Source: Octopus sinensis | Taxonomy: Eukaryota | DNA: 64,000 nt | Direction of reading: 5' to 3' | Assembly (NCBI RefSeq): GCF_006345805.1 | Contig: NC_043005.1 | Location: 28,210,001-28,274,000, forward strand | Shown: in pieces, positions 1-64,000 of the stretch | Position numbering within the stretch: the stretch's first letter is position 1 | Layout: each line of letters begins with the position of its first letter | The notes under the pieces: model-generated | What the model was told of the DNA's origin: nothing | Databases searched by the model: none | The model's input: only the letters and a program-made list of their open reading frames with translations | Program-made: the position numbers and the translations under genes

Positions 1-1585
1 TATACATGTGTGTTTGCACATATTTGTGTATATATATATATGTATATATGTATATGTATATATATACATATTTGCACATGCGTGTATGTGTAAATATATA
101 TATGCACACACACACACACACACACACATATGTATATCTATGTAATCTTCCTCTCACTACCATCCACCATCTTATCTCTTTTTCTCACCATTTCTCATCA
201 ACTCTGACTAAGTCTGTGAAATTTTCCACTTGAACTTTTCATGGCAAAATTGTGTCAAACTTAAAGAGGAGAAGAGAACATCCTGACATCTTCGCATGAT
301 TTTTGGGAGAAGAAGCGAAGCTTGAATGAACATTAAAAGGCACTCATTCCCCCCAACCCTGTTTCTCTCTTTCTGTGACAAATAGAAGAATAACAAAATA
401 ATTTTTTTTGGCTGCTCCCTTCAATGTTTTCTTCAATTCTGACTTTCCATTTCATTGTGATTCTTTACTCTCCATTCTTGCTTTCTCTTAGTCTATCTAA
501 TTATTCTTCTTTTACTTGTTCTCTACTCTCTCTCTCTCTTTTACTCATTTTGTTTATTTTTCACAATGTATATATACTTCTATCTACCTATCTGTTTGTC
601 TGTCTATCTCATCGATCTATAGATAGATACTATTTAATGTAATATATACCCGGAGATAAATATATTTAATATATATTCTTCTGTCTGTCAATGTATGTAT
701 TTGTGTGTGTGTGTGTGTTCTGTGTCCATCTGTCTGTCTGTCTGCCTATGTAGTTAATTTATATCCAATATATAATTGTCATATATTTCATTTAATTCTC
801 AACTTGTGTATTCAAGGGAAGAGTAAATACAATTTGGTGATGACGTGAGGTGGTGACGGTGATGATGATGGTGATGTTATTGTGGCATTAATAATGTGAT
901 TGTGGTGGAGTAGTAGTAGTGGTGGTGGTGATGGTGTTCGGGGTGTGATGTGGTATGAAGGTAGTGGTGGTGGTGATGGGGATGCAGTTGTGATGGGTTG
1001 CAGTGGTGTTGGTGGTGATGCTGGCAGCAGAGATGTAATGATAATGATGGTGGTGATGACTTTATATATATATATTCAATCATTTCTTCATTTCTTTTTT
1101 TTTTATATTTCTTCAAATTTTGTGCTTCCATACTTTTTCCTCAGGCTCTTCTATCTCTGCTATCCCCTATCTCCTTTCTCTCCTCGGTGTCCTTTATCAT
1201 CCTCTTGTCTTTACTCTCCTCCACCATCAACCATTCTTTCTAGCTTGCTCATCTTGACTGAAACAACTTCATGCTATTTACATACAAATATGTTAGCATG
1301 CCTTCACTTGCCTGTATGCACACGCGCACACACCCACACCCACCCACATACACACACATACGAACACACACATACGCACACACGCACATAAATACCTGCA
1401 CTATTCTGTGAATACAAAGATACAAACACACAGATAAAGATACATACTTGCTCACACGTTGTCATCCTTCACACATACACATGCTCACATAAAGATACCA
1501 TCATTCTTTACACTTATGCACCCATCCACACACACATACACATTTGCTCAGAAAAAGACACTTATTCCTCGCACATATGTACATA

Positions 1586-1621
<36 letters not shown>

Positions 1622-2011
1622 AAGAGTTGTTCACATTATCACTCTTTACACATATACACATACACACACAAACACTTGCTCACATAAACACACTGAATTT
1701 TTACACCCATACAAACATAGATACTCTCACCTCTCACACATATATGCACACACACACACACACTCACACTTGTCCATAAATGCATTCTCACTCCTCACTT
1801 TTACACATACACACAGACAAAGGATTCTCTTATATAATATACATATATACACGTATATATGCATGCTTACTTATGCACAGACAGACAGATACACATGAAT
1901 ATTGGAAGTAATTCCTATTAAAAATTCATATAAAATATTGTAGATATTAAGTGAGGAAATATTTGGTAATACTGTGGCAGGTTGTTACTTAGATGTAGTG
2001 GTTGTGTAAAT

Positions 2012-2051
<40 letters not shown>

Positions 2052-2409
2052 AGTGTACAGTGGCAAAAACACATTCACAGATGCAATTACACAACAATGA
2101 TCATACATACATATAAACATTACAACATATATATGCACTCACCTTCACATATGCACATAGATGATACTTATAAAGATTATAACAGCCATACATATATATA
2201 CATAAAAGTCATACACACACACACACAAATGTAAAGTATAAACACATACATATAAACATAACATGAATATGCATAGCAATGACATATATATATATATTAT
2301 ATATATATATATATAATATATATATATATAAGAATATATAAATATATATCATCATCACGGACGCTAAACGATGATGATGATATATATTTATATATTCTTT
2401 TCTTTTTTC

Positions 2410-2805
2410 CTTTTCTTTTATTTGTTTCAATCATTTTGACTGCGGCCATGCAGGAGCATCGCCTTTAGTCAGGCAAATTGACCACAGGACTTATTCTTTC
2501 TAAGCCTAGTACTTATTCTATTGGTCTCTGTGCCAAACCGCTAAGTTATGGGGACGTAAACACACCAGCATCGGTTTTCAAGCGATAGTGGTGGGACGAA
2601 CAGAGACACACAAACACACACACACATATATATATATATATACGATGGGCTTCTTTCAGTTTCCGTCTACCAAATCCACTTACAAGGCTTTGGTTGGCCC
2701 AAGGCTATAGTAGAAAACACTTACCCAAGGTGCCACGCAATGGGACTGAACCTGGAACCATGTAGTTTGTAAGCAAGCTATTTGCCACACAGCCATGCCT
2801 GCACC
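2410..2805 (-). mobile_element. tRNA-headed SINE family 1; near-full copies also at about 10525-10920(-), 17246-17615(+), 20969-21325(+), 36855-37238(-), 55100-55506(-), 58336-58760(+), plus many fragments
   Basis: Recurrent head ggctgtgtggtaag...ggttcagtcccactg, core ccttgggcaagtgtcttctactatagc, internal (CA)/(TA) tract and tail gaaacaagtaaaagaata. Confidence 0.85.
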
Positions 2806-3929
2806 TATATACAAACATTATAACAATCACATGTAAAAAAAAACATAGCATTACACATGTGCAGCATATGTAAATATTTGGGTATATCTGCACACACATT
2901 AAAGAAGCTATGTAAAACATAACATACAATAAAATTTACATATTACAATAATCTTACAGCTGAATTTTTGAAATTTCTTCTGTTGCTGTAGTTACCCTAT
3001 TTTCCATATAATACTTTTAAAATCTATCCTATTTCATATTCACTCACAGACACACAGAGATAAATAAATAAATGTTTTAGGAGCAGTTTTAGGGGCAAGT
3101 GTCTTCTACTACAGCCTTAGGCTGACCAGAACCTTATAAGTGAATTTGGTCAATGGAAACTGAAAGAAACCCAACATGTGTGTTTGTGTTTGTCTCCCTG
3201 ATGCTTGACAGCCAGTGTTGGTTTTTATTTATGTCCCCATAACTTATTCTATCAGTCTCTTTTGCCGAGCCACTAAATACGAATCTTAAAAATAAGTACC
3301 GAGGTGAGTTTGTTCAACTAAAATTCCTCAAGGTGGTACCTCAGCATGAGCTGCAGTTTAATGACTGAAGCGAGTAAAAGAAAATAGAAAGAAAGATATA
3401 CATATATCATCATCGCCGTCATCATCATCATCATTATCAATTAATGCCCTCTTTTCCATGCTGGTATGTGTTGGACTGATATATTTTATGATTAGCAGTC
3501 CTTGCATGAAATTTTTCTCTATTTTTTAGACAAATATTACCCTGATGAGATTCATATACATAAATTTGAATTTTTTTATGAATTCACAAGTGGATATGAA
3601 TGAAACAAATTATAGGATATATATTTGTTTTAATTATTTATTATATTATATTGTATTTTTTTTAGCATAATAATATTATATTGTTAATAAATTCATAATA
3701 TGTCAATTGTATTTCTTTATTTCCTTTAATATATATATACATATATAAGTAACCATTTTATTTTTGGTATACACTTTGATACTTTGTAGTTTGTTTCTAT
3801 CCTTGTATACTTTACTTTATTTCTTGTATGGGCAAGAATTATTTATCATGCCTTAGTTCTTTATGGAGAAGCATAGTACACTAAAATTATTCAGGTTCAT
3901 CTCAACTAAATTTCCATCTTTACATTGCA

Positions 3930-4420
3930 TGCAGCTGCCAAGTTCAACCAAATTTGCATGCTTCACTCAATGTTAGGGAGTCAATATCCTTAATTGTTTG
4001 AACTCTTCAAGTTTGTAAAATTCTTTTCCATCATTTGTTGTTGATTTTCACCAACATTTTGATTGTCTGCTTCTTCATATTCATACCGTTTATCGAAATC
4101 AAGAATATTCTGATCGATTAATTCTTCTGAATGGAATCACGAATGTCTGCATCATCTTTTTCTTTTATCCCAAAACATCAAGATATTTTTTCTTCTACCT
4201 TTTTTATCTGCACTTGTTACCTCACCTTTTAATTAACATTGTGAATTCCTGTTTGAGTTTAGAATTTGTAAACCCAACCAGATCTTGCAGTAGAAGTTTC
4301 TTCAGATGCTGCTAGAATCCGATTTCCTTTTGTTAAGTGCAGAGATGATTAATGTTTCCATTTCGCATGTAATGGTGCTTAAGGGAATTTGTTTTTGGTT
4401 GCAATCTTCCAATGATTTAA
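3930..4420 (-). mobile_element. Degenerate Tigger/pogo transposase relic
   Basis: Minus-strand fragments 'EDCNQKQIPLS', 'STARSGWVYKF*TQTGIHNV' and 'KGEVTSADKK' match the pogo/TIGD CENP-B HTH consensus (AS.GW...FK.R...HN....GE..SAD); stops and frameshifts present. Confidence 0.6.
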
Positions 4421-4585
4421 TCTGTTGCTCCATTTAAACCTTTTGTTACAATATTTCTGCTGAAATACCCTTCTTTTGCTTCAATTATTTTCAAAATAAT
4501 GGTGACTTCATCATTTATTAAGTTAGTGTTTGAAACATAAATTGACATGAATTTTGATGGAAGCTTTTAATTTATATCATTTTAA

Positions 4586-4808
4586 CCCTTTTGTTACCAT
4601 ATTTTTATTGAAATAAACTGCCTTTGCTCCAATTAATTCTGAAAATAATAACAGATTTAGTAAAATAACTTTACAATTTATTAAATTAGGGTTTGAAACA
4701 TAAATTGACATGAAATTTTGATGGAAGCTTTTAATTTAGATCATTTAAAACAGGAACTTTACATTGTGGAAGCAGGGGTGGGCCTGAATGGGTTGGTATC
4801 AAAAGGGA
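4586..4808. mobile_element. piggyBac-type MITE (TTAA-CCC...GGG-TTAA), preceded by a partial tandem copy at about 4425-4580
   Basis: ttaa|cccttttgttacc ... ggtatcaaaaggga|ttaa; internal similarity to the element at 39295-39512. Confidence 0.55.
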
Positions 4809-6779
4809 TTAACATTACCTCCTGGTCCTTGGCTGCTTCAGCAGTGTCTATTCAGTTGCAAGCATTCATTCTAAATGTTTGCTCTGATGAATACGTTCCT
4901 CCCACCAGTTACAAAAACCTTGAAAAGGGTCATGTGTAGTGCTGCCTTTCTTCTTCTGGTTAAGTTATTAATCATCTCCACCACCATCATCATCATCATC
5001 ATCATAGTTTAAAATCCACTTTTCCATGCTTGCATGGTTCAGATGAAGTGTAGTGAAGCAGATTTTCTACAGCTGGACGCCCTTCCTGTCACTAACCCTT
5101 ACCTGTTTCTAAGCAAAACAATATTTCCCCATTAACAGACTTGTCACAAACTTGGAAACGAATGACACTGCTTGTATGACAGTGACACTCATTTACAACT
5201 ACCACACAATGTCAAGACAAGGAGACACAAACATACATGTTCACACACACACACACACACACACACATTTATGATGGGTTTCTTTCAGTTTCCATCTTCC
5301 AAATCTACTCACAAGGCTTTGATCAGTCTGGGGCTACAATAGAAGACACTTGCCCAAAGTGGTTAGCAAGAAGACTTTCCAAGCACATTGTCACAAAGAC
5401 ACAAGACATGCCGTTTCCATTAAAATATTATTTTGATTCCTTGGAGTTTCCATATTGGAAGTTAATCATGCTTTAACCTTTCCTATTTTCTGTTACTGGT
5501 TTCAGTTATTTCACTGCAGCCATGCTGGAGTACTGCCTTAAGCATAATCATTTATTTTCCTTGTAAATGTTCACATTGCTGCTTCATCGATTCCCAGCTC
5601 TCATCCTATTTTTACTTTACTTGTGAGTGGATTCGGAAGATACAAACAGAAAGAAACCACCATCACATAATTTGTGTGTGTGTGTGTGTAATTGTCTTAA
5701 GTAAATATTAAAAAGAAAGGAGGAAGCAGTGTTGTGGCAAAGATGGTAAATTCTAAAGTCATAAAGTAACCAATTTTTACCCCTGTATCTTCTGTGTTCA
5801 AATCCTGTCAAGGTTGACTTTGCGTTTTACACTTCAAGGGTTAATAAATATATATATATATATACTCTAGTTAATTCATTTGACAGAAAAATAATTAAAA
5901 AAACCTTCCCTTAGAAATTTCTGGCCATATTCCAATGTGAGAACTCCAAATAATTGTAAAATATGTCTAATTAATCTAATTTGAATTCATATCTCCTGAG
6001 ATGTAGCAAAATTTTCAATGCCATCATCATCTTCACCATCATCAACATCACCAGCATTGAAATCAGAATTTACTATCATCATATTTTCGAGGCTGTATAG
6101 GCTTGCATGCCCATAGCCGGCACTCTGCCAAATTGTTTGATGTTCTAAGTTGATAAAACTTCAGAGTAAATAGGTAATGCTGTTTGATCATGAAAAACCT
6201 GTTTAATTGTGGTGGAGGCTTTTTACTTCCATCATCGTCATCATCATCACCACCACCAATGGTAAGATGGCCAAGTGTGAGAAGGTACTGGACAATCTAC
6301 TTCTTGATTGTAACTTCAAAACTCACTGCTGGTACTTCTAGGCAGAAAATTTTATTCTGTATCAACACAGTTGAGTTATTTATTTTTTTTTTGTGGAAAT
6401 CATCTGGGGAAGTTATCTACATTAGGCTGGCCAGTGTGTGTAAAGGGTGGCATGTGTATGTGTGCATTGGCTAGTGTATGTATGTAATGGCTGATGTGTG
6501 TGTGTTGGTATATGTATATGCGAATGTACCAGTTAGTGTTACTGACCAAAAAAAAGGTTCACTCTCTACTTCACAATTCATCAATCAGTTATGAAGGTCA
6601 TTCTTTCGTCTATAAAAACAGATTCCATTTTCCTTTTCATAGTGCAGTAGTCAACACTAGGAAGGTCATTCATCCAAATGAACTGCATAAATAATGGTTC
6701 TAGCTGAGAAAAACCATCCACTCAGTCATGCCATTGGGTAGAAAATACCAAACCTATACCAGTGCCGCATAACCAGCCC

Positions 6780-7203
6780 CAGCCCACTCAAAAGTACCTT
6801 GGATTGTATGATTACATGCTGTACTTGAGGAGACCTATTTAGTCAAGTACATCAAAATCAAAATCAAATGGAAATTGTAGTTGTGACCCTGTGCCAATGG
6901 CACGTAAAAAAGCACCATTCGAATGTGGCCGATGCCAGCGCTGCCTTGACTGGCTTCCATGCCGGTGGCATGTAAAAAACACCAACAGATAGTGGTTGTT
7001 GCCAGCCTCCTTTGGCCCCTGTGCTGGTGGCACGTAAAAAGCACCCACTACACTCTTGGAGTGGTTGGTATTAGGAAAGGAATCCAGCTGTTGAAACATT
7101 GCCAGATCAGACTGGAGCCCTGCAGCCTCCTGGCTTCCCAGACCCTGATCGAAGTGTCCAATCCATGCTAGCATGGAAAACGGACGTTAAATGATGATGA
7201 TGA
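6780..7203 (+). mobile_element. RTE-family 3'UTR fragment ending in (GAT)n; related copies at about 11085-11442(+), 34990-35400(-), 43260-43640(-), 52790-53203(+), 56880-57385(-), 61915-62222(+)
   Basis: Shared ggcacgtaaaaagcacc internal repeats and ccatgctagcatggaaaacggacgttaaa(c/t)gatgatg end, matching the 3'UTR of the RTE at 12851-13900. Confidence 0.7.
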
Positions 7204-7210
7204 TGATATA

Positions 7211-7256
<46 letters not shown>

Positions 7257-10200
7257 TCATCATCATCATCATCATTGTTTTTACGTCCATCTTCCATGCT
7301 GGCATACGTTGGATGGTTTGACTGGAGCTGGAAAACCAGAGAACTGCAACTAATTCCACTGTTTGTTTTGACATGGCTTGGGGCTAGTTGATTACATTGA
7401 CCCCAGTGCTCTGCTTATTTTACTGACCCTGAAAGGACAAAAGGCAAAGTCAATCTTGACAGTTTGGACTCAGAACATAGAGGTGGACAAATAAAAACAT
7501 CAATAATGGTTTTTGATTTAGATACAAGGCCAGCAAAAACGTTATTTGTCTATACAGTTATGGAGAAAACTGCAGTCTACTGCACTTTCTGAGTGGCAAG
7601 CCTAATGAAAAAGGTTGCCTTTATCTGGTCTATACTGTCAACTCTAGCACTTGACTAACATTTCATTTTGTGGATTGCTAAAGGATGGCTGATAAAAGTT
7701 GAACTTGGTTGCATTTGAACTCAAAATATAAAGAGTCAAGAGAAGTGCTAAGTACAAGGCCAGTAAGAAATATGCTAGTTGATACCATCAACACCAGTCC
7801 TTTCCTTTATTGACTCTGGAGGAATGTAAGAGAAAGTTCGGAATGCCAAGACAAATGCTGCAAGGTATTTTTTCTGATACCAATAATAATTTCAATAATA
7901 AGACTGTGTAGCATAATTTTTGTCCTTTGGTAGCAACTGTTATTTCCCATTATCTTACCTTGAGAAAGTATGAAAACTGGCTAATATTTCCTTCAAAATT
8001 TGCTTTTGTTAAATTTATTCAAGCCCCAAAGAATCCCTCTTGACACATGGCTATGATGCTCCTCCATTACTCCTGCTCATGATCAGAGATGACGTATTGT
8101 TAGTCACTAAGGGACATGCTCAACTGGTTAAGGTCAAACAACTTTTCTACTCTAGGCACAAGGCCTGAAATTTTTGGTGAAGGAGCCAATCGATTATATA
8201 GATCCCAGGCAAAGCCAACCATAGCAGCATTTGAAGTCAGAATGTAAAGACAGACAAAACACCACTAAGCATTTTACCCGGCATGCAAATGTTTCTGCCA
8301 GCTCACCACTTGTTAGGGTCAAGTCACTGATAAGTAAATCAGGGTGTTAAGCAGAATATTTTTCTATAATGATATTTCTGCTTCAGCATCACAGCACTGA
8401 ATCTGTCTGAAATGTAATGGAAAATAAGTCAGTTTGCAAACATTGATGTCCAGGTCACAAAAGCAAAGTTTGAAAGGATTAGTCGTCATTTCTGCTCAAA
8501 AGCAAATAAGGAATAACACTTACTGACCAAAGACTAAACAAGAAAAAAAATTAAAATTTTGTTACACAGTGTTATTGATTAATAAAAGAGCAATATATCT
8601 AATTGGATGGTATATTGTGTCAGTGATATCATTTCCAACGAGAAATATGTGAAGCTAAACTTGACAGAACTAGAACTTTGAACCACTAAGATGCCGAACA
8701 AATGAAGAATCTAAGACAGTAACAAGCAAAATGATTTCTTAATATTCCATTATTTGAAAATTTAATTTGTCGATTTTCATATGTTTGAAAACCAGAGAAT
8801 TGGGTGTAGTCAGCTAAAATGTAATTCAAAGGCTTTAGTTCTTATCTTCTTCCTCCATTTCCTCTTTTCTGCTAGGCATATTTCTTGAGATTTTATAGAA
8901 ATTATGAAAATTATGTCACGCGTGATGATTGGAAGGGAACAAAACAGAAATCTTGAAAATTTTAACAAAACCCTCCACATCACCACTGCCAACAACACAT
9001 CTAAGGCAAACTACTGAAGGAAAGATGGCAGGATATCAACATTTTAAGATTTTTATGCACAGAGACAACATGATTTGTTACATAATTCAGATGATTTGTC
9101 TGGAATTCATCTCAAATGTCTCCATTCTCTCCCCAAACATTTTTTCATGCTCTTCTTTCTACAATATTCCGCAATATCCTTATCTCTCCCCTCCTACCAC
9201 TCCTCTGTGCTTTAACCTTGCTCTCTTAAGAAGCCACCTTCACTTCTTTCTTTGTTTCTCTTCTGACTCCCTGCCACTACTACACCACTTCTACCACCAC
9301 CATTTCACGTACCACCATTACCACAACCACCTACCACCTTCACTAATACCACCAACACTGCCCACTATTACCGGTGACATCAACACCACCCCTTTCACTA
9401 CCCCTCCACCATCACCATGGCTACTATCTCCACGCTATCACCACTACCACCACACCACCACCATCACCACTACCATCACCACCACCTTCTCTACTCCCAC
9501 CACCACCATCACCTTCAATTACTCATTCCTTCCAATCTCTCTTATATTCCACTCAACATTTTTTCCAGAACTACTCCCCCTCCTACTTTCACTGTCACCC
9601 TCTTCTAGTCATTTCCCTCTCCTTTTGCTTTGTTACCACTCCCTTAGCTATATCTCCCACCTCACCTCCATACCCCTACAACCCCAACCACCACCATTTT
9701 GTTTGGATCCACTTGAAAAAAATGTCATATTTTTAACAAAACTCATTTCTTTTTTGATATTTACAGTTTCTTCTGTCATATATCCAACACTACTACTACT
9801 ACTACAACACACAAATACATTTGAATACATTCAGACACGAGAGAGTAGAAAAAGAAAGAGTAAAGTGAAAGGGCAGGAGGAAAAGTGAGAGATGGGGAAA
9901 TAGGAGAGACAGAGAGGGAGGGAGAGAGATAGGGGGAAGAGACAAGGGAGAGAGGGGAGAGATAGGAGAGACAGAGAAGGAGGGAGAGAGATAGGGGAAG
10001 AGACAAGGGAGAGAGGTGAGAGAAAGACAGTAAGTACTCAATACATGTAATTCAAAAGTTTTTTCACTCGTTTGAAGCTGAAGTTTTCACTTCGTTGCAA
10101 ACTTTATATTTTTATTGATTTGGTCTGAAAGACAGGAGGTTGTTTGTGTCTATTGCTTTCACAGGCCCTCTCAGAACAACAAGATCAACGAGATAGTGCA

Positions 10201-10439
10201 GTGTTTAAGTTTTAATTAAGTGTGTGTGTGAGAGAGTCATCTCGCCATGTTGGACTACTGAATTCTACACAGTTTTTTTCTCTCCATTTTTTTTCATCTT
10301 ATTTCTTTGTCGAAGAGCGTAGGCTTAAAACATGAAGGACTTTTTCATTCTTCCCAAACGTTAAACAAACAATACACCTGCTTGTTGTTCCTACACCTGT
10401 CTTTGTCTTTTGTTTTACTGTAAATTTGAACTTTATGTA

Positions 10440-11072
10440 CAGTAATCCCTTGACTATCGCTGGTGTTACATTCCAAAATCCCCTGCAATAGGTGAAAGTT
10501 CACAAAGTAGAAACAGTACTCTATTCTTTTATTCTTTTACTTGTTTCAGTCATTTGACTGAGTCCATGCTGGAGCACCGCCTTTAGTTGAGCAAATCGAC
10601 CCCGGGACTTATTCTTTGTAAGCCCAGTACTTATTCTATCGGTCTCTTTTGCCGAACCGCTAAGTGACGGGGATGTAAACACACCAGCATCGGTTGTCAA
10701 GCAATGCTAGGGGGACAAACACACACACATACACATATATATATACATACATATATACGACAGGCTTCTTTCAGTTTCCGTCTATCAAATCCATTCACAA
10801 GGCATTGGTCGGCCCGGGGCTATAGCAGAAGACACTTGTCCAAGATGCCATGCAGTAGGACTGAACCCAGAACCATGTGGTTGATTAGCAAGCTACTTAC
10901 CACACAGCCACTCCTGCGCCTATATAATTTTTTTTTTTATTTTCATAATTTGTATATATTTATTTTATTATAAATGCAAAACAACACCATGGAGGAATCG
11001 ATGTAAGCTTAAATAATAAACCATGATAGATGAACCGCGATAGGTGAACCGTAATATGGTGAGGAATTACTG
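10440..11072. mobile_element. Tigger-like MITE interrupted by a SINE
   Basis: TA|cagtaatccct ... gaggaattactg|TA termini; SINE inserted at about 10525-10920. Confidence 0.6.
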
Positions 11073-12850
11073 TATGTATGTATGTCTGAAGGCAGATCTC
11101 TGGACACTGAGCCTTACAAAGGAGATGACTGAAGAGTGAGATATCTGGTGACTTGCTGTACTCTTGAAGACTCACCCACCACAGCAGAGTTGTTAATGCT
11201 CCCCCCACCCACCATCTGAAAAAGTTCTCACCTTGCAAGCCCCTTGTACTGGTCCAGATGTATTGGTTCATGTAAAAAGCACCCAGCACATTCTGTAAAG
11301 TGGTTGCCATTAGGAAGGTCATCAAGTCCTAGAAACCAAGTCGAATCACACTGGACCCTGGTGCAGCTCTCTACTTTGCCAGCTCTGGTCAAACTGTCCA
11401 ACTCATACCAGCATGGAAAACAGACATTGAAAGATGATGATGATATATATATCTGTGTGTGTGTATGTGTGTATTACATAAATAACAGTAGTGCATTATT
11501 AATTTATTGTATTCTGGTTGGTGTTAGGAAGGGCATTCAGCCATAAAAAAACCATGCCAAAGCATACTACACAGAAGCATGGCGCAGGTTCTTGCCTGGT
11601 CAGCTCCTGTCAAACCATCCTGCTGGCATGGAAGGAGGTTGTTAAACGATGATGGTGGTGGTGGTGTGGTGTGTGTGTGTGTGTGTATGCATGTATGCTG
11701 GTGCTGGCATTCCATGTAAGAAACAGTGATTTGGTGTTTATATTCGATTTTGACATTATGACTGGTCTTTCTGTGATTTTCAAGGCTAGTGGAATTATAA
11801 TTTCCTTTACCTGACAAACTGGTAAGGAAAAAGCAATGTTGATCTTAATGTAATTTGAACTCAGAAACTAAAAATCATGTAACAAAATACTACAAGACAT
11901 TTTGTCAAATAACATTCCTGCTTTGGCCATTCCAGCATCAAAATATTATTAGTGATAATTAATTCTTTCCAATGTTTGGCATGAGGCCAGCAATTTTAGA
12001 GGGGATAGGAAATCAATTACATCAACTCCAATGCTCAACTTTAATTTATCTACCCTGATAAGGCAAATTCAACCTTGGTGCCATTGGAACTCAGAAAATA
12101 AAACCAGAAGAAATGCTGCTAAACATTTGGTTTGATATGTTAACAATTCTGTGATGATAAAGTTAACACACTTTTGTGCAATACTTTCAGAAAATGATCA
12201 AATATCAGAATGTTACATTTGAAATGTAAACAGGTTTGAAAGATAGAAAAAAAGTTTATAAATACTGCCACTTTTTATTTTATAATTTCTGTTAAAATTC
12301 CTAACTTGATAGTATCATTGTTGTCGTTGTCATTTTAATACCTACTTTTCCATGCTTGCATTGGTTGGACAAGTCTTCTCCAACATCGTGTCCTATCATT
12401 TTTTGTGTTTCTTTGTCACCTCCTTTGTAGAGTTCAGCTTCCTGAGATGAGCCTTTATCACTTCTTTCCATCTCTTCCTCAGGGCCTCCTCCCCACGAAT
12501 CTCCCATCATCCGTCCACGTTATGTATCTGTACCAGTGTTGGCATCTCTCTTACACCTAATACTTCTTATATCAGTTCTTTTCTTAGTTCACCTGTGCCT
12601 CCAACACATCCAGCATTTGTCTTCATATCTATCCATATAAGTCTATCAGTCTGTCTTTCTCTATCTATCTATCTATGCAAACCTCATTCTTTTTAGCCTT
12701 TGTACATCCACTGCATTCAATGCACACGTTTCACTCCCATACAGTATTGCATTCATACCCAAGCACCATACAATCTACCCTCACCCAAAAAGACAATTCT
12801 CTTCTCTCAGCTATAGTTTTAATGGCCTTAAGTAATGTAGATATTATATA

Positions 12851-13900
12851 TATCATCATCATCGTTTAACGTCCGCTTTCTATGCTAGCATGGGTTGAAC
12901 AATTTGACTGAGGACTGGCGAACCAGATGGCCACACCAGGCTCCAATCTGATCTGGCAGAGTTTCTACAGCTGGATGCCCTTCTTATGCCAGCCACTCTG
13001 AGAGTGTAGTGGGTACTTTTACGTGCCACCTGCACAGGAGCCAGTCCAGTGGCACTGGCAACAACCTCATTCGAATGTTTTTTTCATGTGCCACCAGCAC
13101 AAGTGCCAGTAAGGTGACGCTGGTAACGATCACACTCGAATGGTGCATTTTACATGCCACCAGCACAGAAGCCAGTCAGCTGCTCTGGCAACGATCACAC
13201 TCGGATGGTGCTCTTAGCGCTCTACTAGCTGGATGCCAGTCATCGAATTTGATTTCGATTTCACTTGCCTCAGCAGGTCTTTGCAAGTGTCCAATGAAGG
13301 AAAGGTACACATAAGTGGGCTGGTTACACCACTGGCATAGGCCACAGGTTATGATCTCACTTGGCTTGCCAGGTCTTCTCAAGCACAGCATATTTCAAAA
13401 GGTCTCGGTCACTAGTCATTGCCTCGGTGAGGCCTAATGTTCGAAGGTTGTGCTTCCCCACCTCATCCCAGGTCTTCCTGGGTATACCTCTTCCACTGGT
13501 TCCCTCAACTGCTAGGGTGTGGAACTTTTTCACATAGCTATCCTCATTCATTCTTGCCACATGACTATACCAGCACAGTTGTCTGTCTTACACACTACAT
13601 CTGATGCTTCTTAGGTCCAACTTTTCTCTCAAGGCACTTACACTCTGTTGAGTATGTACACTGACATTACACATCCAGTAGAGCATACTGGCTTCATTCC
13701 TTGCAAGCTTACGGCCCATGTTTCACTGCCATGTAGCATGGCTGTTCGTACACATGCATCATACAGTCTACCTTTTACTCTGAGTGAGAGGCCCTTTGTC
13801 ACCAGTAGAGGTAGGAGCTCTCTGAACTTTGCCCTGGCTATTCTTATTCTAGCTGCTACACTTTCAGAGCACCCCCCCCCCACTACTGACTTGGTGACCT
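12851..13900 (-). mobile_element. 5'-truncated RTE-clade LINE (ORF2 C-terminus, 3'UTR and (GAT)n tail)
   Basis: Minus ORFs 'GGGCSESVAARIRIARAKFRELLPLL...GRLYDACVRTAMLHGSETW' and 'GRGIPRKTWDEV...DRDL'; ends in gttaaacgatgatgatg. Confidence 0.85.
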
Positions 13901-14917
13901 AGGTAATGGAAGCTATCAACTACTTCTAGTTTTTTTCCCTGGAATGTGGCGGAAGTTGTTCCCTGCTCATTTTTTTATTGCTCCTGAGCATCTGCCACAT
14001 ACAAAAACTATCTTCCCAGTTAGCCTTCCTTTGATATTGCTGTACCTCTTATGTGTCCATAGCTTATACTGGGTACATCTTATAGAGTTTATATATACAT
14101 ATATATATATACACACACACACACACACTTTTATATTTTACTTGTTTCAGTCATTGGACTGCAACCATGCTTTGACACTACCTTGTTGAGTCTGGTCCAG
14201 CTAATTGATTCCAGTACTAATTCTTTTAGTCTGGTACTTATTCTGTTGGTCTCTTTTACCAAACTGTTAAGTTAAAGGGTTGTAAACAAACCAACACTGG
14301 TTGTCAAGTGGAGGTTAGGGGTACTAACGGACATACATACATAATATGACAGGCTTCTTTCAGTTTCCGTCTACCAAATTCGCTCACAAGGCATTAGCTG
14401 GCTTGTAGTTATAGCAGAAGGCAGCAAGGTAGTGAACACTAAGAATGAATCTAAATCCATCTTCGTCAGTTAATGTCTTTTGTTCATGCTGGTGTGAATT
14501 GGACAGTTTGACCAGAGCAGGGAAGCTGCACCAGACTCCTGTCTGATTTGGTATGGTTTCTATGGCTGGATTCCCTTCCTAACACTAACCTCTTTACAGA
14601 GTGTATTGGGTGCTTTTATGTGGCACAACACAGACATTTTTACATGGCACCACATGGGCACTTTACCATTATGGGGTTGCAAAGCAAAATTCTTAACCAC
14701 ACAGCCATAACTTGTACTAATGTAATCAATTAGTACAATTACATTATCAATTGGTCCAGTCTCTGTAATCGTATTGGAAGGATGAAAATGCAAAGTCACT
14801 CTCAGCAGGATTTGAACTCAAAGCATAAAGTGATGTAGATACATAGTGTTGAACATTTTCCCTTATGCTTTATCAATCCTACCAAAATCTGTTGTCCTTC
14901 AACAAAGGAAATAATTG

Positions 14918-15166
14918 TGTTGTGTCTGGGGAGAGTCATTTTCTTTTTGTGCCTTATAATTTAACACACTCACTGGTAAAATTTCCACTTATATTCCTTA
15001 TTTTTATTTTCCTAAAATTTTCATTGCATATTGCAACCTTTTCAATAGTCAAGACTATTGAAAAGGTTGCAAGACGCAACGAAAATAAGGAATAAGTGGA
15101 AATTTTACCGGTGAGCGTGTTAAATTATAAGGCACAAAGAGAAAATGACTCTCCCCAGGCACAACA
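14918..15166. repeat. Foldback (palindromic) element, about 250 bp
   Basis: Centre caaccttttcaatagtc-aa-gactattgaaaaggttg. The ORF track shows mirror peptides (GESHFLFVPYNLT) on both strands. Confidence 0.9.
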
Positions 15167-15982
15167 GAATATGCTTCAACACACAAACTCACATAAAGAA
15201 TCATGTAATCCAAAAACGAAAGGAAATAATGAAATCTCAATGGAAAGCATAGCAGAAAAACATTGCATGTGTATGAAAGAAATATGATCCTATGCTATTA
15301 TGTTATGGTTACCGATAAAACCTGACAGCACAATACTAATGGTTGGCCACTAGAGATTCTCTTAGCTTGGCAGTCTCATGTCTTCATTCTTTTCCATTTA
15401 ACTTGGTTATAGTTGACCAGTGAACAGTCATATAGAACATCCGTCCCCCACCCTGGAAATTCATTCAAGAATATGGTTCATTATATGCAAAATATGTGTG
15501 TATGCTTGTATATGTCTATATTTTTTTACAAATTTTGTATTGGAATTGGTGAGCAATAATATATGTTACAGGTTTCCACCAATCAAATCACGTATTCATT
15601 GCATTTCTGGTTGTGAGAGCGACAAGGGAGTAGTTGTAATAAGCTGCAGAACAGATATTGCTCAGAATTTTGTTCAAAAGCACTGTTTTTCTTATCCTTT
15701 TTTCTTCCCCTGTGTTTCCATCCTTGGTGTGTGTGTGTGTGTGTGTGTGTGTTTGTGTGTACACGTGTGTGTACGTGTGTGCGTGCATAATTATGCATGT
15801 GGACATCTCTTATAATTCTATATTCTTTTGATGTTTTATCTTGTAATTGACTGTTCCTATTCCATTCCACCTACCCCTGGCTATACAACCACCATGGTAT
15901 TAAAGAAATATATTTGACAATATGAAATTAGCCAATTAGAAATAGCCAGTAGCTGGCCACAGCTGTACTGCATCAAACTTCT

Positions 15983-16023
<41 letters not shown>

Positions 16024-16124
16024 GCATTCATGTTGTTTTGTTTGTCTATTTGTCTTCATATCTATCCATATAATTCCCTAAGTATATATATCTAAATCTA
16101 TCTGTCAGTCTGTCTCTCTCCTGC

Positions 16125-16127
16125 CTC

Positions 16128-16179
<52 letters not shown>

Positions 16180-16370
16180 CCTATCTATCTATCCATCTAC
16201 CTATCTATCTATCCATCTACCTATCTATCTATCTATCTATCTACCTATCTATCTATCTATCTACTTATCTATCTATCTATCTGTCTATCTATCTATCTAC
16301 CTAGCTAGCTAGCTATCTGTCTGTCTGTCTCTTTCTCTCTCCCCCTCTCTCTCTCTCTCTTTATCCATCT
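16125..16370. repeat. (TCTA)n microsatellite; representative of many (TA)n, (CA)n, (GATA)n, (CAT)n and (CT)n tracts, e.g. 30695-30783, 39760-39990, 50640-50850
   Basis: Directly visible. Confidence 0.95.
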
Positions 16371-18394
16371 ATCTAATAATACCTACAAGCCTATTTCTAT
16401 TTCGCCAACCTATAAGCAACTCCCCACCCACCTGCCTCCATTACTACACAGCTCAGGAGCGTCAATAAAATCACAGACAAAAACATGACTCAGCAATCAG
16501 AGCAGTGAACTTTGGAGAGGTTCCACTACCAGCTTGCAGCACTTTCACTGATTCTACATTGGTGGGGAAGAATGGAGGATGGTTGTTCTAATGTGTGTGT
16601 GGGGAGGGTGATATGGAACTGGTGTTTTACTGGGTGTGAGTGTGTAAGGGTGTGTTTGTTGCGATGGGGAAATGATTGAATTGTAAGAGGTTATTAAATA
16701 GAGGGTATTTTACACTTTCCACACACATTTGAATGACTATGCATTACATCAACACATGCATATACACTCACACACTGGTAGTTGTATATAATCAGTTTAA
16801 TACAACGTGTGTAATTACTTTAATGTTATGTGTATTTGTAATCTCACTGAAATGTCTTATCTCATGACTACTTCGTTCTAAGTGAGGGTGTGTGGCATAA
16901 TGGTTAGGGTATTGCACTCATGGTCCTGACACAGTGGTTTCAGTTCCTGGACTAGGCGGTGTGTTGTGCTATTGAGCAAAACATGTCATTTCATGTTGCT
17001 CCAGTTCATTCAGATGTGAATGAGTAACCCGTTGATGGATTGGCTTCTCATTCAAAGGTGAATGTTCTGATCTCTGTCACTTAAATGTCATGGAAACTGG
17101 ATAACCAGCTGTATGAGTTCTGGGACTCAAGACAGTAATGCCAAGAGGTTGATGATGGTTCTGAGTTCAAATCCCAAACACCCACTCAATTTGACCACCT
17201 TTCATCCTTCTGGGGTTGATTTAATAAATACTTAAGAACTTGTTAAGGTGCAGGAGTGGCTGTGTGGAAAGAAGCTTGCTTACCAACCACATGGTTCCGG
17301 GTTCAGTTCCAATGCATGGCACTTTGGGCAAGTGTCTTCTACTATAGCCTTGGGCCAACCAAAGCCTTGTGAATGGATTTGGTAGACAAATTGAAAGAAG
17401 CCCATCGTGTATATGTGTGTGTGTGTGTGTGTCCAACATCGCTTGACAACCGATGCTGGCGTCCTCTTGACATAGCTGTTCAGCAAAAAAGAAACCAATA
17501 GAATAAGTACTAGGCTTACAAAGAATAAGCCCTGCGGTCAATTTGTTCAATTAAATGCGGTGCTCCAGCATGACCGCAGTTAAACAGCCGAAACAAGTAA
17601 AAGAATGAAGAATAACTAAAATTGGTAACATTAATTTGTAGTCTTGTGTGCATGTGTGTATGCGTGTATGTGCAAACACAGACATGTGCTCATACACACA
17701 GACACATATATACATGACAGGTTTCTATTAGTTTCCAGATCCACCGACAGTGCTTTGGTAAGGCGTTACACAGTGGGATTGAACCGGAAACCATGTGGTT
17801 GGGAAGCAAACTTCTTAACCACACAACCATGCCTGCACATTTTAATAAATTTAACTATAGTCCGAACTTGAAGTCATTGTCAGAAACCTTAATGATAATG
17901 AACCAAGTTTGGGTGTTATGTTTTGGCCCTTTCACTGCAAAAATCATTTGTATCCATTTAAAATATCACCGAAAACTGTTGAAGGTGGTTTTGTATACCA
18001 ATTTGTCCTTTGTAGAGGTATGTCATGTTAGAAACTGTCTTTTGTTGCTGAGGTATGTTATGGCTTTTATTATGAGGTATGACTCACAGAAAACACCAGG
18101 TCTATTTATTGTCGAATAATTAACATCGTTATGGAAATGACCATGAAATTTAATTACTTGGTGAAAGGGTTTAAATAACTTTAACTTTGGATTGAGGAAA
18201 CAATATCAGAAAGCTGTATAAAATTTATGCATCAAAATACAAGAAAGAAATTAAAAGATAATTATAAAATGTGGAATTTTCAGAGATGATGTTAATTATT
18301 GCCATCATCACCATCACCCTTGTTACCACCATCACTGCTATCATTGTCGTAGTTATTGGCAGAATCATTAGAATGTCAGACAAAATGCTTTGTA

Positions 18395-18676
18395 TTTTCT
18401 TTTTATAGTGTAGTGGTTAAGAGCACAGACTGCTAACCACAAGATTCTGAGTTCGATTCCAGGCAGTGACCTGAATATTAAAAATAATAATAACAACAAC
18501 AACATTGAAAAATACCTTAGGAATGAGGACCCAGGTTCGAACTTTCTCCAAGATACCTGATGAAGGCTGGAGGGTATATCAGCTGAAACATGTGTTAGCA
18601 ACAAACATGATGAGGACAAATATCTGTCAAATGTAAATAATGTACATAATTTCTCATCTCTTAAATATAGAACTGT
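18395..18676 (+). mobile_element. tRNA-headed SINE-like element with a Penelope-like/hammerhead-like tail, monomer
   Basis: A-box-like tagtgtagtggttaa and B-box gttcgattcc; (AAT/AAC)n linker; ctgatga...gaaac core; 13-bp flanking direct repeat aaaatgctttgta. Confidence 0.65.
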
Positions 18677-19930
18677 AAAATGCTTTGTAGTATTTGTTCT
18701 TAACATACTGAGTTCAATTCCCATTGAGGTCAACTTTGCCTGACATCTCTCTGGAATCAATGAAATAAAGTATCATTTAACTACCAAGACTGATGTAATT
18801 GTATTTTAGAAAGTTACATGGCAGAGGGATGGGGATCTATAAGTTATTAATGATTCCGTGAAGGGGATTGGTGATATATGAAATTTGCTAATCTTTTGAG
18901 TTAAGTGATCTAGTGAGTTAAGTACTTTTTCTAAGAAGAACAATTTATTGTGGACAGATATCCTGGTTGTGTTAGAAATAGTGTGCTGCGTCTTTTTTTG
19001 TGGTAATAATAGCTTAACGAGTCAATAAACAAAGATCAGTAAAATAAGCATCAGACAGAAATTAGTACAGAGGTTGATATGATTCATCAAAATCTTTGAG
19101 AATGGTGCTCTAGTATGGCCACAAAATTCTATGAATAAGACCAATTAAAGAAAGCTGTCTAGGTAAGATTTATCTCTCATTCATTTAACACTTGTAGAAA
19201 CTCAGATTTAATCTCTAACCCCTAACCCACCACTTCATTGTGACTTTGAAAATGATCAGCTTTAGCTTTATTGGTTGTAAGCCATTTGGCATTGGTCAAA
19301 GAACTGAAAGCACTTCAATCGGACAATGGACTTCTTCCTCTCCACCCACTTTCCCCTGAACATGTATAATTTATGACTATTGTTTCTATTTGTGGCTGTG
19401 TATAGTGTTTTATTTCCTTTGAAGATGACACTTGTTCTTTTCAATTCAGTTTGGCTTTAAAAAAAAAGCACGCATGCACGCGCAGAGAGAGAAAGAGAGA
19501 AATATTTATGTAATATAGAACTAGTGTGTGTATGTATGTGTCTGTGTGTTTGGATGTATAAATGAGAAAGTGTTCAATACATGTAGAGTTTATTCAGTCA
19601 TTTAAAGCCAAGCTTTCTCGTCTCTGGTATTCCTAGTTTCCGGTTTCTAGCACGTTCTTCGAGGCTGCCAATATACACCACCGACCCCCATCGCATGTTT
19701 TTTTACTTTATCAATATGTTCCTCTCAAAAAAATAAAAAGAAAAAGAAAGAAATAAATAATCCTCTCCCCTCCCCCCATCACCACCAAGTATTCCTCACT
19801 GGCTGAAGTTTCCCCTTCCTTTTCCATCTCCCTGCTCTCCACCTCTAATTCTACCATAGACCAGCAGCCGGTTCCCACTATGCATGTGTAGAGACAGATA
19901 CATAGGGTGAGCAGGGGTGGTGGATGGGAT

Positions 19931-19977
<47 letters not shown>

Positions 19978-20794
19978 TAGATAGATAGATAGATAGATAG
20001 AAGTGGGTGGGGGGAAATGGTATCCCTGTGACATTTGAGCTAGAGTTAAAGATAAATCCCAGTGACATCACCATATTTGTTGTACAACAGATGTCTCTCC
20101 ATCTTTTATCTTCTTTTTTACCTCATACTACTACTACTACAGTTTCTAATCTCCTGTTATTTTTCTTTCTCTGAATATGTCTGTCTGGCTCTCTCTCTCT
20201 CTCTCCTGTATAGGGGCGTCTGGCCATCTTCTCTCAGTTCTATTTCCTCTTTATCCATCTCTCTTTCAACTCTCCCACTCTTAATCCCTCCCTTCCTCTC
20301 CCTCTCTCCAGTTTTAATCCCAGTTTATCAAATCCCTTTCTGTTCCCCTCTCCCTCCCCTATTCTCCTACTTTTTTCTCAGTCTTTCTTCCTCGCCTCCC
20401 TACCTTATCTATCTGTCTGTCTCTTTCTTTCCATTCCTTTTCCCCCCTCTTTTGCTTCTTCCTCATTCATTCTTTCTCCCCTCCCCACTCAGCCTCCTCT
20501 CTATCACTTCCATTTCCTTAACTAAATCCCAACAATGTCAACTGATTGACTTCTGCTTCAATGTTTAGACACTCTCAACTTAATTAATTTGAAATAAGGG
20601 TTTCAATTGATTGAAATGAATTTTCCATCCTGTTTTTTCATTAAAGGTATTAATCTTTTCCCCCTCCTTGCACTGTGATCATGGTTATACTGACATTTTA
20701 AGTGAGATCTAACTTCCTTATGGACACCCCAATCATTCTTTCTATGTATGCATGTCTGTGTGTCACTATGTCTGTGTTTCTGAATGTATGTGCC

Positions 20795-20831
<37 letters not shown>

Positions 20832-23737
20832 CTAGCTGTGCGCCTCTCTATATTTGTGTGTGTATTTCTGAACGTAGGTGTCTGTCTCCACAGGTATTCT
20901 TTTTATGTGTGCATGCCTGTATATTTCTATAAGTAATTATGTATGTGTTTCTAATTGTTTGTATATATGGCATGGCTGTGTGGTAAGTAGCTTGCTCACC
21001 ATCCACATGGTTCCGGGTTCAGTCCCACTGCATGGCACCTTGGGCAAGTGTCTTCTACTATAGCCCCGTGCCGATCAAAGCCTTGGATTTGGTAGATGGA
21101 AACTGAAAGAAGCCCGTCATATATGTGTGTGTGTGTGTTTGTGTTTGTGTTTGTCTTCCACACCTATGTTGGTGTGTTTATGTCCCCGTAACTTAGCAGT
21201 TCAGCAAAAGAGACCGATAGAATAAGTACTGGGCTTACAAAGAATAAGTCCTGGGGTTCATTTGTTCGACTAAAGGCATTGCTCCAGTATGGCCACAGTC
21301 AAATGACTGAAACAAATAAAAGAATATGTATGTGCATCTATTCATTTATACATGTAAGTATATGCATTTGTTTTACTGTATGAGTGTGTTTGTGCAATAT
21401 GTGTGTCTGTGTGCATGTTTGTGCATTTATCTCTGTGTGTGTGTGTGCGCATGCATCCATTTGTGTCTGTATGTCTATACTTATATGTGTATGTTTGTGA
21501 GGGTGTATATGTATGCATGTGTATATATATATGCAAATAGCTACTCCCTTACTGAAACAAACCCCTATTAATTTCTCTCATAAGCTTCACTCGAATGGTA
21601 AAGGTAATAGAATGTCAGAAACAGCAAAATACCAGCCAAAATGCAATTTATCAGTGTTTACTTTTACTGCACAATATTCTCAGTTCAAATCCTGCAGGCT
21701 TCAAATTTACCCTTCAGCCTCATGAGGTTCAGTAAAACATGCTACATTGCAGAGGAAGGGAAACAGTCAAATTGATTCCAGCATTTCACTAAAGTTCTAT
21801 TAACTCACATATCACCACATCAACACAATTTGAAGCACTGTACAATTTGGAGCCTCATATGTATGTTAGGATAATGGACAACAATTAAAAAGTACTGGAG
21901 TCATTTTGACTGTGTTCTCAAATTTCTGGCTTTGTGTTACAAGGGTGAGTCAAAAATTAATGCCATTTTGTTTAGGACAGGTATAATTACCAACACAGGA
22001 ACATGTATCATACATCAAAATGATGTATGATACACAGCAAAGTGTCCACGTTAGGATTGAACCCAAAACCCCATTGTTTAGAAGCAAGCTTCTTAACCAC
22101 ATAGCTATGCCTACCCACATTATGTTAATGTAAACTTAAATTTGGTAACAAACACTTTGGATACTGACAGCTATTGAGAAGATTATTTTAAGTTCTTCAA
22201 CTTTTGAGAAAATACATTTTCCAGGGCATCTATCATCTTCATTCTCTCCATAAAATTATATTTTATCTAGCACTGGCAGCTAATAACTTTATATTCTTCC
22301 CTGAAACTATATCATACTGGAGAGTGAATGCTGTTGTATATTTCCCAAAAACATGTCTATTACAAGATAACTAATGTCTTTGATAATTCTTGTATTATCC
22401 CAAAGAACACCATCAATTATATGTTTGGATTTGATAAACGTTTCATGTGAAATTTTACACAAATATCATTAAATATTCTTAATATTGCATATATACAGCT
22501 AACGTCTTTGCTGTTTCAATATGTAGTTTTTCAAGGCCGCAAACTGCCAGAAACATTAGTACACCGGGTGAAATGCTTAGTGGTATTTCGTCTGTCTTTA
22601 CATTCTGAGTTCAAATTCCGCTGATGTTGACTTTGCCTTTCATCCTTTCAGAGTCAATAAATTAAGTACTATTTGTGTACTGGGGTCGATCTAATCGACT
22701 GACTCCCTCCCCCCAAATTTCGGGCCTTGTGCCTAGAGTAGAAAAGATTATGGTGCTTTTCTGTTACATCCGTACATCTCAAAGGTGATTACTTTTGCTG
22801 ATATTCTGGAACATCTGCTAATTGCTTTGCATGTGTCTTTTACTTTTCATTGGAACTTAGTGCCATAACTGCATCTTTTGTTTATTATACTTAGCACATC
22901 TTATTTTGATGATCATGCCACATTCTTCGAAGTTGTCGAAAAAGTGCTCCATTTTTTTTTGCCATGGATTGATGTAATTTTCCCTCTGTTCATAACATCA
23001 CTTTATTAAATCCAACTGTAATTTAAGACGTAGGAATTACCATTTTTATTGCAGTTTTTGTCAAGTAGGTCCAATTCAGTTCTTCACTCTTATGAAATAT
23101 TGGTCTTTGAATTTCTATTTGAGAACTTTGTTGTAGTAGTAGTAGTAGTGGTAGTAGTAGTAGTAGTAGTAGCAGTAGCAGCAGCAGCACTGCTGCTGCT
23201 CACTTTTCTCTCTGTTGTTCCTTGTGTAAGAAAGTAGATTCAAGAAACATTGATATTTGTTTTAAGTAAACTTCCACTATTTACCCTTTCAATACCACGT
23301 CTGTCCTAATATTGACCCTTACAATCTGTCCTGGTATTTATACCCTTATAGTTTCCCCTCAAAATGCCACATGTCACTCAAGTCAATATATGCATCATTT
23401 TCCTCATTCTCCACTCTCAATAAACATTGCTCTGTCAACAGCCATGTACAGATTCTTGGTTTTGCAAGGCTAATGGACATCTCATTTATCAGTAACCTTG
23501 TATCAATTAAATGTACCCCATCATACAACATAACCCTGTATCAAAAATCAGTGTGCCCCATATTACATGGGATATATTGATATTAAATGAAAATATACCC
23601 TATGTCACAAAGCCATGTAACACTGTACTTGGTAATAATGTACCCATGTAACATATCAGTGTAACTTTGTATCAGACATCAATGTATCCCCTGTTACACT
23701 ATAGTACAACCCTCCTATCAGACATGTACTCTATATC

Positions 23738-23951
23738 CAGGAGTATAGCAAGGGTAAATGGTGCCCAGAGCAAGCATCAAAATTGTACCCCCCACCCACC
23801 CAACCAAAAAGCAGAAACACGCATGAAAAAAATAACTGGGTTTTTTTTTTTTATGGATTAATTAGAAAATGATTTTGGTAAAATTGCCCCCCCCCCTCAA
23901 AGTGGTGCTCAGAGCATGTGCCCTGCTTTCCCCACCCTCGCTACATCCCTG
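23738..23951. mobile_element. hAT-type MITE
   Basis: TIR caggagtatagcaaggg / ccctcgctacatccctg; 8-bp TSD tctatatc / cctatatc. Confidence 0.65.
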
Positions 23952-25857
23952 CCTATATCAGATAATGTACCCTGTGACACACAGCTGTGTAACCCTATAT
24001 CTCATGTTACACAGCTACCTAAGCCTGCACTACACAGCTAGTAGTGTAATCCTTTATAAAATAACAGTATTTTATATGATATTAGGGACCGATATAAATC
24101 CATAAGCCAGGTTATATAAAATATGTGTCCACCCTTCTCATTAGTTGTCCATTAATATTCTCTTTTCCATTTGTTTTACAGTGAAGAGTTATCTGTTTGA
24201 ACAGAAATGCCTTTGAATAGATAATACATCTCAGATCAAAGTAGCCATATCTTTTACACTTCACCACTGTTATTCACTCTATCAAACATACTATCAATGC
24301 TGTTGTACTTTTAATGCATGTAGTGCTCTGTATGCCATAAATAACTGTTATCTATGTGTGTGTGTGCGTGCATGCATGCACATGTGTATAGACATATATC
24401 TTCAGAGATATGTTTGTATGTAAAAATATGCACGTATAAATGCTTGTATATTTAACCTGTGAAAAGGCATTTTCACTGCAGTTTGCCATGGAAAAAAAAT
24501 CTCACTTTAGGTTGTGTTAAAAACACCGAAGTTAGTTCAGAGCCCCTCCTTTGGATCGGTAGATGTATTTCTAGCTTCATTGTTGTCTTCCCTACCAGAC
24601 AGTAAGCGAGGCAACTATAAACTTGATTGAAAGACTCTACTTCCTTATAAGAAGAAATCAGAAGATATTATCCATTGAGGGCACATGTTGGCTGCCAGAA
24701 CAAAGTCTATGGGTTTGGCTTGAAACAGTTGTATATAATAAACAAACTTTGTTTGAAACCATTGCTGTGAGCCCCACCCATATATTGACTTTTAATTTCT
24801 TTATCTGATTTCATACCATCAACTTATTTGAGTTAGTTTTCTGTAACTCTTTTATATTTTTATTAGGTTACTGCAGGGGTGGGGATGGAGCTTAGTTGGC
24901 AAATCAGTGAAAGCATTTCTCTGCTGAATGTACCTTATCGCCATAATCCACCCAATCAGTATTATACTTTACCACCTTACCCATCATCACCATCTTCTTA
25001 ACCACTGGCAACGTATTATCTTAGCTACTACCACCACTGTCTTCTAAATCACTCAACACTACCACCATATCTTACCCACCACCACTACCACAGTAGCTAT
25101 TATATCTTTGTCACCTACCCCTGCCACCCAATTCACCCACATCTATCACCACTACCCTACCCTTTACATTATCACAATTACCCTCCACATTTCCTTTTAA
25201 TTCAATTTTATTCAATAATCTACAATCAAATTATAAGAATTGGCTTCTAATTTTGTCCCCTTTTGACTGACATCATCTGCTGTTTTAGGGTCTCTCTCTC
25301 TTACTTAACGGGGCCATATATAACATTATCTAATGTTTTAAGGTCTCCCTCCTTCCTCCCCCCTCATCTCTCATACATCACACAGTTCTCACTCTACCCC
25401 CATTATTTCTGATTTTGACAAGGATATGACATTATCTTCTACTGTTCTAGGATTTCTCTCTTACTTTACACACACACACACACAAACACACGCATGCATA
25501 CACACACTACTCAAACACTTTCTTGTCACTCACAAACACCTCTCCCCTTCTTTTCTCCTTTTCTCTCAAACACTTGATATTCAAAACTTAACAGGTGTGT
25601 GTATATGTGTGTGTGTGTTTGTATTCAAAGGGCCAGTTTCACACATACACACACACACACACATACACACACACACATTCTGACTCACCTCATTCTACCT
25701 GTGGATTACATTAAGGTTACACCATGTCTATGGGATGCACAGCTCAATTACATTACAATGCAATGAATAGGCTGTGAAATTAATCTCATACATACTTGCA
25801 TGCATGTATGCATACATACATACATACATACATGCATACATAATGTGTGTGTATATA

Positions 25858-26227
25858 CAGAGTGATTCAAAAGTCGCCATCCATAAGAACAATTTATCTT
25901 TTTATAAGAAACAGTTTATAAGAACAGTTTTTTTATTTAACAGGCTCTATATGGTTACCCTTGTTTTGATTAGACATTGCAATACGTTTACCCAACTCAT
26001 TGTGGACTCGTAATAGCACATCTGGTGATACGTGTGCAAATGAGTTGGTGATGCATTCCTTCAAATGATTTATGTCTTTTATCTTTCTGCGATACACCAT
26101 GCCTTTCAAATGTCCCCAAAGATAGAAACCAAGAGGGGTCAGATCAGGGAATCGAGGGGATCTTATAAACTGTTTCTTATAAAGAAAATAAATTTTTCCT
26201 TTGTATGGAGACTTTTGAATCACCCTG
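25858..26227 (-). mobile_element. Internally deleted Tc1/mariner element retaining the transposase C-terminus
   Basis: About 60-bp TIRs (cagagtgattcaaaagtc... / ...gacttttgaatcaccctg); TA on the left, CA on the right. Minus ORF contains 'SPRFPDLTPLGFYLWGHLKGMVY...GNHIEPV' (Tc1/mariner SPDL.P.D..LWG motif). Confidence 0.85.
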
Positions 26228-26835
26228 CATATATATATATATACATATATACACACACACAACACATACATTTGAAAGAATAACAGAAGGCAATAATTTT
26301 TTCAGATATCTGTGTCTCTTTCTCTCTGTCTGTGTCTGTCTATCTGTCTGTCTCTCTCTTTCTGTGTGTGTGTGTATGTATATATATATATAATTGATTA
26401 TTTTATTATATTACTAAGATACCTCAGTTTTCTACTGTTTGTATAACCTGTTTTGTGTGTGCGTGTGTATTTGTAGTGTTAGTGCTATACACAATACCAC
26501 TGTATGAAAGAGGTTAGCTGAAGGCACCAAACCTGCAGATTTAAGGATTAGACATATCAACAACAATGCTAGCCAGACCTCTTAAACATTCTCATAGCTC
26601 TGATATTGTTACTGTTGTTGTTGTTGTGGTAGTGATGGTGATGGTGGTGGTGGTTGCGTCACTGATGAAAGTGGGTTTCAGTGGTGATGGTGGTTTTGAT
26701 GATGATGGTGGTGGTGGTGGTGGTTGTGATGATGGCGATAGCCCATTTTCCTGTTCAAGGGTCACGTCACATCACTGACTCATAACATTTAAGCTGCACA
26801 CAGTTTTATATGTATTTTCTCTCTTTGTCTTCTCC

Positions 26836-26890
<55 letters not shown>

Positions 26891-28134
26891 TTAGTTTTCA
26901 AGTGTTTTCCTCCCACCCACTCTCTGGTTCCTACCTTTCTCCAGGAGAACACTCATCCTAATGTATTCCAGGAAGTGGACAGGCATGTCCACGCCCCCTC
27001 TTACCTGTTCAGGGTCAGTGATTTTAAGATTCTGTAGTTCTCTATTAAATAATTCAAACAAAACCGAATCAAGAGAAATAACTCAGAGTGGCCAGTGGCA
27101 AGGATTCAAACGACATGCACAAATACAGGTATATCAAATACCACACAACATAGATTCATGCTTCATTAAAACTATCTCTGCCTCTAGAGAATATATCATA
27201 ATTACCAAATAGCAGATGAGACCAGTTCCACTTGAAAAGGAGAGATAATTCCAAGAACCAAGAATTCTCTAAAAGTTGACATCCCATTAAGGAAAAGGAG
27301 AGGCTTATTGTTTGTAGGACAGACATAGAGACATGTTTCTACCTCAATAGACATCATCAGCATGCTATATACATAAATATATACGATGGGCTTCTACACA
27401 GTTTCCATCTACCAAATTCACTGACAAGGCATTGGTTAGCCTGGGGCTACAGTAGGAGACACTTGCCCAAGGTGTTATGCAGTGGAACTGAACCCGAAAC
27501 AATGGGATTGCAAAGCAAGCTTCTTAACCATACAGCCATGTATCTGTAATTTAAAAATGCAGCCTTGTCTGATTCTACTTGAGGGTTACATTAAGGGTAC
27601 ATGAGTCTGTGGAACACTCAACCACTTACAAGTTAATTCTAGAGCAGGTGATTCATTTGAGCTGTCAAACAACTGGATCCTCACCATTGAAATCAACAAA
27701 GATCCATCTCCTGTTTACTAACTTTTGAAGATAATTAAATAACTGCTGTGGTTTGGATATAATTGTCTATTTATGTAAAAAAAAAATGGATTCCTCTATC
27801 AGTTTTAAGGATTTGTACTCAGCTGTTGGATCAAGTGAACAAATTATTCATAAGATTAATAAGTAAGTCCGTAGCCACACTGTGGAATTGAATGCATCAC
27901 TTCACAATTGCAGAGCTAGTTTCTTAAGGTGCTTTGTGTGTGTGTGTTGTGTGTGTTTTACTAGGTTGTTATATCCTATCATACATGTGCCAGTGTCTGT
28001 GTCTGTTTTTGTATGTTGTATATATCATACTGTATCTTGATACTGTGTGATTGTCCTTCATTGAGATTATAGTTCTAGTAAGGGTTAAACTTGTTTAGGG
28101 AGTTTATAGTTTATGGAAGTTTTGTTGCATAGAC

Positions 28135-28174
<40 letters not shown>

Positions 28175-29237
28175 TTATGTATGTATATATGTCTGTATCC
28201 ATCTGTACGTGTATTTATATGGATGCAACTATACATTTAAATGCTTTCTTCATTAAAAAAAAACACTTCATGTAACTGGCTCTGAAGAAGCTATGTCACA
28301 TTGGCACTCAACTCTGGATGCACAGTTTCTCATAGTTGAAACAGCTGTAAGCTAATGAAAGTGACTAGACAGACACTACATACTTTACCAAAACTCTATA
28401 TTTAAAAAGCAAAGGTTCCACCGGGCTTAATTAGAGAAATGAAAGGGCAGCATCATGATCCTTTTTTAGAGAGCCTCCATGACTTGTGGTAGGAGATAGG
28501 GAAAAAGATATCTTCAGACCAAAGAGCCATTCGAAGGACTTGTAACAGAGTGTCCAATAAACAGTCTCTAGGATAAGCTTCCACAAGTTTCCATTCACCT
28601 AATTTCGTTCACTCACAAACTGAGGCTATCTTAGAAGACATTTGACCAAAGTGCTGCTTAGTGGAATTGGACCTAAGACTATGTGGTTACAAAATAAAAT
28701 TCTTAAACCATAGAGCTATGCCTGCACTAGAAATACATTTATCCTTTCGTAACCCTCTCTAGACCCCCACTTAGGGTTAATAAAACAAGGTGCTGGGTTT
28801 GATTTATATTCTAAAAATACATTCTGGACGTGAGAGGAATTATAATAGAATTATAAGGTGTTAAACTGTTTTCTTTTTGTTGTTTGTTTATTTATTTTGT
28901 TGTTGGTTTGGTTTCTGATTCAAAACTGTCTGTTTTAAATGTTTGTATTTGAATTAAAACCTGTCATCATAATTTTATATAAGACCCTTCAGCTTTATAA
29001 TGAAATAATAAAGTCAGTTATTGAACTAAATCGCCTTGAAAAATATTTTCAAAATTAATTGAAACAGAATGAGAAATATGATCACAAAAATGGGTGTTTT
29101 TTTTTTCCACATAAAACCACAAATATATTTATTGTGTATGTGTGTGTGTGTGTGTGTAGGTATGGTAGAACAAACAGGATAAAAAGAATCCAATGCATGA
29201 ATATATATATGTTTTATTATTTTTAATCAGCTATGTT

Positions 29238-29830
29238 GGTGAGCTGGCAGAAATGTTAGTACGCCAGGCGAAATGCTTAGCGGTATTTCGTCTGCTGCTA
29301 CGTTCAGAGTTCAAATTCCGCCAAGGTCGACTTTGCCTTTCATCCTTTCGGGGTCGATTAAATAAGTACCAGTTACACACTGGGGTCGATATAATCGACT
29401 TAATCCGTTTGTCTGTCCTTGTTTGTCCTCTCTGTGTTTAGCCCCTTGTGGGTAGTAACGAAATAGGTATTTCATTTGTCTTTATGTTCTGAGTTTGAAT
29501 TCTGCCGAGGTCAACTTTGCCTTTCATCATTTCAGGGTTGATAAATTAAATACCATTTGCATACTGGGGTCGATCTAATTGACTGGCCCCCTCCCCCAGT
29601 CAAAAAAATTTTAAGGCAGTGAGCTGGCAGAAACGTTAACATGCAGGGTGAAATGCTTAGCGGTATTTCATCTGTCTTTACATTCTGAGTTCGAATTCTA
29701 CCGAGGTTAACTTTGACTTTCATCCCTTCGGGGTCAATAAATTAAGTACCAGTTGTGTATTGGGGGTCGATCTAATCGACTGTCCCCCCCCTCACCCAAA
29801 ATTTCAGGCCTTGTGCCTAGAGTAGAAAAG
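29238..29830 (+). mobile_element. Cluster of three tandem/nested copies of tRNA-derived SINE family 2; other copies at about 22535-22745(+), 36400-36606(+), 40500-40690(-)
   Basis: Repeated gctggcagaaacgttag...gaaatgcttagcggtatttc...gagttcaaattc...gtcgactttgcctttcatcctttcggggtcga. Confidence 0.8.
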
Positions 29831-30254
29831 ATTATTTTTAATCAGTTGAAGTTGGAAAAGTAACTCAAGGGTCAAGAATTTCATAACTGCCTTGAATGAA
29901 ACTCAGCATTGGAGTCACTTTGTAACTTCCGCTAATTCAGAATATGGTATATATACATTTGGATTGTTGGCGATTTTTTTTTCCCTCTATCTTCCTTTTC
30001 TCTTGGACTTTCCTCCGTCTCCAGTTTCTGAAGAAGAGCTTTGCTCGAGACATAAAACCACCTTTCTTTCCTTTCCTTAGCATCTGTTAATACTTTACAT
30101 GTACCACATACGAGCATTGTTGTTTTTTTCTTATGTTTTTTCTTCGTTTTTTTTTATTGATTATATATATATATATATTTAATATGAAAATTTTATCAGT
30201 GGCCAGCATATTAAAAAATACCTTTTAAGGTGAAAATTATAAACAACTTATAAA

Positions 30255-30690
30255 TAAGGGCAAAAGAAAAAAATTCCAATGCCAAATATGCTGATGATAG
30301 ACTTTAAATCGTCAATAATCACATATAATTCATCACTAAAAGCATGCATCTCGAAGCAAGCTGACAGAAATTTCTAAAAAAATTCCGTTATTACTGAGTC
30401 GGTCTGATTTCTGAGATAATTCATAAAGAATTTTCTCATCATCAGTGGTAAATACATTAAGAAATAAATGAAATACTTAATTTCACCCATTGAAGAAGTA
30501 GACACTAAGTCATGAGTACACTTAAGTACCCCAAATATATCCAAATAGCAATTTTGCAGTACACTTCAAGGCACGTGCTATCAGATTGAAAATTCTCATA
30601 GAGTAAGAGGCAGTGATGAATTATATGTGGTTATTGACGATTTAAAGTCTATTCTCTGCATATTTGGCATTGAAAATTTTTTTCTTTTGC

Positions 30691-30695
<5 letters not shown>
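30255..30695. mobile_element. Unclassified MITE with about 85-bp TIRs
   Basis: taagggcaaaagaaaaaaattccaatgccaaatatgc...ataattcatcact is mirrored at about 30610-30695; TA at both ends. Confidence 0.75.
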
Positions 30696-30785
<90 letters not shown>

Positions 30786-30836
30786 CCAAAAAGCTATTTC
30801 TAAAATCTCCCTAAGAGGGGAACACAATAGTTGTAC

Positions 30837-31005
30837 TAGCAAGTAATAAGGTTTGTAGCAACTTCAACATGACCGTTCCATTCGAACGGACTTTACTGCA
30901 ATTTTTTAACCCCAAAAGGAGATGATCTCTTGAGGTTAAAAAATCGCAGTAAAGTCCATTCGAACAGAACAGCCATGTTGAAGTGGTTACAAACGTTACT
31001 TGATA
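30837..31005. repeat. Foldback (palindromic) element, about 170 bp
   Basis: gaacggactttactgcaattttttaacc ... ggttaaaaaatcgcagtaaagtccattc, with pairing that extends to both ends. Confidence 0.8.
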
Positions 31006-31129
31006 TATATATATAAACTTTGTTAAGGTTAACTTAACAAGGACAGAAACAGACATGACCCTACCCACTTCATGTAGGTGGACTTGTTTGATTTGTAGGT
31101 AATGTGTAAGCAGGAACTCCATACTGTAT

Positions 31130-31430
31130 ATTCAGTGTAATGTATGGACACGCAAGAAGTGTAGTAGAATAATTGGAAGGTTATCAGAGAAACTAGTGTT
31201 CATATGTGGAAGATGCACATTCTCTCAAATGCGGTGGTGGCTCAGTAGAGGTAGTTAATAATGTCTGCTACCTAGGGGGCCAATTTAGTTGTGGAGGAGA
31301 ATGTATGGAGAGTGTAATTGCTAGAATAAGAATAGAATGGAGGAAATTCAGTGTGTTGTCACCTCTGTTGGCTGTGAAAGGTTTCTTTCTCCAAATGAAA
31401 GGAAGATTGTATGAGGCATGTATACAGACA
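31130..31430 (+). mobile_element. RTE LINE ORF2 fragment
   Basis: 'EVVNNVCYLGGQFSCGGECMESVIARIRIEWRKFSVLSPLL...GRLYEACIQT'. Confidence 0.75.
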
Positions 31431-31944
31431 AACAACAAGGTGTCAATAGAGTTAGGAGATAATTGTTCTTGGCTTGGTGTGATTGTGGCAGCAGTCAAAA
31501 TGTTGTTAGTGCTGGCTGTACTACTGTCTTCTAATGTCTCTTTGGGTCAGCTGTTGTCCACTGTCCCTTTACCATCTGTCTGCTGCCGTTTCCTCCTAGT
31601 AGTTGAGGTACACTGAATATATGGTAATGGTTAGGTTCAGAAAGAAACACACCAAAAGAGGAAATTGTTGCTGGAGCCGGTTCCAGGCAAAGTCTTGCTT
31701 AGTCAAATCTTTTCAATGACATGGATAATATTCTAGTGAATCATGACATCAGATATAGTGATCCGATTGCTAAATATTCTTGCTACACCTATATGCATGC
31801 ATACATATGTATGTACATATGCCTGTATGTATGCATATGTACATAAATACATACATATATACATACATACATAAGTATTTTATACACATAATATATGTTA
31901 TGATTATGACTTATTTCTTTTTTTTTGTCTATTTTTCTTACTAG

Positions 31945-32872
31945 GGTCAGGGAAATGTCACTGTTTCTGCTCTGAAAGCCCGATTTGATGCACCATTGTC
32001 CAATAAAACTGAAATCAACACAACACGGAAAGTCGCTGATAGAAATTCTAAGTTCAAACCCCACACTACCACAGATAAAATAACAAACACAACATCAACA
32101 ACAAAACCTTCTCTCAAAACCTTGGAATCTAAGAATGTTTCTACTATAGACCGGAAGAATGTTTCGACACTTGATCGGAAATCCATTTCAAGTTTAGAGC
32201 AGAAATCATTATTGAAACAAGAAGAATCGGGAAAAAAGTTGTTGAATAATAAAGTTGAGTCGTCCTGTGATACACCTAACAGTAACTCAGTGATAAACGG
32301 TGGATCATCTTCGGAGTCAGGATCACGATTAAGTATCACAACAAATAAGATAAACATTCCAGCTGCTTTTGCCTGTGAAACTACAAACACAACTTCATCA
32401 AAACAACTTCATGCGCGGAAGTCTCCTTACCAAACCAGTCGGCAGAACAGCCAGCAGAGCAATCATGAAAATTCCACAGAAAGTCCCCAAACAAAGGTAA
32501 ATGCTTCCCCTAAACACGTAGTTCTTGACAAAGGAACCGCAATGCGTGATCCTGAAGAAATAAAGTCCCTTGGAGGTAGTTTAATTAAGAAGCGTACTGA
32601 ACTTTTGACACAAGCAATTCATGGAAACACAGGAACTAAAAGTAAAGTGTCAGCGCCGCCAACTCCTGAACGAAGTGATTCCCTCCCAAAAGGCTTTGAA
32701 TTAAATAACAAAGATGTGATCATAAGAAAGAGAGACAACAAAAAGTTTCAATTAATCAATAAATCAAAATTACAAACTGTACAAAAATGTCCTTCCAAAC
32801 CCAGAAAACTGGAATCCAATGAAATAATATTTCTGTTGAGACAATATGAGAAAGCAGTTGAAGAATTAACAA
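31945..32872 (+). CDS. FYB: FYB/ADAP-family adaptor, large N-terminal coding exon (first exon found; ATG exon upstream not identified)
   Basis: Pyrimidine-rich acceptor ...tttttcttactag at 31944. Open frame GQGNVTVSALKARFDAPLSNK...KCPSKPRKLESNEIIFLLRQYEKAVEELT. Donor a|gtaagt at 32873 (phase 1). 'VSALKARF' resembles the N-terminal 'K.L.AKF' motif of FYB1/FYB2/PRAM1. Confidence 0.85.
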
Positions 32873-33519
32873 GTAAGTCTGTTTTTTTACTATATTATGT
32901 TTCCTTCATCAGCTGACATAGCTGATATCCCTCCTCCTCTCTCTCCCACTCCTCTTCTTATCTCCCCACTACTTCCTTTCTCTTACTTGTAAGCTTTTTC
33001 ATATATTCATAGTGAAAAATAAAGTGCAAATTTGACTGTAGTTACAGGAAAGCAAACGTTACCTCAAAGGATATGGTGCAAGAAATCCAAAGACGAATGC
33101 AGACAAATTTCAGCATTATTATGATCTCATCAGCAAAGCATAGATTTCACCATACTTGTTCGTGTAATAATGAGAGAATCATTGAATAAATATGCAAGAT
33201 TGTACATTTCTTAGCTTGGAGAATAGAAATGCTTAAAAGTTAATTATTCAAGATATACATAACATATGTTACATGACTTCTTATTATTTTACATATACAA
33301 TATGTAGACAGGAAGTATTCTAAGTTATGTTATAAATATTACATAAATGACAAGTAGCCCAGAAATACATTGAAATGTCTCTTCTCTCTTCATAACACCC
33401 ACCATTCTGTCGTAAAATTATTCAGAAGAATTTCCAGAATGCCATCTGACAGCTTTCTACTTTGGTAACATTATTCCACTCAAGTACTGAAGCCGTACAA
33501 TATCTAGTGAATATTTGGG

Positions 33520-33860
33520 TGGTTCACTAGTCATAGTTGATAATTTCTGTTACCTAGGTGATCTAATTAGTACCAGTGTGGGAGGGAACTGTTGTGAGAG
33601 TTTTGTAGCTAGAATAACGAAAGGGAGGAAGAAGTTCAGGAAGACATTTCACTGTTGACAACAAAGAGCTTCTTTCTTTGTATGAAAGGCATAGTGTGTG
33701 TGTGATGTATATCTGAGGAGTATGATGCTATATGGTAGTGAGTGAAACAAAAGAACAAAGAATGTGGAACATTAGTGGAGGTCAGAGAGAGAAATTTCAG
33801 TAAAATCTTTTAGATTTGAAATGTTAACATATTTGAGAGATTGAGGATAAGTTTAATGAG
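33520..33860 (+). mobile_element. RTE LINE ORF2 fragment (degenerate)
   Basis: 'VDNFCYLGDLIS' and similarity to the copy at 13638-13883. Confidence 0.6.
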
Positions 33861-34211
33861 AAGGTGGCCAGATATTAAATCTAAAGTCAGTTGATTAATG
33901 AAGTATGTTTAAAAAAGTCTTTGCGGGACATGGATGTTGAATTTGGATATTCTGTGAAAAACTGGAGAGAAATGTGATGACAGCCTTTTGGTCTTATTGT
34001 GTAAATATCCCCCACCCCACCTGCCAGCCTCATTCTCCCACAAATCTGTTTAAGCAAGGTAAAATTTCCCTGTGGCCAGACACATATTTGCAGAATATTG
34101 AAAACGGATGACACAGCTTGTATGACAGTGATGCTCATTTACAATGACCATGACATGTCAAAACAAGGGAATACAAACATACACACATTCACTCACTCAC
34201 TCACTCACTCA

Positions 34212-34250
<39 letters not shown>

Positions 34251-34757
34251 GCACAGGAGTGGATGTATGATAATCTTGCTTTCCAGCCACATGGTTCTAA
34301 GTTTAGTCCTGCAGTGTGACACTGTGTGAGTGAATTTGGTTCACTCAGAAAATGAAAGAAGCCTGTCATACATACATACATACATACATACGTATGTACA
34401 TATGTACAAAAATGGATGTAAAATAAGTGAAAATAAACACACACACACATGCACGCACACACTCTACAGTATGGATTTACTGTGAATTGTTTGATGGAAA
34501 AGAAACTAAGGAGATAGAAATTATGTTATTATTAAGCAGAAATGTTCTCATTTATATTCAGTTTATAGAAATATATTCCTTGAACAATCTTAGCTTACGT
34601 ATAGCTTTATTATTTCAATTACCTGGCAGAGTATGAAAGGGATTTAAAAAAAAAAAGATAAATAATACAAAGAACACAAATTACTGTAAAAAAAATATTG
34701 AAAGAAAATTTATGAAATTAAATTTATTCAAAGTAAAATATCTCTATTATATTATAA

Positions 34758-34797
<40 letters not shown>

Positions 34798-37379
34798 TAG
34801 CTTCTTAGTTTATGATATATATTAGAGCTTATTGCTGATTTATAACATACAATATACAATTGGTATTAGAGTATGACAAATATTAAGGCCTATTGTTGTA
34901 TTAGAGCCTGTTATTAGAACTAAATATGTTATTATTAGAACTATCATCATCATCATTATTACTATCAAACATTGGTTTTTTTTCCATGTTGTCATGAAAA
35001 TTTTGTCTGCCACTAATTGTGATCTTTCATCATCTTTTCTATGAAACCCAACATCTAGAGTTTTCATATTTTCTTTGGTCTTCTACTACCACAAATACTC
35101 TTCACTGTCAGCACATTACATCATTTTATCACCCAGCACGCATTGTCCAATCACATCACATGCCCACACCATACTCAACCAATGTAGCCATCTCTCAGAC
35201 ATACACTGCTTGGTACCTTTAAAAGCCAACCACTCTCTCACCTCACCTCCACATTCATATAAGTCCACGTTATACATGCAACGTCTTATTTACATCATTT
35301 CTCTCCAGTCTCCTCAGGTTCTTATACATTCAGTCAAACAATTTTCTACCAAGATATGATAATTGATTTGATATCATCATCATCATCAGTTAAGGTCCAT
35401 ATTCCATGCTGGTATGGGTAGGATGATTTGACAGGATCTGACGGATCCAAAGACTGTATGATAGTCTAATATCTGCTTTGGCCATTCCTAAACACCAAAC
35501 ACTTTACAGTATGTACTGAGTGCTTTGTTTCAGTTGCACCAACGCTTGTGAGATCACTATGAAGCTGTATGGTCAAGAAGTTTATACAAGTACAGCACAA
35601 CTGTGTGACTAACATGTTTGTTTCCCAACCATGAGGCTTCAGGTTCAATCCCACTGCATAGCACCTTGGTGCCCTTTACTATATAAATCAAAGCCTTGTG
35701 AGTGAATTTGGTAGATGGAACTGGAAGAGGAAGCCTATTGTGTGTGTGTATGATTCATTGTTTTGACTTCACTTTGGTTGTTGTAAATGAGCATCACTGT
35801 CATACGAGCAGTGTCATTCATTTCCAATATTCCATGGAAACGTTTGACTATTGGGGGGAAATATTACCTTGCTTAGAGGCAGATGAAGGTTGGTGACAGT
35901 AAGGGTATTTGGCCATAGAATATCTGCCTCAATAAACTGTATCTGACCCAAGCAAGCATGGAAAAGTGGACATTAAATTGATGACAACGACAGTGATGAT
36001 AAATGACCTATGCCATACCATATAAAGCTGGAAATATTAATCTTAAAACCATCTATGAAGCTGAATATGTAGCTTTCAAACTGAAAATCTTTACAGATTA
36101 GTCTATTTCTAGAAAAACCTGATTCAGTATAAAGAAAACTAAAATAGTTTTCCACAGAAACCAGAATAATCTAATACTTTGTACAACACCAGAACTGAAC
36201 AAGAAAAATAATAATTCCATCGGAAAATATAAAATAACTTTAAAATGCCCATATTCGGAATAGCAGCATCTAGATTATTGAATAGCAGGAATTTCTGATT
36301 TGCTGCACATGTATGGTCTTTTAATGAGAATATCTTTAAAATCGATTGTTAATTACTGCTTTCTCTTATAAAAAGGGTTGCAGTAATGGGGGGGGGGTGC
36401 GAGCTGGCAGATACATTAGCATGCCGGGCGAAATGCTTAGTGATATTTCATCTGCCGTTCAAATTCTGCCAAGGTCGGAATTCATCTCTTTCGGGGTCAA
36501 TAAATTAAGTACCAGTTACACACTGGGGTTGATGTAGTCGACTTAATCCGTTTGTCTGTCCTTGTTTGTCCCCTCTATGTTTAGCCTCTTGTGGGTAGTA
36601 AAGAAATGAGTAAAGGGGGGTGGGTGATAGTGGTGGTGGCAGCATTGTTGTTGTTGTAGTTGTTTAGCCCTAGGTCATCTGTGATAGAGCACACTCGTTT
36701 ATGGTGAAAGACATACTACACAGTCTTTTTTATATCCAGAACTACACTGTCCACTGTATCTTTGTTTTTAAGGCAGTCTTGTGTACTTTGAGGACAATTC
36801 AGTTGCTATTTCTAACAGATCCAGTGACCACATAGAGGTTCCCTTGTTAGTTTACTCTTTTATTCTTTTACTTGTTTCAGTCATTTGATTGCGGCCATGC
36901 TGGAGCACCGCCTTTAGTCGAGCAAATCGACCCCAGAACTTATTCTTTGTAAGCCTAGTACTTATTCTATCAGCCTCTTTTTGCCAAACTGCTAAGTTAT
37001 GGAGACGTAAACACACCACCATCGGTTGTCAAGCAACATATACACACACATACACATATATATATACATATATACGACGGGCTTCTTTCAGTTTCCATCT
37101 ACCACATCCACTGACAAGGCTTTAACCAGCTCGAGGCTATAGTAGAAAACACTTGCCCAAGGTGCCACACAATGGGAATGAACCTGGAACCATGTGGTTG
37201 GTAAGCAAGCTACTTACCACACAGCCACTCCTGCGCCTATGTTTATTATTTACTGACTTCGTTCCTAGATTTAATCTCTATAGTAAGAGACCCATAAAGA
37301 CATGATACATTATATGTCACTTTGTTTCCAGCCATTACACCCCAGTTTTTTATCAACCATTAATATCCAATAACCTACT

Positions 37380-38130
37380 TCTGTCTATTTACAAATAGAG
37401 AAACATGAATCAGTTATGCTTTATGGGTTCACAGGTGATTCCCCGAGTAAGACCTGTGGAACTATGGACATAGGAGTAGATGAAGAGCCATCAAGAACAG
37501 TGCAGAGGCTGCCGAGAAAGCCTCTGGACAGCTCCAATTGAAAAGAGGTGATTGTTGGTGTTAGCAGAATGCTGCTTGAACTGAGGCATCTCCTTAGGTT
37601 GAGGTCCTTGAGAGAATGTGTATGTTGTAAGACCCCCAAGCACTCAGAAATTTCAGGATCCAACACTTATGATGTAGCTATTGATGTAGGTTGAACTTAC
37701 TTTTATCTATGTATTTACTAAAAGAGAAACCTCAATCAGGAATACTTTATGGTTTGGAAGTTGAGTGTTCTCAGTTGTTCCTTGAGTAAGGCCTATGAAA
37801 CCTTGGATGTTACAGGAATGAGTAGAAGGACAGCTACCAATAACAGTGTAGTGGCTACTGAGAAAGCATCTAGATGGCTGTGGTTGGAAAGAGTTGACTG
37901 GTGCTATCAGTAGAATGCTGCTGGACACAGGCCTTAGCTTGATAACCCTAGGTTCGATTGCCTAAACAAGGGTGTATGTTTTGAGAACCAATACACCCAG
38001 TAACCCCAAGATACAAGACTGACAATGTGCCTAAGTATTACATCTCTAGCTGTATGAAGAACTAACTTCTTTCTATCTATTTACTAAAAGAGAAACATGA
38101 ATTAAGAATATTTTATGGTTTGGAAGTTAA
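37380..38130. repeat. Degenerate tandem duplication, about 2.2 units of about 325-365 bp
   Basis: tatttac(t)aaa(a/t)agagaaac...ttatgg recurs at about 37385, 37710 and 38075, with parallel internal motifs (agaatgctgct, gtgtatgtt). Confidence 0.6.
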
Positions 38131-38309
38131 CATGAAACAACTATAAATTATAAAACTCGAAGTTCAAAAAGTCGAAAATGTAAAAAAATAAAATATCTGC
38201 AAAGAAAGAAAGGAAGAAGAATTGGGTTTGAAATGCTTATTTTAAAAGAACAAAACAATTCTTATTGATAATTTATATTCAACTTTGAAATATCTTTTTT
38301 TCCTTTCAG

Positions 38310-38352
38310 AATCTAATGATACATCACAGGGGCAAGAGCGTTGTTCTCTAAT
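38310..38352 (+). CDS. FYB: FYB-like exon (43 nt, phase 1->2): (K)SNDTSQGQERCSL
   Basis: Acceptor ttttttcctttcag, donor gtaagt; keeps the frame between flanking exons. Confidence 0.75.
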
Positions 38353-38968
38353 GTAAGTCAACAATCTTTTAAGTTTAATTCCTTCAGTTTCTAGTTAACC
38401 ATTAATGGAATGTATTTTCAATGTATTGATTATTTGATAAAACTAGTTCTTTATTCAACTTGCTTCTATAGTCTTTTCTTATTTTTGATTTTTCAAAGTG
38501 AAATCTTTGCCAAAATTCAAACTCCATTTGTTTTGTACAATAAATGATAACTCTCCTATATCTGCATTTTCTTTCAACTCTACATTTCAGTTGCTATGTT
38601 CTTCGATTTTCTTCAGATCGTCATCATTGTCGTCATCATCATTATTTATTTATTTATTAATTTACATATGTACATTTTATCTGACATTCAAATGAACCCT
38701 TCAACATATTGCCTGACAAAGACTTTCATTGTTGTTATTCACCTAGCATATCAGTGTTCTTATGGGCAAGAACACAATTTTTCCAGACTGTCTATCTCAT
38801 CTTTAGAGTGTGTATTTACACTATTTATATATATTTACAACTTATATATATACCGGAGTAAATACATAAATGTGAAACAAGATGGAAAAAAGAGTACTCA
38901 AATACCAGGGGTAGAGTAATATGCTTTATTTAAAAGGTTTTGTTGAATTTCTGCTGCTTTTAAATAAA

Positions 38969-39001
<33 letters not shown>

Positions 39002-39294
39002 TGCAAGCATGGCTATGTGGTAAGAAGTTTGCTTCTCAACCACATGGTCCCAGGTTCAATCCACAGCATGGTATCTTGGGTAAGTGTCTTCTACTATAGC
39101 CTCAGGCTGACCAAAGCCTTATGAGTAACTGTGTGTGTGTATGTAGAATATGAGGGGTTTAGTTCACTGATGATCTAAACCAGGAGGTACATTGGTTAAG
39201 TGCTATAATTGGTCATCCATTAGTTTCCAAGTTCACAGCTGAGGCTGGAGATAGGGATCCATTGTAGGGTTCTGAGTCAGCAGGAATGCTTTAA

Positions 39295-39512
39295 CCCTTT
39301 CATTACCGTATTTCTGTTGAGTTGCTCTGTGTTTCTTTCAATTACTTCTAATATAACAAATAATTTAGTAAAATAACTTAGTTATTTAGCTAGTCTAAGG
39401 AACATAAATTGTGACTAAGGTTTGGTGGAAGATTTTAATTCAAAACTTATGGAAACAAAACATTTGTACTACAGAGCCAGAGATGGTTTCAGCCGGGTTT
39501 GTAACGAAAGGG
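39295..39512. mobile_element. piggyBac-type MITE
   Basis: TTAA on both sides (39291-94, 39513-16); TIR ccctttcattac / gtaacgaaaggg. Confidence 0.7.
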
Positions 39513-39536
39513 TTAAAGGGAAAGGAAAATAAAACC

Positions 39537-39741
39537 AAGGCAAGACGAGTCTCTCAGATCATTTAGAATATTTAATTTAGAGTAAGGTGAATCAAAACTG
39601 GAGCAGTAATTAATGTGTTACAGCTGTTTCTGAGATATCTCAGAAGCAGGTGTATGACATTAATTACTTCTATTTCTCAAGTTTTGATTCTCCTTCCACT
39701 AATTAAATATTCTAAATGACCTGAGATACTCATCCTGTCTT
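39537..39741. repeat. Foldback (palindromic) element, about 200 bp
   Basis: Centre ctgagat|atctcag; arms tcatttagaatatttaatt ... aattaaatattctaaatga. Confidence 0.8.
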
Positions 39742-39748
39742 GTCTTCA

Positions 39749-39801
<53 letters not shown>

Positions 39802-39879
39802 ATATATATATATCTTTATATGTATGTATATATATATGTGTGTGTGTATATATATATATATACACACATACATATATAT

Positions 39880-39930
<51 letters not shown>

Positions 39931-39949
39931 TACACTCTCACACACACAC

Positions 39950-39982
<33 letters not shown>

Positions 39983-40135
39983 TATATATATAATCAAAAT
40001 AAGCAACAAGTATATCCGAGGTTGCTTATTTTGATTATAATCACCCCATGGATTTATATGGATAATACCATACAAAATTCTGGTGCCTTTGACTTAAGTA
40101 CCATATTCATCTGAATCTAAATTTTGCTGAACTTT

Positions 40136-40196
<61 letters not shown>

Positions 40197-41037
40197 GCCA
40201 GGCACAATGTTCTTATTAAAGAGATTCACTTTTTTTTCCTTAGTCAATAATGTACTTTCTTTTGATAATCAGTACTTAAAAGTTACTAGTAGAATCTTTT
40301 ATATCAAATAACTGTGATAGAATATTAAAAATAAAATCCTTTTTTTCAACCACCGATGGGGCATGCATTTTTCTGGAAAGCTATAGTGGGGGCCTGGGGG
40401 AATATAGGTCAGGAAACACTGGTCTAAATCCAGCATGAATAAGTTGCATAACAACAATCGGGGATGAAATGAAAGAGAGGAGGGAGTTAGTTGATACCTA
40501 TTTCTTTACTACCCACAAGGGGCTAAACACAGAGGGGACAAACAAGGACAGACAAACAGATTAAGTCGATTACATCAACCCCAGTGCGTAACTGGTACTT
40601 AATTTATCGACCCCGAAAGGATCAAAGGCAGACGAAGTACCGCTAGGCATTTTGCCCGGCATGCTAACGTGTCTACCAGCTCACCACCTTACAGTTTCTG
40701 TCTACCAAATCCACTAACAAAGGTAACATGCTGTGGGACTGAACCTGGAACCATGTAGTTTAGAAGCAAGCTTCTTACCACATAGTATGCATTATCTGGA
40801 AATATTTTGGAGTATTTAGTATAACACTTAAGGTAAAAACTACAGGAATTGAAAGATTGGGGTTTCAGCCTTGTTTTGTCTCATCAGCTTCAATATGAGT
40901 AGAAACATACATGTTCTATCTGTCTGTCTGCCTGTCTCTCTCTCTCTCTCTCTCTCTAATTAAGGATGTTTATATATTGGTCAGTATCTGCAAGTGAATC
41001 CTTAATCAAATGTGATGTCCGAATTTTTTTTATTCAG

Positions 41038-41141
41038 TCCTGACATGACAGAAGAAGAAGAAGAAATAGAAGACTCTACTTCATCACAAAGCAGTAGCAC
41101 TACCGGTTACCGACCAATACCCCCTCCTCCTCGAAAACCCG
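41038..41141 (+). CDS. FYB: FYB-like exon (104 nt, phase 2->1): (I)PDMTEEEEEIEDSTSSQSSSTTGYRPIPPPPRKP
   Basis: Acceptor ttttttttattcag, donor gtaagt; acidic tract plus a Pro-rich SH3/EVH1-type ligand motif. Confidence 0.85.
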
Positions 41142-42430
41142 GTAAGTTACATTTTGTTCAATATGGGAAGCAATGAATCATTTTAGAATGTGTATTATCC
41201 ATTACAAAAATTCATACTGAACTTTACACTTTAGTACAGATGTTAAATTCTTTAATATTGTTGCTGCCATTGTTTTGCTAATATTGGTAACATTGCATTT
41301 AGTTTACATGCTGATTAAGGCTATTTAAGATGGCTACAAGTTCAGTGTCACAGCTTGGTTATTCAGTTGAATAAAGCTTCTGAATTTAGAGGATTGCATG
41401 CTGCTGTGGCTTTGTATTGATAAACATTGCATGATTTGACAATGGTGTAGTCACTGAATAATGAACTTCCACTAAATGACCAGGATATTAGAGAGGCTTG
41501 GCTGTGATGGCTGATATTAAAGAGGCTTGGTTATGATGCAAGATATCAGAGAGGCTTGGCTGTCATTCTTTGTTTCCACAGCTTGAACAATAAATAATGC
41601 TTCTGGGTACTGGTGAAAAACAAAACAAAACAAAAAACTGTTTATTTTATAGTAAATACAATGGCCATACAAAATTGTTAAACTTCATAAATTTGGAGAA
41701 ATGGATTTTAGTAATGTAAGATCTCCAATAATATCCTCAGTTTATCCTGCCAAAAAACTGGAAAATTGTTGGAGTCAGATTCTTATCTGGACATCAAAAT
41801 CTGACTGAAACCCTTCAAACTTATTATCAGAGATGATGTGAATCAGCTTGTGTTTTGTGAATTGGGAGAAAATGGAATTCAAGGGAAAAATACAGAAGAT
41901 GAAGTGATTCAAATGAGCCTCATAGATGTAGAGCAATCATCTGAACATTGTATAAAAGCATTTAAATATCTTCTGTCAGGTTCTTGGAGGCTTAATGTCT
42001 ATATTGAATCCATTCAGGAGTTTCATATGATTTCTAAATTTCAGATGACTTACATGATTGTATAAAATAAGCATCAGTATGTATAACATTTATAGCAAAT
42101 GTGGAATGGCATTAGCCATGATATTTTGTCTCAGAGAAACTTTTCTAAGAGACTTGTATGTTAAAAGACATACATTCTGAACAAGGCTTTGTTCAGAATA
42201 ACAGTGGGTTGCAGTATTTTAATCCACTGCTATTTCAAGTGTGTGTATTAATATAAAATAAGCCTAACCTTAATGATATGACTGAGTCATTTGGTGAGAG
42301 AAGCAAGTATATATCTGGTTCTATATGCTGCTTCTCTAGATATAAACATGCATTGTCAAAATGTTCTGCATTTGATAAAATGTGTTGCAAGGGTAAAAAT
42401 AAATGATCTTTCATACTATATATGAAATCC

Positions 42431-42770
42431 AATATCAACATTAAGATGCAAGTTGACACTGGCAGTCAGATAATTGTGATACCTCAGATCTTCTTGATTG
42501 ATTTGAATAAATTGAAATTAAGGAAGTGTGATGCCAAACTAAAGTAGTTTCATAGGTCACTCATTGCAGTTTCAGATAAGTTTGACACATTAATTGAAAT
42601 ATCTTATGAGAGAATAGAATTTTTGAGTGTCGTTGTGACTGAATGTGGAAAAACAGTTAGTAGGATGCAGTAAGTGTTGATATACCAGTATCAGTTGCTG
42701 GCATTGAAGCTAACATTCTTCTCAAAGGAAATATCAGGCCATGTTATTTTGAACTAAGATCATTAACAAT
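42431..42770 (+). mobile_element. Gypsy-type LTR retrotransposon aspartic protease relic
   Basis: Frame NINIKMQVDTGSQIIVIP...LNKLKLRKCDAKLK*F: retropepsin D-T-G motif; too short between stops to appear in the ORF track. Confidence 0.65.
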
Positions 42771-43799
42771 CCACTTTAACATTAATAATAATGAAGCTGA
42801 GGAAACTAATTAGTGAAGGTCTTTTTAGAAGTTCCTAATGAGGAGGTGAATAAATGGACTTCTACATCAAAGGTTGTTGTGTAAAGCAGATGGAAATCTT
42901 GGAATATGTTATTCTGAAGTGAGATTACCAATCTACATCAAACCATTAGTTGTAATGAAGCTGAGAAAACTAATTAAAAAGGGTATTTTATGAACAGTTC
43001 ATCCTTATGGGAGTAAACTGGCCTCTCTTTTAGTGGTTGTGTGGAAGGTAGATGGAAATCTCAGAATATGTGGAGACTATAACATAGGTGTAAATGGCAG
43101 AATTTGTTCAAATTCTTATTATCTAACTTCAAAAATTGAAATGGCATTTCATTCTCATGTAATATTTTGCTAATTTTAAAATGGTATATATAATTTTTGG
43201 TAAGGAATTAAACCAATCAACCCAATATTTTGATGAGAATCTGAACATATTGTTAAAAATGACATCATCATCATTTAGCATCCATGATCCATGCTGGCAT
43301 GGGTTGGGCGGTTTGAACAGGGCTGGCAAGCTGGGGGCTGCATCAGACTTCAGTCTGATTTGGCATGGGTTCTATGACTGGATGCCCTTCCTAATGCCAA
43401 CCACTTCAAGAGTGTAATAGGTGCTTTTACATGTCACTGGTATGGGTGCCATTTGCATGACACCAGTATCTGCCATGACTGTGATTTTACTAGACTTGAC
43501 GGGTCTTCTCAAGAACATCATATTGCAAAAGGTCTCAGTCATTTGTCATTGCCTCCATGAGGCCCAGCGCTCAAAAGGTGCTCTTTATGTGCCACCGGCA
43601 CAGGTGCTAGTATGCAACATTGGCATCAGCCACATTGCCTCCGTGAGAATATCATTTATTGGTATGATGTAGACATTAGTGGGGAAGCTGTTGAAAGTTC
43701 ACATTACAAAGTAGATAAGAGCATAAAAGGGTTGAAATTATCAAGCTTTATTATTAATTATGAATGTGAATGAATCTGAAATTACTTCATACAGTGTAG

Positions 43800-44975
43800 A
43801 CATGACTTCAAGAAATTAAAGCATGAATATATTTGGATATAGCTGATACTTGTTGAGGCATACTCTTAATAGCCAAGAGCAATTACAGTTAATAATAAAG
43901 AAAGCAGAAACAGTTAGGCTAGTATCCAGAACAGGAATGGCTTGTGAAAGCTTTGTATGCCATGTACATAGATGCCATCTTGTAAAGTGAGAATTAGCAA
44001 AGGGTTCAACGAAGAATCCAGCATGTGGGTAGGTGTCCATTAGGGCTCAATTCTGAGTTCCTTCTTATTCTTCAGATGACAAGAGAATAGTTTAAAACTT
44101 TAAGACTGGCTGTTCATGGAAAGCTCTGTATGCTGGTGGTTTAATTTTCTCAGTTGTTGAAGAATCAAGGAAGAATTTCCACTTATGAAAGCAAAACCTG
44201 ATGTCTTCAAGTAAATCTGTCAAAGGCAAAAAGTTTTAGTTAACAGGAAAAAAAACAGAACTCTACTACCACCTGGAAAGGGACCATGTTTGATATGTAG
44301 AAAAGGAATAGGGTGGAATACCATATGGGTGCACAGCAAATGTAGTGGGATCAAAAACATGCTGGCAGTGTAGAAGGACTTTGTAAATAGCAAATCAGAT
44401 GCACAGGAATAATTAACAATAAATGCTTGAAGGGTTCTTTAGAAGAACTTGATAGCTTCTGTTACCTAGGTGGGGGACCTAATTAGTAGTGGAAGAGGAT
44501 ATTTTGAAAGTATAGGGAACCAGAATGGGGTGAGAATAGTTCTTTGAGTTTTTATTTCTGCTGACACTAAAGAAAATCTCTCTCCAAGTGAACACAGATA
44601 TATTTGTGTATGAAGTGTAATGTTGATAAACATGGTATTGAATGTAAATGTTATGCAAAGGCTAGAAAGAAATGATGCAAGCATGCTCCACTGAATATGA
44701 AATGTTAGTGTGCACGAATGGCTGAGCAGAAACAAGCCAAGAGAAAAACTGTTTATAACAAGAATCAGTCATGGTGTGCAAGAGAGAGAATATTAAATCA
44801 GTGTGATGTCTGGTGGTTGGATAAAAGAAGGGCCAAACCATTCAAGTGGAAGGAAGCTGTGGAAAAGGAAAACTAAAGAGAAGACATAGGAAGAAGTGGT
44901 GGATGCTCATCTCAAGATACTGAACCTCATAAAGGAGGTCACAAATGACTGCATTAAAAGGACAAGACATTGCTG
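43800..44975 (+). mobile_element. Degenerate RTE LINE RT/C-terminal region
   Basis: 'KVRISKGFNEESSMWVGVH*GSILS', 'KTGCSWKALYAGGL' (YADD relic), 'PCLICRKGIG', 'DSFCYLG'; many stops. Confidence 0.7.
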
Positions 44976-45681
44976 TTGCAACAGAGGTGTTAGTGGTGGC
45001 AGCAACTGTTGTTGTTGTTGCTGTTGCTGCTGTTATTTTGGTTCTCTATTTAAAATATTAGATATTTCATCTTCATGCAACAAGCTAACATACCCAGTTT
45101 TTATTTGTCTCATATATCAAACCATCGTTGTGCATTCTCTTACAAACCCAGACAATATTATATCATATTCAGCCTTGCCGTGAACATTTTCTCAGTCTTT
45201 TATGTGAGATAAAGAATACCTGTCATTTAAGCTCATACATCCCTCTAGCCATCCAACACCCCTGAACATGGATCATTCTTGCTGTATCAATTGTTAGAAA
45301 TAATAGCGCCATGCAGTATATCGTTAGCCAGCTGCTTAATTAATATGATTATGGACTATGTTGAATGCAACTACCATCTCTGCAATTATTTCTTCCACAA
45401 ACTAAATCCTGCTGATAAAGAACATATGTGATGATCATGACTGGAACTCCCCACCTCCTTGATTATAATTCTTCTCTGTCAGCATTGACTAGTTGCTAAA
45501 CAACATCAACACACACACACACACACACACTTCCACTCATTCATCTTCATTCTCTCTCTCACACACGCAAATATACACATTCACACATCTGCCATATCTT
45601 ATGACTTTACTGCATGATAAATCAGTTATAAGTAATTAAATAGTAAATTAATTAATCTGTTCATTAATTAATTTATTCCAG

Positions 45682-45731
45682 TTGCTAGTTCTACCAGTTC
45701 TGACCAGACATATGATGATATTGGGAATACG
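45682..45731 (+). CDS. FYB: FYB-like exon (50 nt, phase 1->0): (V)ASSTSSDQTYDDIGNT
   Basis: Acceptor atttattccag, donor gtaagt; encodes YDDI, similar to ADAP YDDV SH2-docking motifs. Confidence 0.8.
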
Positions 45732-45841
45732 GTAAGTAGTGTGTGTGTGTGAATATGTGTGCGCACATGTAAATATATGTATGTATGGTGGTGGTAAGAA
45801 AGATTAAGTTGGAAATTTTGAATATCAATCCCTTTTTCAAT

Positions 45842-46115
45842 ATGTACATTATTTACATTTGATGGATATTTGTCCTCATCTTGTTTGTTGTTAACACAAC
45901 GTTTCGGCTGATATATCCTCCAGCCTTCATCCAGTGTCTTGGGGAAATTTCAAACCACCATCACCACTACCACCACCATCATTCAGGTCACTGCCTGGAA
46001 TCGAACTCGGAATCTTGGGGTTAGTAGCCCACACTCTTAACCACTAGGCCATATGCCCATGGGCAAGTGTAAAAATAATGTACATAGTTCCTCATCTCTT
46101 AAATATAGAACTGTA
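45842..46115 (-). mobile_element. Same tRNA-head/hammerhead-tail family, foldback form with most of the right arm deleted
   Basis: Reverse-complement tail and head, then atatgcccatgggca, then the terminal piece ...cctcatctcttaaatatagaactgta. Confidence 0.65.
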
Positions 46116-46526
46116 CAATCTCTTTTTGTCTGTCTGTCTGTTTGTCTGTCTCTCTCATGTGTGTGTTTGTAATACAAACAAACAAAAAAATTAATTTTGC
46201 AACTTGGCAATAAACCCTTAAATAAGATATAAATACATATTACAGTAGTTAATTGGCAGGGATGGGGAGTGTCACTCTAAATATTGGTTGATATTTCTGG
46301 AGACTCTGATGCAAACCAAACAATAATGAGTTATTCTGGTAACAATCCAAAATGTCTCCGGTTCTTAATATTGTTGAGAGGTTTCTCACTGAGTTTCCAC
46401 AACTCTTCACAATCTCCACTGTTGGTAAAAGGCACGTGTGAAACTGCAGGATATTTTTTTATTATTATTATTATTGTCTTCTTCTTAATCAAAATGGCAA
46501 ATTGAGGTGACATATCACAGCAAGAG

Positions 46527-46584
<58 letters not shown>

Positions 46585-46728
46585 TGTGTGTGCGTGTGTG
46601 CATTTGTGTGTATGTAGTTATACATGGGAAGGTGTAGAATATCTGGCAATCTGACAACAAACAAACCTTTAACTGCACCAGATGCACTGCAGTAGCTGAC
46701 AATGTGAACTACTTGGATAGTTTATATA

Positions 46729-46782
<54 letters not shown>

Positions 46783-46971
46783 CATACATACACACACCTT
46801 GGCGATATAATTAGTACAGGAAGTGGAGCTAATGATAGCTGAACAACTTATCTCAGAGCGATGAGAATATGAAGTTTAGAGACTTGCTATTTCTGAAACA
46901 AATATTTTCTATGTACCTCGTTCTCTGTCTTTCTCCTTTTCTAGCCCTTTGTCCTCTATGTTCTCTCTGTC

Positions 46972-47019
<48 letters not shown>

Positions 47020-47751
47020 TCTCACACACAGATGTGAGGTAGTGCATGGCAGCAAAATATGGCTAGAAATACAGAGGATTATAACATGTGGTGTTTTGTA
47101 AGATGTGTGATGGTGTACAGTAGTGAAGCACTGACAGTAAATGTAGAAGACTATGTCATGTGATTGTGGTGAAACATGAACAATGAATATAGAAGGCTAC
47201 ATGTGATGTGATAAGATGTGTGGTGGTGTTTGACAGTGAATTTAGAGGATTGTATGTGTTGAATGTAAGATATTTGATGGCGTATTGTACTGGAACCTGT
47301 AGAGAAAACTCAATGGTGGATTTTGAGGGTTTCCAGTTATTGAGGAAAGAAATTATATGATCCACTGGATGTGAAATGTTGATTTAAATCTGAACTGAGA
47401 CAGTGTTTGTGTCTCAGGTGATTGGAAGATATCAACTGGGTGAAGCTATCTTTGGAGCTTCACATTGGATGTTAATCAGCTGTAAAGATGGAAAATGAAG
47501 TGTTTAATAGTTTGTTGTCAGTTGAGAATATTGGAGCTCAAGGATACAGCTATAAAATGAAAATGAAAGAGTGTATATTTACAGATCTGTCCAACCCATA
47601 GCAATGGAGAAAATTGACTCGCAACATTACAAAATGACAATGTCCATAATGATACCTGTGTGTGTGTGTTCTTACACATATGTATATACATTTGTATGCA
47701 TGAACCTCTTCAACACTTTCCTCTAACTCTACCCATTCTTTTCCATTTCAG

Positions 47752-47795
47752 CCAAGAGTTGATGAAAGTGACGATGCATATGATGACTTAACTGA
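47752..47795 (+). CDS. FYB: FYB-like exon (44 nt, phase 0->2): PRVDESDDAYDDLT
   Basis: Acceptor cattcttttccatttcag, donor gtaagt; acidic YDDL motif. Confidence 0.8.
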
Positions 47796-48374
47796 GTAAG
47801 TAATCTTTTACCACCATTATTGTCACCTGTGATACAGTTTTACCCCATCCCCCACCCCACCCCACTTACTCATTTCAGGTCACATAATTAATGTTCTGCT
47901 GATCTGCAATGCATGCACATTATATAAAGCATTAAATACTGGTCATGTCTTTGGTGGTAGTTTTTGTATTTGTGTATGTCGAACTCTTTTGTTGTTTTGA
48001 CAAATGAAAGTTTAGCAAGGCACAGCTGCCCAGTGGTCTTAATCACTGGACTTATGAAAATGTGTGATGGCATTAGTGTCTTGGTTTGCTGAATAACCGA
48101 CACAATGAATATTATTAAAATGGACGTAATTGTGCAGAGCCATTCCCATTCTCTTCTCCTTGAAACTTGTATTGGTTTGGTGCAACTAGTGAACATGAGC
48201 CAAGTATTTTATCAGGATGCAGGAATTGCATGGAGTTACCTTCTCTTTGTTGCAGCAGCTAAAGAGCTGAAGGGCCTCATCTGCCCTGACTCTGTTGGAG
48301 TGTCTGTAAATGACATTCTTCCAGAGGTTCTTTTGTGTATGTGTAGGTGTATATATATATGTGTGTGTGTGTGC

Positions 48375-48806
48375 AGTTGAAATTTACAGGAAGACAAAAG
48401 ACAAAGATAGGTGTATAAACAACAACCAGGTGTATTAGTTCGATGTTCAGAAAGGTGAGAAAGTCTTTTACATTTTGAGCCTACACTCTTCAACAGAAAG
48501 GAAAGCAAGAAAATAAGCAGAGTAAGAAAAAATAGAAAATTCAAAAAATTCGAAAAAGTTCAAACATTGTGGTGTATTGGAGCGATTTTTCATGAACAGA
48601 AAATTCCAGTGAAATCCATAAGTATATCCAGTAGTAATATATATATTAAAACTTTTTTGATTCTCTCACTGTTTATTTTCTCATGTTCCTTTCTGTTGAA
48701 GAGCATAGGCTCGAAACGTAAAGGACTTTCTCACCTTCTCGAGCATTAAACTAATACACTTGTTTGTTGTTTACACACCTGTCTTCATCTTTTGTAAATT
48801 CCAGCT
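48375..48806. mobile_element. Inverted pair of a second Penelope-like terminal repeat family (a further copy at about 10270-10437)
   Basis: About 48375-48530 is the reverse complement of about 48655-48806; mirror peptides FLLKS(V/I)GSK in the ORF track. The PLE assignment is inferred from the inverted arrangement and the hammerhead-like motif. Confidence 0.5.
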
Positions 48807-49143
48807 ATATATATATATATACATAGACAGACTCACCTATGTATGTCTGAGTAACTAGATGTGTGTATGTGCATGTTTTTTTTACATCTGAGTTCCTCCT
48901 AAAGTCTCTGAGCTGCAAGTTATAATGATGTTGTTATTTTCCCTGTCAACAAATTATCCACTGTCTTTGCACTTTTGAAGATGTGTGAAATAAGAGATCT
49001 CCCACCTGCAAACAAGGGTTAATGACAGGAAGTTTGCATCTGGCTGTAAAACAATGCTTCAGTGTTATAGTCATCTACTCAATGCCAGCATGGAAAAATG
49101 GATGCAAAAACAAATGAATAAACTACACTTTAACTCTCAACAT

Positions 49144-49911
49144 TATTTTATTTTATATCATTTGCCATAAAGGCAGTACACAGATATGTATGTAGCTTTG
49201 CAGGCTGGACAAGACATTAATGAGGCGAATGATAATTATATAAGATGATAAAGATGGGAGAAGACAGAAAGCGCCCGCCGACCCTCTGCTTCTCTAAAAC
49301 ATTATTTGTTAAAAAACAACATATATATATGTTGGTATTTAAACCTCTTACAAATATATACAAAAAAATTGGACTAGAAGTTCATCACAAAGGAAACAAA
49401 ATTTATACATATGGAGGCAATAAACCTCTTATATTACTCCCTCAATTAACTCGTTTGCGGCCTGCAGGTATTCCTGCAACCACCAATTGGAGCCCAAAAA
49501 AAGTAATCTGTATTCTTCCCTTGGGAAGGATCTTGATCTGTGGAAAAAATCTTTTCTTTACAGTACCAGTGCAGCCACCTGCGAAGGCCACTCTGGACTG
49601 TCAATAAAAATCGGGTCCATCAGAACCCGACTATCAAGATTATTTGCCACATACTCCTCAATCGCCCCTCCCCTGCGATAGAGGAATACAAATTCCTCGC
49701 CACTTTCATTGAGAGGAACCTCAACTACCTCGCTCAGTGGCACACATCCCACCGACAAGGTTTCCTTCTTCTCCTCCTCCGGTGGCACACATCCCACCGA
49801 AGGGATTTCGGGACATGCCATCACCTGCAATGCCCCGTTTTTCTTTTTCTTCTTCTTTCTTTTCCCCTTTGCGACGGGAGGGTGGAGTTCCTCCGACATG
49901 TCCAGAGGTCC
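49144..49911 (-). mobile_element. Retroposed insert (retrocopy or non-autonomous retroelement) with an intact 113-aa ORF at 49558-49899
   Basis: Exact 16-bp direct repeat ctttaactctcaacat at 49128-49143 and 49912-49927; A-rich 3' end (…tataaaataaaata) on the minus strand; more GC/CpG-rich than the flanks. Confidence 0.8.
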
Positions 49912-50304
49912 CTTTAACTCTCAACATACTTATATGCAGCAAGGTAGACAGTACTATTGACAGTTTAGTGTGTTGGTCATGGACACAGCACAACAAACTA
50001 AACCACACTTTGATGCCTATTTGCATGCAGCTAATTAAACTGGACTGTTAATAGTTGTGTCTTAGTCATGGACACAGTAGAGTAAACTCTACCACACTTT
50101 GGAACCTGCTGACTGCTAAGTGGACTTTTGGAATCATATAATACCTGGTACAACTGAAGTATGACATCTGACATGCTTTTGTTCCTCTAAGCCATTCCCT
50201 ACATTATACTGCCTTTAAGAAAAATATGGTCACATGACTAATTTTGTTAATTTCTGCTTGACCTTTCCTCATTTTTAACCTTTCCTGTTTGACCTCTTCT
50301 CTAG

Positions 50305-50392
50305 CTTCCAGGAAAATGAAAAGAAACGAGAGAAGGAACAGAAGGAACGGCGAGATAAAGAAGAGAAGAAAAGGAAAGAAAAAGAAGAGAAG
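50305..50392 (+). CDS. FYB: FYB-like exon (88 nt, phase 2->0): (D)FQENEKKREKEQKERRDKEEKKRKEKEEK
   Basis: Acceptor gacctcttctctag, donor gttagt; Lys/Glu-rich helix like the one preceding the first hSH3 of ADAP. Confidence 0.85.
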
Positions 50393-50761
50393 GTTAGTGT
50401 GTACATGTGTGTGTTTATTTTACATAGTTGGAAACTAAACAGTCAGTGATCCATGGTTGTATCTATCACTGGCTGAGTTGTGATGTTCATGGACCTCTCA
50501 TGGGTATTAATACAAGTTAGTTGTCATTGTTAAATGGAATTGGTTTGTAGGTTCAGTTACTCAAGAGATGATGATTTCTCATAACCTTGGAATTTTCACT
50601 GATTGGAATAAATCTTAATAAGTAACAACCAGAGGGTTATAGATAGATAGATAGGAAGGTAGGCAGGCAACAGGCAGGCAGGCAGGCAAACAGACAGACA
50701 GGAAGGTAGGCAGGCAGGCAGGCAGATAGACAGATAGAGAGATAGACAGATAGAGAGATAG

Positions 50762-50823
<62 letters not shown>

Positions 50824-53312
50824 GGAGATAGAGAGAGAGATAGATCAATAGATAAAGAGAGAATTGGTTGTGGTGGAGGAGGAGGAGAATAATGTTAGCT
50901 GGTACCCTCAGTTCAGCTCTTATCAAGCAGACCTATCATCAGAGGTATTCCAATCATGACCTTCCTGTCATTCAGTGTAATTTAGAACATTATCCAGTAT
51001 GTTCTTACTTCTTTTTTTGAGAAGATACCATGCAATTTGTGAGAGATTTAACTGCTATTTCTAATAGTTTCAGTGGCTACATCGAGTCTCCTTCATTTTG
51101 GCTTGGTGTTTAATTAGTAACTACAGCTGCAGACTGAGAGAGATGGGATCAGCTCATAAGGAATAGGATTCAGAGGATTTTTACTTGTAGTAACTACTAT
51201 TACTACTGCTACTGCTGCTGCTACTACTTTATACAATGTTACCAGCAGCTGTAAATTACACATGATTGATAAAAGTTGATAGAAAAAAAGAAAATTGCAG
51301 TGAGTTGATTTGCTGAGAAGAGAGAAAACATTCATTTTCGACTTTTATTCTTCTTTGCAGAAAGAGAGAGAGAGATTATAGAAAGCAATAGCAGGAGTTG
51401 GTCTGAGAAAGGTGAAGGAGAGGAAAATATGGATTTGTAGGTGTGGGGAGTGAAGGGGAAAAGGACAGTATGCATAGGGTGGGAGGAAGTAAAGTGAGAA
51501 GCTTCCTATCATTTTAGTTCTGTTAAAATTTCTAGGAGAGCCAGGTTAGAGAGAGATAGACAGACAGACAGACAGAGAGTTGAGGGCAGAGTGAAGAAAA
51601 ATGTACAATAAGATATGAACATTTAAAGTCAGAGAAGTAGGAAGATATAAAAGTGGTTTGTTGAAAATATATAATGAACTCTGAAGAGGGTAAAGAATTG
51701 TAAGAATGAAAAAAATGGTATTTTCGGAAGGGAGACAGGCAAATGTAATGGTCTGAGATAAAATGTAGGGAGGATCAATTATGGCTGACCTGAGGCTAAA
51801 CAACAACATATATTAGGTGATGTGCAGTCAAGATTGGTGAGTGATGTTGATCCATAAAGTGTGTGGTGGGGCCTAGTGGAACAGTTGCATAAGAGATGAA
51901 GGGAGAAGCAAGGTCACATAGTTGGCAACATTTGGAAATGTTAGGTTGAGCATGTCTGGGAGAGAGTAAGAGAAGCACTGGTTATGAGGTCAGAGTTTTA
52001 ATCATCTTTGCAGGATAGAGGTAGAAAGTCAGGAAAGGCAAGAGTGAAAACAAGATTTGGTTGATTGAGAGCAGAAGGAGGATATTCTAAATCATCGAGT
52101 AGCAGGATGAGGTTAGAATTTGGTAGTTTCACTAGTTAGAGGCTGACTTTGCCTTACATCCTTTCGGGGTTGATAAAATAAGTGCCATTGGGGTCCTCCC
52201 CTAAAATTGCTGCCAAAATTTGAAGGCAATTTTTATTAACTCCCACCCCACCCTCTCAGTTCAAATGGGATTTTTAGTCATGTGAGCTCATGGTGGCATC
52301 ACAAGTGTAGATGCCATGAAAAATACACTCCTCAATGTAGTTGCTGATTACTTCACTTGAACATCATCCCACAAAACATAAGGGTTCCAATACATCTAAG
52401 AAACAACTGGACATTCTTTATGTATCTTTTTGCAAAAAGACATAAAGGGAATCAAAGTTCTTCATTCACTGCTAATCAACCACAAAACAAAGAATGCCTC
52501 CACAATGATGGGGACGCTGCAATATGGTTTATGGTGAAAGATCAATGTATTTATACATTTTATATATATATTTATGAATATGTATTTATATTCTTTTATC
52601 TATATAAATAAGTACTGGGGTCGATACATTTGACTAAAAATGCTTCAGTTGTGATACCTGTGCCTGTGACACATTGGGCTTCACAGTGGAAATGATAAAA
52701 GACCAAGACCTCTGAGATATGCTGTGACTGCGAAGACCCGACAAATGAAGTGAGTTCATGGCTCACAGGACGGCCTGCTGTGGTAACTTTGGATCGTAGA
52801 GTGAACCGTTGTGCTTGAGGAGACCTTATTGAGTCAAGTATCTCAACATCAAAATAAATATCAAATGGAAATTATAGTTATGATACCCCTGCCAGTGGCA
52901 CATAAAAAGCACCATCTGAACGTGGCGGATGCCAGCGCTTCCTGACTGGCATCCGTGTCGGTTACACGTAAAAAGCACCAACCGATTGTGGCTATTTGCC
53001 AGCCTCCTCTGGCCCCTGTGCTGGTGGCACGTAAAAAGCACCCACTACACTCACGGAGTGGTTGGCATTAGGCAGGGCATCCAGCTGTAGAAACAGTTAG
53101 ATCAGACTGGAGCCTGGCATAGCCTCCTGGCTTCCCAGACCCTGGTTGAACTGTCCAACCCATGCTAGCATGGAAAACGGACGTTAAACGATGATGATGA
53201 TGATGTGGTGACTCAGAATGACTGAAACAAGTGAAAGATAAAAGATGTATTTGAGGAAATTAGAAATTATTTGTGTAACTTTATCACTTATATTGTATTT
53301 TTTTTTTCAAAG

Positions 53313-53363
53313 GAGAGGAGAAAGCAAGAGAAAGAAGAAAAGAAAATGCGGGCCAAACTTAAA
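53313..53363 (+). CDS. FYB: FYB-like exon (51 nt, phase 0->0): ERRKQEKEEKKMRAKLK
   Basis: Acceptor ttttttttttcaaag, donor gtaggt; corresponds to ADAP 'EKEKKEQEIKKKFKL'. Confidence 0.85.
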
Positions 53364-53693
53364 GTAGGTAACCCTTTATTCACTGCCTTTTACTATTTTC
53401 CTGTTTCTTTGAACCCTAATCTGAAACGTCAACCCTTTACACCTGTAACTCTGTCTATTGAACCAATGTCTTCAACTCTTTTCCAACAGAGAGTATTATT
53501 CACATTTACTGCACGCCCACCTCACCTACCACAACATAGCCTGACTCTTGAACTCTCTACTCTCCATCAACTCCTTGTAATTTGTCTTCAGTCTTGAACT
53601 CCCTACCAACATACCACACACAGCTTCACTTATATTACAAGACATGGAGAAGGGCTAGAATTTGACTTTATGGAAAAATAACATCCTTGTATT

Positions 53694-54137
53694 TACAGTT
53701 CTATATTTAAGAGATGAGGAATTATTTACATTTGATGGATATTTGTCCTCATCTTGTTTGTTGTTAACACAACGTTTTGGCTGATATACCCTCCAGTCTT
53801 CATCAGGTGCCTTGGGGAAATTTCAAACCTGGGTTCTCATTCCTAAGGTATTTTTTGATGTTATTATTATTCAGGTTACTGCCTGGAATTGAACTTGGAA
53901 TCTTGGATATAGAAACCTGTGCTTTTTACCACTACACATAGTGGTTAATTATTATTATTCAGTGACATGAATAATAAAATAATAATAATAATAACATCAA
54001 AAAATACCTTAGGAATGAGAACCCAAGTTCAAAATTTCCCCAAGACACCTGATGAAACCTGGAGGGTATATCAACCGAAACGTTGTGTTAACAACAAACA
54101 AGATGAGGACAAATATCCGTCAAATGTAAATAATGTA
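53694..54137. mobile_element. Same family, head-to-head palindromic dimer
   Basis: About 160-bp inverted arms around a reverse-complement tRNA-like head. Confidence 0.75.
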
Positions 54138-55712
54138 TTCTTGTATTTGTTCATCTCTTTTACATCCATTTTCCCATGTTAGCATGGATTAGACAAATCT
54201 AATATTGAAGCATTGTTTTACAGATGGAGTCTCTTCTGGTTGCTAACCCTCTCTTGTTCTTCAAATAAGGAATTTCCTATTTCATATGTCTTTGAAGGTG
54301 TGAGAATAACCTTACTGTTTGAGCTTTGGTATTTTTGTAGACCACAAATGTAAACAAACACACAAATTCATATATATACAGTAACTAGCAGCTAAGCCCG
54401 GTTTCACCCGGTCGGTTTGGATGATGAGGCTGTAAAACCTTCTCTGTGTAAGCATTCGATTTGTTTGGGCATGCTTACGTTAAAAAACAATTTTAGAATG
54501 ACTTTTCTCTGTCAAAACGCTAAAAATTACTGACCAACAAAAAAAAAACCAACCAAGATTCAACCAAATCAAAAAATAAACCCATATACTAAGTGAACAA
54601 AGATGAACCACCCCACTTCCATTGTGTGTGCACACACACACACACATTCACATACTCCCCTTTTACATACACACACACATATATTCACAGAGTTGAAACG
54701 GTGTTTGATTTATTTTTTCAGCGTACAATTTTCATCATCCCACTACCAAGTATGACATCACCCCCTTCCTTCCTTATTCATCTATCACCCCTTCCTTTCT
54801 CATTCATAAACACAAGAGTATTATCATAGAAGATTATCTCGGTAACCATGGGAGCTATGAAAACAATACAAAGCCCAGCATCACCACCGTATCATCGTCT
54901 GTGTAATTTTTTGCACAAATGTAAACAAACACAAATTCATATATGTTCAGTAATATACTGGTGTTTATATCATCCATATAATCCAATCTCACTAAATACT
55001 ATCCTTCAGTATGTTTTTTTCCTACCAGATACCAGTAATAAACTGGTATCAATATAATCCACTATCACCTCTTTCCACCATATCTCTTTACTCTCTTTAA
55101 TCTTTTACTTGTTTCAGTCATTTGACTGTGGCCATGCTGGAACACCACCTTTTTAGTCGAGCAAATCGACTCCAGGACTTATTCTTTGTAAGCCTAGTAC
55201 TTATTCTATCGGTCTCTTTTGCCGAACTGCTAAGTTACGGGGATGTAAACACACCAGCATCGGTTGTCAGGCGATGTTGGGGGGACAAACACAGCCACAC
55301 AAACATATACACATACACAGACATATATATATATATATATATACGATGGGCTTCTTTCAGTTTCCATCTACCAAATCTACTCACAAGGCTTTGGTCAGCC
55401 CGAGGCTATAGTAGAAGACACTTGCCCTAGGTGCCACGCAGTGGGACTGAACCCGGAACCATATGGTTCGTAAGCAAGCTACTTACCACACAGCCACTCC
55501 TACGCCTGTGGCCTTGTGCCAGTATTAAAGAAGACAAAGATGTTATTTCTAAAATTAAGTAAGGTTTATCCTCCAACACCTTAACCTCTCACCCGATGTG
55601 CCACACATTGTAGTAAACTGCATGATCTGGTCTTCAAATTATTACGGTAGTATTTTCTTTATAGACAATTTGTTAATGCTGTAATCATATTTATCATTTG
55701 ATTGGTCCACAG

Positions 55713-55875
55713 ATGGATGGTACTGAACAGGTACTCAGCGAAGGAACTTACACAGGTGAAGTTTTTAAACCGGGCAAGCTGGATCTCGCCATTAAGAAAG
55801 GAGACAGAATAAATATCCTTCGAATGCATAACAATCCTGCAGGGAAGTGGCTGGCCAAATCTGAGGATGGTCGAC
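55713..55875 (+). CDS. FYB: FYB-like hSH3 exon (163 nt, phase 0->1): MDGTEQVLSEGTYTGEVFKPGKLDLAIKKGDRINILRMHNNPAGKWLAKSEDGR
   Basis: Acceptor ggtccacag, donor gtaagt. 'DLAIKKGDRINILRMHNNPAGKWLAK' matches the ADAP hSH3 pattern 'ELSFKQGEQIEIIRITDNPEGKWLGR'. Confidence 0.92.
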
Positions 55876-56147
55876 GTAAGTGGGAATGCCTTTATGTTCT
55901 TGGTTTATTGAATTTATTTTAGTCTTTTATGTTTTTATAGATTTTAAAGTGTGTGTGTATGTATATGTATGCAATTATGTAGGTAGGTTAAAATCCAAGC
56001 TGTGTATTCTTGAAGCATGTCTGCTTATTCCAGTATTACAATCCAGTGTGCAGTTGTATGTGAGGTACATGTTAGAGTTGAAAATACTGGAAATACTGTT
56101 TGCAGAGTTATTATATATCAAAACTGAAAGTTAGAAAAAAATTTTGA

Positions 56148-56272
56148 TATTATTTATACACCATTACACATATTTCATTTGCTAATAGGAGTTACAAAAT
56201 TGTACATGCTGGATGTACAACTTTGTAATTCCTATTAGCAAATGAAACATGTGTAATGATGTATAAATAATA
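56148..56272. repeat. Near-perfect hairpin, 60-bp arms, 5-nt loop
   Basis: 56148-56207 versus the reverse complement of 56213-56272: 4 differences. Confidence 0.9.
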
Positions 56273-56298
56273 CTAAAATATTCTTCCAGTTTCTTGTA

Positions 56299-56786
56299 CA
56301 GGGTGTCCTGTAATTAATTATTTCAGTGAATTCAGACAATTTTTTTTTAAAAACTCACTTTTATTTATGTTTATCATGTTTAATATGTGTTAAAAGTGTA
56401 TATATTTTTAATTTTGTTTATAATTTTTTTTTATAATTTTATTTTCATTCCTGCTGAATCTTGCTTATCTGTCCATGACAGTTTTTTTTCAATTTGGCAG
56501 AAATAGTTTAGCTAAACTTAAAAGAACACATTCAGTTAGCAGTGCAGGAGATAATTCCTGAAATGCTTCAAAATGTGTTTTGCAATGCTAAAGATAGATT
56601 TGAAATTTGCAGGGATACAATCAGAGTACATATTGAAAATTTTCAATAAAATTTTGACGTAAGATTTCTAAATCTATTTGTTTTTGGTATCATATTAAGT
56701 ATTAAACATAAAATTCTGTCAGTTTTTCTTAGAATTTACCTGATTTCATTGAAATAAATAGATAAATAGTTAATTCTGGGACACTG
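56299..56786 (+). mobile_element. Tc1/mariner-type MITE
   Basis: TA|cagggtgtcctgtaattaa ... ttaattctgggacactg termini; internal 'IPEMLQNVFCNAKDRFEIC...HIENF*' resembles a transposase C-terminus. Confidence 0.6.
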
Positions 56787-57703
56787 TGTGTGCGTATATA
56801 TATATATACTTTTAACATCTGTCTTCCATGCTGGCATGGCTTAAACAGATTGAGAGAGTCCAACAGATTGCTGAAATGCATCATCATCATCATCGTTTAA
56901 CATCCGCTTTCCATGCTAGCATGGATTGGACGATTTGACTGAGGACTGGCGAACCAGATGGCTGCACCAGGCTCCAATCTGATCTGGCAGAGTTTCTACA
57001 GCTGAATGTCCTTCCTAACACCAACCACTCCAAGAGTGTAGTGAGGGCTTCTATGTGCCACCGGCACAAGGGCTAGTCAAATGGTACTGGCAATGGCCAC
57101 GCTCAAATGGTGTTTTTTACGTGCCACCTGCACAGGAGCCAGTAAGGCGGCACTGGCAACGACCTTGCTCGAATGTTTTTCACATGTCACCAACACAAGT
57201 GCCAGTAAAGCGACGCTGGTAACAATCACACTCGAATGGTGCTTTTTACGTGCCACCAGCACAGAAGCCAGTTTGCTGCTCTGGCAACAATCATGCTCGG
57301 ATGGTGCTCTTAGCGCAACACTAGCACGGATTTCAGTTATCAAATTTGATTTTGATTACACCTGCCTCAATAGGTCTTCGCAAGCAGTTCCAATATATGT
57401 TCTTCCTCTTCCTTATGCCAATTACTTTATAGAAAATGGTACCAGTATGTAATACTGTTGATATGTAACAATATCAATGTATTGCTACTACCAATATGTA
57501 ACAATAGCAATATGTAATAACAATATGTAACTTACACTACTGTGTCATTATAATAATAATTTTACTACAATGATAGCAATATTAGGTATTACCAATATGC
57601 AGTATTATCTATAAATGTAATGACACCAATATGTTACATTATGAATAGGAGATGTTATCAATATGTAATGAAACCAATGACTCAGTGAACACTACAATGT
57701 TTA

Positions 57704-58198
57704 TACAGTTCTATATTTAAAAGATGAGGAATTATGTACATTATTTACATTATTTACATTTGATGGATATTTATCCTCATCTTGTTTGTTGCTAACACAA
57801 TGTTTCGGCTGATATACCCTCCTGCCTTCATCATGTGTCTTGGGGAAATTTCAAACCTGGGTTCTCATTCCTACGGTATTTTTCCAATGTTGTTGCTGTT
57901 GCTGCTGCTGTTGTTGTTGTTCAAGTCACTGCCTGGAATCAAACTCAAAATCTTGAGGTTAGTAGCCCATGCTCTTAACCATTATGCCTTATGCCCATGG
58001 GCATATGGCATAGTGGTTAATTATTATTATTCAGTGACCTGAATAACAACAACAACAACATTGAAAAATACTTTAGGAATGAGAACCCAGGTTCGAAATT
58101 TCCCGAAGACACTTGATGAAGGCTGGAGGGTGTATCAGCCGAAACGTTGTGTTAACAACAAACAAGATGAGGATAAATATCCGTCAAATGTAAATAAT
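57704..58198. mobile_element. Same family, head-to-head palindromic dimer
   Basis: Inverted arms centred on the perfect palindrome tatgcccatgggcata (57990-58005). Confidence 0.75.
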
Positions 58199-58232
58199 TT
58201 ACTAAAATGTTTGTTTCAATATCTTCTTTCAG

Positions 58233-58285
58233 TTGGATACGTTGACTCACAGTTTGTCGAAATTTGTGCATCCAATATCAAAAAT
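58233..58285 (+). CDS. FYB: FYB-like exon (53 nt, phase 1->0): (L)GYVDSQFVEICASNIKN, end of hSH3
   Basis: Acceptor atcttctttcag, donor gtaagt; completes the SH3 fold (ADAP 'YGYIKTTAVEIDYDSLK'). Confidence 0.88.
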
Positions 58286-59352
58286 GTAAGTACGACATGA
58301 TGTGTAGTGTGTGTGTGTGTATGTGTGTGTACTCGCAGGCATGGCTGTATGGTTAAGAACTTGCTCCCTGACTATATGGTAGTGAGTTCAGTCCCACTGT
58401 AGGGTGCCTTGGGCAAGTGTCTTCTACTATAGCCTCAGGTTAGCCAAAGCCTTGTGAGTGAATTTCCAAGAGAGAAATTGAAAGAATCCTGTTGTATATA
58501 AGCTGGTTACTTGGTTTCCACAGTGTATAAAATCTATGTGGTTGCAACATGAAGCTTGAATGTGTGTGTCTGTGTTTGTCCTCCCACCATCGCTTGACAT
58601 CCGATGTTGGTATGTTTATGTCCCCGTAATATAGCAGCTCAGCAAAAGAGACTGATGGAATAAGTACTAGGCTTACAAAGAACTAGTTCTGCGGTCAATA
58701 TGTTCAACTAAAGGCGGTGCTCCAGCATGGCCACACTCAACTGACTGAAACAAATAAATGAATATTGTGTGTACTTATTAATACAACACATTTCTATTAA
58801 GAAGGCATTGATATAATGATGGGTCAGGGACCCCCTTCAGTCATGAATGACCATGGAATTGCGCCTACAAAGTTACCCTCTGAGGCACAAGTCTGGGCAA
58901 GGTTGTTTATGGAAGACCAGCAGTCACCCATGCATACCAGCCTCCCCTCTCCACACCACCGATGCTATCCAAGGGAAAGGCAATGGGGCCAATACAGCTT
59001 GGCACCAGTGACATTGCCACTCATTTCTACAGCTGAGTGAACTGAAGCAATGTAAAATAAAGTGTCTTTCTCAAGAACACAACATGTAGCCTGGTCCAAG
59101 AATCGAACTCACAACCTCACGATCATAAGCTCGATGCTCTAACCACTGAGCCATGCACATTGAGTATTAAGTAGGCATTGATATAATGATGAGTAACCAT
59201 TGAGTATTAAGTAGGCATTGGTAATTGATAACAGCACTGCAGAATATATTTTTTGATATAGTAAGACAGTCATATTATATATCTCTTGAGATAATAGCCC
59301 TTGTATGTGATATCAAATTTTAAATCTATCCTCTCTCTCTCACTGTCCACAG

Positions 59353-59390
59353 GTCATGGGAATTGGTCACTCACAGACGCAGTCTTCAGA
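59353..59390 (+). CDS. FYB: FYB-like exon (38 nt, phase 0->2): VMGIGHSQTQSS; gene continues
   Basis: Acceptor ctctctctcactgtccacag, donor gtaagg; in frame with the previous exon. Supported only by splice signals and frame. Confidence 0.6.
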
Positions 59391-59729
59391 GTAAGGCATC
59401 TTTCACTAACTTTATTTTCTCTTATGTAACTTCTGCTACTGTTATTATTGCCTTTACAATGACGAGGTTTTTTTTTTGTTTCTTTTCTTACTTAATTTAA
59501 AATATATTAAATGTCATTAAATTATATTATAGCAATCATCATCATGTGTCATCATACTCTTCACTTCACCATCATCTTTGTCTTTTGTATTTATTGTTTT
59601 ATTATTATTATTATTGCTGGGGATTTATAATAATAATAATAATAATAATAATCAAAGAGATCTTTATCATTTCTTTCCACCAAATACAACTTCCAGTTTT
59701 CTCCATGTTGTTATGAAAAAAACTGGATG

Positions 59730-59787
<58 letters not shown>

Positions 59788-60871
59788 GCATGTGTGTGTG
59801 TGTATACACTGTTGGTCTGGTTTGGAGGAAGGAGCCATGTCCATAAACCTTCATAGAGCTTCAAGACTTGTGTGGCTGTTACCGTTAATGTTCTTTTCTG
59901 CCTGCATTGATATAAGTCTGCAGCTTCAGAAAGATATGCAGTGAGGTGGATATTCCAGAAGACAAATATTAGAGAGAGGAAAGACTGAGCATAATGGCTC
60001 AAATGGAGCCTGGAGGGGGTTGGACTACAATACAGGCCATGAGAGGTGGGCGAGTAAAGAGTATTTGGGTGGAAGTGACACAAGACCTGAAAGCTCTAAT
60101 GCACAGAAACTATTATAGTTGTAGTAAAAAGAAGAAAAAAGGAAAGGGTAAAGCTTGTCTGAAGGTCAGAGGTTAAAAAGTGTTAGTAAATGATTTCATC
60201 TTAATCAGTGAAGTGGCTTTTGGGAGATGCTGTCAAGATATCTGTATGTGTAGCAGAAGCACTGGCAAAGATTTGGCACTAACATTGCATTGTGTGTCTT
60301 ACTTGAATCCTGCCAATGTTTTTTTTTTTTGTTTGTTTTTTTGGTGGGGGGTGCAGTATTTCTGGCTCTGAAGAAAAAAGCCAGTCTTTTAGATTCTCTC
60401 TTGACTCTAATGCATGTGTCTGTTCATTGATTTGTCAGTTAGTTTAACAATCTCAACATGCTACAAAACCATTCAATCCTGACCATAACAAAATTCCAAA
60501 CACATTAGCTAAAGTAACTCAACCATGAAATGCCATTCACAGTATCAGAAATTCCTTGATAAACAAATATGCCCTCAGTCAGTTTTGCAGTTAATTTCCC
60601 TTTCAAACCAACAAGTCATTAAATTTCCCTAACCTTGAGCAAAATAAAATTCCTGCCTGACAACAATATTCTTAAGTACCACACAAAAGACATGCAAAAT
60701 CAAAGTTGACAAAATAAAAAACATAAATAAAACTTGACCATGTAAAAGCATTTTTAATTAAATTAAAAGACAACTACAGAACAAAAATAAGAATAAATAT
60801 TCCTTCTCATCAACAAGTACAAAGAAAATAAACTCCATGCCAAAGGCATAACTAATTGTATGTCTATACTT

Positions 60872-61340
60872 GTGATGAAGCAAGTGTTGTTATGCATGTG
60901 GTGAAGCAAATGTTGTTTATACATGTGATGGAGCAAATGTTATACATGTGGTGAGGCAAGTGTTGTTATACATGTGGTGAGACAAGTGTTGTTATGCATG
61001 TGGTGAAGCAAGTGTTGTTATACATGTGGTGAGGCAAGTGTTATACATGTGGTGAGGCAAGTATTGTTATACATGTAGTGAAGCAAATGTTATGCATGTG
61101 GTGAAGCAAATGTTGTTATGCATGTGGTGAGGCAAATTTTGTTATACATGTGTGGTGAGGCAAGTGTTGTTATACATGTGGTGAAGCAAATGTTGTTATG
61201 CATGTGGTGAGGCAAGTGTTGTTGTACATGTGGTGAAGCAAGTGTTGTTATGCATGTGGTGAGGTCAGTGTTGTTATGCATGTGCAGAGGCAAGTGTTGT
61301 TATATATGTGGTGAAGTAAGTGTTGTACATGTGGTGAAGC
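60872..61340. repeat. Minisatellite, about 19 units of 23-28 bp (consensus gtggtgaagcaagtgttgttatacat)
   Basis: Directly visible head-to-tail units with no unique spacers. Confidence 0.9.
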
Positions 61341-61494
61341 ATGTGCTGTTAGCCTTGACATTGCAGATGGTTTTGTGGTATGCTGGTCTTCTCCAAAAGC
61401 TTATATCATTTGGAATTTCTGGAAGGTTCCTTTGGATTATTTTCTCAATAGATTTGGCATTACATTTATTTTAAACAGCTTTTCGTCTACTTAT

Positions 61495-61880
61495 TCCATC
61501 TCATGTGGTGTTCAAGATTCTATTCTTGGTCCACTCTTATTCTTAGTTTCTATTTAAGATCTTGGTGATATCACATCTAACCTCATCTTCTTTACTGAGG
61601 ATACTTTTTTGAATTCTTGATTGAGTGAGAAATATGATTTATCTGATTGGCTGGGAAAAGCTGGATTTTTTGCGCTCCATATTCAACGACTGATTAGCTG
61701 CTTAGTGCTTAAATTTTTTTCTTCCATTAATCATTACAGAAACTGTAACATTTCCTTTTTCTATGTTTGATATTGTTCTTCCTGAGTCTTCCAGTTTTAG
61801 GTTTATTTGTTTCTGATAATTACAAATTAAATTACATTTTAAATCTGTTGCTAAACCAGCCTGTATGAAGGTTGGTTCTC
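61495..61880 (+). mobile_element. CR1/L2-type LINE reverse transcriptase relic
   Basis: 'ISCGVQDSILGPLLFLVSI*DL' (GVPQGS.LGPLLF..Y.NDL) followed by 'IFFTEDT' (LFADD relic). Confidence 0.6.
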
Positions 61881-62771
61881 TATACTCATCTCATTGTTAG
61901 CTTTCCTCTATATGTATTACCCGTGGCACGTAAAAGGGCACCATTCGAGCTTGATCGTTACCAACGTCGCTTCACTGGCACATGTAAAAAGATTCAAGCG
62001 AGGTCATTGCCAGTACCGCCTGACTGGCCCCCATGCCAGTGGCACGTAAAAAAACACCCACTACACTCTCGGAGTGGTTGGAGTTAGGAAGGGCATCCAG
62101 CTGCAGAAACTCTGCCAGATCAAGATTGGGGCCTGGTGCAGCCATCTGGTTCGCTAGCCCTCAGTCAAAATCGTCCAACCCATGCTAGCATGGAAAGCAG
62201 ACGTTAAACAATGATGATGATGTATTCTTCATCTTTAGAAGTCTTTTATTTGCTCCTGTTAGGGATAATATTGTAAAATTTAAGCCGGTGCTCCTGCAAG
62301 TGTTTTTCTCTCCTTGATCATTTAAAAATTTAGTTTCTAACATTGTAGATCATGTTTTCTAGTATCATGGGTTTTGTCCAGACCCTTTCTCATCACTGCC
62401 AGAACATTGCTCCTTTATCTCTATTCTATAAATACTTCCATGGTTGTTGTTCTGCCAAACTTCTTCTCTTAATAACCTCTTAAGATTATTAACTAAATAA
62501 CTCATCTTTATCATCCTTTCATTCTTGTTGTCCCCTCTCATAAGAAGTGTTTCTATTCAAGTAGTTTCTTCAAATATCTATCCAATGGAATTTTCTTCTT
62601 TCTCGTTGTTTTCCTACAAAACAAATATGATCTTAATTATTTTAAATCTTACATTGATCATTTAATGGATTTTAAGGCAGCTTCTCCGTACATACCAAAT
62701 GGTTGTTTGTGGCCTGTTTTATTACTGGTTGCTCGCTGCCTCATTGAAAGTAACTTTGGTGTGTGTGTGTG

Positions 62772-62835
<64 letters not shown>

Positions 62836-62937
62836 GTGGACACACACTCACATACATCTACACTCACATACCATAATCTTACTGTTTGTTCTTCCTTGTG
62901 TTATTTTATGTTGATTATCGTAGATAAGACTATGTAG

Positions 62938-62968
<31 letters not shown>

Positions 62969-64000
62969 ATATGTTTATTTTAATATTACCCCCTGGTTCC
63001 CAACTTGGAGAAGGCCCAGTGTGGTGTCTGACTACTTCAGACATACTGATAGTTAGAAACTCCTCTGAAAATTCTAACAAAAACAGAAGAAAATAGATCT
63101 TGTTTCAGAAATGTAATATTTCTACAAACTGCTGAGAAAGTAAAAGAAGACATATTTGTGTATAATTATAAAGACAAAGTACCTTTAGTTTTTAGGGGAC
63201 TAGGGAGGGGATGCTGTTTAGTTTTGGTGTAGGGGCAGGGCGGGGCAAGTAGTGTGTTGATGGGTTCTTCTCTATCCTTATTTTATTGACATTTACTCTC
63301 AGACTTGTGTATGCATATACACACATGCATGTATGCGTGTGTGCACTGTGTGTTCTGTAAGTATGTTAGGGTTTTAGACATAACATGTGTACACAGTACC
63401 AAAGATATAGGAAACCCACTGTATGTGTGTGTTTATATGTATGTATACATGTGTGTGCGTGTATTTGTGTATACTCACAAAACAGAGGTGTATGTGCATA
63501 TTTGTACATATTGTATAAGTATGTATATGTATACATATGTTGTATGTGTATGTATTGTATGAGTGTATGTTTGTGTGTGTATATATATATATATATATGG
63601 TTACAAGTGTGTTTATGTATGCAGAATTGTGGATTGAGCAAGGAAGGTGGATAATGAACTTTTGAAACCAGTAATTTATTTAAATTCATCATCATCACCA
63701 TCATCAACATCACTATTATCATTATCACCACTTCTCCATGTTTGTGTGGGTTGAATAGGTCTTTTTCAATACAGCATCTCGCCATTTGTGACAGTCTTTA
63801 TCATCTCTTTTGTACAGTTAACTTTCTTTAAAGGCAGCTTTCACAACTACATCCCACATCTCCTTTGGCCTTCCTCTTCAGAGGTAATATTTCTTGATGG
63901 CCAGTCAAGTTTTCATAAAAGATCCAGGATATAGAATAAACTATCATACTGGACATTAACTCTTTTGTTGCCATATTTCTGTTGGAATACAGCACCTTCG

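What the first reader, a model, noticed from the sequence alone, without database searches (positions are those of the whole stretch)
49128..49927. Antisense retroposed 768-bp insert with a perfect 16-bp TSD and an intact orphan ORF
Seen: the exact TSD ctttaactctcaacat on both sides. On the minus strand the insert starts about 12 nt before an ATG and encodes MSEELHPPVAKGKRKKKKKKNGALQVMACPEIPSVGCVPPEEEKKETLSVGCVPLSEVVEVPLNESGEEFVFLYRRGGAIEEYVANNLDSRVLMDPIFIDSPEWPSQVAALVL*. This includes an NLS-like basic run and a duplicated SVGCVP motif (gtggcacacatcccaccga twice). About 410 nt of UTR-like sequence follows and ends in ataaaataaaata. CpGs are retained, unlike in the flanks. Known: long TSDs plus an A-rich tail are the signature of LINE-mediated TPRT. 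Inference: a young retrocopy of an unknown short mRNA (cellular, viral/Polinton-like, or an internally deleted LINE). I do not recognise the protein.
Basis: partly seen in the sequence, partly recalled or inferred. Interest (0 to 1): 0.72.

Follow-up and report, generated by a model that had tools for sequence, protein, structure and literature searches.

The report
Young retroposed insert in octopus intron
A 768-bp piece of reverse-transcribed RNA landed in an intron of an octopus SH3-domain gene after the split from Octopus bimaculoides and duplicated 16 bp of target; this is an ordinary kind of event, and its 113-codon reading frame matches no known protein.

Summary
The exact 16-mer occurs only at 49128-49143 and 49912-49927. 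It brackets a 768-bp insert with a minus-strand 113-aa ATG ORF, 414 nt of trailing sequence and an ATAAAATAAAATA end. The window is octopod DNA. The orthologous O. bimaculoides locus (L003) has one copy of the 16-mer (2 substitutions) and no insert, so this is a lineage-specific insertion with a true target-site duplication. It lies antisense in an intron of an SH3-domain gene, 378 bp upstream of an exon. The mechanism is most likely target-primed reverse transcription by a non-L1 LINE: there is no poly(A) run, the nick site is not TTTT|AA, and other retroposons in the window have 16-31-bp TSDs and A-rich mixed tails. The source RNA is unresolved. I favour a retroposon-family transcript over a one-off mRNA retrocopy. 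The ORF is an orphan: no Pfam or PDB match, and one repeat-inflated hit in 1.84 billion proteins. It has coding-like periodicity but non-host codon usage, and an ORF this long appears in 3% of shuffles. This is an ordinary event with a mildly curious passenger ORF. Copy number could not be tested.

The parts
49128..49143 (.). Left copy of the 16-bp target-site duplication, CTTTAACTCTCAACAT.
   Evidence: It is one of only two exact matches in the window. It corresponds to the single CTTTAACTCTTAACCT in O. bimaculoides L003.
49144..49911 (-). The 768-bp inserted sequence; its sense strand is taken to be the minus strand.
   Evidence: It is absent from the orthologous O. bimaculoides site, and the joined window flanks align there without a gap. 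CpG o/e is 0.62. There is no second copy in the window or in L003.
49144..49156 (-). 3' end of the insert, ATAAAATAAAATA. This is about 2.6 units of ATAAA and contains the only AATAAA hexamer; there is no poly(A) run.
49144..49557 (-). 414-nt trailing (3'-UTR-like) part, 35% G+C, containing T>=4 runs.
   Evidence: The fold z-score is only -2.0.
49558..49899 (-). 113-aa ATG ORF including the stop codon. It has a basic K-run, two 15-aa units carrying SVGCVP, and a C-terminal region of about 45 aa with weakly predicted beta-alpha-beta-beta structure.
   Evidence: pLDDT 42. No family or relative was found. Position-specific composition is G1 0.41, G2 0.17, G3 0.42.
49900..49911 (-). 12-nt leader before the ATG. 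It is in frame and free of stops, so the ORF could be the tail of a longer, 5'-truncated frame.
   Evidence: the frame is open over 49561-49920.
49737..49800 (-). Internal duplication: the identical 19-mer at 49737-49755 and 49782-49800, with a period of 45 nt (15 codons).
49912..49927 (.). Right copy of the 16-bp target-site duplication.
47752..47793 (+). Upstream flanking exon of the host SH3-domain gene (aa 194-207 of the O. bimaculoides protein).
   Evidence: tblastn, 100% identity.
50305..50392 (+). Downstream flanking exon of the host gene. It is the K/E-rich alternative exon FQENEKKREKEQ..., and lies 378 bp from the insert.
   Evidence: it matches P0003 aa 209-237.
49015..49118 (.). End of an older SINE-like repeat just left of the target site. 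It is shared with O. bimaculoides.
   Evidence: Paralogous copies lie at 54142-54223 and 5014-5100. The same sequence is present in L003.

Best explanation
After this octopus lineage split from O. bimaculoides, an RNA of about 0.77 kb was copied into the genome by target-primed reverse transcription.

Proposed steps:
1. A LINE endonuclease nicked the window's plus strand after ...CAACAT.
2. The freed 3'-OH primed cDNA synthesis on the A-rich ...AUAAAAUAAAAUA end of the RNA.
3. The second strand was cut 16 bp away, and fill-in produced the 16-bp duplication.

The enzyme was not L1-like. It was probably the same non-LTR machinery that moves this genome's SINEs, which also leaves long TSDs and uses A-rich mixed tails rather than poly(A). 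I think the template was most likely a transcript of a low- or moderate-copy retroposon family: either the 3' end of a 5'-truncated LINE or a LINE-dependent non-autonomous element. I think a polyadenylated cellular mRNA is less likely. At this locus the copy is an intronic, antisense passenger with no demonstrated function, and the 113-aa ORF is probably not expressed as a gene here.

Shown: the insertion, the TSD, the lineage specificity, the orientation and the intronic position. Inferred: RNA intermediate, the enzyme class and the nature of the template.
For: Insertion and TSD:
- The exact 16-mer occurs only twice, at the two edges of the insert.
- O. bimaculoides L003 has one copy of the 16-mer, no insert, and gap-free colinearity with the joined flanks.
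- Flank divergence is K2P 0.075.

Not a DNA transposon or LTR:
- There are no terminal inverted repeats and no TG..CA ends, and a 16-bp TSD does not fit those classes.

Not L1-type and not a canonical mRNA retrocopy:
- There is no A-run at the 3' end.
- The only AATAAA ends 3 nt from the insert end.
- The nick site is CAACAT|ACTTAT.

Same style as local retroposons:
- The lineage-specific SINE at 36400-36608 has an ~18-bp TSD and the tail GTAGTAAAGAAAT.
- The composite SINE family has the tail GTAAAAGAATAAAAGA.
- The SINE-like element at 58822-59172 has a 19-27-bp TSD, and the 538-bp insert at 54376-54913 has a ~31-bp TSD.
- The octopus LINE with evidence of recent activity is RTE-class; no such evidence was found for the Dong element (PMC9115989).

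Pointers to a TE-type template:
- The frame is open to the 5' end of the insert, as in 5'-truncated LINE copies.
- Codon usage is unlike the host gene's: GAG 10:5, AAG 7:3 and four TCG codons, against GAA 16:4 and AAA 21:11 in host exons.
- No relative exists among annotated proteins, including O. bimaculoides.

Not a Pol III SINE:
- The sense strand has seven T>=4 runs.
Against: - No second copy and no LINE sharing the 3' end was found in the 64-kb window or the 45.7-kb O. bimaculoides locus. This only excludes families above roughly 7x10^4 copies.
- No RT or endonuclease remnant is present, and no Pfam hit was found in any frame's ORF.
- The layout looks like a small mRNA: an ATG 12 nt from the 5' end, a CDS-like GC-rich half, an AT-rich 414-nt trailer and an AATAAA near the end.
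- CpG o/e of 0.62 equals that of a host exon (0.66).
- The insert's tail resembles the SINE tails in style only, not in sequence.
- The protein collection does not hold this species' own ORFs. A second TE-like ORF from the window also found nothing. Negative protein searches therefore say little either way.
Confidence: 0.5

Rival explanations
1. This is a one-off retrocopy (processed pseudogene) of a short host Pol II transcript, either an unannotated lineage-restricted mRNA or a lncRNA. It would have been made in trans by a LINE reverse transcriptase, with priming on the A-rich end of the 3' UTR instead of a long poly(A).
For: - The layout is CDS plus 3' UTR, with the ATG 12 nt from the 5' end and an AATAAA at the 3' end.
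- The ORF shows coding-like base periodicity: G1 0.41, G2 0.17.
- CpG o/e matches that of a host exon.
- It is single-copy in about 110 kb of octopus sequence.
- The 45-nt internal duplication keeps the frame.
Against: - There is no poly(A) remnant although the TSD is perfect. Three A-to-T changes in 13 nt would be needed, against none in the 32 TSD bases.
- The hexamer sits only 3 nt from the end.
- Codon usage is unlike the host exons in the window.
- No parent or paralogue exists among O. bimaculoides proteins or among 1.84 billion representatives.
- RTE-type LINEs, the class with evidence of recent activity in octopus (PMC9115989), are generally template-specific and make few gene retrocopies. 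This last point rests on established knowledge and was not tested here.
Confidence: 0.3
2. This is a retroposed copy of a foreign mRNA, for example viral: a non-retroviral endogenous viral element captured by LINE machinery.
For: - The ORF is an orphan with an NLS-like basic run.
- It uses G-ending codons and four TCG codons, unlike host exons.
- CpG is not depleted.
Against: - No relative was found in IMG/VR contigs, JGI metagenomes, prokaryotic genomes, PHROGs, Pfam, PDB or 1.84 billion protein representatives.
- The only hit is to a 15-aa tandem repeat of a eukaryotic contig protein and is statistically inflated.
- Non-host codon usage is equally expected for transposable elements.
Confidence: 0.05
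3. This is a DNA-level event: either a non-canonical transposon, or capture of a DNA or cDNA fragment during repair of a staggered double-strand break.
For: - There is no poly(A).
- It is single-copy in the sequence available.
- No partner LINE was identified.
Against: - No DNA-transposon superfamily makes a 16-bp TSD, and there are no TIRs.
- Break-repair filler rarely gives a clean 16-bp duplication with no deletion. The junctions here are exact relative to O. bimaculoides.
- Neighbouring bona fide SINE insertions show the same long TSDs.
Confidence: 0.05
4. The insert is ancestral and was precisely deleted in O. bimaculoides by recombination between the two 16-bp repeats.
For: With only two species compared, the polarity is formally not fixed.
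Against: - Precise excision between 16-bp repeats is very rare.
- The insert keeps CpG at 0.62 while the flanks are at about 0.2.
- The two repeat copies are identical although the flanks differ by 7.5% between the species.
Confidence: 0.02

Closest known systems
L1-type processed pseudogenes / gene retrocopies (mammalian model)
   Same: - It is flanked by a long (16-bp) target-site duplication.
- The ORF-plus-trailer layout looks intronless.
- It has an A-rich 3' end.
- It sits in an intron in antisense orientation, as many tolerated retrocopies do.
   Different: - There is no poly(A) tail.
- AATAAA sits 3 nt from the end.
- The nick site is not TTTT|AA.
- No parent gene is identifiable.
- The host's LINE with evidence of recent activity is RTE-class, not L1 (PMC9115989).
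LINE-dependent non-autonomous retroposons with short-repeat tails. These are SINEs of 'stringent' LINEs such as the L2/RTE partners; the octopus SINEs in this window are local examples.
   Same: - Long, variable TSDs (16-31 bp in this window).
- An A-rich mixed tail instead of poly(A).
- Recent activity in this lineage.
   Different: - At 768 bp, it is longer than the SINE insertions in this window (about 205-420 bp).
- It has no tRNA-like head and has seven internal Pol III terminators.
- It carries a 113-aa ORF.
- The tail sequence is not the same as the SINE tails.
- A multicopy family has not been demonstrated.
5'-truncated LINE copies and ORF-bearing deleted derivatives (for example HAL1, 'half-L1')
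   Same: - The reading frame is open to the very 5' end.
- It is followed by a roughly 0.4-kb untranslated trailer and a short-repeat tail.
- Composition and codon usage differ from host genes.
   Different: - There is no RT, endonuclease or known ORF1-type domain.
- No related LINE was found in the available sequence.
- Any resemblance to the octopus RTE-2 elements could not be tested, because their sequences were not retrievable.
Non-retroviral endogenous viral elements made by LINE machinery (for example bornavirus-like EBLN)
   Same: A short mRNA-sized insert with a TSD and an orphan-looking ORF that carries a basic stretch.
   Different: There is no similarity to any viral protein or contig in any collection searched, and no poly(A).

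Membership tests
TPRT (non-LTR) retroposed insertion, generic | Target-site duplication of variable length, typically 5-30 bp, generated at insertion. | tested here: met
   There is a 16/16 exact repeat at both edges, and a single copy at the empty orthologous site.
TPRT (non-LTR) retroposed insertion, generic | Presence/absence difference with an exact empty site in a relative. | tested here: met
   O. bimaculoides L003 positions 29491-29506 hold the empty site, and the joined window flanks align there without a gap.
TPRT (non-LTR) retroposed insertion, generic | A defined 3' end with an A-rich or short-repeat tail next to the TSD, and no terminal repeats. | tested here: met
   ATAAAATAAAATA abuts the TSD, and there are no TIRs or LTR ends.
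L1-type processed pseudogene | Poly(A) tail following a polyadenylation signal at a distance of 10-30 nt. | tested here: not met
   No run of five or more A lies at the 3' end, and AATAAA occupies positions 760-765 of 768.
L1-type processed pseudogene | L1 endonuclease target, TTTT|AA on the primed strand. | tested here: not met
   The primed strand reads CAACAT|ACTTAT.
L1-type processed pseudogene | An identifiable intron-containing parent gene. | not testable with these tools
   No eukaryotic genome-wide DNA search was available. No protein relative was found.
SINE / LINE-dependent non-autonomous retroposon family | Many dispersed copies, each with its own TSD. | not testable with these tools
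   No further copies lie in the 64-kb window plus the 45.7-kb L003. This only bounds copy number to below roughly 7x10^4.
SINE / LINE-dependent non-autonomous retroposon family | A 3' end shared with a partner LINE. | tested here: inconclusive
   No sequence in the window or in L003 shares the 3' end. The partner LINE may simply be absent from this sample.
SINE / LINE-dependent non-autonomous retroposon family | An internal Pol III promoter or small-RNA-derived head. | tested here: not met
   There is no tRNA or Rfam match, and the sense strand has seven T>=4 runs.
LINE (truncated or internally deleted copy) | A remnant of reverse transcriptase, endonuclease or a known ORF1 domain. | tested here: not met
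   Pfam found nothing above its thresholds in the ORFs of either strand.
DNA transposon / MITE / Polinton | Terminal inverted repeats and a superfamily-specific short TSD (2-10 bp; 6 bp for Polintons). | tested here: not met
   The ends TATTTTATT... and ...AGAGGTCC are not inverted repeats, and the TSD is 16 bp.
Solo LTR | TG...CA ends and a 4-6-bp TSD. | tested here: not met
Endogenous viral element | Significant similarity of the ORF to a viral protein or genome. | tested here: not met
   Searches found nothing. A fold search was not run because the model has pLDDT 42.

The most novel reading that the evidence does not exclude
The 113-aa ORF is a genuine protein-coding sequence of foreign origin, for example an mRNA of an unsampled cephalopod virus. 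Octopus LINE machinery copied it into the germ line, which would make the insert a young endogenous viral element with no known exogenous relative. A milder version is the founding member of an ORF-carrying, LINE-dependent retroposon family peculiar to this octopus lineage.
Probability: 0.06. Interest if true: 0.6.

Novelty: new member of a known kind. Interest (0 to 1): 0.27.

Why it matters
The insert is a clean, datable example of recent retroposition in an octopus genome: the filled site lies in this window and the empty site in O. bimaculoides. Together with neighbouring insertions, it shows that the machinery active in this lineage leaves long (16-31-bp) duplications and does not need poly(A). 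That is useful for annotating cephalopod repeats and for calling insertion polymorphisms.

The insertion also places a 33-nt pyrimidine tract on the sense strand of the host SH3-domain gene, just upstream of an alternative exon, so it could affect splicing. The orphan ORF would matter only if it proves to be conserved among copies or expressed. Nothing here shows that.

Tried and rejected
Searches with the ORF or insert that found nothing:
- Pfam and PHROGs on the ORF and on the other long ORFs of the insert.
- PDB sequence search.
- Word-indexed protein search.
- Exact look-up of the ORF in the collection of public assemblies.
- IMG/VR, JGI metagenome and prokaryote-genome scans with the protein, plus one exact DNA 29-mer.
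- Six k-mers against the stored part of the O. vulgaris transcriptome supplement of PMC9115989.

The single hit in the exhaustive HMMER search:
- One protein, P0001, came back at E = 2e-16.
- I reject it as homology. It matches only residues 30-58, against a 15-aa tandem repeat.
- A single pairing scores 32 bits, where I estimate that about 45 bits would be needed for this search space. The E-value comes from summing 12 repeat units.
- Its contig shares no repeats with the window.

Structure and RNA:
- AlphaFold on the single sequence gave pLDDT 42, too poor to justify a fold search.
- Rfam and tRNA scans of the window found nothing.
- The 3' part folds only marginally better than shuffles.

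Other leads that failed:
- A paralogous empty site was sought through the repeat in the left flank. That repeat ends before the target, so it is uninformative.
- Pfam on ten other long window ORFs found no LINE domain.
- The last protein search, with a LINE-like ORF at 31197-31613 used as a calibration, also found nothing. The protein collections are therefore not informative about octopus TE proteins.
- A possible weak intron (CTG|GTACTG ... TTGCAG|G) just after the stop codon was considered and dropped as over-interpretation.

Full report
**1. The observation.**
- The 16-mer CTTTAACTCTCAACAT occurs exactly twice in the 64-kb window, at 49128-49143 and 49912-49927. None was expected in shuffled sequence.
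- The base before each copy differs, so the repeat is exactly 16 bp.
- Between the copies lie 768 bp (49144-49911).
- 414 nt follow the stop codon and end in ATAAAATAAAATA.
- The 19-mer GTGGCACACATCCCACCGA is present twice, 45 nt apart.
- CpG observed/expected is 0.62 in the insert, 0.18-0.25 in the 5-kb flanks and 0.28 for the window.

**2. Host and context.**
- The window is rich in TA/CA/TCTA microsatellites and SINEs.
- A 306-codon ORF at 31996-32913 is 94% identical to O. bimaculoides LOC106880745, an SH3-domain protein. The source is therefore an octopod close to, but not the same as, O. bimaculoides.
- tblastn places that gene's exons on the plus strand at 32497-32871, 38303-38353, 45678-45731, 47752-47793, 53310-53366, 55710-55874, 58232-58288 and 59338-59391.
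- A K/E-rich alternative exon lies at 50305-50392.
- The insert therefore sits antisense in an intron, 1335 bp after one exon and 378 bp before the next.

**3. The empty site.**
- Looking up the O. bimaculoides protein returned the whole gene with its introns, locus L003 (GCA_001194135.2, CM046610.1:92369261-92415008).
- Window 47657-49141 aligns to L003 28037-29504, and window 49912-51427 aligns to L003 29491-31011. The two alignments overlap on the 16-mer.
- L003 reads ...AAACTACA CTTTAACTCTTAACCT ACTTCTATAC.... It has one copy of the 16-mer with two substitutions and no insert. The joined window flanks align to it without any gap.
- Flank divergence is K2P 0.075.
- The 768 bp were therefore inserted after the two lineages split, and the 16-mer is a true target-site duplication.
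- The perfect TSD does not date the event more finely. About 1.2 differences would be expected even for an insertion made right after the split.

**4. Mechanism.**
- The ends are not inverted repeats and are not TG..CA, and no DNA-transposon or LTR class makes a 16-bp duplication. Staggered nicking with reverse transcription from the target (TPRT) is the natural mechanism.
- In the insert's orientation, the primed strand is the window's plus strand: CTTTAACTCTCAACAT-3' is continued by TATTTTATTTTAT..., the complement of the RNA's 3' end. The nick site was CAACAT|ACTTAT.
- That is not the L1 site, and there is no poly(A). The only AATAAA occupies positions 760-765 of 768, and no A-run follows it.
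- Other retroposons in the window show the same habits.
  - A SINE at 36400-36608 is absent from O. bimaculoides. It has an ~18-bp imperfect TSD, the tail GTAGTAAAGAAAT and CpG o/e 0.79.
  - The composite tRNA-headed SINE family ends in GTAAAAGAATAAAAGA.
  - A SINE-like element at 58822-59172 has a 19-bp (27-bp with one mismatch) TSD.
  - A 538-bp insert at 54376-54913 has a ~31-bp TSD.
- Exact direct repeats of 16 bp or more with unrelated flanks are more frequent in the window than the roughly 0.5 I estimate by chance.
- The literature reports evidence of recent activity for an RTE-class LINE in O. bimaculoides, and transcription of a full-length RTE-class LINE in the O. vulgaris brain (PMC9115989).
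- I therefore attribute the insertion to a non-L1 LINE enzyme. This is an inference.

**5. What was copied.** Two readings remain.

(a) A retroposon-family transcript, meaning a 5'-truncated LINE end or a LINE-dependent element.
- In favour: the short pentamer-repeat tail without poly(A).
- In favour: the frame is open through the 5' end of the insert, over 49561-49920.
- In favour: codon usage differs from the host gene (GAG 10:5, AAG 7:3 and four TCG codons, against GAA 16:4 and AAA 21:11).
- In favour: transposable elements vastly outnumber gene retrocopies among TSD-flanked insertions, especially where LINEs are template-specific. This is a prior from general knowledge.
- Against: no RT, endonuclease or ORF1 domain.
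- Against: no second copy or shared 3' end in about 110 kb.
- Against: the layout looks like an mRNA.

(b) A one-off retrocopy of a host Pol II transcript.
- In favour: the layout.
- In favour: the coding-like G1/G2 periodicity.
- In favour: a CpG level equal to that of a host exon (0.66).
- Against: the missing poly(A) beside a perfect TSD.
- Against: the non-host codon usage.
- Against: the absence of any parent among annotated proteins.

I put (a) at about 0.5 and (b) at about 0.3. Pol III origin is excluded by seven T>=4 runs.

**6. The ORF.**
- It has no Pfam, PHROGs or PDB relative.
- It has no word-indexed hit and no exact record.
- It has no relative in viral, metagenomic or prokaryotic contig scans.
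- The exhaustive HMMER search of 1.84 billion representatives gave one hit, P0001.
  - P0001 is an 1840-aa protein from a eukaryotic contig in an ENA metagenome assembly, with a 15-aa tandem repeat ETxSVGSVPVSDVRS.
  - Only residues 30-58 of the query, the two SVGCVP units, match it.
  - A single pairing scores 32 bits, where I estimate about 45 bits would be needed for this search space. The E-value reflects 12 summed repeats. I treat the hit as spurious, although the shared 15-residue period is noted.
- AlphaFold gives pLDDT 42. The first ~68 residues are predicted to be disordered and the C-terminal beta-alpha-beta-beta is weak.
- An ATG ORF of this length appears in 3% of dinucleotide shuffles of the insert. 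The plus strand carries a 120-aa ATG ORF and the codon-aligned 125-aa antisense frame.
- 'Intact orphan ORF' is therefore true but weak evidence for a gene.
- One caveat applies to all these negatives. The collections do not hold this species' own ORFs, and a TE-like ORF from the same window also found nothing.

**7. Comparison with what is known, and verdict.**
- The element behaves like a LINE-mediated retroposed copy.
- It fails the defining tests for an L1-type processed pseudogene (poly(A), target site).
- It fails the tests for a Pol III SINE, for an element with recognisable LINE domains, for DNA transposons or Polintons, for solo LTRs and for endogenous viral elements.
- Membership in a multicopy family could not be tested.
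- It is a new member of a known kind: a young, lineage-specific, intronic antisense retroposition.
- The only mildly unusual feature is the passenger ORF with non-host codon usage.
- Interest is low to moderate.
- The decisive evidence is a genome-wide nucleotide search for copies and a parent locus, which these tools could not perform.

Noticed in passing
window 32497-59391 (+): The window holds most of the orthologue of O. bimaculoides LOC106880745, an SH3-domain protein. Nine exons were mapped, including an 88-nt K/E-rich alternative exon at 50305-50392. The window is colinear with O. bimaculoides L003 from 16508 to 64000.
   Followed up: partly
window 36400-36608 (+): A SINE insertion of about 205 bp is absent from O. 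bimaculoides. It has an imperfect ~18-bp TSD (AGTAATGGGGGGGGGGTG / AGTAAAGGGGGGTGGGTG), the tail GTAGTAAAGAAAT and CpG o/e 0.79. It serves as a second filled/empty pair.
   Followed up: partly
window 54345-54944: A 538-bp single-copy insert (54376-54913) has CpG o/e 0.63 and is flanked by a ~31-bp direct repeat (33 bp and 31 bp, differing by one CA indel). It lies inside a 2-kb block absent from O. bimaculoides. Its nature is unknown: it has no A-rich tail and no ORF longer than 78 aa.
   Followed up: partly
window 58803-59191: A 351-bp SINE-like element with a tRNA-like end is flanked by a 19-bp exact TSD (27 bp with one mismatch). It is shared with O. bimaculoides and is CpG-depleted (0.25).
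   Followed up: partly
window 2413-2806, 10522-10941, 36861-37241, 55087-55510, and in reverse 17234-17550, 20969-21326, 58324-58764: There are seven copies of a composite SINE of about 420 bp. It has a tRNA-like head, an internal (CA)n/(TA)n microsatellite and the 3' tail GTAAAAGAATAAAAGA. This family is a likely source of many of the window's microsatellites.
   Followed up: partly
window 21024-23158, 23513-24354, 28570-31825, 52257-53216, 53590-55639, 56008-58176: Six blocks of 0.8-3.3 kb are present in the window but not at the orthologous positions in O. bimaculoides. Several have raised CpG (0.4-0.5). They could be lineage-specific insertions, or deletions or assembly gaps in O. bimaculoides; which of these applies was not resolved.
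   Followed up: no
window 49838-49870 (+): The antisense of the ORF's lysine run places a 33-nt pyrimidine tract, followed by AG dinucleotides, on the host gene's sense strand. It lies about 435-470 nt upstream of the alternative exon and is a possible cryptic splice acceptor.
   Followed up: no
window 60865-61377: A minisatellite of about 20 units of 23-26 bp (TATRCATGTGGTGARGCAAGTGTTGT) lies in a region where the alignment to O. bimaculoides is ambiguous.
   Followed up: no
window 25936-26301 (-) and 31197-31613 (+): By eye, two ORF fragments look like the C-terminus of a mariner/Tc1 transposase and the C-terminal region of a LINE ORF2. Pfam found nothing for either, and the second had no protein hit. 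Both assignments are unverified.
   Followed up: partly
L001 3001-8523 (ENA ERZ26696912, contig ctg95957_50x_l): P0001 is an intronless 1840-aa ORF with more than 20 tandem 15-aa units (ETxSVGSVPVSDVRS), flanked by C2H2-like cysteine/histidine motifs. It lies next to a Ty3/gypsy pol gene on a eukaryotic contig in a metagenome assembly. It shares the 15-residue period and the SVG[CS]VP core with the insert's ORF, probably by chance.
   Followed up: partly
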